Origin: a virus | Lineage: Duplodnaviria > Heunggongvirae > Uroviricota > Caudoviricetes | Length of the DNA: 64,000 nt | IMG/VR virus record: IMGVR_UViG_3300010409_000003 | Strand: one strand, 5' to 3' | Shown here: piece by piece, positions 1 through 64,000 of the stretch | How positions within the stretch are numbered: the stretch's first letter is position 1 | Layout of the letters: every line of letters begins with the position of its first letter | Program-made: the position numbers and the translations under genes | Notes under the pieces: generated by a model | Database searches by the model: none | What the model was told of the DNA's origin: nothing | The model's input: the letters and a program-made list of their open reading frames with translations, nothing else

Positions 1-9118: not shown

Positions 9119-9511
9119 ATGGATAACAAGAAAGCTAAAGCTTTGATAGAAAGATTAACACCTACTAACGAGTGGGGATGCCAAGGTTTACCTTGGGGGG
9201 ATGATGAAAATTGGTTAGGTAATCATATTAATTTTAATAAAGATAAACGTATTATGCGTAAAGTTAAAAAGTTACTATCAGATAGCTATTATAAGGACGT
9301 AATAAGCTACATTAAAGATTGCGAAGGTGGTTTTAACTTTGATATTACTTTTAAATACTCAGGTGATGAGTACTCTGAGGATTGCTATGAATTTAAGAAA
9401 GCGTATGTAGACCAGTACACTAATGGTGGTTATAGTGGGGATGAATTTGCAGGTCAAGTGTGGCTACCTATAACCCCTAAACGATACTTAACTTTCCATT
9501 ATGCTATGTAG
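9119..9511 (+). CDS. hypothetical protein
   Basis: 130-aa ORF. Confidence 0.5.
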   Translation: MDNKKAKALIERLTPTNEWGCQGLPWGDDENWLGNHINFNKDKRIMRKVKKLLSDSYYKDVISYIKDCEGGFNFDITFKYSGDEYSEDCYEFKKAYVDQYTNGGYSGDEFAGQVWLPITPKRYLTFHYAM

Positions 9512-9530
9512 ATTACAAGGAGAAGATTAG

Positions 9531-9722
9531 ATGAGAGTAATGTTAAATTTTAAATGCACAAATAATGAATGTAATCACATTGAAGAAAAGTTCGTAGATA
9601 GTAAAACTAAGGAAGTTTCGTGTACAGTTTGTAATAGTGTAGCTAATAAGATGCTGTGTGCTCCTAAAGTTAAGGGGAATACTACAGGTAGTAGTCCTAG
9701 TTATTCTAAGTTTAAATATTAA
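9531..9722 (+). CDS. hypothetical Zn-ribbon protein
   Basis: 63 aa. CTNNEC...CTVCNS. SD ACAAGGAGAAGATTAGATG. Confidence 0.5.
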   Translation: MRVMLNFKCTNNECNHIEEKFVDSKTKEVSCTVCNSVANKMLCAPKVKGNTTGSSPSYSKFKY

Positions 9723-9737
9723 ATAAGGAAATCTTCA

Positions 9738-9932
9738 ATGAATAAACAAGAATTTAAAGCATTAAATAACAAAATGCTCGCAGCATTAAAGAAACACCCT
9801 AATATTGTTGAAGCAGGTGTAGAGGTCTCACATCATCCTCATCCTTTCTATGGTGATATATTTAGAATTGGAAATGAAGTATATGCATTAAGTAATGATG
9901 GTGATGTTGCAGAATGGAAGAGGGTACAATAA
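9738..9932 (+). CDS. hypothetical protein
   Basis: 64-aa ORF. Confidence 0.45.
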   Translation: MNKQEFKALNNKMLAALKKHPNIVEAGVEVSHHPHPFYGDIFRIGNEVYALSNDGDVAEWKRVQ

Positions 9933-9933
9933 T

Positions 9934-10113
9934 ATGTGGTATACATTTTCAGATAAGAGTTATGTGCACGCCTCTTGTAAGTGGTGGCAGGTAGTTAATT
10001 TTGTATGTGTTTATGACTCAAGGGGTGGAGTACAACCTATAACTACATATAAGGTTTTGTGTGTAAGGTTATGGAACCTAGAAGTTTTACGTGTAGTAGT
10101 TGAGGAATATTAA
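9934..10113 (+). CDS. hypothetical protein (trimmed from ORF 9895..10113)
   Basis: The Met at 9934 is preceded by GAAGAGGG. The longer ORF would overlap the upstream gene. Confidence 0.35.
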   Translation: MWYTFSDKSYVHASCKWWQVVNFVCVYDSRGGVQPITTYKVLCVRLWNLEVLRVVVEEY

Positions 10114-10115
10114 AT

Positions 10116-10550
10116 ATGAAAACAGTTAAAGGTAACTTAGTATCAGCAGTCCTAAATGGTGATGTTGATATGATAATGCATGTATGCAATTGTCAAGGTG
10201 TGATGGGCAGTGGTATCGCTAAGGAAATAAAAGAGAGAATGCCAGAGGCATATAAAGTGTATACTAGTTGGCCTATAAACTTAGGTGGCTATAGTAGTAG
10301 TAAAACCGTTATAAACTTGTATGCACAAGATAACTATGGCTATGGTAAACGCCAACTAAACTATGGAGCACTAAGTTTATCACTACAAGACGCATTCGAT
10401 GATTTAGATGAATCAGGTTTCAGAGGTACAATAGGTATACCTTATAAAATGGGTTCAGATAGGGCAGGCGGTGACTGGGAGATTGTACTAGAAATAGTAG
10501 AAGAATTAGCGGAGTATTATGGTATTGAAGTTGTTATCTACAAACTATAA
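10116..10550 (+). CDS. macro-domain protein (ADP-ribose binding/processing family)
   Basis: 144 aa. VDMIMHVCNCQGVMGSGIAKEIKERMPEAY corresponds to the macro-domain block (DAIVNAAN..GGGV..AI) including the Gly-rich phosphate-binding loop. Confidence 0.55.
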   Translation: MKTVKGNLVSAVLNGDVDMIMHVCNCQGVMGSGIAKEIKERMPEAYKVYTSWPINLGGYSSSKTVINLYAQDNYGYGKRQLNYGALSLSLQDAFDDLDESGFRGTIGIPYKMGSDRAGGDWEIVLEIVEELAEYYGIEVVIYKL

Positions 10551-10559
10551 GGATTAAAT

Positions 10560-10742
10560 ATGAAATTCGTCAAAGTTAAAGGTAAACAAGAGTGGCAATT
10601 TGAATTAAAAGGTGTTATAGTTAGGGTCACTAAGAAGAAGTATGAGGATGTTTACAAATTATATGTAGGCAACAATTGGTTTAGTTCTGACTTAGATAAG
10701 AATGTATTATTTGAGAGGGCTTATGAAATGTTTGATAACTAA
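10560..10742 (+). CDS. hypothetical protein
   Basis: 60-aa ORF. Confidence 0.4.
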   Translation: MKFVKVKGKQEWQFELKGVIVRVTKKKYEDVYKLYVGNNWFSSDLDKNVLFERAYEMFDN

Positions 10743-10753
10743 AGGAAATTACT

Positions 10754-11005
10754 ATGTATAACTACAGCGGTATTGAAGTTGCTAATATAGAATACCAAGA
10801 CTATACTTCTTGTAACCGATGTTCAGCTACTAATGAGATAACCTCTGTAGAAACTTTAAATGGTAGCTGTATCTCAAGTTGTGAAACGGTATGTACTGTA
10901 TGTGGTTTTGAAGATTCTTGGAGTTGTGGTTGGTATGCGAGTTCAGGGTACATAGATAGTAGATGTAATACCTATACGGTAGGTAATAACAAAATTAAGA
11001 GGTAA
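10754..11005 (+). CDS. hypothetical Cys-rich protein
   Basis: 83 aa with multiple CxxC pairs. Confidence 0.45.
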   Translation: MYNYSGIEVANIEYQDYTSCNRCSATNEITSVETLNGSCISSCETVCTVCGFEDSWSCGWYASSGYIDSRCNTYTVGNNKIKR

Positions 11006-11008
11006 TAC

Positions 11009-11215
11009 ATGAAAGGTTACTTAATATCAGTGTTTATAGTTTTCATATTATTTAGTATTCTAGGTAAATACTTGGAAGAAGATGGAGATAACAAATATGA
11101 CTATATATGGGGGTTATTCCTAAGTGTTCTGTGGCCTTTTGTAGTATTAGGAGTTATTTTCAGTAGTTTAATAGAGTTTATAGTAAATAAATTAAAGGAG
11201 AAAATTAATGAATAA
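11009..11215 (+). CDS. hypothetical membrane protein
   Basis: 68 aa with two transmembrane segments. Confidence 0.45.
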   Translation: MKGYLISVFIVFILFSILGKYLEEDGDNKYDYIWGLFLSVLWPFVVLGVIFSSLIEFIVNKLKEKINE

Positions 11216-11429
11216 ATATGAACAATTTAAAAAGTGTACCAACACTACATTTGATGGTGATTCATGGGATATTGAATGTAAATTAGGTTTATGGAGTGTA
11301 AATGGTGTCTGTGAACATCAAGTACAAGACGAAGCCTTACATTATTTCTTACAGTATTTATCTGATGGAGAGTACTTTGAGTTTGTTGGTGGTAAGAGTC
11401 CTACTGAGGTGTTGATGGAGAAGTTATGA
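11208..11429 (+). CDS. hypothetical protein
   Basis: 73 aa. SD AAAGGAGAAAATTAATG. Confidence 0.5.
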   Translation: MNKYEQFKKCTNTTFDGDSWDIECKLGLWSVNGVCEHQVQDEALHYFLQYLSDGEYFEFVGGKSPTEVLMEKL

Positions 11430-11599
11430 TGCTTACTGTAATAAAATTTATACTAATCTTACTAGGTTTGTTATTTGTATACCAATCAGGTGTTTGTCTG
11501 TTTGACTCTACAAGAATAAATGAACATTCAAGCGCTTGGTTTGCTATGGGTCTTGGAGCTGTTAGTATAATGTTAGGTATTTTTACACCTAATTATTGA
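11426..11599 (+). CDS. hypothetical small membrane protein (57 aa)
   Basis: Manual find: MMLTVIKFILILLGLLFVYQ... It has a start/stop overlap with the upstream gene. Confidence 0.35.
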   Translation: MMLTVIKFILILLGLLFVYQSGVCLFDSTRINEHSSAWFAMGLGAVSIMLGIFTPNY

Positions 11600-11793
11600 A
11601 TAAAGGAGGGTACACAATGAGTAAACAACAAAGTGATTTTTTAGCATCTGCTGCTGAGGAACTTAAAGTTATGATTGATTTAGCTAATGAACAATTAAAG
11701 AAAGAAGTTAGTTGTAATTCATTAGATCCACCAGATTATTATGATTATCAAACTTGTTATGAGTTGATGTGCCTATCTAGAGACCTATCCTGA
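11596..11793 (+). CDS. hypothetical protein
   Basis: 65 aa. SD AAAGGAGGGTACACAATG. Confidence 0.5.
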   Translation: MNKGGYTMSKQQSDFLASAAEELKVMIDLANEQLKKEVSCNSLDPPDYYDYQTCYELMCLSRDLS

Positions 11794-11925
11794 CACCTAA
11801 CAATACCTTTCTAAGCCTCTCAGAGCCATTCTAAGAGGTTTTCTCTCTCTTACCTAAGCTACCCTACCACTTAACTATTTAAACCTCTTAAATCGATTGT
11901 TTATAATTAATATTTACCTTAGTTC

Positions 11926-12045
11926 TAAATAGAAAAATCCTCGTAGCAAACTCTAAATTCACCTAAGAACTAAATAGAAAAATCTTCATATAGAAATACA
12001 AATTCTTTGTAAGCCTAAAGGACTAAATAGGAAAATCTTCGTAGA
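11926..12045. repeat. three direct about 22-bp iteron-like repeats CTAAATAG(A/G)AAAATC(C/T)TC(G/A)TAGA
   Basis: Copies at about 11926, 11968 and 12021 inside a 500-bp ORF-free gap. Confidence 0.6.
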
Positions 12046-12318
12046 GAATCTGAAAATCCTTTAGGTCGGTATAATTTTATATAGAATAATGACTTTTATT
12101 TAAAGCAGTAAGTAGTTAATGCACTATATAAGAAGCAATAAAATAATATTAAAAATAATTAAAATAAAACTAGACAAGGTTAATTAATGGGTATAATATA
12201 GCTACAACTTAAACAGAGAACCACAAACAAAAGGCGTTAACAATGATCAATCAAACAGAACAATCAAGCGTGTTAAGTTGGTGTATAATTATTGTGGCAG
12301 TATTACTATCGTGTTTAG

Positions 12319-12639
12319 TTGAAAATATCTAAAGGGGTGTTTAATATGATTACTAAGTTAAGCTTAGACTATTACAGACAAAGAAAAGTAAAAAATAATT
12401 TTAATGTGAAAGAAGACCAAATAAGCATACATAAGGTTATAAATTCCCAATGTGGCTACGATCCACACAATATGAAGAAGTTTGGGACTAGACGACATAA
12501 TAGCTTGTCACTTTTAAGGTCTTATTATAATCGATATACTAAAGGAGGTATAACACTAGACGAATTTATAAGATTGTTAACTACTAGGAAAGACCTTAAT
12601 AAATATTCAAAAAGATTCAAAAAAAAAAAATTAAAATAA
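12319..12639 (+). CDS. hypothetical basic protein
   Basis: 106 aa, Lys/Arg-rich, ends KRFKKKKLK. Confidence 0.45.
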   Translation: MKISKGVFNMITKLSLDYYRQRKVKNNFNVKEDQISIHKVINSQCGYDPHNMKKFGTRRHNSLSLLRSYYNRYTKGGITLDEFIRLLTTRKDLNKYSKRFKKKKLK

Positions 12640-12738
12640 ACTATTGACACCAACAATAAACAATGTAAAATAGCATTCAGAAGTTAAGCAATACATCTTT
12701 GACTAGGCAATTAAGCCAACCATTAATTTATAATATAA

Positions 12739-13413
12739 GTGAGAAATACAATGACTACATCTATCTTTTTAAATAACAACAATGAAGCAGCAACAATTAA
12801 TATTGAAACAGGGCATCCAGAAGGGCATGATCATTTTGTAGTAAGTAAAACGTGGGAACAACTAACAGATAGTAATAAACAAGATATTGCTAGCCAATGG
12901 ATTAAAGACAATGTTTATTGTAATGTAAATCAAGTAATGGAGTTGTTATCTTGTTGTGATACACAAGAAGACTACGAAACGTACTTATCTATTGCAGAAT
13001 ACCAAGATTTTGAGTATGCAAGTACTGACCATATTAATGATTTAAGTATTGAAGAGTTGTTAGAATTAATTGAAGAATATAACCTTGATTTAGTAACATT
13101 AGAAGAGAATGAAGGTAATTCACTTAGTTGTATTACTCATCAGGCTATGACTAATTATATTATCAACAATATTAACCTAGAACAATATGGACAAGACAAC
13201 AACTTAGAGCCAGAGTATCAACAAGCTTATGAATTTTGGAACGTATCCGACCACTTTGTTAGCATGTTACAAGATACGGAGCAATGCAGTAATGATATAC
13301 TAGGTTTATCAGTTTGGGCTAGATACTGTACAGGTCAATCAATTTGTTTAGACACAGCAATACAAAAGGCAGCTTTTAAAGTGTTGAGTGATACTAGTAT
13401 TAATAACTATTAG
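12739..13413 (+). CDS. hypothetical acidic protein
   Basis: 224 aa, strongly acidic. SD AGTGAGAAATACAATG. Confidence 0.5.
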   Translation: MRNTMTTSIFLNNNNEAATINIETGHPEGHDHFVVSKTWEQLTDSNKQDIASQWIKDNVYCNVNQVMELLSCCDTQEDYETYLSIAEYQDFEYASTDHINDLSIEELLELIEEYNLDLVTLEENEGNSLSCITHQAMTNYIINNINLEQYGQDNNLEPEYQQAYEFWNVSDHFVSMLQDTEQCSNDILGLSVWARYCTGQSICLDTAIQKAAFKVLSDTSINNY

Positions 13414-13478
13414 TAAACAATATTTTTATAGCTTATTAAATGTAGTAAGCTATTAGAGATAAATTTTATTAAGTGTAA
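13414..13478 (+). terminator. repeated terminator-plus-promoter module (copy 1; second copy at 14824..14884)
   Basis: tatttttatagcttattaaatgtagtaagctattagagataaattttattaa. Hairpin ATAGCTTATTA/TAGTAAGCTAT followed by a T-rich tract. It is about 90 percent identical to 14824-14884. Confidence 0.5.
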
Positions 13479-13484
13479 ATAAAG

Positions 13485-13694
13485 GTGATGCACATGTTAA
13501 CAATTAAACAAGTAAAAGAAAATGCTTATGTATTTGCAGTAATTATGGAAAGAAACGTAAGTATTAAACAAGCAGTTTCAAGTATTAATAATATATGTAA
13601 TTTAGACATTACTGAGGGTGATTTAAAGTGTTTGATTAGGTTACGAGTACATTACTTTAATATAGATAAAATATTCTCACAATACGAGGTTTAA
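13485..13694 (+). CDS. hypothetical protein
   Basis: 69-aa ORF. Confidence 0.45.
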   Translation: MMHMLTIKQVKENAYVFAVIMERNVSIKQAVSSINNICNLDITEGDLKCLIRLRVHYFNIDKIFSQYEV

Positions 13695-13697
13695 AAC

Positions 13698-13937
13698 ATG
13701 GCGGCATTTTTTTGGAGTAGTACAAGTACAAAAGAACGTATACAACGTTGTAATCAAAAGCTAGCAGATGCAGAGATAAAAGCTCATTTAGCCTTTGCTA
13801 AGTATTCAACTAATGCAAGACGACAGATAGCAGAAATAGAAATCGCTAACTTAATGCAAGAATATGATATAACACATGCTAGCGGTAGTGGTGTGCAAGT
13901 TGAAAATATTGGTAATGGTGTTAAGTTTAAATATTAA
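13698..13937 (+). CDS. hypothetical protein
   Basis: 79-aa ORF. Confidence 0.45.
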   Translation: MAAFFWSSTSTKERIQRCNQKLADAEIKAHLAFAKYSTNARRQIAEIEIANLMQEYDITHASGSGVQVENIGNGVKFKY

Positions 13938-14043
13938 TAAATTAATTTAAAATAAATGATAATAAAGTATTGACATACTAAACCAGAAGAGTAAAATACT
14001 TACATCAACTAAGCAATGGTGCATTAGTTAACAACAAAGAGAT

Positions 14044-14439
14044 ATGATTATGAGTAGTTCAATTGAAATTTTACAGATAAAGTTAGAAGAACTTAAAAGT
14101 AAATTAGATGACGTAAAAGTTAACCTTCTAGATAAACAAAGTGATTTAGAATCTATTGAATTGTGCCCCGATGATTTTATAACGGAGTATGAAGACTGTT
14201 TGAATGAATGTAACGGTGCGTTTATGGGAATGGATGCTAGTTATATACTAAAGCAGCTTGATAATACAGCGTACAGATGCGGGTTGATGGATTATGTTGA
14301 TACTAAAGACGTTACCGAGTGTGAAGAGTACAAAGAGTTAGAACAAGAAATTGAAGAACTTGAAAGTGATATAGAAGATTTAGAAAACGAAATATATGAA
14401 ATTCAAGAAGAATTAGAAGAATTGGAAAATGAAGAATAA
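14044..14439 (+). CDS. hypothetical highly acidic coiled-coil protein
   Basis: 131 aa. The C-terminus ELEQEIEELESDIEDLENEIYEIQEELEELENEE is extremely acidic. Confidence 0.5.
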   Translation: MIMSSSIEILQIKLEELKSKLDDVKVNLLDKQSDLESIELCPDDFITEYEDCLNECNGAFMGMDASYILKQLDNTAYRCGLMDYVDTKDVTECEEYKELEQEIEELESDIEDLENEIYEIQEELEELENEE

Positions 14440-14473
14440 CATTTAATTTAAACAACCATAGGAAACAACACAA

Positions 14474-14620
14474 TGTTAAATAATGCTAAAGTACAAAAGA
14501 TTAAAAACAAGAAGCTTAGAAAAGGTACACAATTCGATAGTGACCAAACATTTAAAATTGAACGTAAACTAGCTAGACAGAGTAAACAGTTTAATCAATG
14601 CCAGTGTATAGGGGGTTAGT
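14474..14620 (+). CDS. hypothetical small basic protein (48 aa)
   Basis: Manual find: MLNNAKVQKIKNKKLRKGTQ... Confidence 0.3.
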
Positions 14621-14824
14621 ATGAATGTATTATATGTAAATCCTATCGGGGGAGTAGATATTAAAGAGAACACTAGTATACTACCACGTGTAGGTGATAG
14701 TGTAGACTTGTACTACAACCCCTATCCTAAAGTGTCCGCAGTTTTATTACACCCTACTAGTGATACTCTAGGGAAGTTAGGTCTAGTGAATATAAGTATT
14801 GATGCAATAGTTACTATTAAATAA
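14621..14824 (+). CDS. hypothetical protein
   Basis: 67-aa ORF. Confidence 0.4.
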   Translation: MNVLYVNPIGGVDIKENTSILPRVGDSVDLYYNPYPKVSAVLLHPTSDTLGKLGLVNISIDAIVTIK

Positions 14825-14884
14825 TAAACACTATTTTTATAGCTTATTAGTTTAGTAAGCTATTAGAGATAAATTTTATTAACA
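14824..14884 (+). terminator. repeated terminator-plus-promoter module (copy 2)
   Basis: ctatttttatagcttattagtttagtaagctattagagataaattttattaa, near-identical to 13414-13478. Confidence 0.5.
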
Positions 14885-14902
14885 ATGAAAAGGAATAGAA
14901 CA

Positions 14903-15223
14903 ATGAATAAAACAATATTAGGATTTATAAAGCGTTCTGATGAGTATAAACTACTCTCTGAGGTGTTAGGACGTAAAGAGGCGTTAAAACAGCTTAAAAT
15001 AGTTGTACGTGCTAATAAAGGCCAATTAGAGGGGTATGACTCAGCTGAAACTGGTAGAGGCTTAAAAGTAAGGTTTGGTTATAATGGAAAACATCTCTGT
15101 TTAATGTCTTTTGTTGGTTGGAGACGCACACCGCAAGGGTTTAAATACTGGGATAATCTGAATGATAAGTTAGTATTAAAGATTAAAAATTATTGCCCAT
15201 CAAAAGATTACACATTTTATTAA
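14903..15223 (+). CDS. hypothetical protein (start trimmed to the Met with AAGGAA SD)
   Basis: ORF track 14885..15223. The Met at 14903 has the better RBS. Confidence 0.45.
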   Translation: MNKTILGFIKRSDEYKLLSEVLGRKEALKQLKIVVRANKGQLEGYDSAETGRGLKVRFGYNGKHLCLMSFVGWRRTPQGFKYWDNLNDKLVLKIKNYCPSKDYTFY

Positions 15224-15240
15224 AATAAATTAATAAAATG

Positions 15241-15300
15241 TGTTGACGTTTATATATAAATCCTTATAATAGGTTTCAAGAGTTAGGAAATGAGTTCCTA
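15241..15300 (+). promoter_or_regulatory. early promoter / 5'-leader module (one of three related copies)
   Basis: TGTTGACGtttatatataaatccTTATAATaggtttcaagagttaggaaatgagttcctaac. TTGACG-17-TATAAT is followed by the hairpin GTTAGGAA-atgag-TTCCTAAC. Confidence 0.5.
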
Positions 15301-15328
15301 ACAGATTATAAATTTTAGAGGTGTTACC

Positions 15329-15835
15329 ATGTCATTATTAAAAACTGACCATTTAGTAAATTTAGGCTCTTGGAAAAACTTTGCAGCAGGTACAGTTGAA
15401 GGGGTGTACCCTAATCCCGTAGAAGCAAATACAATTGCGGATTTAGTCTTATTTGAAAATAGTAGTCATGGTTACAATAGAGTATCGATTACGTTATGTA
15501 ATAGCTTTAATAGCGGTTACATCGGTGATAACATGGAATATAAGAAAGCTACTTTAAATAAGGCTATTAACGAAGACGATTTCAAGTCTAGTACTTTTAG
15601 CGACGATCAAACTATAAAGGATAGTGAATGTGATACAGGTTCTTTTTGTGAATATAACTTTGCTTTAACTCGAAAATATAGCTCAGATAATATTTATCAA
15701 ACTAAAGCTAATACATTAAGCGAACTACTATTACAAATGGCTAAAGATGGCTTGAAAGGTACAGTTACATTTCATTTTACACCGTTCTTTAGAGGTTCTA
15801 TATATGAACCTCTTACGTTAAGAATAGTATTATAA
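15329..15835 (+). CDS. hypothetical protein
   Basis: 168-aa ORF. SD AGAGGTGTTACCATG. Confidence 0.5.
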   Translation: MSLLKTDHLVNLGSWKNFAAGTVEGVYPNPVEANTIADLVLFENSSHGYNRVSITLCNSFNSGYIGDNMEYKKATLNKAINEDDFKSSTFSDDQTIKDSECDTGSFCEYNFALTRKYSSDNIYQTKANTLSELLLQMAKDGLKGTVTFHFTPFFRGSIYEPLTLRIVL

Positions 15836-15849
15836 GGTTAATAAACATA

Positions 15850-15872
15850 AGCCCTATTCAGGGCTTTTACTA
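15850..15872 (+). terminator. rho-independent terminator
   Basis: AAGCCCTattcAGGGCTTTTA. Confidence 0.6.
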
Positions 15873-15889
15873 AACAGGAGAATACAATA

Positions 15890-16279
15890 ATGACTACATA
15901 TATAAATAAATCACCTTACACGTTAGGTCAATTTGGTGAACAGTTAGAAACTATGACATCTCAAGACGTATTTAATATAGCGGCTGAACATTTAGTATTA
16001 CAAGGTGTTAAGAGTGTTGATGTAATGAATTTATGTGCTTATAATGGCGTACACGAAGGTGTAAAAGTGTGTTGTGCTGCTGCCCCTTTTATTAAGGATT
16101 ATGAAGAAGGTATGGAGAATTTACCTTTCAAGGATTTATACAATGTCAAAGATAATGTAGACTTAGTTCAAGAATTACAAATAATACATGACGGTAGTGA
16201 ACCTTTAGAATGGAAAGAAGAGTTAAGAGACTTAGCAGCTAACGAAGGTTTAGAATTACCTGAAATATTGGGAGATTAA
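15890..16279 (+). CDS. hypothetical protein
   Basis: 129 aa. SD AACAGGAGAATACAATAATG. Confidence 0.5.
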   Translation: MTTYINKSPYTLGQFGEQLETMTSQDVFNIAAEHLVLQGVKSVDVMNLCAYNGVHEGVKVCCAAAPFIKDYEEGMENLPFKDLYNVKDNVDLVQELQIIHDGSEPLEWKEELRDLAANEGLELPEILGD

Positions 16280-16300
16280 TTTAGAATAAATGCAAATTAG

Positions 16301-16370
16301 TTGTTGACTACTTAAATTAATCAATGTTAAGATAGCTTCAAGAGTTAGGAAACAAGTTGATAACAACACT
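16301..16370 (+). promoter_or_regulatory. early promoter / 5'-leader module (copy 2)
   Basis: gttgactacttaaattaatcaatgttaagatagcttcaagagttaggaaacaagttg, near-identical to 17021-17090. Confidence 0.5.
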
Positions 16371-16388
16371 AAATAGAGAGTAAATAAA

Positions 16389-17000
16389 ATGCAAATATTA
16401 AATAGATACACAAATGAAGTTATTATAGAAAGTTTAGAAGTTAAGACTATTAAAGAATTAGTAGAATTAGCTGTTAAAGAAGACGCAAACTTAAGAGACG
16501 CAAACTTAAGAGATGCAGACTTAAGAGATGCAGACTTAAGAGGTGCAAACTTAAGAGGTGCAAACTTAGTAAGAGCAAACTTAGTAAGAGCAAACTTAGT
16601 AAGAGCAAACTTAGAAGATGCAAACTTAGTAAGAGCAAACTTAGAAGATGCAAACTTACCTAATTTTTTAATAACCCCTGAAACAGGATCTTTTCAAGCG
16701 TACAAGAAATTAAGACATAATATAATAGTTAAGATTTTAATACCAGATGATGCTAAGAGAACTAATAGCTTAATAGGTCGTAAATGTAGGACTAATGAGT
16801 TCACTATTACAGAAGTTATGCAGAACCCTGCTAACATTAGTTTCAGTGAACACAAACCTTTACAATCTACACATTATGCATCAGAAGGATACTATCTAGG
16901 GGGTACTTTCAAAGAGCCTGCGTACGATGATGATATCCGTTTAGAGTGTACTAAAGGTTTGCATTTCTTTATGACATTAAAAGAAGCCCAAGATTGGTAA
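16389..17000 (+). CDS. pentapeptide-repeat protein (N-terminal A(N/D)LR(D/G/V) repeat array, about 18 repeats, plus a C-terminal globular domain)
   Basis: Reads [58 protein letters not shown], the hallmark of the Qnr/MfpA-type right-handed quadrilateral beta-helix. Confidence 0.7.
16483..16665 (+). repeat. tandem 15-bp DNA repeats (gcaaacttaagagat-like) encoding the pentapeptide array
   Basis: About 12 head-to-tail copies with minor variation. Confidence 0.7.
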
Positions 17001-17020
17001 TTAATTTAAAATAAAGTGTT

Positions 17021-17090
17021 GACTATCTAAATTAATCAATGTTAAGATAGCTTCAAGAGTTAGCAAACAAGTTGCTAGTAATAACTTAGG
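17021..17090 (+). promoter_or_regulatory. early promoter / 5'-leader module (copy 3)
   Basis: gttgactatctaaattaatcaatgttaagatagcttcaagagttagcaaacaagttgcta. The hairpin TAGCAA-acaag-TTGCTA shows a compensatory change relative to the 15271 copy. Confidence 0.5.
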
Positions 17091-17101
17091 GTTATAGGTT
17101 T

Positions 17102-17371
17102 ATGAATAAAATTAAGATAACATTACAAGAATCAGGTTGGTGTACTGACCTACGTATTAACGGACGGGATTTAGACGCAGGTTACAAAGTTAATTATAGT
17201 CTAAATGGTAAGTTAAAAAGTAATAAGGTGTATATGCATAATAGCGGTAGGAGCATAACCTTATACATAAAAATAAAAGGTAAAAGAGTAATGCTACAAA
17301 ATGAGGAAGTTATATATAATGTATCTCCCTACTCACTAGGTATCTATAAGAAGTGGTACATTGAGGTGTAG
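17102..17371 (+). CDS. hypothetical protein
   Basis: 89-aa ORF. Confidence 0.5.
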   Translation: MNKIKITLQESGWCTDLRINGRDLDAGYKVNYSLNGKLKSNKVYMHNSGRSITLYIKIKGKRVMLQNEEVIYNVSPYSLGIYKKWYIEV

Positions 17372-17387
17372 TAAGTAGTTCACAGAT

Positions 17388-17415
17388 AGCCCACTTTAAC
17401 AGTGGGCTTTTTATT
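17388..17415 (+). terminator. rho-independent terminator closing the rightward early block
   Basis: AGCCCACTttaacAGTGGGCTTTTTATT. Confidence 0.7.
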
Positions 17416-17419
17416 GCCT

Positions 17420-19233
17420 AGAATTTACCAATCAAGGTAGGCAGACAGGTACACTTAAACAGGACAAAACTAGGTAGTACACCTCAGTATAAAGACTACA
17501 GATTGCTACTGTTGTATACAAACCCTTAGTTGTTGGTATAAGGCACACTATAAGCTTGCAATACTAAGCTGTAAGAGATAGTAGGAGGCTAGTATAAGTG
17601 TTGTTATAAGGGGGTTAACTAAGTATCAACTAAGTAGCTACTGTTTCTATATGACTGTGTTGTATACTAGAGGATGCTATTTAGTGTTGTGTTCTAGTGT
17701 TATAACCTAGTATGTCAAGTATAAGTGGTAGTATAAGGAGAGACTAAACTAGTTAGTGTAATTAGTTTATACAACTTTAGTTACTACTGTTTACAGTGAC
17801 CTATTGTATATAGAATATAAGTAGTTAATATAAGATAGATAAATATAAGGTACGGTATAAGTTAGTATACTTAGTTGGTCTAACTAGGTTGCTACTGTTG
17901 TATAAGGCTTAAGATAGTTTATATAAGTTATTCTAATGATAGTTGTAAGTATTTAAGTTTTACTAATATAAGCTATTAACCTAGTAGGTGTTTAACAATT
18001 CCCAATTTCCCTTATAAACTACTATAAATTCCCCCATATAAAGCACATCCTACTCTTTACCCTCCATTTTCCCCTATTAAATACTCCCTATTTAGCCTTT
18101 TAATACTATACCCTACCCATTACCTTAGTTTTATCTAAAGTCCTCTTAGAATGGCTCCTAGTGGCTCCTACTCTATGTTGTAGCTATAAACTATACCAAT
18201 ATAAACTTGTCCTATAAGGGGGTAATATAAGTTGAGGCTAATTAGGAGGTGAACTAGGCATAAATATAAGTTTTGTACTATAAGCTTGTATAATATAAAT
18301 AAGCCAATATAAGGCTATTAAATAGGAAAGTGTACCTAGGGTATAGCTAACTAGTTTAAGTGGCTTAGAATGGCTAATATAAGCTTAGAATAGTATAAGT
18401 AGGTTAAGTATAAGAGGTATAATATAAGAGGGCTATACTGATATTTTAGAATTACTAGAGGAATATAAAGAGGGGGAGTGGAGTGGTTAAACACCTCAAT
18501 TATAAAATACCTTAAATATAACTAAAGGTAGTCTACTCTTCCCTCAATACAACAGTAGCAACCTTAGTAGTCAACTAGTTAGTATAATATAAATTACAAT
18601 TATAAATTAGTCACTTAAGTCTACCTACCATAGTAGTCCTCTATAAACTTGCATCTATAAATCTAACACTATTTACATACAACAGTAGCAACTAAGGTAG
18701 TAAACTATAGTAGTCAATCTGTCATGCTAACAGAGTATAATCAGAGACAGTCTATAAGAAGTTTATCTTAATTCTAGTATACAATTTGTTACCTATAACG
18801 TATCATTTTGTCTACCTAATTAGTGTTGTAATAGTTCGGAACGAACAGTGGCAAATTGAGGCTATAAATATAAAATATTACCTCTATAAACTTGTTCATC
18901 ATGTCTTGATATTTTAGTATATAAGCTGTATTAATAATCTTATGAAAACAGGCTGTTCATATACAAATTTAGTTGAAATGGATATTAACTGATATTTGTA
19001 CTATATGTCTATTAAGAATAGTGGGTAAGAATACACTGATATTTTAGTATATAAGAATGGCTCTATAAGGCTTTATATCTAGGTAGGCATACATTTGTAT
19101 GTATAATTGATTTAAGTTGATTAGAGAGCTTCTGAGGAGGTTTGAGGGTATATTTGAAGGTAATTTATCTATAAACAGGAAAGTATATAAATAGATATAG
19201 AAATTGGGCATTATTGAATAGAGGGTATAAGAA
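17420..19233. other. 1.8-kb ORF-free repeat-dense region (candidate replication origin, genome terminus or ncRNA locus)
   Basis: No ORF of 60 aa or more on either strand. The iteron GTTGCTACTGTTGTAT occurs at about 17503 and 17890 (plus) and 18550 and 18682 (minus). There are about 20 (A)ATATAAG(G) elements between 17547 and 18430. The stretch 18000-18130 has almost no G and 18180-18480 has almost no C. CTGATATTTTAGTATATAAG occurs three times (18441, 18907, 19036). Confidence 0.6.
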
Positions 19234-19267
19234 AAGACACTAATATTTAATGTAGTGTCTTTATATT
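19234..19267. terminator. bidirectional hairpin terminator at the end of the leftward block
   Basis: AAGACACTAatatttaatgTAGTGTCTT with T/A-rich flanks on both strands. Confidence 0.55.
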
Positions 19268-19277
19268 AAATTAATCA

Positions 19278-19869
19278 TTAAGAATACTCATGATTCTCTG
19301 GTAATGTTATTCTTGCAAACACTCTATGTATATCTCTGCCTACAGGTAATGACTCATGTATAAAATGGTTGTTGCCGTAGTAAACCTTATTAGCTTTTAG
19401 TAGATGTGGCGTATCTAATTTAATATGCCTACAATCACCACCTACTTTAGGTAAGCCCTTATATTCACCTTGCCAACCTAAACAGCTGGCGTAATTAGTA
19501 GCTAATATAATGCCACCTTTAGGATTCACATACTGCCTATTATGTTCATCAGTATTTATTGCTGCACCATTCTCACCTACCTTCCAACCATTTCCACCGC
19601 CCCCCTCCAAACGACATATTTACGGGTTCATAGTTCCCGTCTGTATGTGGGGAAGGTCTTCTTAGGGTGTTACCACTTTTAAGTGTCTTTCCATGTATAG
19701 TAAAGAATGCCGTACCTTTACCTATTACACCTTGTAACATAGTACTCACAGTTTCTACGAATTCGCTAGGTAGACCTTCTAGTGTTTCTAAGTCAAAAGG
19801 TAACATACTTAACTCCTTATTGATGAACGGTAACTCTATATCATTAGTTTCTTTAAATGTACTAATCAT
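19278..19869 (-). pseudogene. AlkB-like Fe(II)/2-oxoglutarate dioxygenase split into two frames at a G6 homopolymer (frameshift, sequencing error or recoding)
   Basis: ORFs 19573..19869 and 19278..19610 overlap at ...FGGGRW / (L)EGGGGNGW on the run GGAGGGGGGCGG (minus strand, about 19593-19604). Deleting one G gives one protein of about 197 aa with HTDG (HxD) ... HFIHESLPVGRDIHRVFARIT, which aligns to AlkB YHGIQPL...RYNLTFR. Confidence 0.5.
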
Positions 19870-19883
19870 TAATCTCCTCCCTA

Positions 19884-20234
19884 TTAAATTCCAAATTCAT
19901 TATCAATAATCTCATAACCATTTGTAAATATATTATCTAGAATACGGTACATTCCTGCTACAGTATCAAGTAAATCACCTACATAATATTTCTGTGTAGG
20001 TAATCGGCAACTATTAGGGTAGTACTTTAGTAGTTCATTATAGTCCTCCATACTATCTAAGTCTTCTATTGGGGTGCAATCAAAACATAATGCAAATATC
20101 TTATTATCTTCTAAATATTGTGGTGTGTACCTATCTAGTAGAAATTTATTAGTTTTAAATACTACTACTTTTGGTAAGTAAGATCTATTATAATCTGAGT
20201 TGTCTACTACAACCTTCTCTATAGTTGGTAGCAT
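19884..20234 (-). CDS. hypothetical protein
   Basis: 116-aa ORF. Confidence 0.45.
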   Translation of the reverse strand: MLPTIEKVVVDNSDYNRSYLPKVVVFKTNKFLLDRYTPQYLEDNKIFALCFDCTPIEDLDSMEDYNELLKYYPNSCRLPTQKYYVGDLLDTVAGMYRILDNIFTNGYEIIDNEFGI

Positions 20235-20246
20235 TATACACCCTCT

Positions 20247-20525
20247 TTAATTAATATTAATAATGAGCTTATCATCAATAGTTAGACGTACTATACAACT
20301 TTGTGATAAGCTACTAATACTTTCTTCATAGTCAAAGGTATAAGCACCAAAATAGTCTTCTAGTATTTCACACCTCACAACACTCCCTTTGAACTCACCA
20401 CGATAAAATAACTTACCTTTCTCCATACTACTAAATTGTAATATTGTATCTTGTAATTCACTATTACCATGTTCCATAAACTCTTGCCAACTTTTATGTA
20501 CTGTCATTATCCTCTCCCTTATCAA
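20247..20525 (-). CDS. hypothetical protein
   Basis: 92-aa ORF. Confidence 0.45.
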   Translation of the reverse strand: MIRERIMTVHKSWQEFMEHGNSELQDTILQFSSMEKGKLFYRGEFKGSVVRCEILEDYFGAYTFDYEESISSLSQSCIVRLTIDDKLIININ

Positions 20526-20832
20526 AATCTGGTATATAGTGTTCAGCTATAAATTTATATACTGCCAACACTCTACAGTTTTCTTCTACGTATCCATCTT
20601 TACCTTCAACACTAACTTTATGAGTTGCCTGTTCGTCTTCACCTTCTATATATTCTACATTAAGGTTGTAACGTCTAATAAATGCATCACACATATAAGG
20701 CTTAATACAAGCACCTATACGTTCTAGTATGTGATGGTATGTACTTATCTCAAAACTATTAAGCTCTCTGTGTAGAGTGTGTATATAGTGGTTAGCTTCT
20801 GCTTGGTTAACTAGTTTGTTCATTAGATACAC
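20494..20832 (-). CDS. hypothetical protein (paralog of 22522..22830)
   Basis: 112 aa. Shares the N-terminal QAEAN.Y motif and a C-terminal VY.F.A.H motif with the 22522 ORF. Confidence 0.45.
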   Translation of the reverse strand: MYLMNKLVNQAEANHYIHTLHRELNSFEISTYHHILERIGACIKPYMCDAFIRRYNLNVEYIEGEDEQATHKVSVEGKDGYVEENCRVLAVYKFIAEHYIPDFDKGEDNDST

Positions 20833-21941
20833 TCACTATTTAATTTATCTAAGTAATACTGTCTAGCTAAGTCAGAGACCTTCTTACCTACATCTTTCAT
20901 TGTTAACTTAGACTCTTCTAGGGTATCTCCCTCTTCTTTATTTATATCACGATTAACCCAACCAATATAATTACCTATGTTTTTCTGGTCTAACCCTACT
21001 TCATCAACACCTTGTTGTAACCTATTATCAGTCACAGCGTAATCTACAAAAGATTTAATACTATTTAATTTCTCAGGACATACAGCAGCTACAGATTTAA
21101 CTTTAGATACTGAGTGCTTCTTACCTTTAGTCTTAAACCAATTACCACTGTCATAGTAGTACTCTTGTGATAAAGGTGTCCACACTAAACCTTCTCCTAA
21201 GAGTTGCCCCACACCTTCTCCATCTTTTAGGTTTAGTGCTTTGGATACAGGGCAACAGTTTTCTACTTCTTCTGTCAAGCCAACTAGCTTATTTTGAGAA
21301 TACTCAGGTTTGTTAAAGTCTATATTTAATTCTTGATATGGAAAATCTGTAATAGCGTATATACCTGCTTCCTGTGTTAATTCACAAGTTAACTTAGAGC
21401 AAAGTAAAGTATTTAACCAACCTGTTTTATCATCTTGATTAGTCTCTCCTGACTTGATACCAAATATGAAGAATGCCTTATTAGGTAGATAAGAAATACC
21501 TACACCTTTCTGAATACCTTGTCCACACCATTCACCTGAAATCTTAATAGGGAATTTCACATCCCCATAGGATTCCTTAATTTCTTTGTAAGCTCTGTCT
21601 AATATAACTTTGACGTTATCTAGTTTACGAATCATAGATTGTGCAAATTCAGCATTATCTTTATGTACCATTGAGTTATCAAATTCATCTACTTCAGCTA
21701 GTAAATTATTCTTACTATGAAAGGTAATACTCATATCTTCATGTAAAATAATACTCCCATTAGTCCCATGTAACTTAGTTGTACCTATGTAAGTCACTGT
21801 AGGTGCTTTTTTAGATAAGTCAAAAATAGGTTTCTGTGTTACTTCATCATACCCTATATAACGAGAAGAATGTCGTATATTCTTAACTACGTTACGAAAT
21901 TGACCTGTACTATGAAATTTAATATTTTTATCTGTCATCAT
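20823..21941 (-). CDS. RNA ligase, Rnl2-like nucleotidyltransferase
   Basis: 372 aa. IGTTKLHGTNGS matches the Rnl2-family motif I KxHGTN (lysine adenylation site). Downstream EGLVWTP is motif-IV-like. Confidence 0.6.
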   Translation of the reverse strand: MMTDKNIKFHSTGQFRNVVKNIRHSSRYIGYDEVTQKPIFDLSKKAPTVTYIGTTKLHGTNGSIILHEDMSITFHSKNNLLAEVDEFDNSMVHKDNAEFAQSMIRKLDNVKVILDRAYKEIKESYGDVKFPIKISGEWCGQGIQKGVGISYLPNKAFFIFGIKSGETNQDDKTGWLNTLLCSKLTCELTQEAGIYAITDFPYQELNIDFNKPEYSQNKLVGLTEEVENCCPVSKALNLKDGEGVGQLLGEGLVWTPLSQEYYYDSGNWFKTKGKKHSVSKVKSVAAVCPEKLNSIKSFVDYAVTDNRLQQGVDEVGLDQKNIGNYIGWVNRDINKEEGDTLEESKLTMKDVGKKVSDLARQYYLDKLNSECI

Positions 21942-21978
21942 TTATTCTCCTTTAATTTACGTTATAACGATCTACTGA

Positions 21979-22209
21979 CTATCGACGAGAACTGCTTTCA
22001 TCTTTCTCTGTTTGAATCCCTTTATAGAACGCCTCTTTAATCGCGTAAGAGAAAAGCTTTCTCATATTATCTATTTCGGCACATATTCTTTGGTCTGGCT
22101 CATTCAATGCTTGATATTTTATTTTTACGCATAAATCTCGCATTTTATCAAATTGGTCTTTATCCATCACAGGGTTATATTTAACCTCTACCGATCTGTT
22201 GATTTCCAT
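21979..22209 (-). CDS. hypothetical protein
   Basis: 76-aa ORF. Confidence 0.4.
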   Translation of the reverse strand: MEINRSVEVKYNPVMDKDQFDKMRDLCVKIKYQALNEPDQRICAEIDNMRKLFSYAIKEAFYKGIQTEKDESSSRR

Positions 22210-22216
22210 AATTACC

Positions 22217-22522
22217 TCACTTATATTTATTGTAAACTAACTTAGTAAAACATCTGTGTCCTTCAATTCTTTCTACCTCACTAAAACCTAATGCAGTTAG
22301 CATCTTATGTCCTTCTGACCAGTACGTTGACTCTTCCTGTGAGCATAAATATAGAGCTTTCACATATATACTTAGATTACGTTCACCTAGTTGATTCAAA
22401 TCTTCATCAGGTATCTTGTAAAGTTCATAGCTACGTAGAATACGGTTAAGTTGTACGGGCAGTATAACTATCCCATATGTAAGGCATCTTTTTATTAAGC
22501 ATGGTAAGTCATTCTCTGTCAT
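22217..22522 (-). CDS. hypothetical protein
   Basis: 101-aa ORF. Confidence 0.45.
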   Translation of the reverse strand: MTENDLPCLIKRCLTYGIVILPVQLNRILRSYELYKIPDEDLNQLGERNLSIYVKALYLCSQEESTYWSEGHKMLTALGFSEVERIEGHRCFTKLVYNKYK

Positions 22523-22830
22523 TATAATTCTTCCTTACAGTGAGTAGCAACAAATTCATAAACTGTTTGCTCTAAACACTCACCAATTATAATCTCACCT
22601 ACCCTACTTACCACAATTTTCCCTGTGTTTTCACAGTGGTTTATATTTAGTTTATATTCTTCTATAAAGGTTAACACTCTAGTGAATTCTGTATTGTTTA
22701 CTAGAGTTCCATTTAGTATATCATCATAGACACCTTTATAGAAACCTTCTACCTTACAACCTACTTTCTTTTTACAATATACATAATAGTTAGCTTCTGC
22801 TTGTCTAATTGTGTTACTTACATCTGTCAT
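22522..22830 (-). CDS. hypothetical protein (paralog of 20494..20832)
   Basis: 102 aa. The conserved SD context TAAATTAAAGGAGAATAAATG is shared with 21941 and 36866. Confidence 0.45.
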   Translation of the reverse strand: MTDVSNTIRQAEANYYVYCKKKVGCKVEGFYKGVYDDILNGTLVNNTEFTRVLTFIEEYKLNINHCENTGKIVVSRVGEIIIGECLEQTVYEFVATHCKEEL

Positions 22831-22941
22831 TATTTATTCTCCTTTAATTTATTAAGTGTAGCTACTATACAGGCCTTCAAAACAGAAGTCAACACTTAAT
22901 TAGCCAAATTAAGCTAATTATTTAATATTAGCCATAATAGG

Positions 22942-23298
22942 CTAACAACAATTATCTTTATACCACTTATCAACATTAGTACTAACTATTTCGTGTGAAC
23001 ATACATTGGCTACTACATCAGCATCAACCCCTCCATAGTAGTCTTTGTAATATGATATTTCTATGTTAATTACAGTTTTGTAAACTAAACCCCCTTTATA
23101 GTCAGTGTCGTAAGACTGTATATCACTAAAAGCCTCTAGGGTTAAATAACAATTTACATCATCACTAAAGTCATAAGTAGTCTTTGGTTTATATTGTATT
23201 TCTATTTGTAAATCCTCTAAGCTCTCGTCATCTAACTTATGATGCCAGAGTATAAAACTAAACTCATAAGTATCAGTTTCGTTATTATTATTAAACAT
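22942..23298 (-). CDS. hypothetical protein
   Basis: 118-aa ORF. Confidence 0.45.
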   Translation of the reverse strand: MFNNNNETDTYEFSFILWHHKLDDESLEDLQIEIQYKPKTTYDFSDDVNCYLTLEAFSDIQSYDTDYKGGLVYKTVINIEISYYKDYYGGVDADVVANVCSHEIVSTNVDKWYKDNCC

Positions 23299-23311
23299 TG
23301 TTTACCTCCTG

Positions 23312-23590
23312 CTAAAACAATTCTGGATTAGTCTTCATTACAGCCTCTTTCAAACCTGCTATACCACATAATGAAAACCCTGTACTTCCATCCCAATCTT
23401 TAAACCACCTGTCATACCTAATATCAAACTTATATCCATGTTCCTCTTGTAGTTGCTTTAATTCAGCAGCCCAAGCATCCCACTGACCATCATTGATAAC
23501 TGTATGCCCTAATATGTAATAAATATAGCTATGATGTGCTAACATTATCCTAAGTTGTTGTACTCTTTCGGTTATAGGTTTAGTTACCAT
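23312..23590 (-). CDS. small protein resembling domain Ia (N-terminal NAD/NMN-binding helical domain) of NAD-dependent DNA ligase LigA
   Basis: 92 aa. ITERVQQLRIMLAHHSYIYYILGHTVINDGQWDAWAAELKQLQEEHG parallels LigA [49 protein letters not shown]. No adenylation domain follows. Confidence 0.4.
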   Translation of the reverse strand: MVTKPITERVQQLRIMLAHHSYIYYILGHTVINDGQWDAWAAELKQLQEEHGYKFDIRYDRWFKDWDGSTGFSLCGIAGLKEAVMKTNPELF

Positions 23591-23888
23591 TTAAAGCTTC
23601 CTCTAAAGCCTTTTTAAAATAAAATCTACTGTTATTATACTTTAATTCAAATTGGTAACTACCATCACCTTCTTTAGTGGCAGTAAATACGTCATCATTA
23701 ATGTACAAGTGTTCTTTCTCTATAGTGTAAACATAACCGTCTACGGCTACAACATTAGGACAATGAGTGTCAAAATAGTCAGTAATATCCTCTATCAAAC
23801 TCCTGTAGTAATCATTAATATCAATATAATCTTCTATTGTTTTACCTGTAGGTATTAATTTACCTTTAACGTGTTCTATGTTATTCAT
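23580..23888 (-). CDS. hypothetical protein (tandem paralog of 24081..24401)
   Basis: 102 aa. H(V/I)(K/R)GKL(I/R)PTGKTIE(D/E)Y and C-terminal ALEEAL are shared with the 24081 ORF. Confidence 0.5.
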   Translation of the reverse strand: MNNIEHVKGKLIPTGKTIEDYIDINDYYRSLIEDITDYFDTHCPNVVAVDGYVYTIEKEHLYINDDVFTATKEGDGSYQFELKYNNSRFYFKKALEEALNGN

Positions 23889-23907
23889 TAGTAGTCTCCT
23901 TTATTTG

Positions 23908-24099
23908 TTATAACTCATTATCAATAAAATAGTCAAGTAATTCTTCTAAATCTTCAGATTCTTCACTAGTCATGCTACCTTGCTCAATTAGGTATAGTAC
24001 AAACAAAGTAGCACCTTGTACTTTTAAACTTTTATCTCTAACTTCTCTGTTACAAGTAGTGCCGCAACATATTTCATCAATCATGTACACTCCTTGCAA
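23908..24099 (-). CDS. hypothetical protein
   Basis: 63-aa ORF between the two paralogs. Confidence 0.35.
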   Translation of the reverse strand: MQGVYMIDEICCGTTCNREVRDKSLKVQGATLFVLYLIEQGSMTSEESEDLEELLDYFIDNEL

Positions 24100-24401
24100 T
24101 TTTCTAGTGCTTCTTCTAATGCTTCCTCAAAACCACAACCTCCATTGTAATATTTAATTTCAAAGGTATAACTTCCGTCCTCTCCTTTAATAGAATTAAA
24201 TATATCCCCATAAGGTTCTATATTTTCACTTACTATAGTGTAAACTAACCCCTCAACTTCTGTAGCAACTCTATAAAAGTTTTCTCTAAAGTACTCATCT
24301 ATAGTACTATATGGGTAAGATAATTCAATATCCCCTACATACTCTTCTATAGTTTTACCCGTAGGTCTTAATTTACCTCTGATATGCTCTACTTCACTCA
24401 T
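24081..24401 (-). CDS. hypothetical protein (tandem paralog of 23580..23888)
   Basis: 106-aa ORF. Confidence 0.5.
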   Translation of the reverse strand: MSEVEHIRGKLRPTGKTIEEYVGDIELSYPYSTIDEYFRENFYRVATEVEGLVYTIVSENIEPYGDIFNSIKGEDGSYTFEIKYYNGGCGFEEALEEALENCKECT

Positions 24402-24404
24402 AAC

Positions 24405-25637
24405 CTACTCCTCCAAAATTTCATAAAATTTCTGTACTTCTTTCTTAATAATAATATTACGCTTAGTTATCTTCCTAACCACACGTAATCGTCTTAAATC
24501 TCTTAATCTAGATAATGCCACATATAATTGCCCATGTCCAAAACAACCTTTGCCAATATCCAAAGCAACATCGTCTAGTGTGGCTCCTTGTACTTTATGT
24601 ATTGTAGTGGCGTACCCTAACATCAGAGGTACTTGTGTAAATGTAGCTGTTGTTTTCTTAGACACACCTACTATAGCTTTCTGGTATTTAAAAGATTCCC
24701 ATTTGTGTTCTTCAACTTCAACTACACCTCCTTTATCTAATTGTACCTTAACTGGGTATGAGGTATCTAGTACAACTCCTGTGGAGCCATTTACATAGCC
24801 ATCACCATTAGCACATATAACAACTCTACACCCTACTTTAATATTAAGGGATGCTTCTACAGGAGGTTGTGGGAACTCAGAGGCTTTACCGTCAATAGTA
24901 GCTTCGTAAGTGTGTTCTCTTCCTTCTAGTTTAGAATACCAATAGTTATTAATCCTGTTAGTATCTTTCTTAAATGTACAAATATGTAGTATATTATTAT
25001 CATTAGAGCTATAAGGTAAAGATTCTTCTTGTATCAAGTTAAGAGCTTTCATTGCCTTATCTGTACCTCTTCTGATTGCATTAAGCATAGCTACTTGACG
25101 TTTATCATCTTGTCTCCATACTTTCTTTAATTGTACAACTTCGAAGTCCCAACAATTAGATTTAAAACAGAATGGACTATCGTAGTAATCATAATATAAA
25201 TCTTCTTCCTCTTGTGTAACTACAGGTTCAATTTGAAAGAAGTCACCTAGTACAATTACTTGTAGTCCCCCGAATGGCAATGTATTACCTTTAACAAGTT
25301 GTAACTTAGTGTCAATCAAGTCTAAAGTATCAGCACGACACATCCCTATTTCATCAAGTACCACCTTAGTAGGTGGATTGTTACCTTTGAATAAGTTAGC
25401 TAAGTTAACGCTAACACTTTCACAATCCTTAGCTGTGGGAAAACCATGTGGTAATCCAAATAGAGCATGAAATGTCATACCACCTATATTTAAAGCTGCC
25501 GCACCTGTTGGCGCTGCTAATAGTGTTCTATCATCTACAATTTCTTTAATGAAAGTTGACTTACCTGTTCCACCACCTCCAAGAATACATACATTCTCTC
25601 CTGCTGCAACTAGTTCTTTAGCTATTTCGATTGACAT
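24405..25637 (-). CDS. SF1B DNA helicase, Dda/RecD/Pif1-like
   Basis: 410 aa. Walker A ILGGGGTGKST, APTGAAALNIGGMTFHALFGL and C-terminal ATTIHKVQGATLDDVAL are the Dda/RecD-type helicase motifs. Confidence 0.75.
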   Translation of the reverse strand: MSIEIAKELVAAGENVCILGGGGTGKSTFIKEIVDDRTLLAAPTGAAALNIGGMTFHALFGLPHGFPTAKDCESVSVNLANLFKGNNPPTKVVLDEIGMCRADTLDLIDTKLQLVKGNTLPFGGLQVIVLGDFFQIEPVVTQEEEDLYYDYYDSPFCFKSNCWDFEVVQLKKVWRQDDKRQVAMLNAIRRGTDKAMKALNLIQEESLPYSSNDNNILHICTFKKDTNRINNYWYSKLEGREHTYEATIDGKASEFPQPPVEASLNIKVGCRVVICANGDGYVNGSTGVVLDTSYPVKVQLDKGGVVEVEEHKWESFKYQKAIVGVSKKTTATFTQVPLMLGYATTIHKVQGATLDDVALDIGKGCFGHGQLYVALSRLRDLRRLRVVRKITKRNIIIKKEVQKFYEILEE

Positions 25638-25646
25638 TAGTTCTCC

Positions 25647-25820
25647 TTATTCTACGTTAAAGCTTAAAGCTGTGATGCATAGTTCTAACTTTTGTGTACC
25701 ATTAATAGCTTCCATTTGAGTTAACTTACCATAAGATGTACTGCTATATTTATTAATAAAATCTAGGAAAGCTTTTTCTATCTCCCCTTCACTTAACGTA
25801 ACCCTACTTTGTATTTCCAT
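25647..25820 (-). CDS. hypothetical small protein (about 57 aa)
   Basis: Manual find on the minus strand: MEIQSRVTLSEGEIEKAF... It fills the gap between the helicase and the 25820 ORF. Coordinates are approximate. Confidence 0.25.
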   Translation of the reverse strand: MEIQSRVTLSEGEIEKAFLDFINKYSSTSYGKLTQMEAINGTQKLELCITALSFNVE

Positions 25821-26116
25821 TACTCACTCTCCTCTACTATTTCCCATGTAACACCTAAAGCTTCTAACATCGCACCTACATAAGTATTTACTTCTTCATA
25901 ATCATCTAAGTGTTCTGGTATATGATAACCTAAATAATCATAAATCTCAATAGGTATATCATTTATATCAGATACACTACCAGATTGCTTGGCTATAGAT
26001 TCATCTTCAAAGTTATAGTATGTGTAATCTTGATTATCACAGCAGTCGCACCCAATATTGTACCAAGCTGAATGTTCATATAATCTAAAATGTTTAATCA
26101 TTATTGTTCTCCTCAA
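25820..26116 (-). CDS. hypothetical protein
   Basis: 98-aa ORF. Confidence 0.45.
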   Translation of the reverse strand: MRRTIMIKHFRLYEHSAWYNIGCDCCDNQDYTYYNFEDESIAKQSGSVSDINDIPIEIYDYLGYHIPEHLDDYEEVNTYVGAMLEALGVTWEIVEESE

Positions 26117-26229
26117 AGTTTAGTATTAGCTTTTCAATCATTACATTAAGCTGTGAATAAGGTAGTTCACCTTTATTATATAAGTCAATATAGTCTTGTA
26201 TTGTCATTGTAAACTACCTCTTATTTAGA

Positions 26230-26511
26230 TTACTTAACTAACCAAGTTAATTTCTTAATAGTTACAGGTTCTAATTTAACTTCACTACCTGTACGCTCTA
26301 AAATACCTTTGTTATTAAATTTAACACGTTTAATATTGTGCTCTGCTATCATACCTTTGATATCATTTTCTACAATCAAAGATTGAATAGTAATTGCATT
26401 ATCATCACTAGTTACTATGCCCTTAAATTCTGCTACCACTGATTCTTCAGTAGGTAAATTAGTATCTTGGTCTAGTAAGTAAAAGTCTTGTACTGTAATT
26501 GTGTTGCTCAT
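26230..26511 (-). CDS. hypothetical protein
   Basis: 93-aa ORF. Confidence 0.45.
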   Translation of the reverse strand: MSNTITVQDFYLLDQDTNLPTEESVVAEFKGIVTSDDNAITIQSLIVENDIKGMIAEHNIKRVKFNNKGILERTGSEVKLEPVTIKKLTWLVK

Positions 26512-26530
26512 AATTATTCTCCTATTTAGT

Positions 26531-27610
26531 TTAAATTAAGTTTTCTAGTGTAGTTAACATTTCTTGGTAAGCCCCTGCCAAGTCAGCATTCATATTGTAT
26601 TCATTAGTTTCAAAGAAGTCAACAAGAATATCCATAGGTTTTACATTATTTATGTAATCACTAGGTTGTTTGTAGTTGTCAGCTTGACGTATAACCGCTA
26701 TTAATGACTCATTACTAATGTACTTAGCTTTATAACCTGAGCGAATAACCTCATGATATTCATCGTGGTCGTCTGTAACTATAGTATCTTCTTCTAAGTC
26801 TTCGTACACTTTAGCTATTGCCTTATTAGCTAATTCTTTACTAGGTGTGTTATAGTCTCCTAGATAAGTAGTATCATTGTTATTACTAGTTAAAGCTGAG
26901 ACTACTATATCCAAATTCTCATCTTCATTAACATACTTCCATAATTCTTTAGTTTGCCATGATATATCGAAAGTGCTTACTGTTTTTCTATCTCTATCTA
27001 ATTTAAGCACATCAGTGTTGAAGTTATAACCATAGTCAAAGGTCTTATCCTCACATACCCACACTCCTCCACAGAATATCTGACCTTTCATATTAGAGTC
27101 TTTAAGTATATCACCATTCGGTGTTTCTATTAAGTCTAGGTTATCATGGAAGCATAAGTTTTTAGCTCTAACTTCTTCTATCACATCCTCAGAGAGCTTA
27201 CTTAACTCAAAGAGAACTTCATTGTCATATTCATCTTCATATTTTTCTATACTTAAATGTAAACAATCTATACCAAAAATCTGTGAGGTGGCTATATAAG
27301 GTGTCCACATATCATTACCATTAAATATATTACAATTTGTATTCTCTCTTGCAAGTATCAACAATGCTAATTTCAAACCTTCGTTGAATTGTCCTATCGT
27401 ATCTGTATCTTCTGTCTTACTACCACTGCCTAATAGTAAGTGCTCAATTGGTATAGCACCACTAGTAGTTAAGATACTTAGTGTGTCACCTTGGATAGTA
27501 ACCTTAGCACTCCCTGTATCCAATGCATTTGCAATTAGTTCTCTTATAGCATCTACTATTGTCCACTGTGGTACATAGTTTTTTGCTAATGATAATTCTA
27601 TAGTTCTCAT
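26531..27610 (-). CDS. GHKL-superfamily ATPase-like protein (Bergerat fold, Hsp90/MutL/MORC-like N-terminal domain)
   Basis: 359 aa. AIRELIANALDTGS is an N-box (E-x3-N-x2-D). IGQFNEGLKLA resembles the Hsp90/MutL G2-box region IGQFGVGFYS. The C-terminal half is unassigned. Confidence 0.5.
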   Translation of the reverse strand: MRTIELSLAKNYVPQWTIVDAIRELIANALDTGSAKVTIQGDTLSILTTSGAIPIEHLLLGSGSKTEDTDTIGQFNEGLKLALLILARENTNCNIFNGNDMWTPYIATSQIFGIDCLHLSIEKYEDEYDNEVLFELSKLSEDVIEEVRAKNLCFHDNLDLIETPNGDILKDSNMKGQIFCGGVWVCEDKTFDYGYNFNTDVLKLDRDRKTVSTFDISWQTKELWKYVNEDENLDIVVSALTSNNNDTTYLGDYNTPSKELANKAIAKVYEDLEEDTIVTDDHDEYHEVIRSGYKAKYISNESLIAVIRQADNYKQPSDYINNVKPMDILVDFFETNEYNMNADLAGAYQEMLTTLENLI

Positions 27611-28443
27611 TCTTTACCTCCTAAATAAACTGCCACAACTTCTTCAACTTTCTTTCTACCACCACCGTCACATGAGATAGTTCTTTGAACTTCAAAAGTA
27701 TACAACTCATCTGCATCTTTGTAAAGCTCTTTTGTGAAATCTGTCCAATGATTACTAATAATAGATGTATGTTTACTATTTTTAGATAATTCTTTCAACT
27801 TAATGTGGTCTTCTTTATTAAAACCTTTAACTGAATATTTAAATTCTGTGGTCAAAGGTACATATGGCGAGTCAGAATATATAAGACAGTTATCTAATTC
27901 TTCGACATGTTCAAATACTTCCTCGTAACTCTTACACATTAAAGCTGTGTTATTCTTATGTCGTTTATGTAATAAGTTGATACTGTCTGTGGGTATGTTA
28001 GGTAAATTCTTTTTAACATTCCCTATTGGTACATTGAATTCACCTTTTAGATTATACCTAGCCAACCCATTGTACCCAAATTTATTAAGATATTGAAATA
28101 TAGCACATTTAGTAAGAGTTCCGAGGTCTTCTTGATTAAAAGACCTACGTAACTCATAGTAATCATTATACCCACTATTAAAAAGTACCTTACAAATATT
28201 TATATAGTGTGACACGTCCTCTGTTTTGACTAAAAGTTTGTAGGTATTAATTAAGTCTTCATTTATATCATTCCAAATGTACTTATCTGTGTCAAAGTTT
28301 AGTGATATATTAGCTGCACCTATAAACGGCTCTACTAAGGTTCTCTGCTTATGTTTCTCTAATATAGGTAATACATGTTTTAGTGCCTTACCTTTGCCTC
28401 CTGCCCATTTGAATAAGCTCTTATTATATTTAGTGTTAGTCAT
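27607..28443 (-). CDS. dam: DNA adenine methyltransferase (Dam-like, N6-adenine, D12 class)
   Basis: 278 aa. N-terminal LFKWAGGKGK (SAM-binding motif) and catalytic DPPY-type motif SDSPY. It overlaps the upstream GHKL gene by 4 nt. Confidence 0.8.
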   Translation of the reverse strand: MTNTKYNKSLFKWAGGKGKALKHVLPILEKHKQRTLVEPFIGAANISLNFDTDKYIWNDINEDLINTYKLLVKTEDVSHYINICKVLFNSGYNDYYELRRSFNQEDLGTLTKCAIFQYLNKFGYNGLARYNLKGEFNVPIGNVKKNLPNIPTDSINLLHKRHKNNTALMCKSYEEVFEHVEELDNCLIYSDSPYVPLTTEFKYSVKGFNKEDHIKLKELSKNSKHTSIISNHWTDFTKELYKDADELYTFEVQRTISCDGGGRKKVEEVVAVYLGGKE

Positions 28444-28642
28444 TAACTGTCTCCTTTAATTTATCAATTATCTTAATATCACATATTACATCTCTAACGC
28501 CTAAAGTAAGTCCGTTATTTAGTACTACAGGTCTCATACCGGCGTCTTCACATTCTTTAACTGCATCTATAGTTTCTTTCCTAGTCATATCAGAGCAGCC
28601 TGTCAGTAATATACATGTAATTATTAATAATATTTTAATCAT
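28436..28642 (-). CDS. small lipoprotein
   Basis: 68 aa. Signal peptide MIKILLIITCILLTGCSD with an LTGC lipobox. Confidence 0.5.
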   Translation of the reverse strand: MIKILLIITCILLTGCSDMTRKETIDAVKECEDAGMRPVVLNNGLTLGVRDVICDIKIIDKLKETVND

Positions 28643-28647
28643 TTGTG

Positions 28648-28869
28648 TTAACCTCCTTTAATATACGTTAAATCTTCAACCTTAGCATCACGCCAAGTAG
28701 TTATAATCTTATTTTCATCCCAACTAGGGGGTGCTAAGTCGTCCCCGTTATGGTCTATATAAGCACCTAGTTTACTTTCTTCACCTATTTGCAATACTAG
28801 TACGCTAGTCCTAAATAAACGTTTATGTTCTCTGTACCTAGCTTTACCTGTTAAAATAGTATCACTCAT
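28648..28869 (-). CDS. hypothetical protein
   Basis: 73-aa ORF. Confidence 0.4.
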   Translation of the reverse strand: MSDTILTGKARYREHKRLFRTSVLVLQIGEESKLGAYIDHNGDDLAPPSWDENKIITTWRDAKVEDLTYIKGG

Positions 28870-29344
28870 AAGTACTCCTTATACCTAATTCTTCTTCTAC
28901 CTTACACCAAACGTCTGCTCTATCTTGTGGTTTATAACAATATACTAAGTAGCTACCAAGGCTTCTAGTAACTTCGTACTTAAATAAATCCCACTCATAT
29001 TTACCCTTCCAATGGTACAGTAGCAGATCTCTAGCAATACTCCAAGCTTTTAATTCTTTAGCAAATAAGTACTCTAATTTACCTTCATCTTCATCATTAC
29101 CAAACACACTACCAATATCCAACAAATGTCCTATCTCATGTGCAAGAACTATGTACCAACTCTTATGGTATCTAGGCGATAGTGACATATGTATAGTACA
29201 TCTACTTGACCCTATTATAGGTTCTTTTATACTATTATGGTACTCATAATAGTGTCTAAATTGACAGAAATCTTTAAATGTTAATCTAACTCCATATTTA
29301 AACTTAAAGCTTTGTTTGTAGAAGAACCATAATTTACTTAACAT
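28862..29344 (-). CDS. putative zinc metallopeptidase (HExxH)
   Basis: 160 aa with VLAHEIGHLLD (HExxH motif). Confidence 0.5.
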   Translation of the reverse strand: MLSKLWFFYKQSFKFKYGVRLTFKDFCQFRHYYEYHNSIKEPIIGSSRCTIHMSLSPRYHKSWYIVLAHEIGHLLDIGSVFGNDEDEGKLEYLFAKELKAWSIARDLLLYHWKGKYEWDLFKYEVTRSLGSYLVYCYKPQDRADVWCKVEEELGIRSTYE

Positions 29345-29525
29345 GCTTACCTCCTAGTATTTTACAATCATAACCTACATAATCTAGTGTAGTTTGTCTA
29401 TATTTATACTTACCACAAACTACTGTGAATGAATCTTTGTGTTCTAACTTTTTAAACCTAAAATCCGCTATAACTAAGTGCCAAGCATCACTAATAAGTA
29501 AACATACAATTATTACTTTCCACAT
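29334..29525 (-). CDS. hypothetical small membrane protein
   Basis: 63 aa with an N-terminal transmembrane segment. Confidence 0.4.
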   Translation of the reverse strand: MWKVIIVCLLISDAWHLVIADFRFKKLEHKDSFTVVCGKYKYRQTTLDYVGYDCKILGGKHVK

Positions 29526-29682
29526 AAAATAAAACCCTCCTTAATTAATAATAACGTTATGTTACCTTAGTCGAAGAGGGTTGTCAAATGTTTATTTAGA
29601 TTATTAACAATAAACTTAAAAGGACAAACAGAAGTTTGCTTCTTAGTCCTGAATTATAAATCTTTACTCTTAATCTCTTCCT

Positions 29683-29898
29683 TTGTTATCATCTAATTCC
29701 ACAAATATAAATAAGGAAATTAAAAATATGTCAGATAATGTTATACCTAAGTGTCCAAACACATCCTGTAGTTCCACTAAATTTAAGGTCGAGTTAAATA
29801 AAAATCTAGGTGATGTAAATGATGACATCTTTCAGTTTGTATACTGTAGTTCTTGTGGTACTACGGTAGGAGTTCTTCCGTATTCTCCCGTAGAATAG
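29683..29898 (+). CDS. hypothetical Zn-ribbon protein (opposite-strand island)
   Basis: 71 aa. CPNTSC...CSSCG. SD TAAGGAAATTAAAAATATG. Confidence 0.45.
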   Translation: MLSSNSTNINKEIKNMSDNVIPKCPNTSCSSTKFKVELNKNLGDVNDDIFQFVYCSSCGTTVGVLPYSPVE

Positions 29899-30046
29899 AA
29901 TCTTTTAAAAATTCTTTAATATCTATCGAGGTTTTTGCTATATCAAATCCATTATTTTCTTTGTGGAAGTTAATAGCATCTACCTCATTTTCAAATATTA
30001 CAGTTGGACTACTAAAAGCTTTTCCATGTTTACATATTAAGTACAT
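29861..30046 (-). CDS. hypothetical protein
   Basis: 61 aa. Minus-strand SD GAAGGAAAATATAAAATG. Preferred over the low-complexity plus ORF 29853..30074. Confidence 0.35.
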   Translation of the reverse strand: MYLICKHGKAFSSPTVIFENEVDAINFHKENNGFDIAKTSIDIKEFLKDSILRENTEELLP

Positions 30047-30100
30047 TTTATATTTTCCTTCTATTAGTTTTTAATTAATCTTGTTACAAACAATTTATAA

Positions 30101-30195
30101 CAAGGAGTTTAAGTAGGACTAAAAACAGTTGGTTAATTAGTAATCCTACTAGGTTTGTGTTAAGTTTTTAGCCTCTTAACTAGGCGTTAAGCTAA
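30101..30195 (+). repeat. about 90-bp direct repeat, copy 1 (copy 2 at 31091..31170)
   Basis: caag.agtttaagtagga..aaaacagttgg ... cctcttaactaggcgtta is shared by both copies. Confidence 0.6.
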
Positions 30196-30210
30196 TACTC
30201 TATTTTCTAT

Positions 30211-30243
30211 ACTTATAACTACTTATAACTACTTATAATAGTT
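30211..30243 (+). repeat. short tandem repeat (ACTTATA)n-like
   Basis: tataactacttataactacttataat. Confidence 0.5.
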
Positions 30244-30376
30244 ATTCTAAATCTATGTAGCTACCTAAATTAGCTACATTTCATTCAGCCACCAAGGATA
30301 AGGAGGGCAAGCACTCAATATACTTCTGACTATACACCGCAGTAATAACGGTGGTAAAAACTGCTCATCATAAGGA

Positions 30377-30532
30377 AACTTATCTATGAGTATTGATCTA
30401 TTAGTAAATGTCAGCTTACAGTTTACATTTAACCTAGATTCAATTGCTCAGATTATCTCTGGGATGACTTCTGAAGATTTCAAAAATATCTGCTTTGGTA
30501 TTGCTGCTATCATAAAGTTATCAAAAAGAAAA
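30377..30532 (+). CDS. hypothetical small hydrophobic protein (51 aa)
   Basis: Manual find: MSIDLLVNVSLQFTFNLDSIAQIISGMTSEDFKNICFGIAAIIKLSKRKSA. A terminator hairpin follows. Confidence 0.3.
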
Positions 30533-30555
30533 TCTGCTTAAGCAGTTAAAACCCT

Positions 30556-30580
30556 AGCCCTCATAAATAGGGCTTCTTCG
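30556..30580 (+). terminator. putative hairpin terminator
   Basis: AGCCCTcataaatAGGGCT followed by TCTTCG. The T-tract is weak. Confidence 0.35.
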
Positions 30581-30727
30581 TACGTAGCTATGCGTTAAAT
30601 AGCCTTAAAATAAATATAAAATTAGCAGCGTCTTATCCTTATTTGAGTTAAGTTTGGCGCTCGTAATTCACCTCCTATAATTTTTATGTTAATGTTTACC
30701 TTTATTAATTAAAACAAGGAATGTTGT

Positions 30728-30946
30728 ATGTCTAGTGAAATTAAATACCCAGAAACTATAATTAATCTTATTAACGTCCACCTAAGAAATCATAGTGATT
30801 TTGAAGATGGTATGAAAATTGATTCTGTTAAAAAGATTAATAATGGTTTCTTTATTAAAGGTAATCTTAACTACAGCCCAACGAATCTGACACGTGATAA
30901 AATTGAGGCTGTTTACTCTGCAACGGTAAAAGATTTTCAACCTTAA
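30728..30946 (+). CDS. hypothetical protein
   Basis: 72-aa ORF. A competing minus-strand ORF of about 55 aa with a good SD at 31027 overlaps it. Confidence 0.35.
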   Translation: MSSEIKYPETIINLINVHLRNHSDFEDGMKIDSVKKINNGFFIKGNLNYSPTNLTRDKIEAVYSATVKDFQP

Positions 30947-31090
30947 GTTGCTGTACTAATTTATCTGGTAGTTTCAATTGTAGTACCCCACCTTCTGTTT
31001 CTGCTAGGTAATAATAAGTTTCCATAATTCTTTTCTCCTATTTTAATTTAGTATTATTGTTGCTAATCTTTGTACTTAAATTAGCTTAAC

Positions 31091-31170
31091 AAGTAGTTAA
31101 AGTAGGAAATTAACAGTTGGCTACAAAGAGATGTAGCTACTTATTAATTCCTCTTAACTAGGCGTTATCA
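31091..31170 (+). repeat. about 90-bp direct repeat, copy 2
   Basis: caagtagttaaagtaggaaattaacagttggc ... cctcttaactaggcgttatc. Confidence 0.6.
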
Positions 31171-31205
31171 TGTTACATATCTAATTTAATAAGTCAAATG
31201 TTTAT

Positions 31206-31523
31206 TTAATGTACTTCCAAATTACTACTCAACATCACACTTTTTAAGTCTTCTTCTTTATTTTCATAGCTAGCTAAAGTAGTTATATGTAGTAGTATGC
31301 CTATATCTTCATAACCCTCTGTATCAGATATAATTTCTGGAATAAAGTATACACCCCATATACCAAATACATTTAATTCCTCTAAGTTGTCTGATAAAAC
31401 GTTTATCAACTCTTGTTCAGCCTCTTCTAAACTTAATGCTTGTTTTAGTTCAGGGTTATTAGAGTTATTAATTGCTACAGCTTTTTGTAGATGGCCTTCA
31501 TTGTAAAATAATGTTATGTTCAT
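31206..31523 (-). CDS. hypothetical acidic protein
   Basis: 105-aa ORF. Confidence 0.45.
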   Translation of the reverse strand: MNITLFYNEGHLQKAVAINNSNNPELKQALSLEEAEQELINVLSDNLEELNVFGIWGVYFIPEIISDTEGYEDIGILLHITTLASYENKEEDLKSVMLSSNLEVH

Positions 31524-31532
31524 TTATTCTCC

Positions 31533-32453
31533 TTACTTAGTTTGCCCCATACGAGTATTAATATAATCTGGTTTCTGTCCTACAGGGTAGTAAATAACTG
31601 AATTACCATTTTTACTAGCTGCTTCTGCCATTTTCATATCAACTTTTAATCTTAATTCCTCTAGTTCCATCTTACGGTATTCGAGTAACATAGGATTCAA
31701 ACCTTTAGATGTAGATAAGTTCTCTAGTCGTATAGTTTCAGCTTTAGCTAATCGTACACGTTGGTCGATAGCAATAGTAACTTCTTCCTGTTCAAGGCTA
31801 GCACGTTTAGCTAATTCTTCCGCTGTCTTAAGCTCAATACCCATTTCCATATCCTTAATCTCATTTGCCTTGTTGATATAAGTTTTTGGGTAAGTAACTT
31901 TGTTAATAGTCGCAGTGTACAACACTAGAGGTGTACTCTTAAAACGTGTTGAGATAATATCCTCAATAGTGTCATTAATATCTTTACGATTCTCTTGAAA
32001 TGATTCTAAGGTATGAGGTGTAACTACTTCTACTAGAGTACGTCTTACTAAATCCTCTCCTAGCTTACTATAAATAAGTGTTAATGGTATTTTAAGCTCG
32101 TCACTACCTGTATTCACAGGTGTAATCATAGTAAACATACTATCAATAGTGTTTTCATCTTCTAAGTTTAATTGTGTCTTAACTAAAAGCTCAATACCTA
32201 TTGTTTGGTTATCTGATAGTCTTATTGGTAGATTAAATGGTATAATCTCTACTGATTGGTCTAGTAATACAAGTTTTTTAGTGTACTTCCACGCCCAACC
32301 AATATCCCTTGTACCTGCTTGGTACGTTTCCTTACTTACCCCTGAGTTATCCACTACTTTACCTACAGTAGATACAGGAATTGTACGGTAGTCTGTACAG
32401 GCAGTTGCTAGTACTATTAGTAAACCTGTTGTAATCTTCTTAATTAAATTCAT
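31533..32453 (-). CDS. SPFH/Band-7 (stomatin/HflC-like) lipoprotein
   Basis: 306 aa. Signal peptide with lipobox (LLIVLATAC). Central band-7-like region and a C-terminal Ala/Glu-rich coiled coil typical of SPFH proteins. Confidence 0.45.
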   Translation of the reverse strand: MNLIKKITTGLLIVLATACTDYRTIPVSTVGKVVDNSGVSKETYQAGTRDIGWAWKYTKKLVLLDQSVEIIPFNLPIRLSDNQTIGIELLVKTQLNLEDENTIDSMFTMITPVNTGSDELKIPLTLIYSKLGEDLVRRTLVEVVTPHTLESFQENRKDINDTIEDIISTRFKSTPLVLYTATINKVTYPKTYINKANEIKDMEMGIELKTAEELAKRASLEQEEVTIAIDQRVRLAKAETIRLENLSTSKGLNPMLLEYRKMELEELRLKVDMKMAEAASKNGNSVIYYPVGQKPDYINTRMGQTK

Positions 32454-32455
32454 AT

Positions 32456-32821
32456 TTATTCTCCTTTATTTTCTATTTGAATTGCTAACTCTTTTGACTT
32501 AGCCTGTTGTTCTTCTAATAATTTTCTTGTAGAATCTTTAGTAGTTATCTCCTCCTTTGGTTTGTTATTACTTAAGTAGGTATCTAAGGTGTGATTCTTA
32601 GATGGCCTACTTAAAAGGTTACGCTGTGTTTGTATAATATCTGATTTCTCTGTTAATGTAAAGAACTGTTTATAACTTAAACCTGACACTATTAGTGTAC
32701 CTATTAAGAAGTAACTCCAAGAGTATTTAATTACTTCTCGTTTCTTAAGTTGGTAGTATACTATAGCTAGTACTAATATGTAAACTATAAATTTAATAGT
32801 ATTTAATATTTCAAATTGCAT
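32456..32821 (-). CDS. membrane protein, i-spanin- or holin-like (N-terminal transmembrane segment plus charged coiled-coil tail)
   Basis: 121 aa. Two hydrophobic segments, then a basic/acidic tail LLEEQQAKSKELAIQIENKGE. It sits immediately downstream of the lysozyme. Confidence 0.4.
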   Translation of the reverse strand: MQFEILNTIKFIVYILVLAIVYYQLKKREVIKYSWSYFLIGTLIVSGLSYKQFFTLTEKSDIIQTQRNLLSRPSKNHTLDTYLSNNKPKEEITTKDSTRKLLEEQQAKSKELAIQIENKGE

Positions 32822-32824
32822 TAT

Positions 32825-33325
32825 TTACTTCCCTCCATAATATTTATCTCGCCAATCATCAGGTAGCTTATCTATAATATAATCTGTAGTATTACCTCTA
32901 AATAAGTTTTCTTCACTAATTCGTCTTCTACATAAACCCTTAACAACTTCCCCATTATCCTTACGCCACCATTTAAACTGTTCAGCACAACCCTCGAAGT
33001 TACCCCAATTTAGTTCTTTCAGTAGTGTAGAGTCTTCAAAGTTACTCATACCAATATTGTAAGCTAAACTAACTAAAGCTGCTTCCTCATAGTCTGTGAT
33101 TGGAACATTAACTAATTCTAGTACACCTTCAGTGAAATACTTTAAGTCTTCCTCAAACTCTTTATCAGCTTGTTCTTGAGTAATAGTATCACATATCTTG
33201 ACCATAGAGCCATCTGAGTAATATGCATTACCCCAACCCACGGTAGCTACCCCTCCACCATCTAAGTATGCTTGTAGTCTACACTGTTCAAAGTAGTGTA
33301 GTATGTCTGTTTTGTAGTTGCTCAT
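32825..33325 (-). CDS. endolysin, GH24 lysozyme (T4 E / lambda R family)
   Basis: 166 aa. FEQCRLQAYLDGGGVATVGWG carries the catalytic E-x8-D-x5-T triad arrangement of phage lysozymes. Confidence 0.7.
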   Translation of the reverse strand: MSNYKTDILHYFEQCRLQAYLDGGGVATVGWGNAYYSDGSMVKICDTITQEQADKEFEEDLKYFTEGVLELVNVPITDYEEAALVSLAYNIGMSNFEDSTLLKELNWGNFEGCAEQFKWWRKDNGEVVKGLCRRRISEENLFRGNTTDYIIDKLPDDWRDKYYGGK

Positions 33326-33344
33326 TTTATACCCTATTAGTAAT

Positions 33345-33536
33345 TTAACATTGTCTTATTTGAGTTATTATATCAAGTATATAATTTGGTGTTGTATTCT
33401 TAATTTCCTGCTCAATCTCGTACTTTAAGCTATCCCAACTTTCACTTATCTCTGAGTTCCCACACTCACCTAACTCCCTACGTAAGTCGTGTTGTTGTTT
33501 TAAGTGTTTTAATATTATATCTACTTCAATTTTCAT
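33345..33536 (-). CDS. hypothetical protein
   Basis: 63-aa ORF. Confidence 0.4.
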   Translation of the reverse strand: MKIEVDIILKHLKQQHDLRRELGECGNSEISESWDSLKYEIEQEIKNTTPNYILDIITQIRQC

Positions 33537-33739
33537 CTTTTACCTCCTTTATAACCTTCTAATTCATTTCCAGTTAGTATTTCAATAGTATTATTATCTT
33601 TATCTTTCATAGTAGCTGAAAACCTAGTATTCATTTTACCTTTTAGTATTAGCATTTCACCGAGAGCAACCAAGTTATCAGGCTCCCCTAAGATTACTAC
33701 CGATGTATTATCCTTCCTGTAGATGTAAGGTATGCTCAT
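33533..33739 (-). CDS. hypothetical protein
   Basis: 68-aa ORF. Confidence 0.4.
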   Translation of the reverse strand: MSIPYIYRKDNTSVVILGEPDNLVALGEMLILKGKMNTRFSATMKDKDNNTIEILTGNELEGYKGGKR

Positions 33740-33740
33740 A

Positions 33741-33950
33741 TTATATATCCCATACTGGTTGATAATCTTTGTTACTGTTAATATCTTCTTTAGTAAGTAC
33801 TAGTACAGCTCCATTTGAAAACTTATATTTAATACCCCCACAACCTTCTGAGGGGGCTTTATACTCCGTACCTTTATTATTTAGCCTAATACCTTCTATA
33901 ATTTTAAACATACTATTATGTTCTATAAATAGCCTCATATTATATGTCAT
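33741..33950 (-). CDS. hypothetical protein
   Basis: 69-aa ORF. Confidence 0.4.
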   Translation of the reverse strand: MTYNMRLFIEHNSMFKIIEGIRLNNKGTEYKAPSEGCGGIKYKFSNGAVLVLTKEDINSNKDYQPVWDI

Positions 33951-33960
33951 TAGTGACCTC

Positions 33961-34146
33961 CTATTTAATTATTGTTAATATTTCAACACTCAAACTAATT
34001 CTGTACCAAGTGTAACATAAAACTCCACACCATACAACATATAAAAACTTATTTACTGTATTAGTTTTAGTACATATAAATGTGATAAATGTAGCTATTG
34101 TTATTACTAGTAGTATTAGTATAATAACTGAGTACCATAGTTCCAA
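33961..34146 (-). CDS. hypothetical membrane protein (holin candidate)
   Basis: 61 aa with two transmembrane segments. Confidence 0.35.
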   Translation of the reverse strand: MELWYSVIILILLVITIATFITFICTKTNTVNKFLYVVWCGVLCYTWYRISLSVEILTIIK

Positions 34147-34316
34147 TGTAGCACCTCCTTAGTCATTCTCTTCTCCTAGTGAACCCTCTAAGAATAATAG
34201 TACTTGTTCAATATCATCAGTCCACAACACATCATCGTGACCATGTACTAAGTATTTAGCTTGTGCAAATTCGTCATCTGATGAATATATTTCAACATCT
34301 AGTAGTCTAATCATAT

Positions 34317-34547
34317 TTAGTCCTCTATTAACTTAAATTCTACTTTGTGTTTAAAGAAATCCCCATCACCACTTGCATGTATTTCATACTTATCTCCTCG
34401 ACAATTAACACCCTCTGCATACGTACCATCTAAATAAGTGATGTCTAGCATATTGTGATAATATAAGTAGTCATCCATTACACAAGTATTATCACTTAGT
34501 TGTTCATCTGTAGTCCAGTAAATAGTGTTCATAATTCCTCCCAACAA
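34317..34547 (-). CDS. hypothetical protein
   Basis: 76-aa ORF. Confidence 0.4.
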   Translation of the reverse strand: MLGGIMNTIYWTTDEQLSDNTCVMDDYLYYHNMLDITYLDGTYAEGVNCRGDKYEIHASGDGDFFKHKVEFKLIED

Positions 34548-34837
34548 TAAACTGTACGTTGTTTATGTTCACATTTAACCCAAGGGTAGAGGTTAATACA
34601 CTCTGATAGGCTTTTATATATTAAATCACAAGGGTAACTCATCATCCAAAAACCTACGTATTCAGTAGGAACTACTATGTCTTCACCTTCTTCGTCCCAA
34701 TATGTACTTCCTTCTACTACCTCAAATACATATTTAGTCTGTGATACGCCTTTTCTGTTTTCTACATGAAATTCTTCTACTTCTTGGGCTACTTGATTCA
34801 ATATGCCTACTTCTTCTTCATTAAAATCTCTACTCAT
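34529..34837 (-). CDS. hypothetical protein
   Basis: 102-aa ORF. Confidence 0.45.
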   Translation of the reverse strand: MSRDFNEEEVGILNQVAQEVEEFHVENRKGVSQTKYVFEVVEGSTYWDEEGEDIVVPTEYVGFWMMSYPCDLIYKSLSECINLYPWVKCEHKQRTVYCWEEL

Positions 34838-35115
34838 AATTCCTCCTCTTGTGGTTGCTTTAAATCTAACATTAACTCTTCAAATGACATATCACTAGAT
34901 TCATCAGGTTTTACTAGTTTTAGGTCACTTTCTGCTGACCAGAGGTATCCAGTATAGTTACACGTACTAACTATATCCGTCCTATATGCAGGTTTTCGTC
35001 CTGTCTCCCTTAGAACTAAGTCACGTCCGTAATCGCTTACAATAAATCTGTAACCCTCATTACCACGGTAACTCTTAGTTATTTCAACTAAGTCACCTCT
35101 TTTAAATTTTCTCAT
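34834..35115 (-). CDS. hypothetical protein
   Basis: 93-aa ORF. Confidence 0.45.
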   Translation of the reverse strand: MRKFKRGDLVEITKSYRGNEGYRFIVSDYGRDLVLRETGRKPAYRTDIVSTCNYTGYLWSAESDLKLVKPDESSDMSFEELMLDLKQPQEEEL

Positions 35116-35312
35116 AGTCCCTCCAATTGTGTTCCAACTTTAATCATGTGTTCTACATTATACTTGTTCTCTGTTAGTCATGCAAGCATTATTTAAAATT
35201 TAACATCGCCATCAGGGCAGCTACTCCAAAGTTTAAAGCTTTCATATTCATCTTTTAAGTACTCTAAATCTTGGTGGATAGTTTTAATAGTTTTGATTTT
35301 ATCAACACTGTT

Positions 35313-35567
35313 TTATTGAGTGGCATTATACTCTCCTAGTTTGTAAGTGGACATACTATAGCATACTATAAAAATAGCCGCAATTAAAGGGCAATACCAT
35401 TCTAATGAATAGGGTTCATTTAAAAATACTAATAACGAGCATAGTAAACTCAATAATGACATCTGTAAACTTTGCTTATTACAACTAGATTCTAGTAGTT
35501 TAATTATTTCCGAATACTCTACAGTACCTATGTTCATACACACACCCAATCCTATATTAATTTCCAT
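35313..35567 (-). CDS. hypothetical membrane protein
   Basis: 84-aa ORF. Confidence 0.4.
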   Translation of the reverse strand: MEINIGLGVCMNIGTVEYSEIIKLLESSCNKQSLQMSLLSLLCSLLVFLNEPYSLEWYCPLIAAIFIVCYSMSTYKLGEYNATQ

Positions 35568-35828
35568 TTAAAGCCTCCTAAGAAGCTCTCTAATCAACTT
35601 TCTTACTATAACCTAAGCTACCCTACTAAGTAACTATTTAAACCTCTTAAAATGCTTCCTAGAGCCTCTTAGCATATTAATCACAATTCATATTAAAGTC
35701 TATTGGTAAATTATCAATTGGATTATTAGTACTACACATTTCAACATCTTCATTTTGAACATAGATGTAAGCTTCCTCAAAGGAATACCCTGCATCTTGC
35801 AACATAAGAATCTTATTACCACGTAAAC

Positions 35829-45406: not shown

Positions 45407-46987
45407 ATGTCTACAGAAACAACTAATGAGGTTCTAAATGAGCCTCTTCAAAAAGCTGAATCGTACAAACCAGTACCCAAACCTTTTGGTAATGAAAGAG
45501 GTCAACCCCATTTATTATTACAATCAGGGTTCATACAAGATGCTAAGAAAAGCGACTTACGTATACCTAATAGGTTATGTACTTTCGATAGAATGCTGAC
45601 AGATGATGCTGTATTTAACTCTGTAGACAATACTAATCTACATGTAGTTAATGCACTAGCTAACGGTGCAGCAGAAGGTAAGACAGTTAAAGGTAAAATA
45701 GCGGCTGACTTTATCAATTACAACTTACATAATATGAGTTACGGTACTTGGCGTGATGCTGTGCAGAATGCAGCTACCGACTTAGTATATGGTTTCGCTA
45801 TCCTTAATATTGTAACTGAGGTTAGAACCTACGGTAAATATAAAGGTAACACTGTACTACGTAAGCTAAGTCCTAGAGACCAGAAGAGTATTAGTGGTTG
45901 GGTATTTGATAAGTATAATCGTGAGTTGCAAGGTATTGTCCAGAAGCCTCTTGTAGAAAGAGGTAAGTTTAGTAATACGGCTAAGTACAATGGTTATATT
46001 AACTCTTATACACATCAACAGCAAGCTTTAGACTACACGTATATGAAGCGTGATAATGTATTGTTATTCTCGTTTAACGCTACTAATAGCAACCCTCAAG
46101 GTGATAGCCCTTTGATGCATTGTTACGATGCTTGGGCTGAAAAGAAAGTTGTAGAGAAGCTTGAGATGATTGGTATCTCTAAAGACTTAGGTGGTGTAGT
46201 TGTTATTAAAGTACCACAGAAGTTAATAGAACAAGCTAATCAACCTAGTATTTATCCTGATGCAGCTTTAGCTTATAGTCAATTACAAGATGATGTAGCT
46301 CGTATACAGAATGGTGAGTCTACTTACATAGTTCAAGTATCCGATGTAGACGAAGTTACTAAAGCACCTCTGTATGATTTTAAGATGCAAGGTATTGAAG
46401 GTAGTGGGGGTAAGCAGTATAAAACCTCTGATGTTATCGACCAGAAACGTAAATCTATTTATAACACGTTTGGTGCAGGGCACCTACTTTTAGGTCAAGA
46501 TAGTGTTGGTAGTTACTCAATGTCAACCAATGCTATCAGCACTCACGGCTACTACGTAGAACGTTCAGTACAACAGAAAGTTGATGTTATTAATAGTCAA
46601 CTAATACCTCGTTTATTAGCAGCTAACAATATCTACTTAGACTACGAAGATATGCCTAAGTTTGTAGCAGCAGACCCAACAGAATACTCTCATGATGAAC
46701 TTAGTAAAGTCACACAACGTATGAAGTCAGTAGGTGGTTTAACTCCTAATGCTTTAGAGTACTTGTATAAGAAAGCTAAGTTACCAACAGAAGGTATTGA
46801 GGACTTAAACTTCGATGATGGTGATACATCTAGAGGTGGAGAGTCTCAAGGTAGTTCTGGCACAGGCTCTACTCAATCAGGCGGCTCTAATAGTGCTACT
46901 AATGTTGAGAATAAGGGTTTATTCAAGACTGATGAATTCGGTACAACAATTTTTGACGATAAGGAAGAGGATGACAGCTCTAATTAA
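45407..46987 (+). CDS. portal protein
   Basis: 526 aa, immediately downstream of the terminase. Size and position are typical. Acidic/Gly-Ser-rich C-terminal tail. Confidence 0.6.
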   Translation: MSTETTNEVLNEPLQKAESYKPVPKPFGNERGQPHLLLQSGFIQDAKKSDLRIPNRLCTFDRMLTDDAVFNSVDNTNLHVVNALANGAAEGKTVKGKIAADFINYNLHNMSYGTWRDAVQNAATDLVYGFAILNIVTEVRTYGKYKGNTVLRKLSPRDQKSISGWVFDKYNRELQGIVQKPLVERGKFSNTAKYNGYINSYTHQQQALDYTYMKRDNVLLFSFNATNSNPQGDSPLMHCYDAWAEKKVVEKLEMIGISKDLGGVVVIKVPQKLIEQANQPSIYPDAALAYSQLQDDVARIQNGESTYIVQVSDVDEVTKAPLYDFKMQGIEGSGGKQYKTSDVIDQKRKSIYNTFGAGHLLLGQDSVGSYSMSTNAISTHGYYVERSVQQKVDVINSQLIPRLLAANNIYLDYEDMPKFVAADPTEYSHDELSKVTQRMKSVGGLTPNALEYLYKKAKLPTEGIEDLNFDDGDTSRGGESQGSSGTGSTQSGGSNSATNVENKGLFKTDEFGTTIFDDKEEDDSSN

Positions 46988-47705
46988 GAACACAAATAAT
47001 GATAAACGAGAGCTTCTATTTAAAGCCTTACGTAATCATACTAAAGATAACTACAATGGTGACTACACCTACCTCATAGACTTTGATGATATTTATGCTT
47101 ACTTTGACAGAGAGAGTTATCATGAAGGTAAGCATTCTAACTTAACTTATAAAATATCTTACTCTATAACAGACATAGTTAATGTAAGCTTCTCAGGTGA
47201 AGCTCAGAGAGTTGAAAGACTTACAGAGTACAAAGACACTAATATAGATGAAGAGGTGTCTAAAGGCTTCCTAGATAGCGTTATCAAAGGTTTGGATAAA
47301 CACTTCGGAGGTTCTACTAAGGACTCCTTAGCAGTTATCAAACAATTCAATGATGAAGAGATGATAGCTGTAGAAGCTCTCTATATAACCCCTGATACAG
47401 TAGACTTACATGGGGATACAATAGATTTAGAAGAGACACATAACTTAGTCAAGAGCTTCAATGAAGCTAACCAAGATGGTACTTTACAATCATCTTTATT
47501 CCACGGACATAAATCACAAGCATTTAAAGTAAACAAAGCTTGGGTTAATCCTTATGAATGTATGATTGGTGAATCTTTAGTACCTGAAGGACAGCCTCTA
47601 TGTGAAATCCAGTTCTCTAATAAGAAAGCTTGGGAGTTACGTAAGAGTGGTAAGTTAATGGGTTTATCAATAGGAGCACAAGCTTCTGATGTAGAGGAAT
47701 TATAA
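46968..47705 (+). CDS. putative head maturation protease or minor head protein (start trimmed to the Met after SD GAAGAGG)
   Basis: ORF track 46815..47705. The first 51 codons overlap the portal gene, so the start at 46968 is preferred. No protease motifs were recognised. Assignment is by gene order only. Confidence 0.35.
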   Translation, partial: RMTALIKNTNNDKRELLFKALRNHTKDNYNGDYTYLIDFDDIYAYFDRESYHEGKHSNLTYKISYSITDIVNVSFSGEAQRVERLTEYKDTNIDEEVSKGFLDSVIKGLDKHFGGSTKDSLAVIKQFNDEEMIAVEALYITPDTVDLHGDTIDLEETHNLVKSFNEANQDGTLQSSLFHGHKSQAFKVNKAWVNPYECMIGESLVPEGQPLCEIQFSNKKAWELRKSGKLMGLSIGAQASDVEEL

Positions 47706-48397
47706 TGTCTGAGTTATCAGAAATACAAACAGAGCCAAAAGCTAAACGAAAGCTTAAAGGTGTTAACTTCCAATTCAAAGGAGCACATATAGCTTATACA
47801 AGTGCTTCAGATGGGGGAGCCGCTTCAGATTTAAATGAAGCTATACTTTTTAAGTCAGAGAATTTAAATAAAGCATTAACACAATCTCAGAAGGATATTC
47901 TAGAAGAGATTGGAGAAGAATTTACTCCGTTAGATAAAAGTCTAACAGTAGATACCCACACCCCATCTTCCGCTACGGTTGACTCAGGGGAAGATAACCA
48001 AAACGATAAAGGAAATGACATCATGGCAGATAATGCTGAGATTTTGAAAAAACTAGAACAACTAGAACAAGACAATAAAATTCTTAAAGCTGAAAAAGCT
48101 ATCGCAGCTTATGAGTTTGATTCTGAATTAAGTGTAGGTGTTGCTTCTGCAATTGCTAACTTAGACGAAGCACAAGTAGCTTTCATCACTAAAGCTTTTG
48201 ACGGCTTAATAGCAGATAAAGTCGAAGCTGTTACTAAAGCTAAAGAAGCTGTAGTGATGACAGAAGAAACTGAATTATCTAAGTCATTAGGTAAAGAGCA
48301 AGGTAATGATTCTGTAGAAGAAGAAGTTGCTGAACTAACAATGGCTGAGCAAATTATCAAAAGCCGTAATGAAATCGAAAACAAAGGAGCTAAATAA
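47705..48397 (+). CDS. scaffolding protein
   Basis: 230 aa, acidic, helical with coiled-coil heptads (LKKLEQLEQDNKILKAEKAIAAYE). Located between portal and capsid. Confidence 0.55.
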   Translation: MSELSEIQTEPKAKRKLKGVNFQFKGAHIAYTSASDGGAASDLNEAILFKSENLNKALTQSQKDILEEIGEEFTPLDKSLTVDTHTPSSATVDSGEDNQNDKGNDIMADNAEILKKLEQLEQDNKILKAEKAIAAYEFDSELSVGVASAIANLDEAQVAFITKAFDGLIADKVEAVTKAKEAVVMTEETELSKSLGKEQGNDSVEEEVAELTMAEQIIKSRNEIENKGAK

Positions 48398-48873
48398 TGC
48401 CAGTAGTAGAAACTAGCCGTAAACAATTATCAGAAGTCGTTAAAGGCTTAAACCAGTTCACTAACAGTGCAGGCACTAACTACTGTTATGCTGTAGTAGA
48501 TGTTAAAGGCTCTACAACAATTGAGCCTATTGGTACTCCTGTTGTATGGGATGATACTGATGCTTTTGAACCATTAGACGCACAAACTATCGCTAGTGTA
48601 GGTGATTCAGTATTACCTAACGGTGCTAAAGTAGCTCTTACTGTAGGTACGTTACAATCTGGTGTTGGTACTAACCGTGCTGATGTGGATTTAACTGCCA
48701 CCGCTACTAAAATGATTGTACTTTATCGTACAGCAGAAGTAGATAAAGGTGGTATCGAGGTAGGTACTATTACAGAACCTAACTTAGCTTTATTCTTAAC
48801 AGAATTAGAGAAACAAGGTGTAGCGGTTTACGATGCTGCAACTAATGTAATCCCATCTTACGTAAAAGCTTAA
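48397..48873 (+). CDS. putative head decoration / minor capsid protein
   Basis: 158 aa, Gly/Thr/Val-rich beta-type sequence directly upstream of the major capsid gene. Confidence 0.35.
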   Translation: MPVVETSRKQLSEVVKGLNQFTNSAGTNYCYAVVDVKGSTTIEPIGTPVVWDDTDAFEPLDAQTIASVGDSVLPNGAKVALTVGTLQSGVGTNRADVDLTATATKMIVLYRTAEVDKGGIEVGTITEPNLALFLTELEKQGVAVYDAATNVIPSYVKA

Positions 48874-48894
48874 TTTAAAGGAATTTAGAATATA

Positions 48895-49977
48895 ATGAAA
48901 ATTACAGAAACAGTCTTAGACAAGGCACTAGGTCAATCGTTATCAGGCGGCTTTCACTTAACAGATATTACAGCAGGTACTCAACGTACTTACGTAAAAC
49001 CTCGTTTACTTACAGCGATGTTTGGTACAGAGTTGACAAATGAGTACTTAACTACTACTAACTTTAAGTATGACGAGACTACAAGCTCCGTAGCATTACC
49101 TGATGGTAAACAGTATCAAGATTTAGGCTCTAACCTAACTAAAGACCGAGCTAAAGCTTTCCACTACGATGTACCTAGTTTTGGTTTACAGTTTAATGCT
49201 GCACCTCAAGATGTGTCAGGCCGCCGTAAGCCTAACTCAATGGAGGCACTAGAGACTTCTGATGTGTTAGCAGAAATGACTATCAAAGCCGAAGCTTCAT
49301 GGTCTAACTTTGATGAGCTAGGTCTAGCACAGTTAATTACTACTGACACTAACATTGTTCGTGGCTCAGGTGCAGAAGAGTATAACTTCTACACAGACCA
49401 AGTAGGTACTACACGTCCCGCAGCTATCGATATGAATTTAGGTACAGCAGCAGACTTTACAACTACTATACAAGCTTTTATGAAGCAACGTAAGTTAAAT
49501 GCACAAGAGATTGCCCGTGGTGGTGAGAGTGCTACAGCACAAGTAGTTATTTGTGGTGATAACTTCTTCAACAAACGTTATGCACAAGAAGTACAAGAGA
49601 CTCTAGCTCGTCCTATGCGTTCTGCTGTTGATTTAGCTTCTATGGCTATCCCAACTACTTCTGATGGTAATTTCAACTACGATAACTTTAAATCACATGA
49701 TGGTTTATGGTATATCAACTATGGTGCTGATATTATCGCAGGTACTAACTTAATTGGTGATAACGATGCTTATATCGTACCAGTTGGTTTAGCTAATGGT
49801 TTAGGTAAGAAGTATTCACCTGCTCAAACTATGGGTAACGTTAATACTCAAGCATTTAGTAAGTATGCTAGCTACTGGACAGATGACCGTACTGGTGTAA
49901 CTGTTGCAGAGGAATCTAACGTATTATTCTTCAATGGTAATCCACGAGCTATTACTCACTTAACTACTACTACTTAG
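48895..49977 (+). CDS. major capsid protein
   Basis: 360 aa. Strong SD TTAAAGGAATTTAGAATATAATG. It follows the scaffold and is followed by a strong terminator. Confidence 0.6.
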   Translation: MKITETVLDKALGQSLSGGFHLTDITAGTQRTYVKPRLLTAMFGTELTNEYLTTTNFKYDETTSSVALPDGKQYQDLGSNLTKDRAKAFHYDVPSFGLQFNAAPQDVSGRRKPNSMEALETSDVLAEMTIKAEASWSNFDELGLAQLITTDTNIVRGSGAEEYNFYTDQVGTTRPAAIDMNLGTAADFTTTIQAFMKQRKLNAQEIARGGESATAQVVICGDNFFNKRYAQEVQETLARPMRSAVDLASMAIPTTSDGNFNYDNFKSHDGLWYINYGADIIAGTNLIGDNDAYIVPVGLANGLGKKYSPAQTMGNVNTQAFSKYASYWTDDRTGVTVAEESNVLFFNGNPRAITHLTTTT

Positions 49978-50003
49978 TACAAGATAGTTATTAGAGTTTA
50001 TGA

Positions 50004-50027
50004 GGGGCTTCGCCCCTCTTTTTTATC
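50004..50027 (+). terminator. rho-independent terminator after the major capsid gene
   Basis: GAGGGGCttcGCCCCTCTTTTTTAT. Confidence 0.8.
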
Positions 50028-50036
50028 GGAGTTAAG

Positions 50037-50465
50037 ATGGCATTAACATCACCAGAAAATCAAAATAAGTTATTAAAGGATGTTATGTTCTGGCTACCAG
50101 AAAGTAATACTCTTGATGATGATGAAATACTAATACTCATAGGATTAACTATTAATCAAGTTGGAGATGACGATAGTAAGTATGCAGAGGTGGCGTGTAA
50201 ATCATTAAAGCTGTGTGCTATTAAGAATCAATCAGCTTACTACGTAGATACTTCTAGTATTAAGAAAGAGAAAACAGGTGACGTTGAATTAGAACGTTTT
50301 GAAGGTAGTGGATCAGACCCTTGGAAAGAGTACATTAAGTCAGTTAATGATGAAATATGCCCTCTTCTTGGTTACAGCTTACCTACTAGTATTGGTCTCT
50401 TTGTTAACAGTAAACCAGTTGAAGTAGATACATCCTGTGGGTGTGGTACAGATTATACACTTTGA
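50037..50465 (+). CDS. putative head-tail connector / head completion protein
   Basis: 142 aa. Assignment by gene order. Confidence 0.35.
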   Translation: MALTSPENQNKLLKDVMFWLPESNTLDDDEILILIGLTINQVGDDDSKYAEVACKSLKLCAIKNQSAYYVDTSSIKKEKTGDVELERFEGSGSDPWKEYIKSVNDEICPLLGYSLPTSIGLFVNSKPVEVDTSCGCGTDYTL

Positions 50466-50472
50466 GGTTAGA

Positions 50473-50667
50473 ATGAAAGTAACAATTTTAAAATCTTTCA
50501 AGTTCGCTAAAGTTGAATATAAAGCAGGACAAACAGCACCAAGTAAACGGTATCCTGAAGTCCCTTTCAATAGTATTCAATTAGGTGTACTTAAAGATTT
50601 AGGCAACATCAGTATTGTAGAAGAAGTTAAAGCAGTTAAAGTCTCTAAGGCTAAGGACTCTAAGTAA
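50473..50667 (+). CDS. hypothetical small protein (start trimmed to MKVTIL)
   Basis: ORF track 50437..50667. SD GAGG before 50473. Confidence 0.35.
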   Translation: MKVTILKSFKFAKVEYKAGQTAPSKRYPEVPFNSIQLGVLKDLGNISIVEEVKAVKVSKAKDSK

Positions 50668-51194
50668 TGGCTATCAGTGTTAAAGCTACCCTCCAAACTA
50701 ATAAAGGTTTTAAAGAGCTTGCTAAGTTTAAGAAGGACTTTAACAATTTAGCCTCACAATGGGTACAAGTTGGTTTTGATGCTTCTCAAACTCATCATAA
50801 GAATGAACGTGGTAAACGAGAAGTAGTCAATATGGCTGAATTAGCTATATGGCTACACGAAGGTACAGAAGACGGACGTATACCTCCTAGACCATTCCTA
50901 GAAGGAACGCTACAGCAAATGGTAGATAGGTCTAAGAGTGCTAGGTTAAAACCTCTAGTTGCAGATTTGTATAAAGGTTTTGCTAAAGGTAAGAACTTAG
51001 ATAAGCATACTAGTAGGTTCTTAGATAGACTAGGTGAAGTGTTGAGAGATGATGTTAAAGATAACTTCGGTATTGAAAACACCATTGGTCTAGAAGATAA
51101 CGCCCCAACTACTATTAGAGACAAAGGCCGTAATGACCCACTCGTAGATACGTCTAAACTTAAAAACTCTATGTTAATTAAAACAAGTAAGTAG
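50667..51194 (+). CDS. virion morphogenesis protein (Mu G-like family)
   Basis: 175 aa. The motif GRIPPRPFLEG is typical of Mu G-type late morphogenesis proteins. Confidence 0.45.
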   Translation: MAISVKATLQTNKGFKELAKFKKDFNNLASQWVQVGFDASQTHHKNERGKREVVNMAELAIWLHEGTEDGRIPPRPFLEGTLQQMVDRSKSARLKPLVADLYKGFAKGKNLDKHTSRFLDRLGEVLRDDVKDNFGIENTIGLEDNAPTTIRDKGRNDPLVDTSKLKNSMLIKTSK

Positions 51195-51200
51195 GTATTA

Positions 51201-51563
51201 ATGCAATTATTAAATACAGATAGTTTCTTAATACTAAGAGCTTCTAGAGGCCATGAAGGTTATGACGATGGCAATGGAAACTGGGTAGGTGCTAATGATA
51301 GTACCAATCGTATTAAAGCCAAAGGTAGTATACAGCCTGTCACAGGTGATGACTTATCTAAGCTACCTGAGGCATTTAAGAATGTAGAAGCTTTAAAGGT
51401 TTATACTAAGTCTTGTGTACGTACAGTAGATGACAGTGAGAACCAAGAACCAGATATATTATTAATAGATGGTAAAAGGTTCCAAGTAGACGTAGTAGAG
51501 AAATGGAGACAGCTTTCCACTAATCATTATAAAGCTTATGTCAGGTTAGAGGAGAAACTTTAA
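51201..51563 (+). CDS. putative tail completion / neck protein
   Basis: 120 aa. Assignment by gene order. Confidence 0.35.
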   Translation: MQLLNTDSFLILRASRGHEGYDDGNGNWVGANDSTNRIKAKGSIQPVTGDDLSKLPEAFKNVEALKVYTKSCVRTVDDSENQEPDILLIDGKRFQVDVVEKWRQLSTNHYKAYVRLEEKL

Positions 51564-52147
51564 TGCTAGACTATGAACTTATGTATAAAGGCTTAATAGA
51601 TACTACTAAAACTGTTGTAGGCCATAGATTAAGTACTACACCTTTAGCTACAGGTACTACTCCTTCTGTTAGTAAAGCACGTACAGGTAGACCTCAAGTA
51701 AATACGCCTTATATAACGATTGATTTAGGAGCCACAATACAACCTCTAGGGGAAACACTAGATAGTTACTTAGATTGTGATACAGGGCTTCCTACCTATG
51801 AAATACTATACGAGGTATTCTTTACTTGGCGTTGTTATGGAGAGAATGCTGAGTCAATACTACAAGAGTTTAGGTCTAGTTTAATAACACCTTACACTTT
51901 AAATAACATACTTAATACTACAGGTGGTTTAGCTGTTAGAAATAAGGGAACTGTTTCTTCTTCACCTAGCCTGTTATCTACTAGATATAGAGAAGGTAGC
52001 GTACTCAGATGTAGTTTTTACATAGTAGACAAAATAACCGACCCTTATCAACAAGGCGATTACTTAACCACTCTGAAAGGAGATGGTAAACTTATTACAG
52101 GGGTAAACGGTGATATACCAGTCCCTATTGATGTAACCAAACCATAA
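51563..52147 (+). CDS. putative tail completion / sheath-stabiliser protein
   Basis: 194 aa. Assignment by gene order. Confidence 0.35.
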   Translation: MLDYELMYKGLIDTTKTVVGHRLSTTPLATGTTPSVSKARTGRPQVNTPYITIDLGATIQPLGETLDSYLDCDTGLPTYEILYEVFFTWRCYGENAESILQEFRSSLITPYTLNNILNTTGGLAVRNKGTVSSSPSLLSTRYREGSVLRCSFYIVDKITDPYQQGDYLTTLKGDGKLITGVNGDIPVPIDVTKP

Positions 52148-52168
52148 CAACAACGAAAGGATATTATA

Positions 52169-53275
52169 ATGGGACTACCCGTAATAATTAAAACAAACAT
52201 TACAAAGAATACGAGTTCTGTACAACGTGCAGAGTTTAATATTCCTTTGTTCTTATATGATGCAGGAGACTCTAGCGCCCCTGATGTCGATTTTGGAGGT
52301 CGTGTAAGAGTCTATTCTACTTTAGATTCAGTATTAGATGACTTCGCACTTACAGAAGCCCCTTACTTAGCAGTAGCAGCATACCTTAGTCAAAACCCTG
52401 CTGTTAGTCAAGTAATTATAGGTCAGTATTATAGTGCAGGTACACCAGATGCTTCTTATACAGCAGCAGCAGTGGCTTGTAGTTTAGAGAATGATACTTG
52501 GTATCAAATAGGTATGGAAGACCACACTGAATCCGAAGTATTAACTATGGCGGCTTACGTAGAGGCTAAACAACGTTTATTCTTTACATCAAACAATGTA
52601 GCAGCTTCGGTAGATACTACTTACAATGCAGGTGCAGCAGTAGCAGGGGATATACTAGGCCAACTAGCAGACTCTAACTACGAACGTACAGCAGTATTGT
52701 GGCACCACGAAGCAGATACAGCGTTCCCTGAATGTGCATTTGCAGGGCGTAATTTACCATTTAGAGCAGGAACAGCTAACTGGGCGCACTTAGCATTAAG
52801 TGGTGTTGGTGCTTCTCAGAACGCATTAGGTAATGTACTTAATGATACTCAGATTACAAATTTAACAGCACGTAATGGTAACTTCATTTATTCTCAGCGT
52901 GGTCAGTTCCGTACATGGCAAGGTCAAGTTGTTAATGGTGAGTGGTTAGATATTGTTCGTGGAGTTGATGGTTTACGTGAAGACATTGATGCAACCCTAT
53001 TAGAAATGTTAGATAATCAAGCAGGTAGCGGCATTAGGATGACAGATGCAGGTTTAGCTCAAATTGAGAACACTTTAGACTCTGTGTTAACACGTTGGGT
53101 AGACTACGGCTTTATTCAAGCTAACTACACAATCACAATGCCTAAAGCAATTGATATTCCTTTTGCAGACAAAGCAGCACGTATTATCCGAGATATTAAG
53201 TTTGAAGCATTCTTAGCAGGTTTTGTTAATGCAATCAATCCAATATCAGGTAATGTAACTTACGAAGTATCTTAA
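52169..53275 (+). CDS. tail sheath protein
   Basis: 368 aa. N-terminus MGLPVIIKTNI. It lies upstream of two tube-sized genes, a chaperone pair and the tape-measure gene (Mu L/M/Y-like order). Confidence 0.5.
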   Translation: MGLPVIIKTNITKNTSSVQRAEFNIPLFLYDAGDSSAPDVDFGGRVRVYSTLDSVLDDFALTEAPYLAVAAYLSQNPAVSQVIIGQYYSAGTPDASYTAAAVACSLENDTWYQIGMEDHTESEVLTMAAYVEAKQRLFFTSNNVAASVDTTYNAGAAVAGDILGQLADSNYERTAVLWHHEADTAFPECAFAGRNLPFRAGTANWAHLALSGVGASQNALGNVLNDTQITNLTARNGNFIYSQRGQFRTWQGQVVNGEWLDIVRGVDGLREDIDATLLEMLDNQAGSGIRMTDAGLAQIENTLDSVLTRWVDYGFIQANYTITMPKAIDIPFADKAARIIRDIKFEAFLAGFVNAINPISGNVTYEVS

Positions 53276-53288
53276 GGAGATATTATAA

Positions 53289-53726
53289 ATGAGTGATATG
53301 ATGAAAACGTACATGCTTGCTAATTGCCAGTTTGTATGGAATGGCATTGATATGTCAAGTGGTGTAGGTAGTGACTCAGTTCTGACAGCTACACGTACAC
53401 ATGACCTAATCACAACTAGTGGTAATGCTAGAGGTGATAATGCTAACTCTAAGAATATTAACAAGCATGCTACTATCGAGTTTACCTTGATGAAAAATAG
53501 TTCTGTTAATAAAGCCCTTATACTAGCTTATGTGGCACAAGAAAATATACAAGAAGATTACTGGAGTAATTTCACTGTAATTGACCCAAGCGACCCTATG
53601 CAAATGACAGCTATTAATTGTTGGTTTACTAAACTACCAGATATGACTAAGGCTAATGAAGCAGGTGAAGTTACATGGATGTTTGGTTGTCACCAGTTAG
53701 AGTTGATACCTACCTTAGATATCTAA
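53289..53726 (+). CDS. tail tube protein
   Basis: 145 aa, directly after the sheath gene. Confidence 0.5.
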   Translation: MSDMMKTYMLANCQFVWNGIDMSSGVGSDSVLTATRTHDLITTSGNARGDNANSKNINKHATIEFTLMKNSSVNKALILAYVAQENIQEDYWSNFTVIDPSDPMQMTAINCWFTKLPDMTKANEAGEVTWMFGCHQLELIPTLDI

Positions 53727-53742
53727 GTAGTCAGGAGTCTAT

Positions 53743-54195
53743 ATGAGCTATATAAATAATTTTCTAGAGACATATAGACCTCAAGAGGTTTCTTTTGTTT
53801 TTAACGGATTAGACCTGACAACTGGACTAGACCCAACATCTCATGTAGTGGTACGTAGGAATACTAAAAAATATTCTTATGTACCTGATATAGGTGGTGA
53901 GGGTAGAGGTGCTAGATTATTAAATTCAGATAACAGTGCAACTATTACAGTAAAACTCTTTAGTACTTCACAGGTACATAAGTTCTTATACGAATTATAT
54001 AAAGAAGATGATGGGACTAATCCTAATAGTATTAGTTCTTTTACTTTTAATGATGAACGTAATAATGGTATGGCTTATCAGAAAGCTACAAATGTATGGA
54101 TATCTGACCAACAGGAAGTTGATTATAGTGATACAGTAGGTTCTATAGCATGGGAATTTACAGCTAGTGACTTACAACCTATATTTGTAGAGTAG
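53743..54195 (+). CDS. tail tube-like / tail protein
   Basis: 150-aa ORF. Confidence 0.4.
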   Translation: MSYINNFLETYRPQEVSFVFNGLDLTTGLDPTSHVVVRRNTKKYSYVPDIGGEGRGARLLNSDNSATITVKLFSTSQVHKFLYELYKEDDGTNPNSISSFTFNDERNNGMAYQKATNVWISDQQEVDYSDTVGSIAWEFTASDLQPIFVE

Positions 54196-54254
54196 TGTAC
54201 TAGGAGTAGCTAGTTATAGTTACTCCTTTAATTTATAACAATTAAGGAGGTTCT

Positions 54255-54638
54255 ATGAGTTTTGAACATAGACAGAAAACAACAGAGATTAATGGTAAGA
54301 CTTACACATTGATTACATTTGGTGCTAAGAAGAGTTTTGGTGTAATCCCTCAGATTATAACAATGTTAGGTGAGAACTCTAGTGACTTTGGTGAAATGGC
54401 AATGTCTGTATTAGGACATAAAGATGGTTTAAAGTTGATAGAAACATTACTATCAGATATGTCTTGTGACGGCAGAGCTATTAATTCTTTTGACGACCAT
54501 TTTGCAGAATACCGAGGTGATTTACTCCCATGTGTAGCCTTTAGCTTAGCGGAGAATGTACTGCCTTTTTTAGGAAGCGATTCACTAGCGAGCATGGCAA
54601 CGATAGTGGAAACAGCAATGCAAGGCTTAACCAAGTAG
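54255..54638 (+). CDS. tail assembly chaperone (G-like product)
   Basis: 127 aa, located just upstream of the tape-measure gene. Confidence 0.6.
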   Translation: MSFEHRQKTTEINGKTYTLITFGAKKSFGVIPQIITMLGENSSDFGEMAMSVLGHKDGLKLIETLLSDMSCDGRAINSFDDHFAEYRGDLLPCVAFSLAENVLPFLGSDSLASMATIVETAMQGLTK

Positions 54639-54835
54639 TACGAAGGATTGATAAAGAATCATCATTATCTCCTTTTACTTCAATGGCAATGAGGGTAGCA
54701 ACCTCTGGTAAGTTCAATGATAGCTATTTAGATATATGCCATGTTTGGACAGCAGAGGATTTATTCCAAGCTTTAGAAATGTTAGATATTATGTCTGAGG
54801 TTGAAAGAGCTTCTATGCCAGAATCAAACAACTAG
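54255..54835 (+). CDS. tail assembly chaperone frameshift product (GT-like) via -1 slip at T_TTT_TTA (54566..54572)
   Basis: The -1 frame is open from 54545 to a TAG at 54833. The slippery heptamer U UUU UUA sits in the zero frame at 54566-54572. The extension reads RKRFTSEHGNDSGNS...SMPESNN. Confidence 0.6.
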
Positions 54836-54843
54836 GATATATA

Positions 54844-57177
54844 ATGTCAGGATTTTCAATAGCAGACTTCTTTGCTCAGTTAAGTATAAAAGCTGATACT
54901 AAAGAAGTTAAGAAAATAGAAGACTCATTGAATAAGATTAATAAATCTTTGAAGATGATAGGAGTTACTAGTGTAGCTCAAGCTAAGAAAGTAGATACTG
55001 TTTTTAAAGGGGAAGCCTTACGTAGACAACACTTACAAGTGAAAGGTCTACATGATGAACTAGAAAAAATGGGTAGCTCTTTAGTTGGCTTTAAGAACAG
55101 ACTAGTTGGTATCGATAAGCAATCTGAATTCGTTAAGATTAAGAATGACATTAAAGAAGCTAAACTAGAAGCTCAACGGTTTAAGAATGAACTTAAACTA
55201 AAGCATAACACTAATAGCATACTAGGTAAAGATAACATCTTTAAGAAGCCGGATGCTTTTAATGGTGCTAATGATAAAGGTAATAATGCTACTAGGATGT
55301 TCCAAGGAGGCGATGACTTCTGGGAAAGATCTGATAAAGGTAGACGTTTACTACATGACCTCAGTGAAGACCAAGTTGACCAATTAAGAGCATTAGCTGC
55401 CGAACAAGTTAAGATGAAGAAGTCGGTAACTGACGCTAATTTAGCTTTAAATACACAAGCTAAGAAGTTTAGGAAAATCAACGATACTATCCCTAAAGTT
55501 AATGCACAAATAACCTCATTAACTAGAGCACAGAATAGGCTAAAAGAATCAGCTAGGCAACTTGCATTATCAATGGTAGGTGCTTTCGCGGTATTCGAAG
55601 GTGTTAAGAGTATCAACAGAGTTGGTCAAGACTTTGAAGGTATGGAAGCTGCAATGTTGGCTTCTTCAGGTAGTTCTAAGTTAGCAGCTAAAGACTTAGC
55701 TTTTGTAGATGAACAAGCTGTACGATTAGGTTTAGACCTACGAGAGACCACAGATGCTTACTCTAAGTTGCAATTTGCAGCTAAAGGTAAAATGAGTAAA
55801 GGACAAACTAAAGAATTATTTACAGGTTTTAGTGAGTTTGCTACAGCCTTGAAAGTTAGTCCAGAACAACAGAAATCAGGGTTAAGAGCCTTGCAACAAA
55901 TGCTCAATAAAACTACGGTTATGAGCGAAGAATTAAAACAACAACTCGCTTAATGTTGGGCGCTTAGGGTAGGAAACTCCCTTAGAAGAATCTATTTAAT
56001 TGCTGGGACAACTTGTTAAGCTTAGTATACAATACTACATAGTGATATAGTAGCGACCTGTAAAAATTACTAGGATAGAGTTAATCAGCCTCCAATCTCC
56101 TTTAGAGGAGCAGGATCAACGACTAGAGGGCAACCTCGTACACTACAAGCTATTGGTAGTGGAAACAATAGACACCTAAACAAGTGATGTTGTAGGTGAT
56201 GATATAGTCTATTCTTACATGAGAATGTAAGCAGTTCATAAGGTTACTACCTTTGAGAACGAGTAACTTAGTAGCGTAAGTTATTGAATGCTAAGGAACA
56301 AGTACCCGGAAGTATACAAATATTCGCCAACGCTTTAAATGTTTCTGAAAAAGAATTATTTAAAATGATGGAACAAGGTACAATAGTATCCTCAGAGGTA
56401 CTACCTAAAGTAGCTAAAGAATTTGCCAAAGCCGCTAGAAGCGGTGGTGCATTAGCGGAAGCTTTGAATACAGTTAGGGTACAACAAGGTAGATTTCTAA
56501 CAGATACACAGAAAGCACAGAATACTATATTCACTAATGGTTTTGGAGAGGGGCTAGCTTCTGCTTACAAAACATTAAGTCAAGTATTGAAAGACTTAGA
56601 ACCAGTGTTGAAAGGTATAGGTCAAGGTTTTGGATTCTTATTCAGAACTTTAGCCGCAGGTATTAATATGATAACTGCACCTCTAAGATCTATAAAATTA
56701 CTTACAGACTTACTAATAGACTTAGATGAAGTGTCTAATACTTTCGCAGAGAATACCGTACCTAGAATGGTAGCCGCAGGTGCTTTATTGTTAACTGCTT
56801 GGGGGAGAGTACTAGCTAAGTTTTTAGCAGTAAAAGCAGTACTAGAGGAATTAGTAGCTCTTAGTTCTAAGAATATAGTAGGCCAAGTAGAACGTGATAT
56901 AGGAAGGGACATAGGTTTTGACTTAGGTGTAGGTGAAAGCACTAGGAGTGGTGATAACCCTTCTCTCAATAAAGAAGCCACTAGCTTTGATAATTACCTT
57001 CAATTTTATAACAGCGAAGATAGGTTTAGTGCTATGGATTGGTTAAAGGATAATGTACTAAATAGTATGGGTTCGGAGATAGTAATAAATCAACAACCTA
57101 CTATAGATGAATACGGCAGTGTCCATATTGAGAATACTGTACAACGTTCTATAGTCAATGGTCAAGCTCAGAGGTAA
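54844..57177 (+). CDS. tape measure protein, two exons (54844..55953 and about 56275..57177) separated by a putative group I intron
   Basis: Both ORFs are in the same reading frame. The first is Lys/Gln/Ala-rich helical. The second begins (L)NAKEQ...VSEKELFKMMEQGTIVSSEVLPKVAKEFAKAA, typical of a tape-measure interior. Confidence 0.6.
55954..56274 (+). ncRNA. putative ORF-less group I self-splicing intron in the tape-measure gene
   Basis: It starts UAAUGUUGGGCG immediately after an exon-terminal U (compare the T4 td intron, which starts UAAUUGAGGCC). The IGS GGCG can pair with exon CGCU. R-like UCAACGACUAGAGGG is at 56119. S-like GAUAUAGUCUAU is at 56204. It ends in G before an in-frame continuation. 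The 3' boundary is 56274 or 56280. Confidence 0.5.
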
Positions 57178-57179
57178 CA

Positions 57180-57749
57180 ATGGCAACTAAACATATATTA
57201 ACACTCGCTAATGGATTAATATTAGCTATTGATGCGACACAGGAGTTGACTGAAACTTTTAAATCCCAAGCTACAGATTTACCTACAGCTAATAGGGAAT
57301 CTGTTTCAGACCATTTTATAAAGAAAAATCCTACTTTTAACTTTTCAGGAGTTATTAGTGGTGTTTATAATCCAAGGTCTCCTAGTCTAAATACATCATC
57401 TATCCTCTCCCAGAATTTTAGAAATGTAGTACAACAAGGTAATATACTTACTTTCTATTCTGGTGACAGATCTTTTGATAATTGTCATGTAGATTCTGTA
57501 GTCCTTAAAAGAGATGTAGAAGTTGGTAAACTAGGTTGGCGTATAGCAGTAACTCTAACTCAGATTAAGATAGCTACGGGAGGTAGCGAGTCTGTAGTAG
57601 CCGTTAACTCTAATGTAACTGACCAAGCTTCTGATAAAAAGAATGTAGGCTCTAGTAGTACAAAAGATGTCAACCCTATTATAGAGTTAGAAGGTTTTGG
57701 TGTCTTTGGTGGTAAGAATGCTTACGGGTCTATTAGCGGTACAGGTTAA
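57180..57749 (+). CDS. putative tail/baseplate protein (DNA-circulation-protein position)
   Basis: 189 aa. Assignment by gene order. Confidence 0.35.
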   Translation: MATKHILTLANGLILAIDATQELTETFKSQATDLPTANRESVSDHFIKKNPTFNFSGVISGVYNPRSPSLNTSSILSQNFRNVVQQGNILTFYSGDRSFDNCHVDSVVLKRDVEVGKLGWRIAVTLTQIKIATGGSESVVAVNSNVTDQASDKKNVGSSSTKDVNPIIELEGFGVFGGKNAYGSISGTG

Positions 57750-57759
57750 GGATAATTAA

Positions 57760-58098
57760 ATGGCAATAGAAATTAGAACACCACAATCTGCTTGGACTTC
57801 TCAACAACTTACTATAGGTGGTGTAACACTTAACTTTGAGCTACGTTGGATGACTAGGGAAGAGGTTTGGGTAGCGGATATATTTGATACTAATGGTAAC
57901 TCAATACTAACAGGTATCGCCCTTACTATTAATCAATCTATAAACTTAAGTTACTATAGACCTCAATTACCAGAAGGAGACTTTTGGGTACTAAGGTTTG
58001 AAACTAAAGCTGATGATATTGATAGAGATAACTTAGGTACAGCCTTTAAGATTGTATTCCTCACAGAAGCGGAGAGTATTGATGCAGGTCTTAGGTAG
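57760..58098 (+). CDS. hypothetical tail protein
   Basis: 112-aa ORF. Confidence 0.4.
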   Translation: MAIEIRTPQSAWTSQQLTIGGVTLNFELRWMTREEVWVADIFDTNGNSILTGIALTINQSINLSYYRPQLPEGDFWVLRFETKADDIDRDNLGTAFKIVFLTEAESIDAGLR

Positions 58099-59149
58099 AA
58101 TATATGAGTTAGTTATTACTAATGCTACTAAGCAAACTGTGATTGAAGTCCCTGAGTTACTAGCACCCACTGATGACACAGAAACATTAGGTTCTTTTGG
58201 ATTATCATTACTATCTCCAACTGAGTCACAAGGTATAAGTGTTTATAGTACTTCCCCTCCTGATTCTAGAACTATACCCTTAGCAGATAAAACTAAGAGT
58301 AGAGTTTGGAATGGAGATTTAAAGTTACGAGCAACTGTAGAAAAGAATAACACTAATAGTAACACTAATAATGTGGAAATAGAATTATATAACCCGTCTA
58401 AAGAAGATTTATCTTTTGTCACAACTAAAGCTGATAAACGTTATATCTCGTTAAGAGGTGGTTATAAAACACTTAAAGATGGTGCTTTAGTTGATGAGTT
58501 TGATGCATTGCCTGAGATATTCACAGGGGATGTTATTGACATACGTAGTGAGAGACAGGGTGTTAATCTTGTTATGACTGTCGTAGCTAAAGATAGTGCA
58601 GCCTCTATACGTAAAGGTACGGTTAGTAAAAACTTCCCTAAAGGTACAGATAAGAAGACAGCTATAGAAGATATTGTAGGTTCTTGGGATGGTATTATAT
58701 TTACTAATAACTCTATTAGTCCAGAAGTAGAATTTACCTCAAGTAGTTTTACATCTTCATTTACTGCTTATGGGAACATAGGCTCTGTCTTAGATGAACT
58801 AACTAGAGATGAAGATATCGTATGGCATATAACTAACAACATATTCTACATGATAAGTAAATCAGAGCCTAAGCTAGCTAGACAGGTTACATTAAAACCT
58901 GAGAATATAATTAATGATATTAACAATATTCAACAATCTAACTTAAATGGTAAAACACCTCAAGGCTTAAAGTTTAGGACTTTCTTAGATGGCCTAATCA
59001 GTACCGACACTAAAATAGTCTTAAAAGACTTTGATACACTAGACCCCCAGAACCCCATAGATGGAGATTACAATGTTAGAACTATTAAACATGTTATGGA
59101 TACACATGGAGTTCCTTGGTATACAGAGTGTACGGTGGAGGCTAGATAA
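58082..59149 (+). CDS. putative baseplate hub / tail protein (Mu P / P2 D-like position); start trimmed to MQVLGR
   Basis: ORF track 58052..59149. Internal Met at 58082. Confidence 0.4.
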   Translation: MQVLGRIYELVITNATKQTVIEVPELLAPTDDTETLGSFGLSLLSPTESQGISVYSTSPPDSRTIPLADKTKSRVWNGDLKLRATVEKNNTNSNTNNVEIELYNPSKEDLSFVTTKADKRYISLRGGYKTLKDGALVDEFDALPEIFTGDVIDIRSERQGVNLVMTVVAKDSAASIRKGTVSKNFPKGTDKKTAIEDIVGSWDGIIFTNNSISPEVEFTSSSFTSSFTAYGNIGSVLDELTRDEDIVWHITNNIFYMISKSEPKLARQVTLKPENIINDINNIQQSNLNGKTPQGLKFRTFLDGLISTDTKIVLKDFDTLDPQNPIDGDYNVRTIKHVMDTHGVPWYTECTVEAR

Positions 59150-59802
59150 TGGCTTATGAATTTGACTTGTATGATATTACTAAGTCTCATGTGGATAAAC
59201 TAACTGACCAATTGTATACATCATTACCTGCTACTGTAACGGCATATTATGCTAAAAAACAGGCCGTAGACGTTACAATAGATATTAGGCAACCAAGTAC
59301 CTTAGATAGAGATGAAATGCCCTCTATGAGCCTTACAGAGGTTCCTGTAATCTTTCCTAGTGGGGGTAAAGGTATACTGAGCTTCCCCATCACGGCAGGA
59401 GATAAAGTGTTCTTATGCTTCTCTATGATGAGTCTTGATAAGTGGAAAGCTAATGGTGAAGGTGTATGTGGTGATAACCGTATGCACAGTAACAATGATG
59501 CGGTAGCTATAGCAGGTTTATTTAATTTAAGTAGTAACTTAGAACCTAACCCCGACGATGTAGAACTTAAGGCTTTTGGTTCAAAGGTTACATTAAAGAA
59601 ATCAGGGGATATAGAAGTAGTACCTTCAGGTAAGACAATTATAGATAGTGACGTAGAGATAACAGGTAACTTAGCCGTAGCAGGTAATACTGAATCTGAG
59701 GGTACATTAAAAGGTAATGTGGTTACTGATACTTCTACCGGTAATAAAGTAGGTACTCATGTACATCCAACTAACGGTGCTCCACCAACAGCAGGTACAT
59801 AA
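59149..59802 (+). CDS. baseplate spike protein (gpV-like)
   Basis: 217 aa located before gpW-like and gpJ-like genes. Confidence 0.45.
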   Translation: MAYEFDLYDITKSHVDKLTDQLYTSLPATVTAYYAKKQAVDVTIDIRQPSTLDRDEMPSMSLTEVPVIFPSGGKGILSFPITAGDKVFLCFSMMSLDKWKANGEGVCGDNRMHSNNDAVAIAGLFNLSSNLEPNPDDVELKAFGSKVTLKKSGDIEVVPSGKTIIDSDVEITGNLAVAGNTESEGTLKGNVVTDTSTGNKVGTHVHPTNGAPPTAGT

Positions 59803-60158
59803 TGGGCGATATATACTTAGATCCCTCAACAGGGGATATAGATTTTTCAACTAAGCAGCCAGTATTGATAACTGATAATGCAACTGCTGTTAGGCAGAGG
59901 TTACATATAAGACTAAACACTTTCCAAGGTGAGTGGTTCTATAACTCTGCTACAGGTGTTCCTTATTTCCAAGATATACTAGGTCAGCAGTTTGACCAAG
60001 ACATAATAGATAACACAATGAGGCGAACAATAATAGAAACAGAAGGTGTAGTTGAATTAACTTCCTACGAACCTTCATTCTCACGTTTAGCCAGAACTTA
60101 CAATATAACATTTACAGTAACTACCGAACAAGGTGATATTGTAACTGTAACTACTTAG
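59802..60158 (+). CDS. baseplate wedge protein (gpW / T4 gp25-like)
   Basis: 118 aa. GDIYLDPSTGDIDFS...LHIRLNTFQGEWFYNSATGVPYFQDILG matches the conserved gpW/gp25 family pattern. Confidence 0.65.
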   Translation: MGDIYLDPSTGDIDFSTKQPVLITDNATAVRQRLHIRLNTFQGEWFYNSATGVPYFQDILGQQFDQDIIDNTMRRTIIETEGVVELTSYEPSFSRLARTYNITFTVTTEQGDIVTVTT

Positions 60159-60166
60159 GATAACTA

Positions 60167-61738
60167 ATGGCAGGAGTAGACGAGAATGGCCTTACTATAA
60201 AGAGGCTTCCTGATATACTTAGTGAGTTCCAAGCAGCTATCAAAGCACAGTACGGGAATGATACTCCTGTAGATGCTAATAGTTTCTTCGGAATATTTAA
60301 TACTATTTACGGAGCTAGTGATGCTGAGGTATGGGAATTACTACAAACTTTAAACAATCAGTTTAGTCCTAACACAGCTTATGACAAGTGGTTAGACGAC
60401 ATAGCGGCTTACCTAAAAATAACAAGGTTACAACCTACAGCGAGTAAGGGTGAGTTATCTTTATTTGGCAATAGTGGTACTGTAATACCTGTTGGTACGG
60501 AATTTAGTGATTTAAATGGCGCTGTGTACCAATCAACAACAGAAGGCATCTTAGATACGGGTACTTCTAGAACGCCTATTGCTATCGGAACTACAAATGG
60601 GACAGGGATTACAGGGGAATCCTCTACCTTATATACTATCACTATCAACGGTGATACTTACAATGCCCAAACTTACTGGCCTAATGTACAATTAGAAGAT
60701 GTAGCTTTATCCTTTAAGAATTCTATAGGAGACCAACCTAATTATTATGTAGAGAGTTATACAGAACTTAATCCTGAATTTATTATAGGTGATAATCCTC
60801 CTGATGGAGGTAATAAAGGTACTATACTTAATATTATAAATAAGAATGCAGTAATCCCTATTACCATTACAACGGCAGTTACACAATCACCTATACCAGA
60901 ACATTACCAGTTTTCTATAGCATCTATACTTAAAAGTAACACTATTTCAACTTTCAGTGACTTTATAGAAGTAGAAGCAACCTTAGTAGGGTCTATAGAC
61001 ACACCTGTTAATACTCTAACTGCTATTGAAACTCCTGTAGTTGGCTTAGATTCTGTGTACAATCAAAACTCTATGGTAATAGGTCGTGACTTAGAAACAG
61101 ATGAAGAACTACGTGAAAGAATGAAGCAAGATGGGGCTATTAATAGTTACGCCACTGAACCTGCTATAAAAGCTAATCTTAGACAAGTAGAGGGCGTATC
61201 TTTTGTAGATATACAGGTTAATAAGAGTTATGTTACTGATACTGAAGGTAGACCTCCGAATAGCTATGAGTGTGTCGTTATAGGCGGTGACGAAGAAGAT
61301 ATTGCTAAGACTATATTAAATAGAGGTGCAGCAGGGATAGAGCCTCATGGTAACACCTCAGTTACTATAGATGACGATGATGGTAATCCACAAGTTATAA
61401 AGTTTTCTAGAGCAGTAGAAGAGTATATATGGTTGAAGTTGTATTACACTAAGAATACTGAGGAGGTTTTCCCTGACAATGGTACAGAACTTATGACTAC
61501 CTCAGCATTAGAATACGGAGAAGACCTCAACATAGGAGCTGATGTAATACCTAAGAGGTTCTTCGGTAGTGTTTACAGCTCTACTACAGGTATAGAAGAT
61601 CTAGTAATAAAAGTAGCTAAGTCGTCCGACCCAGTGGTAGAACCTGCTATAAGCGAATTTAGTGTAGAAAAAATAAGTATTCCTAGTGATAGTGTCTCTA
61701 GTTTTGCTGATTATAGGATAGAAGTGATAGAGGACTAA
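60167..61738 (+). CDS. baseplate protein J-like
   Basis: 523 aa, directly after the gpW-like gene. Confidence 0.5.
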   Translation: MAGVDENGLTIKRLPDILSEFQAAIKAQYGNDTPVDANSFFGIFNTIYGASDAEVWELLQTLNNQFSPNTAYDKWLDDIAAYLKITRLQPTASKGELSLFGNSGTVIPVGTEFSDLNGAVYQSTTEGILDTGTSRTPIAIGTTNGTGITGESSTLYTITINGDTYNAQTYWPNVQLEDVALSFKNSIGDQPNYYVESYTELNPEFIIGDNPPDGGNKGTILNIINKNAVIPITITTAVTQSPIPEHYQFSIASILKSNTISTFSDFIEVEATLVGSIDTPVNTLTAIETPVVGLDSVYNQNSMVIGRDLETDEELRERMKQDGAINSYATEPAIKANLRQVEGVSFVDIQVNKSYVTDTEGRPPNSYECVVIGGDEEDIAKTILNRGAAGIEPHGNTSVTIDDDDGNPQVIKFSRAVEEYIWLKLYYTKNTEEVFPDNGTELMTTSALEYGEDLNIGADVIPKRFFGSVYSSTTGIEDLVIKVAKSSDPVVEPAISEFSVEKISIPSDSVSSFADYRIEVIED

Positions 61739-61740
61739 TA

Positions 61741-62277
61741 ATGACAAAACCGACTAAACATGCAGAGTGGGCGCTTTTAGATAACACAGGTGCAGTAGAA
61801 GGACTCCCTAATAAAGAAGAGCCTGCCATTAACTACAAGAATTATGGTCAAGATGAGTATCAGATACTCCCACGACAATACATAAATTATATCCTCAGAC
61901 TTAATGACCAATGGAACAAATACTTTGAAGGTGAAATTGATACCCTTAATGATTTTAAAGATAAGAAAGGTTTTCTAGACGTTAGTGAAGTTTCTGTATT
62001 AACCCTTACAAAAGATTTATCTAATCGCTACTATATCTTTACAGGCACAGTAGTAACGCTAGGTAACGTAGTGTCTGTAGGTGGAGGTTCAGAAGAAATA
62101 GGTAGTACTATTAAAGTGAGAACTTCATCAGCCACTACAATATCTTTAGATGCAGGGGCTACATTAGTAGGATATTCAGGAAGCATACCTGCTGATAGGA
62201 CAGCAACATTCACCATAGAAGATATACCTAGTGGTACAGGAACTCAGTGGTCTTGTAGCATAAGTGCAGGAGCTTAA
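61741..62277 (+). CDS. baseplate / tail protein I-like
   Basis: 178 aa. Size and position match P2 gpI-like proteins. Confidence 0.4.
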   Translation: MTKPTKHAEWALLDNTGAVEGLPNKEEPAINYKNYGQDEYQILPRQYINYILRLNDQWNKYFEGEIDTLNDFKDKKGFLDVSEVSVLTLTKDLSNRYYIFTGTVVTLGNVVSVGGGSEEIGSTIKVRTSSATTISLDAGATLVGYSGSIPADRTATFTIEDIPSGTGTQWSCSISAGA

Positions 62278-62279
62278 TA

Positions 62280-62792
62280 ATGGATTTAGATTTCTTTTTT
62301 GAAGATGAAGAACAAACAATTTACAAAGTTAGACCTAACGATTACAAGATGCCAGAAGCAATACACGAAGTAGGTGAAGGTCTTATAAGCCTCCTAGAAG
62401 CCTCTGATAAGGTTTTTTCTTGTCGTATGTGGCAATGGTATGACATATACAAACAATGGCTTAAAAATGGTTCTGAGGGAGATATGTTTGAACAACCTAC
62501 CTTACAGGAAGCTACTGTAGAATTATCAAACCACTTTAGACAGTTATTTAAAGCTGTACGTACTGACTTAGTTCAAAACTCTACTGTAGAGATCGATGGT
62601 AAGACTTATGATGCAGATGAAGATAGTCAGCGAAGATTAATGGCAGCTATACTTTCAGCAGTGGACGACGAAGAGACAACTGTGTGGGTGTTACATGATA
62701 ATACCACTACGTATCTTAATAGACCACAACTTAAGTCAGTACTAAGAGCTTGTACGCTACAGATGTCTAGTATTTGGGTTCCAGAGGAGTAG
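62280..62792 (+). CDS. hypothetical tail protein (possible fibre assembly factor)
   Basis: 170-aa ORF. Confidence 0.35.
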   Translation: MDLDFFFEDEEQTIYKVRPNDYKMPEAIHEVGEGLISLLEASDKVFSCRMWQWYDIYKQWLKNGSEGDMFEQPTLQEATVELSNHFRQLFKAVRTDLVQNSTVEIDGKTYDADEDSQRRLMAAILSAVDDEETTVWVLHDNTTTYLNRPQLKSVLRACTLQMSSIWVPEE

Positions 62793-62797
62793 TAGAT

Positions 62798-64000
62798 GAC
62801 ACCTGTTATGGTTAACCATAAGCAACAAGGTTATAATAGATTGTTAGATATATTTAAAGATAGACCTAATATTAAATCTATGTTAGAAATATATCTAAAA
62901 CAGAATGATGATTTAGAGAGTGCTATATTTCAATTATTAGACTCTAGGCATTTATCCGACCTAGAATCTGTAGTAGGAGAACAATTAGATACTATAGGTT
63001 CTATAGTAGGTCAAGAAAGGATGGGACAGTTAGACGAGGATTATAGGAAGTCTATTTTGTTTAAGATAGGGGTTAATAACTCACAAGCTACTCCTAAATA
63101 CTTAACTACCCTACTTAAAGAAACTACAGAATCTACAGAAGTTAAATATTTTCCCCACTACCCTGCATCTTACATAGCAGAATTTAATGGTAACGAGATA
63201 CCTAATGACTTTTTATTAGAATTTCAAAAGGCCACAGCAGCAGGTGTTAACGCAGGTTTTATCCACAATAAGGATGATAATGGTTGGGTATGTTGTGAGG
63301 TAGGTAGTACATTACCAATAGCAGATAAAAGTATCTTACCTGAATATACAGCTATAGATGGTATAAGTGCTAGTGAAATATATATGGAGAATGTTAACCC
63401 TCCTGAAAGGGTGCCTACTCATGTTAAAGGTAGTAAATTAAGACAAGCATTTTCTATTACCTCCTACACGGGGAACAGCAGTGTTCCTCTAGAAATAGAC
63501 GTAGGTTTAGATTTAGAATCTACAGAGAGTATGCTGTTATGGTGGAGTGGTCAGAGTATAGGGTACGTAAATAACTACTCACCCCTATTTCCTATAGTAG
63601 GTAGTGGTACTGGGAGTTTTAGGAGATGGTATGGAGGTAACAGGATTCAAAGCTCTACAGACCTAACCTCTACGGGATTCTCAGAGCCAAGTAACGTCCC
63701 AGTCACATTCATAAACCAAACAGGTCAAGAATACTATGTAAACTCTTTAAAGTCTACCTCAGAAGTGTTGGAGATATTTGAGTATACAGGAGATGGGACT
63801 CTGTCTCAAACAGTAAGCCACAATCTCAATAAGAAACCACTTTATATGGCTATACAGCGAAAGAACCTAGATGGAGTAGTCTATTGGTTTAAAGGTATGG
63901 GTACTGATGAAGTATTCAACGATAGGTTTGATGTAACCGTAGGAGCTGTATTAGGAGGAACCTTACCAACATCAACTACTATAACTGTAGGAGATATTGG
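62798..64000 (+). CDS. tail fibre-like protein, partial (runs off the right edge)
   Basis: Manual find: ATG at 62798 after CCAGAGGAG, open to the window end (over 400 codons). It is absent from the ORF track because it has no stop. Confidence 0.5.

Follow-up and report, generated by a model that had tools for sequence, protein, structure and literature searches.

A solo macro-domain protein encoded by a complete, NARP1-free phage genome: predicted ADP-ribose processing and a probable role in counter-defence

Macro-domain proteins of phages have only just been assigned functions, with AdfM acting against the DarTG2 defence and Adpp against the aRES defence. The protein gp104 of phage PhiKZ, named AdfM, strips the ADP-ribose added by DarT2 from single-stranded DNA in vitro and neutralizes DarT2, and its activity is lowered by the substitution N23A (PMC13309987). 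In phage T4, Tk.4, which is also called AdfM, is the single gene whose loss sensitizes the phage to DarTG2, according to genetic evidence reported in a preprint (bioRxiv 10.1101/2025.11.20.689424).

The second function is linked to NAD+ metabolism. The RES-domain defence aRES converts NAD+ into nicotinamide and ADPR-1''-phosphate, a product that the NAD+ reconstitution pathway NARP1, composed of Adps and Namat, is unable to use (bioRxiv 10.64898/2026.01.28.702374). A macro protein termed Adpp is present in 15% of NARP1 operons, and the purified Adpp of Vibrio phage Gary (gp137) converts ADPR-1''-phosphate into ADPR (bioRxiv 10.64898/2026.01.28.702374). An Adps-Adpp-Namat operon overcomes aRES, an ability abolished by either H24A or N27A (Table S4 of the same preprint), while ADPR alone fails to restore NAD+; the closest characterized homolog of phage Adpp is Poa1p (bioRxiv 10.64898/2026.01.28.702374). 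T4 carries Tk.4 solo, without NARP1. Both key functional papers for the lineage of Adpp and T4 Tk.4 are preprints (10.64898/2026.01.28.702374, 10.1101/2025.11.20.689424). Among cellular macro proteins, the SCO6735/BT1257 subclass lacks the catalytic pair of TARG1 and yet removes Glu-linked ADP-ribose (review, PMC8120803).

The gene described here lies at 10116..10550 (+ strand, stop codon included) of a 64,000-nt stretch of phage DNA, the window of this analysis. Listed among the ORFs of the window with an ATG start, it encodes a single-domain macro protein of 144 aa and is further supported by phrog_335, AlphaFold2 (AF2), Foldseek and dN/dS. A GAGG ribosome-binding site (Shine-Dalgarno; 10102..10105, + strand), read from the sequence, precedes the ATG by 10 nt, and the stop codon of the upstream ORF occupies 10111-10113, the macro ATG beginning 2 nt later. 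The gene is number 13 in a run of about 33 small, closely packed ORFs on the + strand (6799-17371), which opens at a divergent intergenic region of 600 nt; across this region lies a - strand block with primase/helicase. By its look, the run is plausibly an early or accessory region. Around the macro gene, a scan for sigma-70 promoters returned 37 sites as against 35.3 expected in shuffles, a terminator scan did no better than on shuffled sequence, and a PHROG search of the immediate neighbours gave no informative match. The window belongs to a low-GC (0.30-0.37) phage of myovirus type, with genes for terminase, portal, baseplate, RNA ligase and a Dda-like helicase, and had no match in a near-identity DNA search of 50,697 sequenced phages. 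Compared with a syntenic sister gene of 80% identity, the macro gene has a dN/dS of 0.11 and is thus under strong purifying selection.

The original prediction had described the product as a minimal macro domain that processes ADP-ribose, and the domain assignment is well borne out. The family phrog_335, annotated as 'phosphatase', matches the 144-aa protein over its full length (E 2.6e-41). The AF2 model (pLDDT 95.3) has the three-layer alpha/beta/alpha macro fold, and its best Foldseek matches in the PDB are TARG1 and the macro domain of Thermus DarG (TM 0.82-0.83); of the 50 best matches listed, all are structures of macro domains except a few, which are designed variants of a hydrolase (4etk, 4etj). 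A family profile built from 54 homologs and searched against solved structures found BT1257 (2.4e-16) and SCO6735 (4.8e-14) as its best matches, followed by DarG of Mtb (8e-12) and of Thermus (3e-9), Poa1p (~1e-8) and TARG1 (4e-8). The word 'minimal' is also apt, as the protein consists of 144 aa forming one domain and nothing else. Pfam Macro (PF01661) scored only 17.6 bits, below its gathering cut-off of 22, and matched residues 22-50 alone; most homologs likewise have no precomputed Pfam match, and PF01661 covers this divergent TARG1-like branch poorly. The DarG model of PADLOC matches residues 5-143 (E 2.9e-10) through its macro part only (profile positions 6-144 of 329), and the NCBIfam DarG model reaches 36 bits where its cut-off is 250. 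The 144-aa protein is thus real and under selection, and its one macro domain belongs to the TARG1/ALC1-like branch. Of the subtypes that the original prediction named for checking (DarG-like, MacroD, ALC1-like), the data agree with this branch, which also holds DarG. The traits that define DarG are missing: an invariant Gln stands in place of the catalytic Lys, there is no DarT-binding domain, and no DarT neighbour was found with one query at about 140 related loci.

The motifs that bind ADP-ribose in macro domains are all present, namely the Asn before loop 1, the G-x-G of loop 1 and the Gly-rich loop 2; N25, G31-S32-G33 and A117-G118-G119 vary little or not at all across the 54 homologs and align with the motifs of solved macro domains. 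Residues invariant throughout this set are H22, N25, S32, G33, A35, N67, Q71, Y83, P109, A117, G118 and G119. The first motif, His22-Val-Cys-Asn25 (10179..10190, + strand), aligns through His22 and Asn25 with H24 and N27 of Gary Adpp, and through Asn25 with N23 of PhiKZ AdfM. In the multiple alignment, His-x-x-Asn is common to the 144-aa protein, TARG1, SCO6735, BT1257, T4 Tk.4 and Gary Adpp, and is absent from DarG and PhiKZ gp104. Loop 1, Gly31-Ser-Gly-Ile-Ala35 (10206..10220, + strand), carries the phosphate-binding G-x-G motif of macro domains and is the stretch matched by the Pfam Macro and DarG models; its G31 is conserved in at least 90% of the 54 homologs. Further downstream, Asn67-Leu-Tyr-Ala-Gln71 (10314..10328, + strand) was placed by HMM alignments to Mtb and Taq DarG and by the multiple alignment. 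Gln71 stands at the position of the catalytic lysine, Lys80 in DarG and Lys84 in TARG1, and Ala70 at that of DarG Thr79, so that A-Q takes the place of the T-K motif of DarG. As Ala117 aligns with Asp125 of TARG1, the catalytic pair Lys84/Asp125 of TARG1 is absent; the TARG1 sequence in the multiple alignment, which we take to be correct, agrees with the PDB alignment. Loop 2, delimited from the alignments, is Pro109-Tyr-Lys-Met-Gly-Ser-Asp115-Arg116-Ala-Gly-Gly-Asp-Trp121 (10440..10478, + strand).

In BLASTP comparisons with named proteins, the highest scores were obtained with the macro proteins of NARP1 operons, those of Vibrio phages RYC (50% identity, 124 bits) and 1.063.O (48%, 122 bits) and of Pseudoalteromonas phage PH357 (42%, 110 bits). 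Gary Adpp (32%, 69 bits) and T4 Tk.4 (29%, 47 bits, E 2e-12) align over the full length, and identity is 25% with SCO6735 and 24% with DarG macro domains. With PhiKZ gp104, BLASTP aligned 38 N-terminal residues only and hhalign gave a probability of 96% in an alignment without the T-K motif. T4 Tk.4 and Gary Adpp share 35% identity (77 bits), more than either shares with the 144-aa protein, whereas PhiKZ gp104 groups with DarG (80-87 bits) as against 34 bits with the 144-aa protein. Judging from these scores, the name 'AdfM' is given to two separate macro lineages. T4-type AdfM and Adpp form a single His-Asn-Gln lineage of which the 144-aa protein represents a sister subclade, and, given the kinship of Tk.4 with Gary Adpp, this one lineage holds both named functions. 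In a rough neighbour-joining (NJ) tree without bootstrap, the 144-aa protein groups with two related loci (L004 and L030), RYC and 1.063.O, and all three experimentally tested proteins fall outside its clade. T4 Tk.4 and PhiKZ gp104 match phrog_335 on scanning, and Gary Adpp presumably belongs to this family as well. Since T4 AdfM and Gary Adpp are mutually closest, the AdfM and Adpp functions are not separable by sequence at present, and automatic labels such as 'Adpp', 'AdfM' or 'phosphatase' are unsafe for genes of this kind.

The likenesses to each system are partial. As in Gary Adpp, there is a single macro domain of about 150 aa with His-x-x-Asn and a Gln at the position of the DarG Lys, and the protein is 48-50% identical to two macro proteins of the Adpp class, the NARP1-operon proteins of RYC and 1.063.O in Table S1 of bioRxiv 10.64898/2026.01.28.702374. 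Unlike that of Gary, its gene is solo and away from any NARP1 operon, and its loop 2 reads GSDRAGGDW instead of GCGLAGGDW. With T4 Tk.4 it has in common a stand-alone gene without NARP1, the His-x-x-Asn and N-L-Y-x-Gln motifs and the family phrog_335; identity is nevertheless low (29%) and loop 2 of the T4 protein is GAGIGKGNW. The TARG1/ALC1-like macro fold is that of PhiKZ gp104 and DarG (5M31, 5M3E, 5M3I; TM 0.76-0.82), and the N-terminal motif N-x(5)-G-x-G-[IVL]-A is common to all of them, but gp104 and DarG have T-K with Lys80 and no His, where the 144-aa protein has A-Q and His22. DarG also binds DarT through a C-terminal domain and is encoded next to darT, whereas the 144-aa protein has no such domain and its gene no such neighbour. 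Poa1p (6LFQ) resembles it in profile (E ~1e-8, a match confined to the N-terminal two thirds, profile positions 2-107) and in fold (TM 0.73-0.77); it is a yeast ADP-ribose-1''-phosphate phosphatase that acts in the metabolism of a tRNA-splicing by-product, unlike the phage setting. SCO6735 (5E3B) and BT1257 (2FG1) also have His-x-x-Asn and a Gln replacing the TARG1 Lys. They differ from the 144-aa protein in being cellular, 25-26% identical, with the loop 2 sequence GCGLAGG, and the biology to which they are tied, the DNA-damage response and antibiotic production, is not that of phages.

The genome closes into a circle of 90,687 bp, a Logan contig bridging both ends of the window; the contig listed in the source table has 90,937 bp. 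The 26.7 kb outside the window, recovered by contig look-ups with edge proteins and one homolog search, encode DNA polymerase A, Nmad5, an RNase H-like protein, ThyX, glutaredoxin, both RNR subunits and tail proteins. The whole genome contains one macro gene only. Adps and Namat were not found in the 64-kb window, and a tblastn search of all 90,687 bp, for which nine diverse sequences of Adps and Namat served as queries, found neither, its best match being 25 aa long (E 0.1); the NAPRTase and Pribosyltran families were absent among the called genes with Pfam data. Pfam data covered 75 ORFs in the first 42.5 kb and the recorded families of the called genes of the tail region and of the DNA beyond the window (L085, L086 and L100); the stretch with genes for head and packaging, about 42.7-52.2 kb, lay outside this coverage. 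Within these lists we detected no ADP-ribosyltransferase, NADAR, Nudix or sirtuin, nor any Nampt, NadR, PnuC or NARP2- or NARP3-type gene. Here, then, a macro gene of the Adpp clade sits in a genome that is complete and yet cleanly devoid of NARP1, so that the published Adpp role cannot fully account for the clade. The 144-aa protein is a divergent, strongly conserved addition to the phage macro proteins, from a myovirus lineage without a sequenced near relative.

Solo and NARP1-linked genes coexist among its relatives. In the contig carrying the 80%-identical sister gene, the macro gene is also solo and syntenic. A homolog of 58% identity lies directly 3' of Adps-like and Namat-like genes. 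After de-replication of 80 IMG/VR loci at 70% identity, 18 of the 45 clusters had a Namat-like gene within 6 kb of the macro gene, and in IMG/VR loci the two genes often abut. In the genome collection, a Namat-like gene was present at 16 of 43 loci, and many loci lie on MAG contigs of phage size; cellular relatives there were all at or below 40% identity. A search for DarT2 near about 140 related loci and in the window, made with a single query and hence of limited sensitivity, found none. NARP1-linked and unlinked macro genes are intermixed in the NJ tree. Rheinheimera phages illustrate how the two states may be related. In two sibling 'Barba' phages the flanks of the macro gene are 95-99% identical and the macro gene itself shows only 79% DNA identity; Barba19A alone has a 2.4-kb insertion of Adps and Namat directly 3' of the macro gene. 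NARP1 appears to arrive in these phages as a cassette of macro gene, Adps and Namat. About 115 Rheinheimera phage records have the macro gene and only three have the matching Namat, so that solo is the common state among these phages.

We infer that the 144-aa protein is, with near certainty, an ADP-ribose-processing macro enzyme, whose chemistry would almost certainly be hydrolysis of the C1'' substituent on bound ADP-ribose through the His/Asn site. An anti-defence role appears likely. The general idea of the original prediction, a phage macro protein that processes ADP-ribose against host defence, is supported by our data, with the function itself predicted from sequence. Its candidate functions were reversal of defensive ADP-ribosylation, as by DarG for DarT, and degradation of nucleotide second messengers; the list lacked the function of the NARP1-operon Adpp class, which comprises the closest relatives. 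The sequence and the context of these relatives favour a putative phosphatase chemistry of Adpp type, and reversal of DNA ADP-ribosylation by DarT2 is a live possibility.

A benefit independent of NARP1 must exist, because solo copies occur widely and are kept by strong purifying selection and no pay-off of Adpp without NARP1 is recognized. The only benefit of this kind demonstrated in the lineage is the protection against DarTG2 by T4 Tk.4, and we therefore rank first, with a probability of roughly 0.4, an AdfM-like role in which defence-added ADP-ribose is stripped from phage nucleic acid. A host ADP-ribosyltransferase would modify the nucleic acid of the phage, and the enzyme, acting alone without a NARP1 partner, would hold the ADP-ribose moiety, cleave off whatever sits at the ribose C1'' and so remove the modification. 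The model substrate would be the DarT2-type thymidine-ADPr on single-stranded DNA, with catalysis by His22/Asn25 and not by the lysine of DarG; phosphatase activity on ADPR-1''-phosphate would probably be kept as a side or second activity.

Several observations favour this AdfM-like role. T4 Tk.4, which is solo, shares the His-x-x-Asn ... Gln signature and can be aligned along its full length, the PADLOC DarG model matches the whole 144-aa protein, and Asn25 corresponds to N23, the residue whose mutation lowers the activity of PhiKZ AdfM. Other observations weaken it. The catalytic Lys of DarG is absent, the protein is nearer to macro proteins embedded in NARP1 (48-60%) than to T4 Tk.4 (29%), and the biochemically proven AdfM, PhiKZ gp104, belongs to the other, DarG-type lineage. 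Moreover, the active-site motifs are identical in solo and NARP1-linked alleles, so that the sequence gives no specific hint of DNA as the target.

A doubtful but serious alternative is a dedicated Adpp, that is, an ADPR-1''-phosphate phosphatase that counters the NAD+ phosphorolysis of RES-type (aRES) defences without a NARP1 of its own. It could clear ADPR-1''-phosphate, feed ADPR into an NAD+ route of the host or of a co-infecting phage, or be the remnant of a lost NARP1-AP cassette. The nearest relatives of known context are indeed NARP1-operon macro proteins (RYC 50%, 1.063.O 48%, PH357 42% and locus L003 58-60%), the RYC gene being placed between Adps and Namat, and the Namat-like genes within 6 kb in 18 of 45 viral clusters and at 16 of 43 genome-collection loci point the same way. 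So do the full-length identity of 32% with purified Gary Adpp, the equivalence of H22/N25 with the H24/N27 needed for Adpp function, and the match of the family profile to yeast Poa1p (E ~1e-8). However, the entire 90.7-kb genome is without Adps or Namat and its Pfam lists are without an NARP2/NARP3-type gene, and, since ADPR alone leaves NAD+ unrestored according to the preprint, a phosphatase acting in isolation has no known benefit. Gary Adpp also falls outside the subclade of the 144-aa protein, and solo copies are common and strongly purified, unlike a decaying gene, which speaks against the remnant in particular.

The substrate could also be another ADP-ribose conjugate made during infection, a reading that we rate as equal in likelihood to a dedicated Adpp. 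Candidates are RNA or protein ADP-ribosylated by CmdT-like ART defences, the O-acetyl-ADP-ribose of sirtuins, or an ADPR-based signal such as His-ADPR. TARG1, SCO6735 and Poa1p, all of the same branch, act on varied 1''-linked substrates, and SCO6735, which also has Gln for Lys, removes Glu-linked ADP-ribose (PMC8120803). Positions three and four of loop 2 differ freely even between relatives of 80% identity, as would be expected if specificity were being tuned, and the source databases label the homologs as O-acetyl-ADP-ribose deacetylase. Against this, action on such substrates is not yet known for any phage macro protein, no ADP-ribosyltransferase or sirtuin gene occurs in the Pfam data for the first 42.5 kb, the tail region and the DNA beyond the window, and the cADPR signals of Thoeris are cleaved by a different family, RyDEP.

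That the protein is instead a non-catalytic binder of ADP-ribose, a sponge or reader and no hydrolase, is highly improbable: phage sponges for ADPR-derived signals exist and the protein lacks the Lys/Asp pair with which TARG1 catalyses, but His22, Asn25 and Gln71 are invariant, the equivalent His/Asn residues are needed for the enzymatic function of Adpp, and enzyme activity is proven for Gary Adpp, which bears this signature too.

The AdfM-like role and its alternatives may overlap. If the enzyme were a broad 1''-hydrolase, its solo state would make sense, and so would its repeated capture beside NARP1, which consumes its product, ADPR. More speculatively, and with rather low odds, either an ADP-ribose conjugate that has so far escaped recognition is the target of the solo members of the clade, or Adpp and T4-type AdfM are one and the same bifunctional enzyme. 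Such a conjugate may be, for example, an ADP-ribosylated RNA or an immune signal of the His-ADPR type, and the hypervariable pair of loop 2 (Asp115-Arg116) may tune substrate specificity. The ADPR released by a bifunctional enzyme may be recycled once a NARP1 cassette has been gained alongside, as in Barba phages.

The isoelectric point was considered as a proxy for DNA binding and dropped, PhiKZ AdfM being as acidic as the 144-aa protein. In loop 2, Gary Adpp, SCO6735 and BT1257 have Gly-Leu at the positions of Asp115-Arg116, and we rejected the latter pair as a catalytic feature defining the clade, the 80%-identical sister gene having Gly-Leu as well. These two positions vary freely: elsewhere in the family, Arg occupies the second and is preceded by Cys, Val, His, Tyr or Ala, and the remainder of loop 2 is fixed across the family.

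The name AdfM (anti-DarT factor macro) has been given to both T4 Tk.4, an anti-DarTG2 factor encoded on the minus strand of the T4 locus (L001 10926-11390), and PhiKZ gp104. Tk.4 aligns with the Adpp of Vibrio phage Gary, a phosphatase that counters aRES, at 35% identity and 77 bits, and the two proteins have a His-Asn-Gln signature in common, whereas gp104 is a DarG-type macro domain that scores only 18-21 bits against either of them. Because Tk.4 resembles Adpp and gp104 is of the DarG type, two lineages are gathered under the single name AdfM, and the division between AdfM and Adpp is not one that tracks sequence.

Two sibling Rheinheimera Barba phages differ by a 2.4-kb insertion of Adps and Namat, the NAD+ reconstitution pathway NARP1, placed directly 3' of the macro gene (L009 5856-8878 compared with L012 5856-6517). 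Their flanks are 95-99% identical and their macro genes only 79% identical at the DNA level. A matching Namat was found in only 3 phage records, against 115 Rheinheimera records for the macro gene. The difference between these siblings looks like the replacement of a resident solo macro allele by a three-gene cassette. Within the macro family, variation in the otherwise fixed loop 2, the Gly-rich ADP-ribose-binding loop, is highest at positions 115-116, where the first residue is D, G, C, V, H, Y or A and the second R, L or N. The window protein carries Asp115-Arg116 (codons at window 10458-10463), and the 80%-identical gene of the sister contig (L101 4026-4460) has Gly-Leu.

Together with two recovered contigs (L085 and L100), the window closes into a circular genome of 90,687 bp, of which it represents 64 kb; both of its ends are bridged by one Logan contig from run SRR5035895. 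The 26.7 kb beyond the window encode DNA polymerase A, a Nmad5-domain protein, an RNase H-like protein, ThyX, glutaredoxin, both RNR subunits and tail-fibre-region genes. A Pfam scan of window 1-42500, which lists families for the ORF set as a whole without assigning each to an ORF, matched among the non-structural ORFs a Dam-type D12 N6-adenine methyltransferase (2.7e-44), an NAD+-ligase-like N-terminal domain (Nlig-Ia, 7.7e-19), a pentapeptide-repeat protein (2.9e-18), DUF5758, an SPFH/Band_7 protein and a YwqH-like protein. Where the converging plus- and minus-strand gene blocks meet, about 1.6 kb contain few ORFs (window 17371-19044); no tRNA was found in this interval and no Rfam family reached its gathering score there.

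The large terminase (window 42692-45088, plus strand, 798 aa) is extended at its N-terminus by about 320 aa, a region with matches to PHROGs of primase and DnaC-like P-loop type (phrog_510 and phrog_50). Coverage reaches 97-98% for Pseudoalteromonas phage HM1 and Acinetobacter phage TaPaz, which share the long form, whereas most relatives align only with residues 325-790. Further downstream, a group I intron (Rfam RF00028; window 55942-56231, plus strand) was recovered over the full-length model at E 5e-18, its 77.7 bits exceeding the gathering score of 50. It lies between an ORF of 369 aa matching Pfam TMP_3 (window 54844-55953) and a TTG-initiated ORF of 297 aa with a weak TMP_3 match (window 56284-57177). 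The tape-measure gene of this phage appears to be interrupted by a group I intron devoid of a homing-endonuclease ORF.

Follow-up and report, generated by a model that had tools for sequence, protein, structure and literature searches.

A length-variable pentapeptide-repeat helix joined to a conserved DUF5758 domain in a phage protein

Some pentapeptide-repeat proteins are associated with the mimicry of DNA, and the presence of such repeats in a phage gene raises the question of whether the product imitates DNA in order to bind host enzymes, or whether the repeats serve some other purpose. The gene considered here lies within a stretch of 64,000 nucleotides of a tailed virus (IMG/VR record IMGVR_UViG_3300010409_000003), the whole of which is referred to below as the window. 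A first-pass annotation had read it as an early, individually promoted gene for a candidate B-DNA mimic of the Qnr, MfpA or AlbG type, directed against DNA-targeting enzymes of the host. The gene called at 16389-17000 is real and was correctly placed, and an identical protein (P0001) is present on a 90.9-kb JGI contig. The parts of the gene, all on the + strand, are as follows.

16389..17000, +, pentapeptide-repeat/DUF5758 coding sequence; complete ORF with an ATG start, 203 aa plus stop
16389..16484, +, N-terminal cap, aa 1-32; beta-hairpin 2-14 and helix 21-30, an AlphaFold2 (AF2) block with pLDDT 88-90
16485..16664, +, twelve in-register 15-bp units encoding 12 pentapeptides, aa 33-92
16485..16664, +, the beta-helix formed by these repeats, aa 33-92; three coils, right-handed quadrilateral, four repeats per coil
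16665..16997, +, DUF5758 domain, aa 93-203, beta-rich (Pfam, alignments and domain-only AF2 model)

The repeats are a feature of the DNA as well as of the protein. Tandem Repeats Finder places an array at 16480-16658 (period 15, 11.9 copies, 88% matches, score 175) and, together with an in-register repeat search, bears out the 15-bp DNA repeats originally reported at 16483-16665. The accompanying figure of about 18 pentapeptides was an overcount, as translation gives exactly 12, beginning with two successive copies of ANLRD. Within the array, alanine is encoded by GCA at 12 of 12 positions (genome frequency of GCA 0.38), asparagine by AAC at 10 of 11 (0.34), leucine by TTA at 12 of 12 (0.51) and arginine by AGA at nine of nine (0.43), whereas codons are mixed in the same gene outside the array. 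This uniformity exceeds the codon bias of the genome, and the array is therefore a DNA-level repeat and not a protein-level repeat only. An antisense ORF at 16474-16653, rich in leucine and serine, is a mirror of the array and was rejected as a gene. No second DUF5758 or pentapeptide gene was found within the window.

The protein consists of three parts. Both of its recognisable domains score well above their Pfam cut-offs: the repeats match Pentapeptide PF00805 (65.5 bits, cut-off 20.2), and aa 96-200 match DUF5758 PF19062 (69.2 bits, cut-off 26.9, E 3.5e-19) across model positions 5-105 of 105. The C-terminal part had been described as a domain of about 95 aa with no recognisable motif; since DUF5758 is matched above its curated cut-off, that description is wrong, and the domain, of about 108-111 aa, is in fact the most conserved part of the family. 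A full-length AF2 model, built on an alignment of 34 sequences, is confident (mean pLDDT 88.6), as is a domain-only model of DUF5758 (pLDDT 91.0, pTM 0.84). In the full-length model the beta-helix has one bridge residue per five positions from 38 to 88, and structure comparison shows that it matches solved pentapeptide-repeat proteins, so that the quadrilateral beta-helix originally proposed is confidently predicted. The N-terminal cap closes the start of the helix, and alignment with IMG/VR relatives indicates that its motif is common to many other phage pentapeptide-repeat proteins. This three-part architecture and the family membership, taken by themselves, are close to certain. Two further matches, a weak one to Pfam Peptidase_A3B (E 0.2) and one to a PHROG ‘tail fiber’ family (E 0.0036) that covers the repeats only, were discarded as noise.

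A search of 5.8 billion proteins returned 4,247 matches, and essentially all of those listed combine pentapeptide repeats with DUF5758. When the C-terminal domain alone was used as the query, 2,040 clusters at 50% identity were obtained; of 146 newly returned representatives (among 150 listed), approximately 89% carry between 3 and 31 N-terminal pentapeptides, and most of the remainder are truncated or show only two, or degenerate, repeats. Among annotated phages, the family occurs in 152 mycobacteriophage records, those listed including Cjw1 gp59 and its relatives, and also, as checked with Pfam, in Synechococcus phages B3 and B23, a Ralstonia autographivirus, and phages of Rhizobium, Caulobacter and Thiohalocapsa. 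Overall, members are carried by phages of Actinomycetota, Pseudomonadota, Bacillota, Bacteroidota and cyanobacteria, and when a single genome from each bacterial species was scanned for the motif, 71 loci over many phyla were located. By sequence comparison, then, the family is found in unrelated phages and in scattered bacterial genomes, and the window gene is a typical representative of a family that is large and already catalogued. Cjw1 gp59, the cluster E proteins gp53-61, Synechococcus phage B3 gp187 and Ralstonia phage BOESR1 gene 9 share its architecture of repeats with a C-terminal DUF5758, are 34-50% identical to it over aa 57-203 and, like it, occupy accessory or early positions; the window copy is shorter, with 12 repeats and 203 aa compared with 270-306 aa. 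These homologues have no assigned function and the comparison therefore names a family and not a mechanism. The PHROG families of both halves of the protein are labelled ‘unknown function’, and a search of a literature library found no paper that mentions DUF5758.

Two of the bacterial loci deserve mention. A contig from a Lachnospira MAG (CAMZGB010000001.1, locus L103) carries, at about 1000-5750, five tandem paralogues with degenerate repeats and DUF5758, an expansion that recalls the paralogue families of giant viruses. In an Alistipes MAG (locus L128), an ORF starting at 3392 encodes a 288-aa fusion of a PHROG 2072 domain (E 8e-36) with the cap, three repeats and DUF5758. A SLOG-type nucleotide-binding identity was considered for the N-terminal domain of this fusion and rejected, as Pfam and the PDB gave no match and PHROG 2072 (‘unknown function’) was the sole match.

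The length of such arrays changes quickly, by one repeat at a time, and a capacity for change had been proposed from the near-identity of the DNA units. A megablast search of 50,697 phage records found no near-identical genome of the window phage, and repeat number was therefore compared in the closest metagenomic relatives. In a gut-phage lineage sampled as 73 proteins from the best matches, median identity is 100% in the N-terminal cap and 98% in the C-terminal domain; the repeat region nevertheless occurs in 11 lengths between 108 and 158 aa, always separated by a multiple of five residues. Closest to the window protein is P0003 (contig L086), whose C-terminal domain is 75% identical and which has eight repeats compared with 12; copy number across the family ranges from 2 to 31. 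A precedent exists in phages L and ST64T (identity >99.9%), between which a 15-bp deletion has cost orf232 of the early-left operon one pentapeptide (bioRxiv 10.1101/2020.10.05.325894). The P22-like orf232 resembles the window gene in carrying a repeat module of the same type in an early or accessory position, but its C-terminal domain is unrelated and has no DUF5758 match. Taken with the codon uniformity of the array, these comparisons give slippage-driven variation in length good support. Since one repeat more or less rotates the C-terminal domain through a quarter turn with respect to the cap, no fixed end-to-end geometry is maintained.

Frameshifts within the array are a separate matter. 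In the closest relative (L086, 1901-2457, Logan assembly SRR33375181), one 14-nt unit puts the N-terminal cap and the C-terminal domain in different frames. The cause is either real decay, leaving a pseudogene or an off-state, or a fault in the assembly. Repeats in another frame were found for about 5 of 122 C-domain ORFs, in addition to this contig. Phase variation by frameshift was considered and set aside, as these cases are too few and are indistinguishable from assembly error.

Conservation is concentrated at the other end of the protein. In three alignments, of 34, 59 and 35 sequences, all invariant positions outside the repeats fall within DUF5758. Those invariant in the 59-sequence alignment are K106, R124, K132, R134, Y168, C187, G190 and H192; nearly invariant are P97, G100, F102, A122, R131, C133, G171, D182, E186 and the HFF...EA segment. 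The conserved motifs of the domain are KK, IPxDAKRT, GRKCR, YxVG and DDDIRxECTxGIHFF, and the window protein has every invariant residue of the family. Judged from these alignments, selection acts on the C-terminal domain while the length of the helix varies freely. The N-terminal module is also found with other partners. IMG/VR relatives with a cap identical in type to that of the window protein, and with a variable C-terminal domain, link cap and repeats, in other phages, to no fewer than five further types of C-terminal domain. One of these is weakly DUF7666-like (E 0.017, below the cut-off) and shares with DUF5758 a Y-x-[IV]-G...D-x-D...C-x-x-G-I motif (hhalign probability 48%). Such sequence relationships suggest a modular protein, in which the cap-repeat module combines with exchangeable C-terminal domains.

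No solved structural relative of DUF5758 was found, and no known enzyme matches it in fold or sequence. Foldseek comparison with predicted viral structures gave 16 matches at E <= 1e-3, with TM scores of 0.55-0.80 normalised to the query. They include a phage protein annotated ‘HEAT repeat’, several paralogues of Acidovorax phage ACP17 and many giant-virus proteins, among them MORN-repeat, pentapeptide-repeat and RING-finger proteins of Klosneuvirinae and Mimivirus L87 and L812, the giant-virus links being moderate (E 2e-6 to 1e-3). These matches between predicted structures suggest that the head domain may be used on different scaffolds across viruses. A much more ambitious reading would make DUF5758 a new fold and a pan-viral effector head on interchangeable solenoids (pentapeptide in phages, MORN or other in giant viruses), with the array as a contingency-type locus in which 15-bp slippage retunes length and surface, and sometimes shifts the frame to off, in the course of an arms race against some target or sensor of the host; this is thought rather unlikely.

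The description of the gene as early and individually promoted stood in part. A promoter of its own is plausible, on the basis of the consensus and an enriched extended pattern, while ‘early’ is a deduction from gene position. The two elements before the gene are as follows.

16304..16333, +, sigma-70-like promoter with an extended -10 (TTGACT, 18-nt spacer, TG-n-TAAGAT), by consensus only
16337..16365, +, degenerate copy of the 29-nt 5'-leader element TTCAAGAGTTAGGAAAYRAGTTSCTAACA (repeat family D3)

The promoter-like site is 55 nt upstream of the gene and lies within a 76-nt element (16287-16362) that is duplicated, at 87% identity, before the next gene (17002-17077). The extended pattern GTTGACW-N15-19-TANNAT occurs six times in the window compared with 0.8 expected, although promoter-like matches taken together are no more frequent in the region than chance predicts (71 observed, 71.5 expected). 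The leader element follows three consecutive promoters; its other copies, at 15275-15303 and 17052-17080 (+), each have a 7-8 bp hairpin. Fold z-scores are weak, at -0.15 for 16337-16365 and -0.74 and -1.85 for the other copies. The element may be a site for RNA stability or for a regulator. Further upstream, an intergenic cassette at 13389-13472 is repeated 1.4 kb away at 14800-14882 (+), before the ORFs at 13485 and 14885 (families D4 and D10), and 30 nt of it (TAGTAAGCTATTAGAGATAAATTTTATTAA) match perfectly (100%) between the two copies. In an ORF-free gap of the early block at 11793-12319, a unit of 45 nt is duplicated in tandem at 11912-12001 (+; 73% identity, family D7).

About 35 small ORFs, read as promoter-bearing accessory genes, occupy the + strand from 6.8 to 17.4 kb; the pentapeptide gene is the last but one of them, and a terminator-like hairpin at 17388-17408 follows the final ORF of the block. 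The layout is similar in a related phage contig of 77.8 kb, where the homologue is last in the small-ORF block; Cjw1 gp59 is in an operon divergent from the repressor and the Ralstonia autographivirus homologue is upstream of the RNA polymerase gene. To look for a conserved partner gene, the ORFs surrounding the gene at 45 loci and in the window were compared all against all by BLAST; the synteny that appeared was lineage-specific only, and none of it was shared with the window. The window phage is AT-rich (about 32% GC) and encodes a Toprim/AAA primase-helicase, a PIF1-like helicase, an RNA ligase, a Dam-type methyltransferase, a lysozyme and a large terminase, which is distant kin of terminases of Pseudoalteromonas, Acinetobacter, Klebsiella and Aeromonas phages.

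Several other features of the window deserve description in their own right. The large terminase ORF (42692-45088, +) encodes 798 aa, which the terminases of Pseudoalteromonas HM1 and Acinetobacter TaPaz match from end to end, whereas those of Klebsiella and Aeromonas phages, the Aeromonas ones being annotated in two pieces, align to aa 325-790 only; about 320 aa at the N-terminus of the window terminase are therefore an extension. At 55942-56231 (+) lies a group I catalytic intron (Rfam RF00028), matched at full model length and with 77.7 bits against a gathering score of 50. It lies between the ORF 54844-55953 and the TTG-started ORF 56284-57177, which are therefore probably exons of one structural-region gene. 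A D12-class N6-adenine DNA methyltransferase at 27607-28443 (-; Pfam E 2.7e-44) could provide the window phage with a separate, conventional route of restriction evasion. In the early block, a 144-aa ORF at 10116-10550 (+) has a sub-threshold Macro-domain match (E 0.0037, 17.6 bits against a cut-off of 22), and is a possible ADP-ribose-binding or -hydrolysing accessory protein. Beyond the small-gene block, about 1.6 kb (17400-19000) between convergent + and - gene blocks is almost free of ORFs. It contains short tandem units of the form (A/T)ATAAGA..ATA at 17814-17849, 17921-17976 and 18392-18431 and a 31-nt direct repeat at 18547/18677, and could be an origin or regulatory region.

The idea that the beta-helix imitates B-DNA, and so blocks or protects a DNA enzyme (gyrase or another topoisomerase, a restriction enzyme or other nuclease), draws mainly on the fold, which elsewhere serves also as a protein-binding scaffold. 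Qnr, MfpA and AlbG have 8-9 coils per monomer and a C-terminal dimerisation helix, forming a rod of DNA-like length, and Qnr and MfpA carry loops A and B. Compared with these proteins and McbG, the window protein has three coils and is without loops A and B; in place of the dimerisation helix of the Qnr/MfpA type, the globular, beta-rich DUF5758 domain of about 110 aa follows the coils directly. Structure prediction, proposed at the outset as a check on the dimensions and charge of the helix, does yield a beta-helix, but one of only about 15 Å, equal to 4-5 bp of DNA. The net charge of the repeat region is 0 (9 Arg and 9 Asp/Glu; a sequence-level charge, not a surface potential), with -1, +4 and -3 on the successive coils; the pI of the whole protein is 5.9. 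At the level of sequence charge, this is unlike the strongly acidic surface of anti-restriction DNA mimics of the Ocr, ArdA and Arn type, and a middle coil of +4 and nine surface arginines fit poorly with mimicry, even though the family-median net charge of the N-terminal part is slightly negative (-3). The NCBIfam models for Qnr (NF033086) and MfpA (NF000349) score 17.3 and 21.2 bits, far below their cut-offs of 240 and 360. The position of the gene is of the kind where Ocr-type mimics sit, as is that of the Ralstonia autographivirus homologue upstream of the RNA polymerase gene. Nevertheless, the invariant residues are all outside the helix, and single-repeat changes inside near-identical lineages leave no geometry for a mimic to conserve. 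On coil count, charge, HMM scores, the absent dimerisation helix and the unconstrained copy number, the Qnr-like reading is not upheld and DNA mimicry is therefore considered improbable.

The location of the invariant residues raises the alternative of an enzyme with a targeting solenoid, in which DUF5758 would be catalytic through Cys187/His192, Glu186 and Tyr168 and would modify a host protein or nucleotide, while the helix selects the substrate. C187 and H192, together with four Lys/Arg and one Tyr, are invariant; E186, which shares the motif E-C-x-x-G-[IL]-H-F-F with C187 and H192, is nearly so, and the DUF7666-like C-domain type has a related motif. That second domain type, however, has Asn at the His position; moreover, Cys and His are five residues apart on a loop and a strand, unlike known Cys-His hydrolase folds, and could equally be structural or metal ligands. 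With known enzymes giving no match to the domain, a catalytic role of this kind is doubtful. The Salmonella effector SopA, a beta-helix with a HECT-like ligase, follows the same logic, but its likeness to the window protein is one of layout only, as DUF5758, at ~110 aa, has no similarity to HECT domains. A phage-borne defence or superinfection-exclusion gene, acting against competing phages and not against host immunity, has also been considered. Many homologues are in temperate phages or in prophage-like bacterial regions, the different pentapeptide-repeat gene orf232 lies between ral and gene 17 in the P22-like early-left operon, and the Hailong defence effector HalA contains pentapeptide repeats (PMC13586616). 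The gene is nonetheless present in apparently lytic phages (the window phage and the Ralstonia autographivirus), and the Cjw1 homologue is on the strand of the lytic operon and not beside the repressor. A search of the protein against PADLOC-DB 2.0 gave 0 families at E <= 0.1, and the gene is therefore not recognisable as one of the known defence genes. An exclusion role is accordingly held to be very improbable.

The reading favoured here, to which a probability of about 0.55 is given as a whole, including its division of labour, is that the gene encodes a soluble and host-directed accessory phage protein, probably early, in which a variable solenoid scaffold carries a conserved ligand-binding or catalytic head. 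The promoter-like sequence and gene position would allow early synthesis from a host-type promoter of its own. The protein would then act by binding a host component, not by copying DNA. Its beta-helix would serve as a rigid and fast-evolving scaffold, spacer or recognition surface, and DUF5758 would be the working end, where the invariant Lys/Arg cluster and the Cys-His-Tyr group may bind an anionic ligand or nucleic acid, or mediate catalysis. Host takeover or counter-defence would be the likely role of such a protein.

The family is very common, with thousands of sequences and with fold relatives in giant viruses, and it is the family as such that is of interest, the window copy being ordinary. 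Pentapeptide repeats alone do not justify the assumption of DNA mimicry. A functional study of any one member would annotate thousands of genes and would reveal the use to which a fast length-changing solenoid is put.

Follow-up and report, generated by a model that had tools for sequence, protein, structure and literature searches.

The window analysed here is a 64,000-nt stretch of the metagenome-assembled genome of an uncultured marine phage (IMG/VR record IMGVR_UViG_3300010409_000003). Within it, a region of 1.85 kb (17416–19270) lies between convergent operons of small genes. The left operon, on the + strand, covers 10.6 kb with about 45 small genes and several strong sigma-70 promoters, and ends at the region; the right one runs toward it on the − strand. 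As had been proposed in an earlier note on this DNA, no ORF in the region reaches 60 aa, the longest ones overlapping it being 38, 47, 43, and 55 aa. Nearly all the features that the note listed were found where it placed them. The following features are found at or near its borders:

17388–17415, + strand: intrinsic terminator at the end of the + early operon (6799–17371), from a terminator scan (−13.5 kcal/mol, z = −3.6), then UUUUUAUU
17396–17424, + strand: best sigma-70-like site at the left border (TTAACA-17-TAGAAT, 10/12, consensus scan), pointing inward
19114–19140, + strand: 27-nt copy (96%) of the 5′ UTR and ribosome-binding region of the gene starting at 35567 (− strand)
19233–19267, − strand: bidirectional hairpin terminator at the end of the − operon (19278–36866), from folding

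The right hairpin (approximately 19233–19267) has z = −4.1 on the − strand, where it is directly followed by UUUUCUUA, and −3.7 on the + strand; the terminator scan missed it because its loop is 10 nt long. Convergence of two operons on terminators, as described in the earlier note, is seen by scan and folding on the left and by folding on the right. The same note correctly denied the region a promoter role for the flanking operons, both of which end in hairpins at its borders. The sigma-70-like site at the left border could, from its match to consensus, be the start of a + strand transcript. Promoter-like sites in the region as a whole are not in excess (20, compared to 18.4 in shuffled sequences). 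The 27-nt copy near the right border is followed by no start codon or ORF, and looks like the remnant of a gene start. For LexA, IHF, and Fur sites, inspection by eye gave just partial resemblances.

Several searches for hidden genes in the region were negative. With a cutoff of 8 aa, just two small ORFs (8–10 aa) are preceded by a ribosome binding site, and reassignment of any one stop codon reveals no long ORF. The tRNA scan suggested earlier found no tRNA or tmRNA between 17416 and 19270, and the Rfam covariance-model search, also suggested, identified no family, the large phage-associated RNAs included: at E values up to 1 there were no matches apart from the left terminator, on whose hairpin a sub-threshold Trp-leader match is located. 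Folding is no better than that of shuffled sequences on either strand (z near 0 or positive). A structured RNA was rejected on these last two grounds, and the region is truly noncoding as well as not a structured RNA.

What the region does have is a large number of short repeats, the most abundant of which is TATAAG, with the related TATAA[AG]. Two concentrations can be distinguished:

17537–17972, + strand: block A, 13 TATAAG, all on the + strand
18185–18428, + strand: block B of TATAA[AG], 17 TATAA in 240 nt, inside a C-poor, purine-rich tract (18180–18480)

The region has 27 copies of TATAAG on the + strand and one on the − strand, compared to 37 and 39, respectively, in the rest of the window. 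About 20 such elements had been reported between 17547 and 18430, and 22 were counted here in 17537–18430. The total for the window (104) does not exceed that in shuffled sequences (118); the anomaly is one of clustering and strand bias. The shorter TATAA shows a similar bias, with 53 copies on the + strand and nine on the − strand in 17380–19300. There are 45 copies of TATAA[AG], and 21 of the 44 successive spacings are 12–16 nt, while random placement gave 4 on average and never more than 11; block A includes four TATAAG pairs exactly 12 nt apart (17537/17549, 17593/17605, 17720/17732, and 17844/17856). When viral contigs were scanned with three spaced copies of TATAAG, the matches were giant-virus tandem repeats and chance ones; a loosely similar, irregular array of TATAAGTTAAC is present in L148.

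A one-strand array of this kind could belong to a noncoding RNA or decoy, either as a long + transcript (about 17431–19267) or as many short ones, with UAUAAG titrating an RNA- or DNA-binding factor; or TATAAG could itself be a phage-specific −10 element, a class of promoter exemplified by T4 late TATAAATA. The strand bias and the mostly positive GC skew would match a + strand transcription unit, for which the inward-pointing 10/12 site at the left border and the only + strand terminator, at the right border, would supply the ends. The absence of an Rfam family, the lack of excess folding on both strands, and a number of promoter-like sites no higher than in shuffles all speak against this. 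As a promoter, TATAAG was rejected: outside the region it is between genes in only 12 of 76 cases, which is no enrichment, within genes it is antisense as often as sense, and it is unlinked to gene starts, where the genes instead carry TTGACA/TATAAT sigma-70-type promoters. Neither a sigma factor nor an RNA polymerase was found among the window proteins tested, with about 27 kb of the genome lying outside the window. The suggestion of abundant noncoding RNAs from TATAAG-type promoters accordingly found no support, and an RNA or decoy role of any kind seems very doubtful.

The second repeat class consists of longer, sparser elements in inverted arrangement:

17500–17517, + strand: iteron copy 1, AGATTGCTACTGTTGTAT, 17/18, outer left of the dyad
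17632–17649, + strand: degenerate iteron-like copy, 12/18
17886–17903, + strand: iteron copy 2, AGGTTGCTACTGTTGTAT, 18/18, inner left
17904–18546, no strand: core of 643 bp bracketed by the inner inverted iterons (inverted repeat)
18547–18564, − strand: iteron copy 3, 18/18, inner right
18677–18694, − strand: iteron copy 4, 16/18, outer right, 130 nt from copy 3

The common word TTGCTACTGTTGTAT has exactly four perfect copies in 64 kb (+ strand at 17503 and 17889, − strand at 18547 and 18677), all in this region and none elsewhere in the window; the arrangement given in the earlier note, two plus copies on the left and two minus copies on the right, is confirmed. Its degenerate copies near 17637 and 17772 do exist, as weak sites of 12/18 each, the latter on the − strand. 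The fifth copy that it placed in the promoter region at 36.9 kb is a partial match (36966–36980), at 12/15 rather than perfect. Spacings are about 130 and 386 bp, inverted, with no helically phased tandem set; taken together with those at 17500 and 17886, the weak copy at 17632 points to a unit some 130 bp long. Scanning viral contigs with the 15-nt iteron gave single chance matches only.

One reading of these repeats is an iteron-type replication origin, where a phage or host initiator would bind the dyad TTGCTACTGTTGTAT and melt a nearby AT-rich stretch, with bidirectional replication starting at the composition switch described below. Four exact 15–18-mers plus weak copies, patches of 22–24% GC, and a C-rich to G-rich switch of locally origin-like polarity at about 18150 would all fit, the phage encodes a primase-helicase (1106–3034) and a PIF1-type helicase, and in phages with linear genomes ends and origins may coincide. 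There are however no DnaA boxes (TTATNCACA) in the region and no adjacent initiator gene, the primase-helicase being 14 kb away, and iterons roughly 130 bp apart without phasing are not the usual tandem set. Cumulative GC skew at the genome scale peaks locally in the region, as at a terminus; the minima are the divergent control regions at 6.2–6.8 and 36.9–37.5 kb, with paired TCGATTATCAACAA boxes. Iteron-like words are also present in both of these control regions, and a regulator is therefore favored over an origin-specific protein as the factor that would bind them. The earlier suggestion of a replication origin is thus not upheld, and such a role is considered unlikely.

The base composition of the region changes abruptly near its center, and a third set of repeats follows the change:

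17991–18120, + strand: G-free tract rich in C runs, with 2 or fewer G in any 100 nt
18439–18447, − strand: AAAATATCA copy 1, adjoining a C5 run on the − strand
18907–18925, + strand: 19-mer TGATATTTTAGTATATAAG copy 1, reading AAAATATCA on the − strand
19037–19055, + strand: 19-mer TGATATTTTAGTATATAAG copy 2, reading AAAATATCA on the − strand

Both base counts and GC skew, which rises from −0.9 on one side of about 18150 to +0.6 on the other, agree with the reported switch from a G-free to a purine-rich + strand. In the earlier note a 20-mer was said to occur three times to the right of it. Two of these are exact 19-mers (18907 and 19037), while the third site (18439) has just its first 12–13 nt in common with them. 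Of the four AAAATATCA copies in the window, three are on the − strand within 18439–19045; the motif is short and four copies are not above chance for the whole window; only the clustering is. A metagenome scan with the 19-mer found 19 contigs, none of them related to the window.

G-poor, C-rich RNA is what Rho would load on, and the zone could accordingly be a transcription buffer in which the border hairpins are backed by Rho loading sites and polymerases from both sides are stopped; an array of bound proteins might add a roadblock. Both operons do end in border hairpins. Read-through RNA from the + strand would meet the 130-nt G-free, C-rich tract, and from the − strand the complement of the purine-rich 18480–18180, which is also G-poor; both strands are less folded than shuffles, as expected of such loading sites, and in L246 a 500-nt G-poor tract directly follows the RNA-ligase terminator. 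This leaves the 27 one-strand TATAAG copies, the dyad iterons, and the AAAATATCA cluster unexplained, and 1.85 kb is far beyond what termination needs. As the whole explanation it is quite improbable, though it is compatible with the region being a genome terminus and does not exclude it.

Another known untranslated zone at the end of an early gene block is Repeat Region 3 of phage T5 (bioRxiv 10.1101/866236), which is 1.2 kb long, with direct and inverted repeats and palindromes, and lies where the pre-early region ends on its inner side. By analogy, DNA entry would pause at the repeat-dense zone once the early operon had entered. In both phages early host-takeover genes form a block, here the 10.6-kb operon, which ends at a large untranslated zone with many direct and inverted repeats. 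The T5 region, in contrast, has paired DnaA boxes and is inside a 10-kb terminal repeat, neither of which is evident here, and the lineages are unrelated in capsid, portal, and terminase. A T5-like injection stop is extremely unlikely.

The large terminase subunit (TerL) gives a different set of comparisons. The closest relatives of this protein are from KP13-16 (54% identity) and phAPEC8-like phages (about 50%), for which we know of no mapped termini. Its ATPase-nuclease part (aa 325–798) is 41–44% identical to TerL of Mydovirus (KpS8, VLCpiM5b) and 35% identical to that of Pakpunavirus PaP1, with 95% or more of its length covered in both cases. The phage also has a small terminase candidate (42131–42517). 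This TerL lineage appears to include makers of exact terminal repeats, at identities to the proven cases of only 35–44%. In Klebsiella phage KPP-1, which has T7-type packaging, a direct terminal repeat of 514 bp (116,316–116,829) was shown by doubled coverage and PhageTerm (PMC9862379). The repeat is documented in three Mydovirus records: the KP12 record begins exactly where the KPP-1 repeat has its left boundary, and in that of phage DP the same 514 bp is annotated as a repeat_region at both ends. PaP1 has a terminal redundancy of 1190 bp, mapped by run-off sequencing (PMC3652863). A point against a terminus is that PhageTerm assigned headful packaging to one Vequintavirus (PMC13211470). The ends of the PH357 and KpS8 records near the RNA ligase gene were set aside as arbitrary record starts, not termini.

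The surroundings of the Mydovirus repeat are comparable to those here. The KPP-1 copy is inside a gene-poor zone of 1.78 kb (115,981–117,757) with + and − operons of small hypothetical genes on either side, and the ends of DP and PaP1 likewise have outward-facing operons. Mydovirus (Vequintavirinae; KPP-1, DP, KP12) thus shares with this phage a gene-poor zone of about 1.8 kb, convergent operons of small early genes, and a related TerL, as well as a one-strand AAAATATCA cluster adjoining C runs and inverted short repeats near both repeat ends. In KPP-1 a stretch of 150 bp across the left repeat boundary has three AAAATATCA copies, all on one strand, compared to 0.2 in shuffles of the 7-kb locus; the presence of one-strand clusters both here and at the Mydovirus repeat boundary is supportive only, because the motif is short. 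There are also clear differences. DNA homology is undetectable, the termini are mapped there and inferred here, and the Mydovirus zone has sigma-70-type promoters and Fur-box-like palindromes, with no TATAAG array. PaP1 is similar too: this myovirus, roughly 91 kb in size, has a TerL that is 35% identical, and its mapped redundancy is in a gene-poor zone between outward-facing operons of small genes, but its repeat includes an HNH endonuclease gene and no dense array of short motifs.

Homologous noncoding modules in three Vibrio phages are marked by AAATATC clusters (7 of 8–10 copies, on one strand) and also show the C-rich to G-rich switch. C-rich tracts comparable to that of the window adjoin AAATATC repeats in L246, L254, L255, and KPP-1. 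The module with its AAATATC repeats is present in the cultured Vibrio phages 424E50-1 and 501E54-1. In the Vibrio phage records the homologous zones are filled with annotated ORFs of about 29–94 aa, some of which are probably spurious.

The nearest parallel to the TATAAG array is in T7, where CCTAAAG occurs 11 times in the first 340 bp and never on the other strand, with copies mostly 13 bp apart. These are inside and beside the left terminal repeat, and a same-strand array precedes the right repeat. In both phages a motif of 6–7 nt is present in many copies on one strand at a spacing of about 13 bp (27 of 28 TATAAG here, with a modal TATAA[AG] spacing of 12–16 nt), flanking a short exact repeat in T7. 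T7, however, is a podovirus that is not related to this phage, and its terminase is of another lineage; its junction is co-directional and that in the window convergent, and its arrays span about 0.5 kb compared to 1.8 kb. To our knowledge, the function of the T7 array is not firmly established. The TATAAG array is far larger than any documented here at a mapped terminus.

Taken together, the mapped repeats of relatives, the shared motif, and the T7-like architecture support one of the possibilities raised in the earlier note, a genome terminus or packaging site. From sequence comparison, the region is probably a concatemer junction, at which a genome packaged in the T7 manner, as unit-length DNA with a short and exact direct repeat at either end, physically terminates; that is, the termini of this phage would lie here. 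The junction would hold a repeat of a few hundred bp together with the flanking cis-elements by which the terminase finds and cuts the ends. A candidate for the repeat itself is about 17904–18546, as outlined by the inner iterons; the analogy is with the Mydovirus 514-bp repeat, in which inverted 12-mers are found about 40 nt in from either boundary. The inverted TTGCTACTGTTGTAT iterons would then mark the two repeat boundaries, the one-strand TATAA[AG] arrays on both sides would be the counterpart of the T7 CCTAAAG arrays, and the − strand AAAATATCA copies may be part of the terminase recognition signal. On linear virion DNA the flanking operons of small early genes would be at the two chromosome ends and transcribed outward, and would therefore converge on a gene-free zone in a circular assembly. 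A compatible secondary role would be to block read-through from both operons, by means of the terminators and the change from G-free to purine-rich sequence. Logan contig SRR5035895_4157 is unbroken through the region, as expected if one repeat copy had been collapsed, and carries no weight for or against a terminus. The genome is 90.9 kb long, and the approximately 27 kb outside the window could include another candidate site. A Dam/GATC packaging signal as in P1 was rejected, GATC being absent from the region.

Close relatives in which the arrangement might be followed were not found by way of the flanking proteins, and the region itself has no DNA match among 50,697 phage records in either near or distant search modes. 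Look-ups with window proteins returned the same Logan contig and nothing else. A neighboring protein of 116 aa has itself as its sole homolog, and homologs of another of 110 aa (phrog_8970) are scattered among unrelated jumbo phages. Relatives of the RNA ligase are at most 76% identical, the 76% one being on a contig of 1.3 kb.

Most likely, then, the gene-free stretch is a known kind of feature, and no new type of genetic system is revealed. If it is a terminus, the physical ends of a metagenome-assembled kelp-biofilm phage of about 91 kb would have been placed without culture, and its genome oriented, with early operons at both ends and outward transcription. The combination of a gene-free zone, convergent early operons, and one-strand AAAATATC by C runs would be a suggested in silico cue to termini in a large group of myoviruses, and the poorly understood short-repeat arrays of the T7 type would be extended to a myovirus lineage.

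There is a slim chance that the 45-copy one-strand TATAA[AG] array and dyad iterons form an undescribed nucleoprotein platform at the chromosome ends, with a role beyond that of a packaging signal. This could be, for example, an end-protection complex, a complex at which DNA entry pauses, or a decoy titrating a host DNA-binding factor. If so, AAAATATC with a C run would be a terminus code conserved in enteric and marine myoviruses (Mydovirus, the Vibrio phages, and this phage).

The 64-kb window is a portion of a tailed-phage genome (~32% GC) with genes for a primase-helicase, a PIF1-type helicase, a Dam-class methyltransferase, an RNA ligase, a large terminase (TerL) into which a LAGLIDADG domain is inserted, a portal of the Mu type and a major capsid protein of the E type, the last at most 26–28% identical to that of any cultured phage. 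No cultured close relative was found; the repeat-dense locus at issue ("the region") has no DNA match in phage records and no close relative in the collections searched. Sequence 100% identical to window positions 17034–30264 is present in a Logan contig from a kelp-associated biofilm metagenome (run SRR5035895; PMC7016772). The longest recorded contig with proteins of this phage is 90,937 bp, leaving ~27 kb outside the window. Near-consensus sigma-70 promoters (TTGACA-17-TATAAT-like), frequently with an AT-rich upstream element, precede genes, which are arranged as follows.

Gene order in the window
up to 6200, minus strand: replication operon
6.2–6.8 kb: first divergent control region
6799–17371, plus strand: operon of ~45 small genes
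between the plus operon (6799–17371) and the minus operon (19278–36866): the region
19278–36866, minus strand: operon
36.9–37.5 kb: second divergent control region
after the 36.9–37.5 kb control region, plus strand: structural genes

The description of the region in the earlier note holds. The longest ORF overlapping 17416–19270 is 55 aa, in keeping with its statement that none reaches 60 aa, and the covariance-model and tRNA scans it suggested found no Rfam family and no tRNA there. Both flanking operons end at the region in terminators, as claimed: relative to shuffled sequence, the left hairpin (17384–17420, plus strand) has z = -3.6 and the right one (19228–19272, minus strand), which functions on both strands, z = -4.1. 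The window has exactly four copies of the iteron TTGCTACTGTTGTAT, on the plus strand at 17503 and 17889 and on the minus strand at 18547 and 18677, and the word common to the copies, flanks included, is AGGTTGCTACTGTTGTAT. These are the four copies reported before; the degenerate copies listed with them are weak (12/18), and a supposed fifth at 36.9 kb (36966–36980) matches at only 12 of 15 positions. The reported switch from a G-free tract (17991–18120) to a C-poor, purine-rich one was recovered, and three reported 20-mers reduce to two exact 19-mers (18907 and 19037) and a third (18439) with just the first 12–13 nt. TATAAG is not over-represented window-wide (104 copies, vs 118 in shuffles). 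Its reported packing in the region stands as clustering, with 27 of the 64 plus-strand copies in 2.9% of the window, vs a single minus-strand copy there; in and around the region, TATAA is found 53 times on the plus strand vs 9 on the minus. Successive TATAA[AG] elements are 12–16 nt apart in 21 of 44 intervals, vs ~4 under random placement.

Several identities for the region were rejected. As coding sequence it has no RBS-led small ORFs save two of 8–10 aa, and reading through any single stop codon gives no long ORF. Sliding-window folding of both strands gave z around zero or positive, against a structured RNA. TATAAG was rejected as a promoter class of the phage: just 12 of its 76 copies outside the region are intergenic, those within genes are divided 32 sense vs 32 antisense, and the window proteins that were tested yielded neither a sigma factor nor an RNA polymerase. 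The proposal that TATAAG-type phage promoters drive noncoding RNAs here is thus not borne out, and a noncoding RNA or promoter decoy, with no Rfam family to its name, is decidedly improbable. Nor does the region look like a replication origin, which had also been put forward: it has no DnaA boxes or GATC and no adjoining initiator gene, and at genome scale cumulative GC skew peaks locally in it and has its minima in the two divergent control regions. An origin is unlikely on these grounds.

The other suggestion of the earlier note, a genome terminus or packaging site, gains comparative support from terminase kinship, repeats mapped in relatives and a common motif. Over its ATPase-nuclease part, the window TerL is 54% identical to that of Klebsiella phage KP13-16, ~50% to phAPEC8-like phages, 41–44% to Mydovirus (KpS8, VLCpiM5b), 42.6% to Vequintavirus, 40% to Felixounavirus and 35% to Pakpunavirus; identity to phages with proven terminal repeats is 35–44%. 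One Vequintavirus has been reported as headful (PMC13211470). In the Mydovirus KPP-1, doubled coverage and PhageTerm placed a 514-bp direct terminal repeat at 116,316–116,829, with T7-type packaging (PMC9862379). This is independently confirmed by two database records: that of phage KP12 starts exactly at the left boundary of the repeat, and that of phage DP has the same 514 bp annotated as a repeat_region at both ends. The KPP-1 repeat lies within a 1.78-kb zone (115,981–117,757) with only two tiny annotated ORFs, flanked by a plus operon and a minus operon of small hypothetical genes, and the DP chromosome has outward-facing small-gene operons at both ends. The 1190-bp terminal redundancy of PaP1 (Pakpunavirus, 91.7 kb), found by run-off sequencing (PMC3652863), also lies between outward-facing operons. 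This layout in KPP-1, DP and PaP1 is that of the region, where we infer the ends of the present phage to be.

T7 offers a further parallel. The first 340 bp of its record have 11 copies of CCTAAAG on one strand and none on the other, mostly 13 bp apart. These extend from within the 160-bp terminal repeat to just past it, and a same-strand array lies ahead of the right repeat. The TATAA[AG] array of the region is likewise one-stranded, with 12–16-nt spacing and a central segment flanked by blocks, but is several times larger. C-to-G skew switches are also found within the T7 and KPP-1 repeats, milder than that of the region. KPP-1 has a perfect inverted 12-mer ~40 nt inside each repeat boundary, paralleling the inverted iterons, and three one-strand copies within 150 bp (vs 0.2 in shuffles) of a motif common to it and the region, AAAATATCA, which is short (a 9-mer). 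This cluster straddles the left repeat boundary and adjoins several C5–C6 runs. Three of the four window copies are on the minus strand at 18439–19045, and are reverse-complementary to the CTGATATTTTAG element reported earlier; a shortened version, AAATATCA, makes a fourth there at ~18990. The source contig of a 90-kb relative (L248) ends in a similar zone with AATATATCAAT and a C6 run. "AAAATATC plus C-run" is a possible clade-wide signature.

The region is probably, at modest confidence, a concatemer junction in a phage whose packaged genome has short exact terminal repeats. After recognizing cis-elements in it, the terminase would make two cuts at fixed positions separated by a few hundred bp, and what lies between the cuts would be duplicated at both virion DNA ends. 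The predicted repeat corresponds roughly to the 643-bp stretch (17904–18546) that the inner inverted iterons enclose. TATAAG blocks would then lie within and to the left of it, much as the T7 arrays are placed in and next to the T7 repeat, and AAAATATCA copies inside and outside its right boundary. The terminators and G-poor tracts would also stop read-through transcription across the junction; that the region is purely such a transcription buffer is a shade less likely than an origin. A T5-like injection stop is very improbable, and non-functional repeat debris takes up a small remainder. The region is real and striking, and best read as a tailed-phage terminal-repeat region with T7-like short-repeat arrays, a known type of element; it is distinguished by the size of its TATAAG array, by its dyad iterons and by a signature that may be clade-wide.

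The terminase gene itself (42692–45088, 798 aa) encodes a LAGLIDADG domain at ~aa 202–256, ahead of the ATPase domain, an intein-like or fused homing endonuclease; full-length matches are from Pseudoalteromonas phage HM1 and Acinetobacter phage TaPaz. The divergent control regions (6309–6586 and 37150–37424) are 287-bp inverted copies, 77% identical and 30.6 kb apart. Each has two TCGATTATCAACAA-related boxes ~95 bp apart (both exact at 37.3–37.4 kb; at 6.3–6.4 kb one box has a single mismatch and the other is exact) that resemble DnaA-like or Fur half-sites, as well as GTGATCAC palindromes and iteron-resembling words such as AGGTAGCTACTATAGT. A perfect 12-bp inverted repeat, GATTATCAATAG-N6-CTATTGATAATC (42046–42079), is located a short way upstream of the gene (42131) for the putative small terminase and, because it shares the GATTATCAA core with these boxes, may be an operator for the regulator acting there.

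RNA-ligase homologs with ~60–65% identity are found on phage contigs of ~45–140 kb. In one of 130.8 kb (L246; NCBI assembly GCA_022075865.1), 1.8 kb directly 3' of the RNA ligase gene is free of ORFs and tRNA, and shows 71–77% identity to noncoding modules from the cultured Vibrio phages 424E50-1 and 501E54-1, modules that are 88% identical to each other. All three have a long C-rich, G-poor tract followed by a G-rich one, and on one strand of each AAATATC(T/C) recurs seven times. Given these identities and common elements, a noncoding module analogous to the region is conserved about as well as the adjoining genes. Public records annotate the Vibrio phage modules (L254 3146–4655 and L255 2452–4441, respectively) with 8–11 "hypothetical proteins" of ~29–94 aa, many very short; some are probably overcalls. 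Clusters of Fur-box-like sequences (e.g., AATGATAATGATTCGTATT, GAATGATAACTATTATCATC) also occur in noncoding modules of related phages.

Fur-box-like clusters
L246, the 130.8-kb contig: 11990–12560
L243, related phage: ~16600–16660
L245, related phage: ~3095–3165
L250, related phage: ~12650–12700
L256, from KPP-1: 3715–3770 and 4240–4460

The L250 cluster is followed by a short unit with a terminator-like hairpin at its end, and this may represent a small RNA or promoter under iron regulation in marine and enteric phages. An unrelated 126-kb viral contig (IMGVR_UViG_3300045988_158127) has an irregular one-strand array of ~13 TATAAG(T)TAAC in noncoding DNA (L148 ~2080–3300, minus strand), reminiscent of the TATAA[AG] array.

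A second gene-poor stretch of the window, 29500–31230, is flanked by direct repeats and may be an inserted module.

Direct repeats flanking 29500–31230
29583 and 31193: GTCAAATGTTTATTTA
30172 and 31150: CCTCTTAACTAGGCGTTA

It has the sole TATAAG cluster in the window besides that of the region: three copies at 10-nt spacing (30212–30237, minus strand), two of which belong to exact TTATAAGTAG units. Adjoining the region, overlapping ORFs of 110 and 98 aa (19278–19869, minus strand) correspond to the C-terminal and N-terminal halves of one family, phrog_8970, respectively, and are a frameshifted or split gene. A 41-bp early-promoter cassette is present twice (16319–16359 and 17034–17074; 97.6% identity, with longer similarity around), before the last two plus operon genes, and the Logan assembly breaks at it. 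In this operon, several genes are each preceded by a TTGACA/TTGACT promoter of their own, which has an AT-rich upstream element (AATTAATTTAAAATAAA). The product of the penultimate gene (16389–17000) is a pentapeptide-repeat protein whose C-terminal domain is DUF5758; the pentapeptide-repeat fold is known in DNA mimics such as Qnr and MfpA. GATC is strongly avoided across the window (33 copies in 64 kb vs ~190 expected from base composition), despite a D12-class adenine methyltransferase gene (27607–28443); three of the 33 are GTGATCAC palindromes in the control regions. Within the minus-strand replication operon, a plus-strand hairpin with a T-run (5809–5834; GCTTCTGAGGAGTTCTCAGAGGTATTTTT), related to an element at 19114–19140 and 35574–35600, might block antisense transcription.

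Follow-up and report, generated by a model that had tools for sequence, protein, structure and literature searches.

A probable recent frameshift at a G6 run splits a phage gene for an Fe(II)/2OG-oxygenase-like protein

Two short ORFs that overlap on the minus strand of a phage genome can be two genes, one gene that has lost its frame, an assembly error, or a gene whose expression depends on a change of frame. This question is raised by positions 19278 to 19869 of the window, the whole 64-kb stretch of DNA that was analysed, where two minus-strand ORFs one frame apart overlap around a run of six G residues in GGAGGGGGGCGG, just as an earlier note made from the sequence letters had reported. 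The reading we favour, at a probability of roughly 0.6, is a real and recent insertion of one G that inactivates an accessory Fe(II)/2OG-oxygenase-like gene, most likely an ordinary knockout.

The split gene and its genome

The genome is that of a novel, uncultured marine myovirus. It has a GC content of 34% and no tRNAs, and the portal it encodes shares no more than 37% identity with the portals of Alteromonas, Vibrio and enterobacterial myoviruses. The split gene is the last of a leftward operon of early or replication type that also encodes an RNA ligase, a Dda-like helicase and a DNA methyltransferase. Its features are listed here.

19278..19869, minus strand: the whole disrupted gene; removal of one G gives a 196-aa protein of the phrog_8970 family
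19573..19869, minus strand: upstream ORF of 98 aa with an ATG start, its M1 aligning with the start of the homologues
19278..19610, minus strand: downstream ORF, 110 codons as listed, in the +1 frame; the native C-terminal half, with GGDC, YYGNNHFIHES and HRVFARIT
19600..19605, minus strand: G6 homopolymer (C6 on the plus strand), the site of the frame change and the sole G run in the ORF overlap
19639..19647, minus strand: codons of the HxD, H75-T76-D77, proposed to bind Fe(II); neither H75 nor D77 varies in 36 sequences
19305..19367, minus strand: codons of H168 to T188, HFIHESLPVGRDIHRVFARIT, with H171 (proposed as the distal His), R182 (proposed to bind 2OG) and R186
19874..19880, minus strand: Shine-Dalgarno sequence GGAGGAG, 4 nt upstream of the ATG at 19867-19869
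19233..19262, minus strand: terminator-like hairpin just 3' of the stop codon, a 10-bp stem followed by UUUUCUU (-9.9 kcal/mol, z-score -3.2)

The 98-aa ORF contains native residues 1 to about 90, including H75-x-D77, and then runs into an out-of-frame tail of eight residues (RWKWLEGR) that ends at a TGA. The 110-aa ORF has neither an ATG nor a Shine-Dalgarno sequence of its own, and its TTG start is a product of the ORF-listing rule. The overlap between the two spans 38 nt around the G run and its flanks (19596-19607), and the Shine-Dalgarno sequence, ATG and terminator of the split gene are all intact. Deletion of a single G fuses the ORFs, as had been predicted, although the product is 196 aa long and not about 197, and both motifs that had been pointed out in it, PHTDG (H75-T-D77) and FIHESLPVGRDIHRVFARIT (residues 169-188), are found in the repaired protein. 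That a single-base frame change at the G run has split one gene is confirmed by single-chain homologues and by a full-length match to phrog_8970, in which residues 3-194 of the repaired protein align with positions 3-203 of the 205 in the profile (E 2.8e-43). PHROG labels this family as of 'unknown function'.

Several other regions of the window deserve comment in their own right. The 2.2 kb at 17000-19278 contain no ORF of at least 60 aa and many short dispersed direct and inverted repeats, including TATAAG-rich 17-33-mers; the gene blocks on either side are divergent or convergent, and the region could serve as an origin or in regulation. A promoter-like repeat of 76 nt occurs at 16287-16362 and 17002-17077 with 87% identity between its copies, and a Logan contig described below ends there. 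Within the same region, a sub-threshold match to the Rfam Trp_leader model at 17332-17415 on the plus strand (E 0.027; 26 bits, where the gathering score is 41) shares sequence with a terminator-like hairpin at 17388-17408 and is probably just that terminator. The neighbouring 203-aa ORF (16389-17000, plus strand) carries about 12 tandem 15-nt units resembling GCAAACTTAAGAGAT at 16440-16690, and its product is a pentapeptide-repeat-type protein.

The primase/helicase ORF at 1106-3034 (minus strand) matches only positions 40-610 of an 801-position profile and overlaps, by 227 nt and in another frame, an HNH-endonuclease ORF at 556-1332. The stretch 556-3034 could represent a homing-endonuclease insertion or fusion at the 3' end of a replicative primase-helicase. 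A sequencing break at the overlap (1106-1332) was considered and rejected, as it looks like an ordinary ORF overlap or a homing-endonuclease insertion. The large terminase (42692-45088, plus strand, 798 aa) has the usual terminase region at residues 325-790, and its extra N-terminal residues, about 320 of them, match other terminase families as well as primase, helicase-loader and endonuclease profiles; this unusual architecture is perhaps a fusion or an intein-like insert. Lastly, a 127-aa ORF (54255-54638, plus strand) located between tail genes and ORFs matching tape-measure proteins (region 54255-54840) contains a canonical -1 heptamer, T_TTT_TTA, at 54566-54572. A shift there would extend the product to about 196 aa, and the site looks like the conserved programmed frameshift of tail-assembly chaperones.

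Family, fold and predicted chemistry

With the repaired protein as query, 395 homologues were detected among 5.8 billion proteins. The 120 of these that were listed are all single proteins of about 177-216 aa, mostly 193-200, and cover 89-100% of the query; the closest among the matches listed share 82% and 81% identity with it (P0001 and P0003). A search of 1.84 billion cluster representatives with a family HMM returned 582 members, each standing for a cluster at 50% identity. Intact copies, annotated as 'hypothetical protein', were located by tblastn across several phage groups, including the N4-like Vibrio phage phi50-12 (57% identity, where the gene sits between those for DNA polymerase and primase), ViI-like Serratia and Erwinia phages, phiKZ-like jumbo phages, rhizobiophages and Gordonia phages. 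Culturable phages with an intact homologue include phi50-12 (protein VOWphi5012_037), Serratia phiMAM1 and Pseudomonas 201phi2-1. The family range also includes P22-like phages and marine myoviruses, and a fold search of BFVD added relatives from giant viruses, its matches all being uncharacterised viral proteins. All-against-all ORF clustering of 20 family loci revealed no conserved neighbour gene, which is the behaviour of a mobile accessory gene that stands alone. Together with independent disruptions of one loop in other lineages, described below, this suggests that the family is dispensable.

The earlier note had called the protein AlkB-like and had looked to a profile search to recover the 2OG-Fe(II) fold. 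Pfam gave no match for the repaired protein up to E = 10 and nothing relevant for 35 homologues up to E = 1, and a PDB sequence-profile search with the repaired protein was likewise without a match. The fold became apparent from an AlphaFold model built on a 36-sequence alignment (pLDDT 87, pTM 0.85), which has the double-stranded beta-helix (jelly-roll) core that defines membership of the Fe(II)/2OG oxygenases. Foldseek matches to the model are weak (E of at least 2e-3) and belong to one fold class, including KanJ, AlkB, P4H and NO66. The sole disordered stretch of the model, residues 83-99, is the Gly-rich loop in which the frame breaks.

The same alignment has 44 invariant columns, among them H75, D77, H168, H171, R182 and R186. 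An HxD/E...H facial triad is thus present in the sequence, with H75, D77, H168 and H171 invariant in all 36 members, and R182, the candidate 2OG-binding arginine, stands 11 residues past H171. In the model H171 lies in the strand at 170-173 and R182 in the consecutive strand at 180-189, and from the usual layout of 2OG oxygenases these two residues would be the distal His and the 2OG-binding Arg. The HxD noticed earlier in the fused protein proved to belong to an HxD...H...R pattern that is invariant across the 36 sequences. Fold class and pattern together support a repaired protein that is Fe(II)/2OG-oxygenase-like, and an enzymatic chemistry of this kind may be predicted for the family.

The narrower label did not survive. 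Alignment of the family with E. coli AlkB by hhalign is not significant (E 0.5, probability 0.1%), no Pfam hit connects the protein with AlkB (PF13532), and AlkB is not among the best structural matches. In this non-significant alignment hhalign pairs the C-terminal block with AlkB in the way that the earlier note had done. A TET/JBP-type 5-methylpyrimidine dioxygenase was also considered and gained no support: there is no Pfam Tet_JBP match, and no ParB, methyltransferase or glycosyltransferase partner is conserved at the family loci.

The extra G and its consequences

If the true genome had five Gs at this position the gene would be intact and its split an artefact. A single-base difference in a homopolymer is the classic type of error, the split gene has no other defect, and coverage may be low for a GC-poor phage, GC-poor sequence being under-covered in the data set (PMC7016772). 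These points are opposed by a 13.2-kb Logan contig, SRR5035895_4157, which was found through the exact 98-aa product, was built by a separate assembler from Illumina MiSeq reads, and has both genes, of 98 aa and 110 aa, as in the window. Over 6.2 kb (17034-23234) it matches the window at 100% identity, G6 included. The source of SRR5035895 is a kelp-associated biofilm, whose metagenome was read on Illumina MiSeq at 2x300 (PMC7016772 Table 1), and the reads are perhaps shared with the window, in which case the agreement may speak for independence of the assembler and not of the reads. When 45 homopolymer runs in the 64-kb window were edited by +/-1 and scanned for ORF fusions, a clear gene break appeared at 19600 alone; the other sites that the scan flagged were the tail-chaperone -1 heptamer and the overlap of the primase-helicase and HNH ORFs. 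At 6-mers Illumina seldom makes indel errors, and these should not prevail in a consensus. Nor is the run conspicuous in this genome, as the earlier note had thought it to be: the window has two G/C runs of at least six, against 3.5 +/- 1.7 expected from first-order Markov simulations, and the other one (9195-9200) sits inside an open ORF. A comparably broken allele in another lineage, L025, recurs identically in three repositories. Given the identical Illumina assembly and the lack of any other homopolymer break, we regard a sequencing error as improbable.

Attempts to find the phage elsewhere gave little. No IMG/VR or JGI metagenome contig contains the exact flanks with a G run of variable length between them, a megablast search of 50,697 phage records with 18800-20300 and 20000-44000 returned no near-identical genome, and searches with exact products (the RNA ligase and a 360-aa ORF) put no further copies on record.

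The direction of the mutation can be judged from relatives. The Gly loop is variable in length, with 2-8 glycines in the alignment. Both of the closest homologues encode F-GGGGG-NGWKV, the exact product of the one-G deletion, without a G run (GGT GGC GGT GGC GGT in P0001 and GGT GGA GGT GGA GGC in P0003), and other IMG/VR relatives use mainly GGT and GGC codons in the loop and have no G run this long. We infer an ancestral G5 state, GGA GGG GGC GGT GGA AAT, from which the most parsimonious history would be insertion of one G, GGA GGG GGC (G5) becoming GGA GGG GGG C (G6). The databases hold no relative above 82% identity, so the ancestral allele is not directly visible.

Decay of the gene is confined to the frame change. 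It has no extra stops or indels, and at the 81 positions where 35 homologues are at least 90% conserved (32 in the N-terminal half and 49 in the C-terminal half) it never deviates. The lack of other decay suggests that the mutation is recent, and the split gene, if a pseudogene, would be a very young one. The lesion appears to be young or else not selected against, and a sequencing error, a recoding site that works or a tract in active switching would likewise leave the gene undecayed.

In the favoured reading, slipped-strand mispairing during replication most likely put the extra G into the loop tract (G5 to G6). After the insertion the HxD would remain in the N-terminal ORF and the C-terminal ORF would hold the distal His and the 2OG-binding Arg, so that no catalytically competent single chain would be encoded. 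Since the C-terminal ORF lacks start signals, the allele is probably null in effect. The mutation sits in a short homopolymer and should therefore be reversible in principle. At most a small fraction of ribosomes might slip +1 on GGG-GGG-CGG and give the full-length protein. Such low-level leaky frameshifting is plausible and, like a two-piece enzyme, would undercut the predicted loss of function.

A stronger form of the same idea is that the G6 allele is recoded, so that +1 ribosomal frameshifting or RNA polymerase slippage at GGA-GGG-GGG-CGG yields the full-length protein as a matter of course. The site invites this reading. On G-GGG-G a tRNA-Gly can move forward by one base and still pair perfectly; CGG, the zero-frame codon that follows, is the rarest in the long ORFs of the window (2 of 10,133 codons, 0.2 per 1000); a Shine-Dalgarno-like GGAGG lies directly 5' of the site, recalling prfB; and the downstream half of the gene is perfectly preserved. 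Yet the slippery sequence, the rare codon and the GGAGG all arise automatically when a G is inserted into GGA GGG GGC GGT, and the CGG is a mere by-product of reading in the wrong frame. There is overlap between the GGAGG and the slip site, but in prfB the element stands 3 nt upstream, and no RNA structure was found 3' of the site, a region less structured than its shuffles (z +2.4). Six Gs make a short run for slippage by RNA polymerase. The canonical -1 site that this phage does have, at 54566-54572, illustrates the form of an evolved site in this genome. The homologues weigh in the same direction: a single ORF is present in all 120 of those listed and at 16 of the 17 IMG/VR loci, the G run is missing from relatives, and the closest encode the same peptide in one frame. 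As no intact homologue examined shares the shift, conserved programmed +1 frameshifting, which the earlier note had entertained, is unsupported, and recoding in any form seems to us quite improbable.

The family contains other broken members. In the P0156 lineage (L025-L027) a -1 shift lies in AAAGGGGGCGGGGGAAT, within the Gly loop, and the C-terminal half is intact in the other frame. Its product occurs on 6 contigs from ENA, JGI and Logan, and the three that were read, one per repository, are identical over 600 nt. In these loci (L025:1501-2090 on the 114.7-kb contig ena:ERZ27250256 k141_660580, L026 and L027) the frameshift was placed at AAAGGGGGCGGGGGAATGAC (G5CG5). No intact allele of this lineage was found among the 5.8 billion proteins, the best full-length match being 65% identical. 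A different lesion is seen in IMGVR_UViG_3300022693_002243 (L015:5250-5269), where a 10-bp tandem duplication (catcttatga x2) lies four codons upstream of the Gly run and its second copy supplies the ATG of a 110-aa C-terminal ORF at the conserved Met85. P0139 (9 contigs; L030-L033), P0197 (L034) and P0256 (L028-L029) retain only the N-terminal 90-100 residues, with unrelated sequence after them. They end at or just past the Gly loop and are gene remnants, or possibly a reused N-terminal module. Among the top 150 of the HMM search, about 15 representatives are partial and 8 of these break between profile positions 84 and 102, a figure only suggestive of a hot spot in the loop because fragment-score bias favours mid-gene breaks. 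These broken members fit a dispensable, often-lost gene in which a G-rich loop tract is a mutational weak point.

They can also be read as signs of a contingency locus, in which the loop tract is a reversible slipped-strand switch between ON (G5) and OFF (G6) used for bet-hedging, and the assembled consensus happens to be OFF. The tract is a coding homopolymer of six bases (19600-19605), and repeats of 6 bases or more that change by +/-1 have been reported as putative contingency loci in T2, T4, T6, ICP1 and other phages (PMC12633550). The L025-L027 lineage, which is unrelated, has its -1 shift at the same loop with an undecayed C-terminal half, so that neither its allele nor that of the window shows other decay, and the clustering of breaks in partial representatives points the same way. 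Several observations tell against a switch. A tract of G5 or G6 is short, and slippage at such repeats, about 1e-4 to 1e-3 (PMC12633550), is far below that of classical phase-variable tracts. Most homologues avoid G runs through GGT and GGC codons, and the tract is thus not conserved across the family. An ON allele of either broken lineage was absent from 5.8 billion proteins; the only other copy of the window allele, on the Logan contig, is also G6, and no relative exceeds 82% identity. Three of the four loop-break representatives examined as DNA (of the eight) are plain remnants without the C-terminal half, which indicates gene loss and not switching. With no ON/OFF pair, and a tract that is neither long nor conserved, adaptive switching is possible but unlikely. 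We hold just as tentatively the wider idea that the loop tract is a recurrent switch or fragility point, at which independent lineages toggle the gene off (perhaps on) by +/-1 G or keep its N-terminal half.

It is also conceivable that the products are useful as they are, the halves forming a two-piece enzyme or the N-terminal 90 or so residues having a non-catalytic role. The break falls in one disordered, indel-tolerant loop, several lineages hold the N-terminal half only (P0139, P0197 and P0256), and the duplication in L015 creates an ATG-started C-terminal ORF at M85. In the window, however, the C-terminal ORF has no ATG or Shine-Dalgarno sequence, and its only possible start is a TTG 36 nt upstream of the stop of the upstream ORF. 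The sheet of the modelled fold uses strands from both halves, and the large majority of the family are single chains, which makes a functional split product very improbable indeed.

Of the four causes put forward in the earlier note, sequencing error and conserved programmed frameshifting are thus disfavoured, and recent inactivation and slipped-strand switching are retained; sequence alone does not separate these two. For annotation, the two ORFs should be recorded as one frameshifted 2OG-Fe(II)-oxygenase-like gene (phrog_8970), not as two hypotheticals and not as AlkB. A knockout of this sort is in kind ordinary, and its wider interest lies in an uncharacterised family and in the recurrent breaks in its loop. 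The 582 clusters of the family have no Pfam model, and the fold and the invariant HxD...H...R make the protein a testable candidate enzyme. Given read-level data, the recurrent breaks offer a cheap natural test of the idea that short homopolymers act as contingency loci in phages. If the switch reading were true, phages would have in this accessory enzyme a natural contingency locus that extends across the whole family.

Comparison with known systems

The class with which the repaired protein was compared is that of the Fe(II)/2OG oxygenases, represented by HrmJ/BsmA-domain proteins (9dq0, 3pl0), BcmG (8xht), the L-isoleucine 4-hydroxylase IDO (6lnh) and the prolyl 4-hydroxylases. Like them it is a small single domain of about 200 aa with an invariant HxD, a predicted distal His about 95 residues further on, and, in the strand that follows, an Arg 11 residues past the His. 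Unlike them, the family has no significant similarity to Pfam 2OG models or PDB chains, and structural alignments to 2OG oxygenases reach an identity of 6-13% only. Its invariant TLRR, GGDC and YYGNNHFIHES motifs and the Gly-rich disordered loop after the HxD are specific to the family.

With AlkB, the non-significant alignment pairs NHFIHESLP with RLFYHGIQPL, setting H171 against H187. The AlkB 2OG-binding motif is R-x-N-x-T-x-R. In the family the corresponding stretch is H-R-V-F-A-R-I-T (R182-x3-R186-x-T188), which differs from the R-Y-N-L-T-F-R of AlkB, and we see no evidence for an AlkB-type nucleotide-recognition lid. The phage TET/JBP-type 5mYOX enzymes (PMC13229309) are phage-encoded Fe(II)/2OG enzymes, and the split gene is like theirs in being a phage gene of Fe(II)/2OG type placed amid genes of DNA metabolism.

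As a possible recoding site, the G run may resemble that of prfB (RF2), in which a slippery codon in the P site precedes one that is decoded slowly and a Shine-Dalgarno-like element stands on the 5' side. It departs from both prfB and the tail-chaperone sites in being conserved in no homologue, in the non-canonical spacing of its Shine-Dalgarno-like element, and in having no apparent regulatory logic. The -1 frameshift of tail-assembly chaperones has its counterpart elsewhere in this phage, in the chaperone-type site at 54566-54572.

The polyG tracts of Campylobacter phages are among the known contingency loci. Others, described in a preprint, are phage homopolymers of at least 6 bases that undergo reversible +/-1 frameshifts, such as the A9 tract of T2 agt (PMC12633550). 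The loop tract differs from the loci of that study in that no ON/OFF pair was seen, it is short, and it is absent from most family members. It resembles them in carrying a +/-1 change within a 6-base homopolymer of a non-essential phage gene, and in that a second lineage of the family is shifted at a G run of the same loop.

What the first reader, a model, noticed from the sequence alone, without database searches (positions are those of the whole stretch)
23312..23590. Stand-alone LigA domain-Ia-like mini-protein
A 92-aa ORF reproduces the first helix-loop-helix of NAD-dependent DNA ligase (LR..L.HH.Y.Y...15 aa...EL..L.EEH), the domain that binds the NMN moiety of NAD+. It carries no adenylation domain. 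A free domain Ia could sequester NAD+/NMN, or compete with or modulate host LigA. Either would be an unusual strategy relevant to NAD-depleting defences.
Basis: partly seen in the sequence, partly recalled or inferred. Interest (0 to 1): 0.55.

Follow-up and report, generated by a model that had tools for sequence, protein, structure and literature searches.

The report
Stand-alone phage NAD-ligase Ia domain
This 92-residue phage gene really is a free-standing copy of the NAD+-binding "Ia" domain of bacterial DNA ligase, but it belongs to a large phage family that was described in 2022 with the same proposed role and whose function has not been tested.

Summary

The protein is not new as a kind. 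I found about 920 clusters at 50% identity. Nearly all are 75-190 aa, almost all are viral, and they sit in replication and nucleotide-metabolism modules.

The best reading is a non-catalytic NAD+/NMN-binding protein. Its downstream role (buffer, sensor, or partner of host LigA) is inferred, not shown. It is a new member of a known kind, of modest interest.

The parts
23312..23590 (-). CDS of the stand-alone Nlig-Ia protein (92 aa, ATG..TAA)
   Evidence: ORF listing. Pfam PF22745 at 68.5 bits, E 7.9e-19. PHROG 6466. An identical protein is on record in public assemblies (P0001). AF2 model with pLDDT 93.4. Best structural matches are LigA.
23597..23603 (-). Shine-Dalgarno sequence GAGGAAG, 6 nt upstream of the ATG. 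The start overlaps the stop of the upstream gene by 11 nt.
   Evidence: Read directly from the sequence.
23438..23575 (-). Helix-loop-helix core of domain Ia (residues 6-51: helix 6-27, loop, helix 34-51). This is the part that aligns to LigA.
   Evidence: Secondary structure of the AF2 model. phmmer alignments to T. filiformis and E. coli LigA, residues 6-51. hhalign of the family profile to E. coli LigA residues 3-54, probability 95.3%.
23477..23521 (-). Predicted NMN/nicotinamide-binding residues Y24, Y25, D34, W37, D38. They are equivalent to E. coli LigA Y22, H23, D32, Y35, D36.
   Evidence: Alignment to E. coli LigA. Across 153 family representatives, Y24, Y25 and D34 are invariant, position 37 is always aromatic (W123/F21/Y9), and position 38 is Q75/D55. 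The role of the E. coli residues comes from my knowledge of Sriskanda & Shuman 2002 and of the LigA-NAD+ structures.
23369..23416 (-). Family-specific C-terminal motif Y59-D-R-W-F-K-D-W-D-G-S-T-G-F-S-L74, absent from the LigA alignment
   Evidence: F63 is conserved in 150/153, W66 is W or F in 153/153, T70 is T or S in 153/153, G71 in 153/153 and L74 in 146/153. It is modelled as short helices 57-63 and 72-76 with pLDDT above 87. hhalign does not align it to LigA.

Best explanation
The gene encodes a small, non-catalytic protein that binds the nicotinamide-mononucleotide end of NAD+ (or free NMN). It would do so the way domain Ia of LigA does: the nicotinamide ring stacked between Y24 and W37, D34 and D38 bonding the ribose and carboxamide, and Y25 at the phosphate. 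A family-specific C-terminal segment (residues 57-92) packs on the helical hairpin in place of the ligase adenylation domain. The gene is expressed from the phage's early/middle DNA-metabolism operon. The phage appears to have no DNA ligase of its own, so it would rely on the NAD+-dependent host LigA. The most likely role is therefore to sense NAD+, or to hold back a small protected pool of it, so that phage DNA replication and nick sealing can proceed when NAD+ falls, for example under NADase defence systems. What is shown: the domain identity, the fold, the conservation of the ligand-contact residues, the absence of a catalytic module, the restriction to viruses, and the replication/nucleotide-metabolism context. 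What is inferred: actual NAD+/NMN binding, the role of the C-terminal segment, and the physiological purpose.
Against: There is no binding or phenotype data for any family member in the searchable literature. Position 38 (E. coli D36, needed for NAD+ reactivity in LigA) is Q in about half of the family. In LigA the AMP half of NAD+ is held by the adenylation domain, which is missing here, so affinity for whole NAD+ is uncertain. A stoichiometric binder cannot shield the millimolar NAD+ pool, only a small reserve (my estimate). A 92-aa protein with no output domain can 'sense' only through a partner, and no partner is known. No NAD+-salvage or NADase-related gene was seen next to it in this window.
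Confidence: 0.5

Rival explanations
1. The protein acts on host LigA through protein-protein contact. The free Ia domain would dock on the LigA adenylation domain, or compete with LigA's own Ia. That would either boost or retune adenylylation for the phage replisome, or block host ligation.
For: The gene sits in replication modules next to clamp loader, clamp, polymerase and RecA genes in many lineages. No DNA ligase gene was found in about 90% of this phage's genome, so it presumably depends on host LigA. Iyer et al. report that phages with solo Nlig-Ia almost never encode a ligase. One family member is a helicase fusion (P0090), which links the domain to DNA transactions.
Against: The strictly conserved residues are the ligand-contact ones. 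The hosts span Proteobacteria, Actinobacteria and Firmicutes, whose LigA surfaces differ. Inhibiting LigA would harm a phage that needs it. No interaction data exist, and no complex could be modelled with these tools.
Confidence: 0.2
2. It is the detached cofactor-binding subunit of a split ligase. It would work in trans with a phage nucleotidyltransferase: an Ia-less LigA module, or the Rnl2-like RNA ligase 1.4 kb downstream (20823-21941). It would either confer use of NAD+ or recognise NMN-linked (NAD-capped) 5' ends.
For: An Rnl2-family ligase lies just downstream of Nlig-Ia in this phage. The same order is seen in a second lineage (L054/L139 and L062/L146) that shares no other gene with the window within the loci. 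Rnl2 homologues occur in only 145 of 50,697 phage records, so two independent adjacencies among 43 locus groups is more than expected (my rough estimate p<0.01).
Against: 40 of 43 locus groups have no Rnl2 within 10 kb. The phage taxa that carry Rnl2 and those that carry Nlig-Ia are mostly different. Four cultured Rnl2 phages have no Nlig-Ia near the Rnl2 gene. The Rnl2-like protein has the usual KxHGTN lysine motif and matches T4 Rnl2, an ATP enzyme. No Ia-less LigA module was found anywhere, and Iyer et al. found one in only a single phage.
Confidence: 0.07
3. It is a decaying N-terminal remnant of a once full-length phage LigA gene, or a chance helical resemblance, with no function of its own.
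Against: The Pfam E-value is 7.9e-19. Hundreds of diverged homologues have the same short length and invariant residues. They share a conserved family-specific C-terminal motif that LigA lacks. The ORF is intact, with an SD site and operon packing. No ligase-like sequence follows the ORF.
Confidence: 0.02

Closest known systems
Solo Nlig-Ia proteins of bacteriophages (Pfam PF22745; e.g. ECBP2_0056 of Escherichia phage ECBP2; Iyer, Burroughs, Anantharaman & Aravind 2022, PMC9503650)
   Same: Same domain, same size class, same conserved ligand-contact residues, same absence of a ligase catalytic module, and the same viral setting. It is a member by every testable criterion.
   Different: It is only 30-45% identical to the cultured-phage members and belongs to a small sub-clade with 5 close relatives. 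It comes from an uncultured ~91-kb myovirus-like phage with no close GenBank relative. Unusually, it has an Rnl2-like RNA ligase 1.4 kb downstream.
Domain Ia of bacterial NAD+-dependent DNA ligase LigA (E. coli residues 1-69)
   Same: A homologous helix-loop-helix with the Y-Y/H...D-x-x-aromatic-D NMN-binding constellation. It is the best structural match.
   Different: It is not fused to the adenylation, OB, Zn, HhH or BRCT domains, so it cannot ligate. It carries a conserved C-terminal extension that does not align to LigA. It scores 20 bits against a cutoff of 369 for the NCBIfam LigA model.
Phage counter-measures to NAD+-depleting immunity (NARP1/NARP2 NAD+ reconstitution pathways; Tad1/Tad2-type sponges)
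   Same: They are possibly analogous in purpose (keeping NAD+-dependent steps running, or binding an NAD-related small molecule without catalysis). The sponges are similarly small proteins.
   Different: There is no sequence or fold relationship. NARP proteins are enzymes, and the Tad sponges bind cyclic ADPR signals that lack the nicotinamide moiety this domain is built to hold. Any anti-defence role here is hypothetical.

Membership tests
Solo Nlig-Ia (PF22745) phage proteins | Significant match to the Nlig-Ia profile above the curated threshold | tested here: met
   68.5 bits against a cutoff of 27, E 7.9e-19, residues 7-75. PHROG 6466 at 1.3e-17.
Solo Nlig-Ia (PF22745) phage proteins | Stand-alone small protein with no ligase nucleotidyltransferase, OB, Zn, HhH or BRCT domains | tested here: met
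   The ORF is 92 aa. The only Pfam hit is Nlig-Ia. LigA residues 70-671 find nothing in the window or the flanking genome.
Solo Nlig-Ia (PF22745) phage proteins | Conservation of the NMN/NAD+-contact residues of Ia | tested here: met
   Y24, Y25, D34, W37 and D38 align to E. coli Y22, H23, D32, Y35 and D36.
Solo Nlig-Ia (PF22745) phage proteins | Alpha-helical Ia fold | tested here: met
Solo Nlig-Ia (PF22745) phage proteins | Encoded by a virus that lacks a DNA ligase catalytic gene | tested here: inconclusive
   The window carries terminase, portal, capsid and tail genes. No DNA ligase family was found in the window or in the 17.7 kb outside it. About 9 kb of the ~90.7-kb genome could not be retrieved.
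Solo Nlig-Ia (PF22745) phage proteins | Binds NAD+ (the predicted property of the family) | not testable with these tools
   This needs biochemistry. No experimental report was found.
NAD+-dependent DNA ligase LigA | Adenylation domain with the catalytic lysine (KxDG) | tested here: not met
   It is absent. The protein ends at residue 92. The NCBIfam LigA models match only positions 1-45, at 16-20 bits against cutoffs of 369-1051.
NAD+-dependent DNA ligase LigA | OB fold, Zn finger, HhH and BRCT DNA-binding domains | tested here: not met
   No such Pfam hits. The 'DNA ligase' labels of PHROG and GenBank for this family are misnomers.
Split ligase (Ia in trans with an Ia-less LigA module) | A separate gene for the LigA catalytic module in the same genome or neighbourhood | tested here: not met
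   phmmer with E. coli LigA residues 70-671 gives no significant hit in the window, in L083/L084, or in 80 viral loci of +/-10 kb.

The most novel reading that the evidence does not exclude
The free Ia domain is a trans-acting cofactor module for a nucleotidyltransferase. It would hand NAD+ to host LigA or dock on it, keeping phage nick sealing alive when NADase defences drain the cell. Alternatively it would work with the neighbouring Rnl2-like ligase on NMN-linked (NAD-capped) RNA 5' ends, which are chemically pre-activated ends with NMN as the leaving group. The twice-independent Nlig-Ia -> Rnl2 gene order is the only hint for the second version.
Probability: 0.1. Interest if true: 0.75.

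Novelty: new member of a known kind. Interest (0 to 1): 0.3.

Why it matters
NAD+ depletion is one of the commonest bacterial anti-phage tactics, and bacterial DNA ligase is an NAD+ consumer that phage replication cannot do without. A widespread, virus-only, 90-residue NAD+-binding module sitting in replication operons is a plausible non-enzymatic answer to that tactic, and nobody has tested it. This copy adds a diverged member from an uncultured phage. The family-wide analysis here gives the invariant residues, a conserved C-terminal motif, the context statistics and the restriction to viruses, which together provide concrete mutants and assays. On the practical side, these genes are routinely mis-annotated as 'DNA ligase', which wrongly suggests that the phages can seal their own DNA.

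Tried and rejected
- Single-sequence AlphaFold gave a useless model (pLDDT 52). It was replaced by an MSA-based run.
- Megablast of the region against GenBank phages found nothing. tblastn with the 472-aa ORF at 40427-41845 found only weak partial hits. The phage therefore has no close cultured relative and its host stays unknown.
- To recover the missing ~9 kb of the genome I ran two metagenome scans and one viral scan, all without a hit. Look-ups are limited to proteins encoded in the window.
A degenerate motif pattern then found only 4 MAG contigs.
- Split-ligase idea: rejected after LigA(70-671) searches.
- Obligatory Nlig-Ia/Rnl2 partnership: rejected because most loci and the cultured Rnl2 phages lack the pairing.
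- Pseudogene or chance resemblance: rejected on family-wide conservation.
- The literature searches for experimental work returned only the 2022 comparative-genomics paper.
- Pfam scans of the longer family members showed no informative fusion apart from one helicase insertion.

Full report
**The observation.** The ORF at 23312..23590 on the minus strand is real. It has an ATG start, 92 codons and a TAA stop. A GAGGAAG ribosome-binding site sits 6 nt upstream, and the start overlaps the stop of the preceding gene by 11 nt. It lies in a long run of tightly packed minus-strand genes. The identical protein is on record in public assemblies.

**Identity.** The protein matches Pfam PF22745, 'DNA ligase-like, N-terminal NAD+-binding domain (Nlig-Ia)', at 68.5 bits (cutoff 27) and E 7.9e-19 over residues 7-75. 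It matches PHROG 6466 at 1.3e-17. Against PDB sequences the meaningful hits are the N-termini of LigA from Thermus filiformis, E. coli, S. aureus and others, aligned over residues 6-51. NCBIfam LigA models match only their first ~45 positions, at 16-20 bits against cutoffs of 369-1051. The protein is therefore an Ia domain and not a ligase.

**Structure.**
- A single-sequence AlphaFold run failed (pLDDT 52).
- With a 122-sequence alignment the model reached pLDDT 93.4 and pTM 0.83. It is all-helical, with helices at 6-27, 34-51, 57-63, 72-76 and 80-87.
- The top 28 Foldseek hits in the PDB are all LigA, at probability 0.84-1.00 (1.00 for most). The E-values are weak because only 44-79 columns align.

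**Ligand site.** Query residues Y24, Y25, D34, W37 and D38 align with E. coli LigA Y22, H23, D32, Y35 and D36. From my knowledge of the LigA literature (Sriskanda & Shuman 2002; LigA-NAD+ and NMN complexes), these five residues contact the NMN moiety and are needed for reaction with NAD+. In 153 representatives of the solo family:
- Y24, Y25 and D34 are invariant.
- Position 37 is always aromatic (W123, F21, Y9).
- Position 38 is Q (75) or D (55).

A second block, Y59-D-x-x-F63-x-D-W66-D-G-S-T70-G71-x-x-L74, is nearly as conserved. A profile alignment to E. coli LigA stops at residue 56, so this block is specific to the solo proteins. I infer, but cannot show, that it replaces contacts made by the adenylation domain in LigA.

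**The family.**
- A profile search of 1.84 billion cluster representatives found 920 with E<=1e-3 and 299 with E<=1e-10. Of the top 150, 147 are at most 187 aa.
- Among the longer members the only informative architecture is an SF2 helicase with the domain inserted.
- tblastn finds the family in 166 GenBank phage records, covering E. coli Kuravirus-type podophages, Arthrobacter, Rhodococcus and Clostridium phages, Erwinia jumbo phages and others. They are often labelled 'DNA ligase'.
- A degenerate DNA pattern for HSYIYY-x6-[IV]xDxxW hits 81 IMG/VR contigs but only 4 contigs in 596 Gb of species-representative genomes. All four are MAG contigs encoding solo proteins of 105-143 aa.
- The family is thus essentially viral, as Iyer et al. 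stated.

**Context.**
- In 80 IMG/VR loci, which fall into 43 non-redundant groups, every copy is a short stand-alone ORF.
- The recurrent neighbours are a RecA-like recombinase and a clamp-loader subunit (14 of 43 groups each), PD-(D/E)XK nucleases, a sliding clamp, family B DNA polymerase, ssDNA-binding proteins, dCMP deaminase and thymidylate synthase.
- Annotated phages show the same picture, as does the nearest long relative, L001.
- In Proteus phage 10 the gene overlaps the start of a protein with a DHFR domain.
- No LigA catalytic module occurs in any of these loci.

**This phage.**
- Pfam scans of 58 window ORFs show a myovirus-like structural module, a primase-helicase, a PIF1/Dda-like helicase, a Dam methylase and an Rnl2-like RNA ligase. 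No DNA ligase was found.
- A 51.5-kb public contig joins the window's end to its start at 100% identity. The genome is therefore circular or circularly permuted, at about 90.7 kb.
- The 17.7 kb recovered outside the window holds DNA polymerase A, an HNH endonuclease, an Nmad5 protein, an exonuclease and tail and lysis genes. Again there is no ligase.
- About 9 kb could not be retrieved.
- The phage probably relies on host LigA. It has no close cultured relative.

**The Rnl2 neighbour.** An Rnl2-family RNA ligase (20823-21941) lies 1.4 kb downstream. The same Nlig-Ia-then-Rnl2 order occurs in a second lineage (L054/L139 and L062/L146) that shares no other gene with the window in the loci examined. 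The pairing is absent from 40 of 43 groups. The taxa carrying each gene mostly differ. Four cultured Rnl2 phages have no Nlig-Ia nearby. I treat the pairing as a weak lead, not a partnership.

**Literature.** The only paper found that discusses the solo domain is Iyer, Burroughs, Anantharaman and Aravind 2022 (PMC9503650). It reports the solo domain in 81 phages, notes that with one exception those phages lack any DNA ligase, and proposes an NAD+ sensor or shield against NADase effectors. No experimental study turned up.

**Interpretation.**
- The best-supported statement is that this is a non-catalytic NAD+/NMN-binding protein of the solo Nlig-Ia family, made together with the phage's DNA-metabolism genes.
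- By my own rough arithmetic, a burst of about 100 genomes of 91 kb needs on the order of 10^4 ligation events, and hence that many NAD+ molecules. That is about 10-20 uM in a 1-fL cell. A modestly abundant binder could hold a reserve of that size, even though it could never shield the millimolar pool.
- This makes a 'protected reserve for ligation' reading quantitatively possible, but it remains inference.
- The rivals are direct action on host LigA (0.2), a trans-acting subunit for Rnl2 or another nucleotidyltransferase (0.07), and a functionless remnant (0.02).

**Verdict.** This is a new, diverged member of a known kind, of modest interest, with a clear set of simple experiments.

Noticed in passing
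window 55942-56231 (+), between ORFs 54844-55953 and 56284-57177: There is a group I intron here (Rfam RF00028, 77.7 bits, E 5e-18). It sits between two ORFs that both match the tape-measure family TMP_3. The tape-measure gene therefore appears to be split by a self-splicing intron.
   Followed up: partly
window 17372-19277: A 1.9-kb stretch between convergent gene blocks has no ORF above 55 aa and no tRNA. It carries an 18-nt motif (AGrTTGCTACTGTTGTAT) twice in one orientation and twice inverted, plus many short TATAAG-type repeats. It may be an origin or a promoter cluster.
   Followed up: partly
window 23580-23888 (-) and 24081-24401 (-): Two paralogous small proteins (102 and 106 aa, 45% identical, E 5e-19) lie immediately upstream of the Nlig-Ia gene, separated by a small 63-aa ORF. 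They match PHROG 6035, of unknown function.
   Followed up: partly
window 20823-21941 (-); L054 11185-12231; L062 10929-11984: An Rnl2-family RNA ligase lies 1-1.5 kb downstream of Nlig-Ia, in this phage and in an otherwise unrelated viral lineage. In L054 the genes upstream are an RmlA/RmlC/RmlB dTDP-sugar pathway.
   Followed up: yes
window ends; L083 and L084: One 51.5-kb public contig (SRR5035895_3795) matches window 1-6424 and 52280-64000 at 100% identity. The genome therefore closes on itself at about 90.7 kb. Outside the window lie DNA polymerase A, an HNH endonuclease and an Nmad5 (nucleotide-modification-associated) protein.
   Followed up: yes
L167 (Vibrio phage Rocket24) 1335-4341 and 5992-6978: In this phage the Rnl2 homologue lies 1.6 kb downstream of genes annotated as ribose-phosphate pyrophosphokinase and nicotinate phosphoribosyltransferase. 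As far as I know, these are the usual labels of the NARP1 NAD+-reconstitution pair. In Pseudoalteromonas phage PH357 the Rnl2 gene is one small gene downstream of a polynucleotide kinase gene.
   Followed up: no
L163 (Proteus phage 10) 5031-5297 and 5290-7029: The solo Nlig-Ia gene overlaps the start of a 579-aa protein. The last 170 residues of that protein are a dihydrofolate reductase domain, and its first 400 residues match nothing.
   Followed up: partly
protein P0090 (688 aa, metagenomic): The only multi-domain member seen is an SF2 helicase-like protein. It has weak DEAD and Helicase_C hits, with a strong Nlig-Ia domain inserted at residues 354-439.
   Followed up: no
window, coordinates not determined: The Pfam survey of 58 window ORFs also flagged a pentapeptide-repeat protein, an SPFH/Band 7 protein, a LAGLIDADG endonuclease and a YwqH-like protein. 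I did not locate or examine them.
   Followed up: no

Follow-up and report, generated by a model that had tools for sequence, protein, structure and literature searches.

The stretch analysed here (the window) is a 64,000-nt contig of a Caudoviricetes virus, IMG/VR record IMGVR_UViG_3300010409_000003. On its minus strand, a gene for a Dam-family methyltransferase runs into a gene for a 359-aa GHKL-like protein, which is followed by a short ORF. The features of the locus are as follows:

27607..28443, minus strand: gene for a Dam-family (D12 class) N6-adenine DNA methyltransferase of 278 aa, the upstream member of the pair
26531..27610, minus strand: gene for the 359-aa GHKL-like protein, the downstream member of the pair
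27607..27610, minus strand: ATGA overlap, read from the sequence, in which the dam TGA (27609-27607) lies within ATG-A and the GHKL-like ATG occupies 27610-27608
27617..27622, minus strand: Shine-Dalgarno AGGAGG of the GHKL-like gene, read from the sequence, 6 nt before the ATG and within the 3' end of dam
27197..27610, minus strand: GHKL (Bergerat-fold) domain, residues ~1-138, with N box E24/N28/D31, degenerate G1 box (T48) and G2 box G73-Q-F-N-E-G78
26981..27196, minus strand: second alpha+beta domain, residues ~139-210, matching the transducer/S5-like domain of GHKL ATPases
26531..26980, minus strand: C-terminal, mostly helical domain, residues ~211-359 plus the stop codon, with no recognisable fold or family
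26230..26511, minus strand: 93-aa ORF immediately downstream of the GHKL-like gene, a better-conserved neighbour than dam

The initial annotation delimited both ORFs of the pair correctly and recognised their overlap, but took the GHKL-like gene as the first and dam as the second. Both genes lie on the minus strand, and therefore dam is upstream; the overlap is between the dam TGA and the GHKL-like ATG, not between the GHKL-like stop codon and the start of dam. Co-transcription of the two genes is almost certain, because the junction leaves no space for a promoter or terminator. Pattern scans for promoters and terminators across 23.5-31.5 kb gave match counts equal to those of shuffled controls, that is, at chance level. 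The proposal that the two are translationally coupled is not supported: the AGGAGG site permits independent initiation, so the overlap alone is no proof of obligatory coupling, stop/start overlaps occur at 12 of the 24 same-strand junctions called on this contig, as part of an operon, and the overlap is not conserved in any relative. As evidence of a functional pair, it is uninformative. No restriction-enzyme-like neighbour of dam was seen, and a megablast search of the locus against GenBank phages returned no match.

The product of the upstream gene can be assigned with confidence to the Dam family from its profile and structure matches. It matches Pfam PF02086 over its full length (E 2.7e-44, 152 bits, cutoff 22), TIGR00571 dam (191 bits, cutoff 114.85) and the PADLOC orphan MTase model (E 3e-69), aligns end-to-end with E. 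coli Dam structures (E 6e-48) and is collinear with E. coli Dam and phage orphan Dams over the entire protein. Its 194 bits against the NCBIfam equivalog for E. coli Dam fall under the cutoff of 441. The previous description of a canonical Dam is right about the family but too strict in its adjective: motif IV reads DSPY, with Ser in place of the first Pro of the consensus (D/N/S)PP(Y/F/W), whereas E. coli Dam has DPPY; the AdoMet motif differs as well, FIGAA standing for the FVGAG of E. coli Dam. Because DSPY is kept in all five Dams of this phage lineage, the variant is probably functional, though non-canonical. The residues K9, Y119, N120, L122, R124 and P134, which we take to be those that contact GATC and the flipped base in E. 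coli Dam, are identical in the alignment of the window Dam. GATC sites are strongly avoided in the window (33 observed versus 152 expected). The alignment with E. coli Dam and this avoidance suggest that the enzyme methylates GATC. Most likely, this orphan Dam would methylate GATC on the phage DNA and so blunt host restriction, a role with which the GATC avoidance agrees.

The protein encoded downstream combines a GHKL (Bergerat) fold with a second, transducer-like domain, an arrangement known from MutL, MORC, Hsp90 and type II topoisomerases. The alpha/beta sandwich ATP-binding fold is present, and ~200-215 of its 359 residues align with most two-domain GHKL plus transducer modules. The earlier call of a GHKL-type ATPase is borne out as far as the fold and the N box are concerned, but the G1 box is absent and the G2 box has Asn in place of its middle Gly. 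The N box (ELIANALD) carries E24, N28 and D31 as had been described, and is near-invariant, being conserved in 80-81 of 82 phage proteins and in all 75 aligned cellular proteins. The G1 box (DxGxG) has degenerated to T48-T-S-G-A, with T48 at the position of the adenine-binding Asp; this position is S, N or T in 82 of 82 distinct phage proteins and D in 75 of 75 aligned cellular proteins. In the G2 box (G73-Q-F-N76-E-G78), the outer glycines are invariant and the middle residue is Asn in the sub-lineage of the window protein, versus Gly in 75 of the 82 phage proteins. A lid-like loop (residues 60-76) has low pLDDT in the predicted structure and appears disordered. The second domain ends in an invariant LDRDRK motif, and one of its arginines, R206 or R208, may correspond to the conserved basic finger residue of the transducer domain. 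The N box, the G2 box, K80, R88, R206 and R208 are retained in both phage and cellular clades. With the catalytic Glu and the Mg-binding Asn kept, the protein could still be an NTPase.

The C-terminal part, first put at about 200 aa, is indeed unassigned, although it is shorter (~150 aa, residues ~211-359). The helical domain matches none of the solved structures in the PDB, and neither a Toprim, nuclease or DNA-binding domain nor a MutL-like C-terminal domain is detectable in this region. The MutL C-terminal dimerisation/endonuclease domain, the MORC-specific motif and the CW and coiled-coil parts are all absent from the protein. Searches of local Pfam with the whole protein gave no significant HATPase match and did not return PF25856, the only hit being a sub-threshold DUF1266; NCBIfam gave only a sub-threshold match resembling the sacsin ATP-binding region (E 0.037), and single-sequence searches of the PDB and PADLOC gave nothing significant. 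MutL, MORC and paraMORC are GHKL+S5 ATPases of repair and R-M systems with intact ATP-binding motifs (PMC2292703). The window protein shares with them the succession of GHKL and S5/transducer domains and the conserved basic residue (R206 and R208 being invariant), but it lacks ATP-binding motif II, the conserved helicase/endonuclease/methylase neighbourhood and the C-terminal domain of MutL, and its sequence identity to them is ~10-15%.

The protein belongs to PHROG 6077 (E 4.3e-87, residues 1-355 against positions 1-360 of 366 in the profile), and PF25856 (MPN635_N) is the precomputed assignment of an identical protein. A homologue is carried by 114 GenBank phages of Vibrio, Pseudomonas, Pectobacterium, Escherichia and others, with a patchy distribution among unrelated phages; examples are Pseudomonas phage PaMx11 gp71, vB_PaeS_PAO1_Ab18 ORF34 and Vibrio phage 11895-B1 VPHG_00065. 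Homology with these PHROG 6077/PF25856 phage proteins is full-length (28-33% identity over 94-100% of the length), and they share with the window protein a length of ~360 aa, the invariant residues and the loss of the G1 Asp. Across the phage clade, the catalytic Glu, the Mg-binding Asn, the G2 lid motif and the two second-domain arginines are preserved, and DxGxG has been lost uniformly. Within it, the window protein falls into a small divergent sub-lineage with five metagenomic relatives (47-73% identity), set apart by T at the G1 position (S or N in others) and N in the middle of the G2 box (G in others).

A cellular family of 467-480-aa proteins, annotated 'ATP-binding protein' (PF25856), is homologous in the GHKL domain, the second domain and part of the helical region. 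Its N box, G2 box, K80, R88 and R-x-R are identical to those of the phage protein, at an overall identity of ~25-30%, but it has an intact DxGxG ('RDFGRGL') and an additional C-terminal HExxH domain (DUF6782-like), both missing in the phage clade. A 160-aa HExxH ORF upstream in the window (28862-29344) was considered as a split-off form of this peptidase domain and rejected (BLASTP E 0.1). Across phyla of bacteria and archaea, the cellular relatives share 54-60% identity, which points to mobility; the 80 best cellular matches listed come from Acidobacteria, Alphaproteobacteria (e.g. Sphingomonadaceae) and archaea. Their genomic contexts are variable and island-like, beside LmuB-like SMC ATPases, PDC-S06 and RmuC, with paired Endonuc_Holl genes and recombinases as further neighbours. 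The cellular protein matched no PADLOC model. The literature search returned nothing relevant on MPN635, nor anything linking GHKL proteins with phage anti-defense or Lamassu.

The initial annotation had proposed that a MutL- or MORC-like ATPase and Dam form a DNA-marking or DNA-remodelling device. As a coupled module, the ATPase would read or use GATC methylation for remodelling or marking, evasion of mismatch repair or restriction, or timing of replication or packaging. The ATGA overlap, the shared orientation and the GHKL+S5-type architecture, as in MutL and MORC, speak for such a module, and MORC and paraMORC families do occur in R-M operons with methylases, albeit rarely adenine methylases (PMC2292703). 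Also in line with it, a co-oriented Dam lies upstream within 3 kb of the GHKL-like gene in five of the six members of this lineage, which may reflect a loose functional link inside the lineage; the sixth member (L092) has no Dam within 4.8 kb of the gene. We surveyed ~90 related phage loci (of 298 IMG/VR loci and 114 GenBank phages), with counts to be read qualitatively, and a D12 methylase was found within 5 kb in only six of them, the window's locus included (4 of the first 85, again including the window's own). Another 80 viral loci and four GenBank phages were devoid of any co-oriented D12 methylase within 5 kb; the four phages, 11895-B1, PaMx11, Pluto and 277E43-1, have none beside the GHKL-like gene. 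Among the cellular loci of the 80 best matches listed, none (0/80) contained a D12 methylase.

Direct abutment with dam was seen only in the window, unlike in the other PHROG 6077 phages. No ORF intervenes between the two genes in the window, and 1, 1, 6 and 10 ORFs do so in the four closest relatives with a D12 methylase; in the 73%- and 64%-identical relatives, the genes are parted by an ORF of 72 or 68 aa. Neighbour clustering of 85 phage loci or 80 cellular loci revealed no partner conserved across the family, and an R-M neighbourhood (SF-II helicase, endonuclease, methylase) of the MutL/MORC/paraMORC type was not found around the gene. The top neighbour 'cluster' of the phage loci was discarded, as it consisted of antisense ORFs within the GHKL-like gene itself. 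Genes for ligases, helicases or resolvases often lie close to the GHKL-like gene.

Of the genes around the GHKL-like gene, the 93-aa ORF is linked to it most consistently, lying 3' of it in all six lineage members. It also follows the gene in Vibrio phages 11895-B1 and 277E43-1 and in Shewanella phage 1/40, and is found 40-600 nt downstream in further Vibrio phages, according to the record coordinates. The 93-aa protein matches the C-terminal region of PHROG 17203 (E 2.8e-17), and its domain (p93) is also the C-terminal module of 188-730-aa proteins encoded without a nearby GHKL gene. Six proteins with the p93 domain had no matches in Pfam.

These data make it probable that dam and the GHKL-like gene are separate, independent accessory genes that share a long, compact leftward operon of the phage, and not the halves of a two-part device. 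The 4-nt overlap would then reflect synteny and the lack of the small ORFs that part the genes in relatives. The GHKL-like protein would be a dimerising switch or clamp that is gated by a ligand and uses nucleotides in a non-canonical way, and may cooperate with the 93-aa protein encoded just downstream. As for its role, context and structural neighbours lead us to give phage-host conflict close to an even chance, and DNA replication or recombination an appreciably smaller one. In a viral structure library, rIIA proteins make up most of the closest relatives outside its own family (E 1e-9 to 1e-6), with a resemblance limited to the N-terminal module. These structural relatives and the island-like contexts of the cellular relatives hint at a role in conflict.

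DNA is the classical substrate of GHKL+S5 modules, and the protein might be an accessory factor for DNA transactions unrelated to Dam, a clamp-like or topoisomerase/MutL-like protein serving phage replication, recombination or repair. We consider this unlikely, although it retains an appreciable chance: the gene has no conserved DNA-enzyme partner, the C-terminus contains no detectable Toprim, nuclease or DNA-binding domain, the distribution is patchy as for an accessory gene and the adenine-binding residue has been lost.

A role as a counter-defence decoy is distinctly improbable, though worth stating. In this reading, the phage protein would be an adenine-blind derivative, shortened by truncation, of the mobile cellular GHKL-metallopeptidase, which would act with SMC-like ABC ATPases in defence islands as a candidate defence system. 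Such a decoy would form heterodimers through its GHKL module, poisoning or sequestering the cellular protein, or would soak up a signalling ligand, possibly with the 93-aa protein as a partner. It would fit the larger size of the cellular proteins, with their DxGxG and HExxH domain, their mobility across phyla and their position adjoining LmuB-like, PDC-S06 or RmuC-type genes. In the phage clade, it is specifically the Asp and the peptidase domain that are gone, the N-terminal strap region and the remainder of the pocket being kept, and patchiness among unrelated phages is also consistent with a decoy. However, the cellular protein matches no PADLOC model; the LmuB matches, weak at E 1e-11 to 1e-22, could stem from similarity common to SMC proteins; Vibrio, Pseudomonas and enterobacteria, which host the phages, are not among the taxa of the 80 best cellular matches listed; and the identity between phage and cellular proteins is low.

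Very doubtful is a kinship with rIIA, by which the protein would be a short version of this membrane-associated safeguard against abortive-infection systems of prophages, composed of a GHKL module and a lineage-specific C-terminus. Besides most of the named viral-structure matches beyond its own family, the homologue of one GenBank phage is annotated as 'RIIA lysis inhibitor', and rIIA orthologues are described as GHKL followed by a highly variable C-terminus (PMC7824862). T4 rIIA and its relatives are likewise phage-encoded and have an N-terminal GHKL module with the stretch S-x-K...IG-x-F-G-x-G-x-K, and the hhalign alignment to T4 rIIA spans the N box through the G2 box. Its probability is only 27%, however, and no significant sequence-profile match links the two: no rIIA PHROG was matched (E<=0.01), compared with seven rIIA/rIIB-labelled PHROGs for T4 rIIA. 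The hhalign and PHROG tests led us to reject rIIA membership. T4 rIIA is also ~700 aa long, twice the length of the window protein, is paired with rIIB, no counterpart of which was seen adjacent to the gene, and keeps the DxGxG Asp ('CRDFGPGM') that the PHROG 6077 phage family lacks.

The Dam-GHKL module is the least probable reading of all, being largely contradicted by the comparative data, with the adjacency not kept in relatives as close as 73% and 64% identity and absent from more than 80 other phage loci and the 80 best cellular loci listed, a GHKL-like gene that has its own Shine-Dalgarno site in an operon where overlaps are the norm, the G1 Asp that MutL/MORC ATPases need missing, no MutL C-terminal dimerisation/endonuclease domain and no conserved helicase or endonuclease partner.

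A phage Dam-MutL/MORC device would, if true, have been a new coupling of DNA methylation to an ATP-driven DNA machine, but the evidence says otherwise. What remains of value for two independent accessory genes is a comparative pattern in an uncharacterised family of more than 100 sequenced phages: all phage members lack the adenine-binding Asp, whereas their cellular cousins have a full pocket and a metallopeptidase-like domain and occur in defence-island-like contexts. This pattern of Asp loss offers a handle on whether the phage protein is a pseudo-ATPase, an NTPase of altered specificity or a decoy, in a family that is carried by the cultured phages PaMx11, Ab18 and Vibrio phage 11895-B1.

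Two minus-strand ORFs occupy the interval 26531-28443 (ORF call on the window), with a third, p93, immediately downstream of the GHKL-like gene:

28443..27607, minus strand, methylase ORF (dam), 278 aa
27863-27874, minus strand, motif IV of Dam (residues 191-194), DSPY in place of DPPY
27610..26531, minus strand, GHKL-like ORF, 359 aa
26230-26511, minus strand, 93-aa ORF (p93)

The initial annotation described a GHKL-type ATPase gene upstream of, and coupled with, a canonical dam. All the motifs it cited in both genes were found in the sequence, but the order is reversed: as both genes are on the minus strand, dam is upstream and the GHKL-like gene downstream. The stop/start overlap exists, as an ATGA in which the ATG-A of the GHKL-like gene contains the dam TGA (27609-27607), and an AGGAGG (27622-27617) is located 6 nt before the latter's ATG. 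This start codon is well supported, given that GHKL-like homologues begin at the same point ('M.KIELSLA') in A1, a 55-sequence alignment of the family. Overlaps of 1–38 nt occur at 12 of the 24 consecutive same-strand junctions between genes called on the contig of the window itself, and an ATGA junction is therefore uninformative here. Like their neighbours, dam and the GHKL-like gene are surely transcribed together, but in an operon of some twenty-five phage genes this does not argue for joint function. Scans for promoter and terminator patterns returned counts at shuffle level.

The window belongs to a tailed phage, with large terminase, portal, tail sheath and baseplate genes on the plus strand from about 38 kb, and a long leftward block encoding a primase-helicase, an RNA ligase (20823-21941, minus strand; PF09414, PHROG 548), a PIF1/Dda-like helicase (24405-25637) and many small ORFs. 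The same block contains a separate 92-aa ORF matching the DNA ligase N-terminal domain (Nlig-Ia; region matching 6675-6953 of locus L001). Upstream of dam, a 68-aa ORF directly adjacent (28436-28642, minus strand) carries a lipoprotein-like signal (MIKILLIITCILLTGCS), and a 160-aa ORF (28862-29344, minus strand) has an HExxH motif (LAHEIGHLLD) and does not significantly resemble the HExxH domain found in cellular GHKL relatives (BLASTP E 0.1). The large terminase ORF (42692-45088, plus strand; 798 aa) has its core at the C-terminus (residues 325-790); because the N-terminal residues, about 325, match separate PHROGs (other terminase families, DNA primase and DnaC-like helicase loader), the protein may be a fusion or carry an additional P-loop-type domain at its N-terminus. 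An identical 359-aa protein is recorded from a 90.9-kb metagenomic contig and is also present on a 13.2-kb Logan contig, while megablast found no near-identity match of the locus among GenBank phages.

Profile matches and alignment identify the methylase as a full-length D12-class enzyme (PF02086, E 2.7e-44; PADLOC 'orphan methyltransferase', E 3e-69), with 191 bits for TIGR00571 'dam', whose cutoff is 114.85. It aligns collinearly with the sequences of E. coli Dam crystal structures (E 6e-48), and K9, Y119, N120, L122, R124 and P134 of E. coli Dam, which we take to be its DNA contacts, are identical in the same alignment; GATC is its predicted target. Dam-family membership thus stood, but 'canonical' did not, as motif IV is DSPY and the AdoMet motif is FIGAA. 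Both variants are kept in all five Dams of the phage lineage (window, L006, L007, L091 and L093; 59–74% identity), so DSPY is probably functional; an unrelated D12 enzyme in locus L021 carries DPPY. The window contains 33 GATC sites against 152 expected (O/E 0.22, maximal-order Markov estimate), with a GATC-free stretch from 22193 to 29026. This scarcity fits a phage under GATC-directed restriction pressure whose residual sites are also protected. Other low palindromes, with small counts, were CCGG (0.20), CGCG (0.24) and GGCC (0.46), the remaining 4-mer palindromes having O/E near 1. No restriction-enzyme-like gene was detected near dam in the ORF and Pfam survey of the window.

Association between dam and the GHKL-like gene was surveyed using iterated HMMs for D12 methylases on six-frame ORFs in the first 85 loci (80 IMG/VR loci, 4 GenBank phages and the contig of the window itself; ≤5 kb flank each). 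Only four contained one: the window, the close relatives L006 and L007, and L021, whose D12 methylase lies on the opposite strand, 3.3 kb from the GHKL-like gene. In the cultured phages Vibrio 11895-B1, Pseudomonas PaMx11, Luteibacter Pluto and Vibrio 277E43-1, the genome annotation shows no methylase less than 4 kb from the homologue, and none of 80 cellular loci of GHKL-like relatives contained a D12 methylase. Within the window's lineage, the two genes are syntenic in relatives but not abutting:

Metagenomic relatives of the window (identity to the window protein; separation of dam and the GHKL-like gene)
L091, 73%, one 72-aa ORF
L006, 64%, one 68-aa ORF
L007, 54%, six ORFs (1.6 kb)
L093, 47%, ten ORFs (2.9 kb)
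L092, 48%, no Dam within the 4.8 kb available upstream

Given this rarity, the separation in relatives and the commonness of overlaps, there is no support for the proposed joint DNA-marking or remodelling device. An orphan phage Dam adjoining a member of a catalogued phage GHKL-fold family is the best description of the locus.

No neighbour is conserved across the whole GHKL-like family, p93 coming closest. It follows the GHKL-like gene in 6/6 lineage members and in Vibrio phages 11895-B1 and 277E43-1 and Shewanella phage 1/40, and lies 40–600 nt downstream in Vibrio phages PS17B-2, PWH3a-P1, 501E54-1, 424E50-1, 1.121.O and 1.170.O (record coordinates). The module, about 90 aa, without a Pfam match and present also at L002, L005 and L094-L098, is mobile: in several phage groups it is a standalone ORF behind the GHKL-like gene, and it forms the C-terminus of 188–730-aa proteins in phages BUCT194, PVN02, CHOED and Vp_R1 (for example VPR_090 of Vibrio phage Vp_R1, PHROG 17203), near which the GHKL-like gene is absent. 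We regard p93 as a candidate partner of the GHKL-like protein, no more.

The 359-aa protein is a full-length member of PHROG 6077 (E 4.3e-87), and PF25856 (MPN635_N) is recorded for the identical sequence in the protein collection. As a single sequence it had no significant match in local Pfam, PDB sequences or PADLOC. In A1, W16, R23, E24, N28, D31, G78, K80, A82, R88, G166, R206 and R208 are invariant, and members weakly match HATPase_c_3 (15/55) or HATPase_c (6/55). The family profile matched only Hsp90, TRAP1 and GRP94 N-domains in the PDB (E about 0.05), aligning 'IRELxxNAxD' on the N box and 'IGQFGEG' on the G2 box. An AlphaFold model built from A1 was confident (pLDDT 90.7, pTM 0.81); only the loop at residues 60-76 was poorly defined, as an ATP lid typically is.

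Structural matches to the GHKL-like model
T6 topoisomerase II ATPase domain, 10.5, 214
ParE 43 kDa, 10.3, 215
Human Top2B, 10.1
TRAP1, 9.3
SMCHD1, 9.2
MORC2, 9.1
MutL, 8.4

The GHKL (Bergerat) call was thus right, and the matches extend into a second, transducer/S5-like domain ending at the invariant 'LDRDRK' motif.

The more specific likeness to MutL or MORC held for the fold and two-domain architecture only. MORCs and paraMORCs are defined by a GHKL domain whose ATP-binding motifs are intact, by an S5 domain supplying a basic residue and by conserved neighbourhoods with helicases, endonucleases and methylases (Iyer et al., PMC2292703). The window protein shares the two domains but lacks intact ATP-binding motifs, its family has no such conserved neighbourhood, and no MutL-type C-terminal domain was found in it; it should not be filed among these ATPases. 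In the viral structure library, the matches ranking behind the window protein's own family were mostly rIIA proteins (E 1e-9 to 1e-6); viral Hsp90 and topoisomerases ranked lower. Orthologues of rIIA have been described as joining an N-terminal GHKL domain to a C-terminus that varies greatly, within counter-defence systems that are poorly understood (PMC7824862). Membership of rIIA by sequence was rejected (hhalign probability 27%, no rIIA PHROG match), and T4 rIIA keeps the G1 Asp, unlike the phage family.

A profile search with the family retrieved >4,100 proteins, most of them 467–480-aa cellular 'ATP-binding proteins' (PF25856) whose G1 box, 'RDFGRGL', is intact and which carry an HExxH segment at the C-terminus. 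This cellular GHKL-HExxH family occupies 424 loci in a species-representative genome set and is 54–60% identical across Acidobacteria, Alphaproteobacteria, Chloroflexi, Bathyarchaeia, Nitrosopumilus and Nanoarchaeota, which implies that its genes have often been transferred horizontally. Gene neighbourhoods differ between loci. An SMC/Rad50-like ABC ATPase is often encoded upstream in the same orientation (7/10 tested, Pfam); of nine tested by PADLOC, six matched LmuB models weakly (E 1e-11 to 1e-22) and one the candidate system PDC-S06 (E 4e-159). Other neighbours are paired Endonuc_Holl genes, RmuC or a serine recombinase, and no PADLOC model matched the GHKL-HExxH protein itself. The family (L086-L088, L099-L178) is possibly a conflict system. 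Longer relatives, P0085-P0087 and P0089 (772–860 aa; L089), have a second GHKL-like segment after the MPN635_N-type module, and residues about 340-417 of P0085 match topoisomerase II and rIIA PHROGs.

In GHKL proteins the G1 Asp hydrogen-bonds adenine N6, and its mutation leaves gyrase B, MutL and Hsp90 unable to bind ATP. In the profile alignment, the TRAP1 G1 box 'DtGiGM' faces 'nkksaL' of the family consensus, and the window protein has T48 ('ILTTSGAI') at the Asp position. All collected homologues were aligned to the family HMM. Among 82 distinct phage-clade proteins this position is S in 41, N in 34 and T in 6, never D (1 unaligned), whereas it is D in all 75 aligned of 76 distinct cellular proteins; the two G1 glycines, invariant in cellular relatives, are not conserved in the phage clade. 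Both clades keep the N-box Glu/Asn/Asp, the outer G2 glycines, K80, R88, R206 and R208. The initial observation was thus real and its fold assignments right, but with the gene order reversed, the G1 box missing, a DSPY-variant Dam and no support for a device. Because the G1 Asp is missing, phage-clade proteins may either not be ATPases or use the pocket differently; retention of the catalytic Glu and Mg-binding Asn suggests a pocket still under selection. The most interesting outcome is the contrast at the adenine-binding Asp, lost throughout the phage clade but strictly kept by the mobile cellular relatives, which have a metallopeptidase-like domain. It supports, as a testable hypothesis of low probability, a decoy or altered-ligand role for the phage proteins.

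Follow-up and report, generated by a model that had tools for sequence, protein, structure and literature searches.

Genomic context of the locus

The window (the whole stretch of DNA analysed, 64 kb in length) represented a myovirus-like tailed phage. It encoded a large terminase, a Mu-type portal, a major capsid protein, a sheath-like protein, a tape measure protein and baseplate J, together with a primase-helicase, a PIF1 helicase, an RNA ligase, a Dam methylase, a lysozyme and an SPFH protein. Nucleotide search against GenBank phages gave no match, and the nearest match of the major capsid protein, from an Alteromonas phage, was 26% identical.

The locus lies inside the leftward gene block of this phage (Table 1). 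Two repeats of about 90 bp were present on the plus strand where the original prediction had placed them, with slightly wider limits. The smaller features that it had named between them were also recovered, namely a short tandem repeat, an inverted repeat in the form of a hairpin, and two small plus-strand ORFs; the mixed-strand character of the neighbouring 29683-30074 was confirmed from the ORF map. As to the terminator that it had listed, a hairpin follows the 51-aa ORF, and the "terminator" called by the scan at 31118-31139 was the variable tip of the second repeat.

Promoter-like sites on the minus strand were found at both edges of the region. The two sites share an exact 16-mer, TAAATAAACATTTGAC (left copy 29583-29598), and the -10 hexamer TAACAT, with unrelated spacers. 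The phage backbone around the left site was kept in the related contigs L029, L028 and L002. This paired promoter-like motif is unexplained by simple integrase insertion.

Table 1. Coordinates of the features of the locus in the window
Feature	Position	Strand	Remarks
Backbone promoter-like site	29559-29587	-	TTGACA-17-TAACAT; other array edge
attC0, short and decayed	29603-29659	+	R'' TATTAAC, R' ATTATAA; A replaces the crossover G
Cassette A, 533 bp	29654-30186	+	from TT of the attC0 R' to G of the attC1 R'
56-aa ORF, cassette A	29728-29898	+	usual cassette orientation; CxxxxC...CxxC pattern
61-aa ORF, cassette A	29861-30046	-	phage direction; converges on and overlaps the 56-aa ORF
attC1 (first repeat)	30095-30192	+	R'' TTATAAC, R' GTTAAGC; hairpin fold and covariance model
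Cassette B, 978 bp	30187-31164	+	island of the original prediction
Tandem repeat, 10-bp unit	30210-30238		TACTTATAAC x2.9; variable 5' part of cassette B
9-bp hairpin, cassette B	30255-30279	+	ATGTAGCTA/TAGCTACAT
Non-coding leader, 103 nt	30283-30385	+	upstream of the 51-aa ORF
51-aa ORF, cassette B	30386-30541	+	kept in L026 at 674-829
Hairpin	30556-30574	+	AGCCCT-N7-AGGGCT then TCTTC; 3' of the 51-aa ORF
Sigma-70-like promoter	30654-30681	+	TTGGCG-16-TATAAT; upstream of the 72-aa ORF; 10/12 consensus positions
72-aa ORF, cassette B	30728-30946	+	copy in L026
52-aa ORF, cassette B	30867-31025	-	phage direction; AGGAG ribosome-binding site
attC2 (second repeat)	31084-31170	+	R'' GCTTAAC, R' GTTATCA; L026 orthologue 1368-1453
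Promoter-like site	31170-31197	-	TTGACT-16-TAACAT; abuts attC2

Sequence and folding of the repeats

The 18-mer CCTCTTAACTAGGCGTTA occurred in exactly two copies in the 64 kb (30172-30189 and 31150-31167), where 0.03 were expected by chance; no further copy was found in the window when up to three mismatches were allowed. Pairwise alignment showed a second common block, TAACAAGnAGTTnAAGTAGGA..AACAGTTGG, in both repeats, while the middles diverged in sequence and length and the overall identity was 58%. Each repeat folded as a single long imperfect hairpin with conserved ends and a variable tip. The hairpin was composed of an outer stem of 4-5 bp (TAAC/GTTA), a 3-nt internal loop, and a second stem bulged on the 5' arm. 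The sequence of the inner stem differed by copy yet remained paired, being CTAAAAAC/GTTTTTAG in the first copy and AATTAA/TTAATT plus GGCTACA/TGTAGCT in the second. The z-scores of the fold of the second repeat were -3.8 and -4.6. Two more copies with other inner stems were found on the related viral contig L001.

Identification of the repeats as attC sites

A pattern derived from the repeats (AACAGTT, a gap, then CCTCTTAAYTARGCG) matched seven genomes, all of them Gammaproteobacteria and mostly marine, including Shewanella, Pseudoalteromonas, Colwellia, Alteromonadaceae and Psychrobacter. The full element was present in six of the seven, and the remaining match, in Methylococcales, was without the conserved ends. 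Several of the matched genomes carried the element in same-strand arrays with a spacing of 450-1100 bp and the ends yTAACAAG...GGCGTTAG. One such array, L024, adjoined a divergent integron-integrase gene (414.9 bits with TIGR02249, whose cutoff is 265), and L024 was therefore taken as a complete integron. Its second attC site contained an 18-mer identical to that of the phage copies.

Integron attC sites are imperfect palindromes, about 57-141 bp long, in which an unpaired spacer separates the R stem from a bulged L stem that ends in a variable tip; their outer boxes are an R'' ending in AAC (RYYYAAC) and an R' beginning with GTT (GTTRRRY). The sites of the locus were palindromes of this kind with lengths of 98, 87 and 57 bp and extra bases on the R''/L'' arm. 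In both attC1 and attC2, AAC and GTT were intact; the R'' of attC1 and the R' of attC2 deviated from the strict RYYYAAC/GTTRRRY, with degenerate positions that fitted partly.

In an alignment of 16 sites, compensatory changes occurred at 13 of the 23 predicted base pairs. As a guard against circularity, a covariance model was trained on 14 bacterial sites only, including the integrase-linked array. This structure model recovered both phage repeats with E-values of about 1e-12 [attC1: 55.6 bits (E 1.3e-12) at 30096-30192; attC2: 53.2 bits (E 5.7e-12) at 31085-31170]. The third-best match of both covariance models was attC0 [bacterial-only model: 19.5 bits (E 0.01); other model: 17.2 bits (E 0.11)], which lies on the same strand 437 bp upstream of the repeats, at a distance from attC1 typical of cassettes. 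It could be aligned with a short attC site at 4234-4290 of L028. The score of attC0 is weak and its crossover G is lost. Orthologues of attC1 were found in L028 (5201-5297) and L029 (4136-4232).

By sequence and predicted structure, the two repeats are integron attC recombination sites. Since attC1 was nearer to one bacterial attC site (69% identity) than to attC2 (58%), the repeats are two members of a family and not a duplication.

Intrinsic terminators have a GC-rich stem with a U-tract directly behind it, and the repeats fitted this poorly: the full hairpins were AT-rich, bulged and without a U-tract on either strand, and the tip hairpin of attC2 alone fitted loosely. Four other readings of the repeats were dropped on the bacterial attC matches: a conserved 5' leader or promoter of leftward transcripts, an RNase III processing site, a miniature inverted-repeat transposable element (MITE), and an antitermination RNA of the nut/boxA-like or put-like type. 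For the last of these, CCTCTTAAC resembles boxA, a likeness that found no support.

Boundaries of the cassettes

The cut made by integron integrases falls between the G and the TT of R'. As a result, each cassette of an array starts with TTRRRY, which pairs with the R'' of its own attC site in the circle. Cassette A starts with TTATAA, the reverse complement of the R'' of attC1 (TTATAAC), and cassette B with TTAAGC, the reverse complement of the R'' of attC2 (GCTTAAC). The same rule for the first six bases was observed in L001, L026, L028, L029 and the bacterial arrays. Across 21 phage and bacterial cassettes, 64 of the 84 variable positions matched, compared with 35.9 +/- 3.9 under shuffled pairing, and none of 10,000 shuffles reached 64. 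The figure of 64/84 is an undercount, as the L001 and L026 pairs were mis-extracted; by eye these are GTTAGGT and ACCTAAC, a perfect pairing.

These boundaries at G/TT, the complementarity with R'' and the occurrence of the same cassette in different arrays identify the island, as judged from comparative sequence, as two integron gene cassettes, A and B. With three sites within 1.6 kb, all on the plus strand, and no IntI in the 64-kb window, the array has the composition of an integrase-less attC cluster (CALIN). The original prediction of a repeat-bounded island stood insofar as the island is a horizontally acquired cassette limited by recombination sites. The repeats did not prove to be a duplication made by insertion, each repeat having its own cassette, and the real unit is larger than was proposed: the mixed-strand neighbour belongs to it as another cassette, along with a third attC site that has decayed.

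An extra attC site at 30583-30665, between the ORFs of cassette B, was considered and rejected. It reached only 9-11 bits and failed the boundary rule, and cassette B was therefore treated as one two-ORF cassette.

Cargo of the cassettes

The five ORFs of the island gave nothing above threshold against Pfam, PADLOC and NCBIfam. The 56-aa ORF had sub-threshold zinc-ribbon matches in Pfam and no PADLOC or NCBIfam match, and the 72-aa ORF had a weak, sub-threshold match to DUF2498. The tRNA scan and the Rfam search of the island found nothing; the sole Rfam match at the gathering threshold in the window was a group I intron elsewhere. Each cassette held a pair of converging, overlapping small ORFs, one per direction.

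In cassette A, a Shine-Dalgarno-like AGAAGGA was found upstream of the ATG of the 61-aa ORF. In cassette B, a search of 5.8 billion proteins with the 72-aa protein returned only two matches, the query and its L026 copy (82% identity). Substitutions between these two copies fell at codon positions as 7/6/14, favouring the third. The 52-aa ORF corresponded to a 48-aa ORF in L026, with substitutions of 7/8/4 and no third-position bias, and coding by the 52-aa ORF is doubtful.

The non-coding leader was the same as that of L026 at about 100 of its 103 bases, a conservation higher than that of the ORFs; it had no Rfam match, and its fold was not significant. Both hexamers of the sigma-70-like promoter were kept in L026. 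The label "moron" in the original prediction is only loosely apt, although cassette B does have a sigma-70-like promoter and a hairpin of its own. At the position of the hairpin 3' of the 51-aa ORF, L026 had a hairpin of other sequence (GCTTCA/TGAAGC). Likewise, a hairpin with changed bases occupied the position of the 9-bp hairpin in L026 and in L001 (GTAGTTA/TAACTAC), and the TACTTATAAC tandem repeat was absent from both.

The same cassettes in other arrays

Window positions 30280-31168 aligned with 569-1451 of L026 at 88% nucleotide identity, and the alignment ended exactly at the GTTA of attC2. Past this GTTA, L026 continues with two further plus-strand ORFs; behind the first lies an attC site of another, GC-rich sequence (31.7 bits), and this next cassette obeys the boundary rule too. 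Upstream, the similarity between L026 and L001 began exactly at GTTAGGTTAA. Judged by this alignment, cassette B is common to the phage array and to the separate, unrelated array L026, which is bacterial or viral.

For cassette A, the 5' 70 nt and the 3' 146 nt were 82-91% identical to L028 and L029, with the similarity starting exactly at 29654 and ending at 30189. The ends of the cassette in these two contigs were breakpoints at G/TT with different neighbours, and the interior ORFs were unrelated between the window, L028 and L029. The cassette ends thus stay conserved while the cargo is replaced.

A block-A pattern matched 23 IMG/VR contigs, among which six short, putatively viral ones had real arrays of the phage attC family. 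A metagenome scan with an attC1-specific 24-mer gave nothing useful.

Arrays in related phages

Relatives of the phage were found through gene105, a 105-aa gene on the minus strand at 31206-31523, and the Dam methylase gene. Arrays of different sizes were found in the same genomic neighbourhood of related phages from at least five other samples. L028 and L032 had five attC sites between the lysozyme gene and the gene105 homologue, and L029 had four between the lysozyme-side genes and the gene105 homologue. L030 and L031 had three upstream of the gene105 homologue, where the contigs end. In L001, two sites surrounded an island of about 670 bp upstream of the gene105 homologue and a third was located elsewhere, and L002 had no attC sites. 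Scans of viral and metagenome contigs with a gene105 protein pattern gave nothing useful.

At every attC-bearing locus the sites were opposite in strand to the phage genes. The array of the window is on the other side of gene105 than in the relatives, and in the relatives most ORFs between attC sites were inverted with respect to the usual cassette orientation. The comparison of presence and absence proposed with the original prediction thus turned out in its favour, with cassettes present, absent or differently placed (0-5 attC sites). This comparison of sequences supports a turnover of cassettes within one phage lineage, by gain, loss and re-ordering at the site where the integrase cuts. Excised circles or deletion variants of the phage were not found in the databases, where look-ups of backbone and cassette proteins returned the same sample only.

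Absence of an integrase and weighing of other explanations

The integrase of L024 had no homologue by phmmer among the six-frame ORFs of at least 50 aa of the window, and Pfam analysis of the 20 largest window ORFs revealed no recombinase; the search covered the 64-kb window, and the other 27 kb or so of the source contig lie outside it. The intI gene, attI site and common cassette promoter of a complete integron were not found in the window, and the flanks of the array consisted of phage genes and promoter-like sites.

The PeSL of T4-type phages are mobile regulatory cassettes with an early promoter and undergo homologous recombination. The locus resembles them in having short repeated stem-loops around small genes in a hyperplastic region, for which excision as a circle was proposed. 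The repeats might accordingly be regulatory modules of the phage (promoter plus stem-loop), with the small genes shuffled by homologous recombination and no integrase involved. The array indeed lies in a hyperplastic block of small genes and borders on sigma-70-like sites, the same 16-mer is repeated at both edges, and conserved cassette ends with different cargo could come from homologous exchange. However, PeSL have an early promoter and a stem-loop within the repeat and many copies, whereas the promoter-like sites here lie outside the repeats and only two or three copies exist in 64 kb. The repeats also match bacterial attC sites, one of them in an integrase-linked array, the breakpoints fall at G/TT, and the complementarity of R' and R'' is obeyed. 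The sites are therefore attC sites with integrase-type breakpoints, not promoter-bearing homology modules, and we give the PeSL-like explanation little weight. It is a shade less probable still that the hairpins are mainly RNA elements of the leftward transcripts, with processing, stabilising or terminator-like functions, to which the attC likeness would be secondary. Leftward transcripts from the promoter-like site at 31170-31197 would have their 5' ends within R' and would contain the bottom strand of the array with its hairpins, and each attC site is followed, 25-70 nt further on, by a ribosome-binding site and an ORF that reads in the phage direction. Of the four phage copies tested, attC2, L001_R1 and L001_R2 had significant RNA folds, and attC1 had one on the minus strand only. 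The stems have no U-tract, except for the tip hairpin of attC2 on the plus strand, no Rfam family matched, and such a function would leave the G/TT boundaries and the identity with bacterial integron attC sites unexplained. An RNA role could add to the attC role rather than be a true alternative to it.

Repeated attC sites can mislead assemblers, and the island might then be a chimera in which bacterial integron DNA was joined to a phage contig. An independent assembly (Logan, SRR5035895) does break inside cassette B at about 30235-30264. It nevertheless gave both junctions between the array and the phage, so that these are now seen in two assemblies, and the arrays in the same neighbourhood of related phages came from other samples. 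The island is therefore not an assembly chimera, an explanation that we regard as having almost no chance of being correct.

Proposed mechanism

The explanation that remains, in which we have high confidence, is that the two cassettes and attC0 form an integrase-less attC cluster in a tailed phage. As no integrase is encoded in the window, the recombination enzyme is taken to be that of the host, presumably an integron-bearing marine gammaproteobacterium (Alteromonadales-like). The cassettes presumably came from such a host as well. Recombination by the host IntI, this source of the cassettes and expression of the cargo are what we infer from the array and its relatives. Several observations weigh against the explanation: neither an integrase in the window nor a recombination product in the databases was found, attC0 is weak, attC1 and attC2 deviate in their boxes, most ORFs of the related arrays are inverted, L026 may be bacterial or viral, and the promoter-like motif is paired around the array.

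In the proposed mechanism, the bottom strand of attC (the minus strand of the window) would fold as single-stranded DNA into a hairpin made up of R box, unpaired spacer, bulged L box and variable tip. IntI would bind this hairpin and cut between the G and the TT of the R' box. Recombination of attC with attC would release a cassette circle and leave one hybrid attC site behind, while insertion would require recombination of an attC site with another attC or with a secondary GTT site. Recombination between attC1 and attC2 would release cassette B as a circle of 978 bp. The expected junction of the cassette B circle would be ...CTAGGCG/TTAAGCTAAT, and that of the deletion, with attC1 joined to the flank of attC2, would be ...CTAGGCG/TTATCATG. 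With an A in place of the crossover G, attC0 is probably inactive, so that cassette A would leave only with a functional upstream partner. Rather than homologous recombination between repeats, site-specific recombination of attC with attC at G/TT by an integron integrase is to be expected.

The phage lineage might also keep the integrase-less array as a standing platform for gene exchange in its hyperplastic region, where a borrowed host integrase would let accessory genes be traded with other phages and with the chromosomal integrons of hosts. This is a tentative proposal, which we consider rather less likely than not to hold. The fixed orientation against phage transcription and the converging ORF pairs may reflect adaptation to phage life and not accidental capture. 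The conserved ends with replaced cargo, and attC hairpins transcribed in phage mRNAs, may likewise reflect such adaptation.

Relation to known systems and significance

Integrons are regarded as bacterial gene-capture systems. An integrase-less cassette array in a phage is rare and has already been described (Qi et al., 2023; PMC9892861). In that study, 17 integrase-less attC clusters were found in 10,705 phage genomes screened, some of them in virulent phages of marine bacteria, and five of the six phage attC sites tested recombined with attI1 through IntI1. Like the window, those phage CALINs have at least two attC sites, small ORFs of unassigned function and no integrase nearby, and some of them have several or mixed-orientation ORFs between attC sites; the host of the window phage is, too, probably a marine gammaproteobacterium. 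In contrast to the earlier cases, the lineage of the window had no nucleotide relative among GenBank phages, its relatives displayed gain, loss and re-ordering of cassettes at G/TT, and one of its cassettes occurred in a separate array. The sites of the published phages were assayed experimentally, whereas those of the window are identified from sequence and predicted structure.

The attC family is the same as that of the sedentary chromosomal integrons of marine Gammaproteobacteria (Shewanella, Pseudoalteromonas, Colwellia and Alteromonadaceae, with L024 complete). The window and those integrons have a common layout, TAACAAG...AACAGTTGG...CCTCTTAACTAGGCGTTA; identity reaches 69%, one 18-mer is the same in both, and the hairpin design and cassette boundary rule agree. 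In contrast to those integrons, no intI, attI or common promoter was found in the window, and the phages have only 2-5 cassettes. The variable tips of the phage attC sites are shorter and AT-richer than in bacterial integrons. The phage array also runs against phage transcription and many of its ORFs are inverted with respect to their own attC site, which differs from the bacterial arrangement.

A preprint (bioRxiv 10.1101/2022.09.11.507474) describes integrase-catalysed insertion of cassettes outside att sites. This offers a route into a non-integron genome such as that of a phage through a minimal GTT-containing site. No such minimal site was identifiable here: the left edge is a decayed attC site, and the right edge is a GTTATCA inside a promoter-like motif.

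What is new here is the comparative evidence of cassette turnover within one phage lineage, which is beyond the reach of single genomes. It supports the view that phages make use of integron cassettes and also transport them. The type of attC site is a clue to a marine Alteromonadales-like host for this uncultured phage. Many anti-phage systems have been reported from chromosomal integron cassettes, and the small cargo genes of the array are candidates for traits traded between phage and host, possibly in defence or counter-defence.

Organization of the cassettes and of the array edges

Four cassettes, two in the window and one each in L028 and L029, two contigs of related phages with attC sites, contained two small converging ORFs with overlapping 3' ends. 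In each pair, the phage-direction ORF was preceded by a good ribosome-binding site, positioned a short distance downstream of an attC. Both edges of the cassette array carried the exact 16-mer TAAATAAACATTTGAC, followed by a spacer of 17 or 16 nt and a -10 hexamer, TAACAT; the spacers of the two copies were unrelated in sequence. The right-hand copy started with the stop codon of the neighbouring 105-aa gene (31206-31523, minus strand).

The non-coding leader of cassette B (30283-30385, plus strand) shared about 97% identity with that of L026, a contig holding a copy of this cassette in a separate array, whereas the ORFs shared 82-88%. An Rfam search with the leader gave no match and its fold was not significant; the leader may be a regulatory element.

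Coordinates of features in the window and in related contigs
Feature	Sequence	Position	Strand	Score or remark
Converging ORF pair	window	29728-30046
Converging ORF pair	window	30728-31025
Converging ORF pair	L028	5340-5648
Converging ORF pair	L029	4275-4542
TAAATAAACATTTGAC	window	29583-29598	minus	exact 16-mer
TAAATAAACATTTGAC	window	31193-31208	minus	exact 16-mer
Third attC	L001	5345-5440	minus	39-46 bits
95-aa ORF	L001	1176-1463	plus	spans one entire attC in open frame
Large terminase ORF	window	42692-45088	plus	798 aa
Group I intron	window	55942-56231	plus	Rfam RF00028, 77.7 bits

attC sites on other contigs

Six short IMG/VR contigs classed as viral (L037, L040, L046, L047, L050, and L054) carried arrays of one to five attC sites belonging to this family, scoring 33-102 bits; they may be phage sequences or fragments of bacterial integrons. 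In the related phage contig L001, three substitutions in the conserved 18-mer of the attC inside the 95-aa ORF eliminated stop codons. The third attC of L001 lay directly 5' of a gene (5468-6313) for a C-5 cytosine DNA methylase; methyltransferases are frequent cargo in published phage attC clusters. In L026, a very short palindrome (CCTAAC...GTTAG, about 25 nt, 3361-3390), located 3' of the third ORF of the array, may represent a truncated attC.

Other genes of the window

One gene of the rightward small-gene block (16389-17000, plus strand) encoded a protein that has pentapeptide repeats and a DUF5758 domain. The group I intron was placed between ORFs 54844-55953 and 56284-57177, which consecutively matched positions 2-115 and 116-167 of the Pfam TMP_3 profile; the tape-measure gene is split by this intron. 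In the large terminase, a LAGLIDADG_3 domain (aa 202-256) was located N-terminal to the Terminase_6N domain, which suggests either an intein or the insertion of a homing endonuclease.
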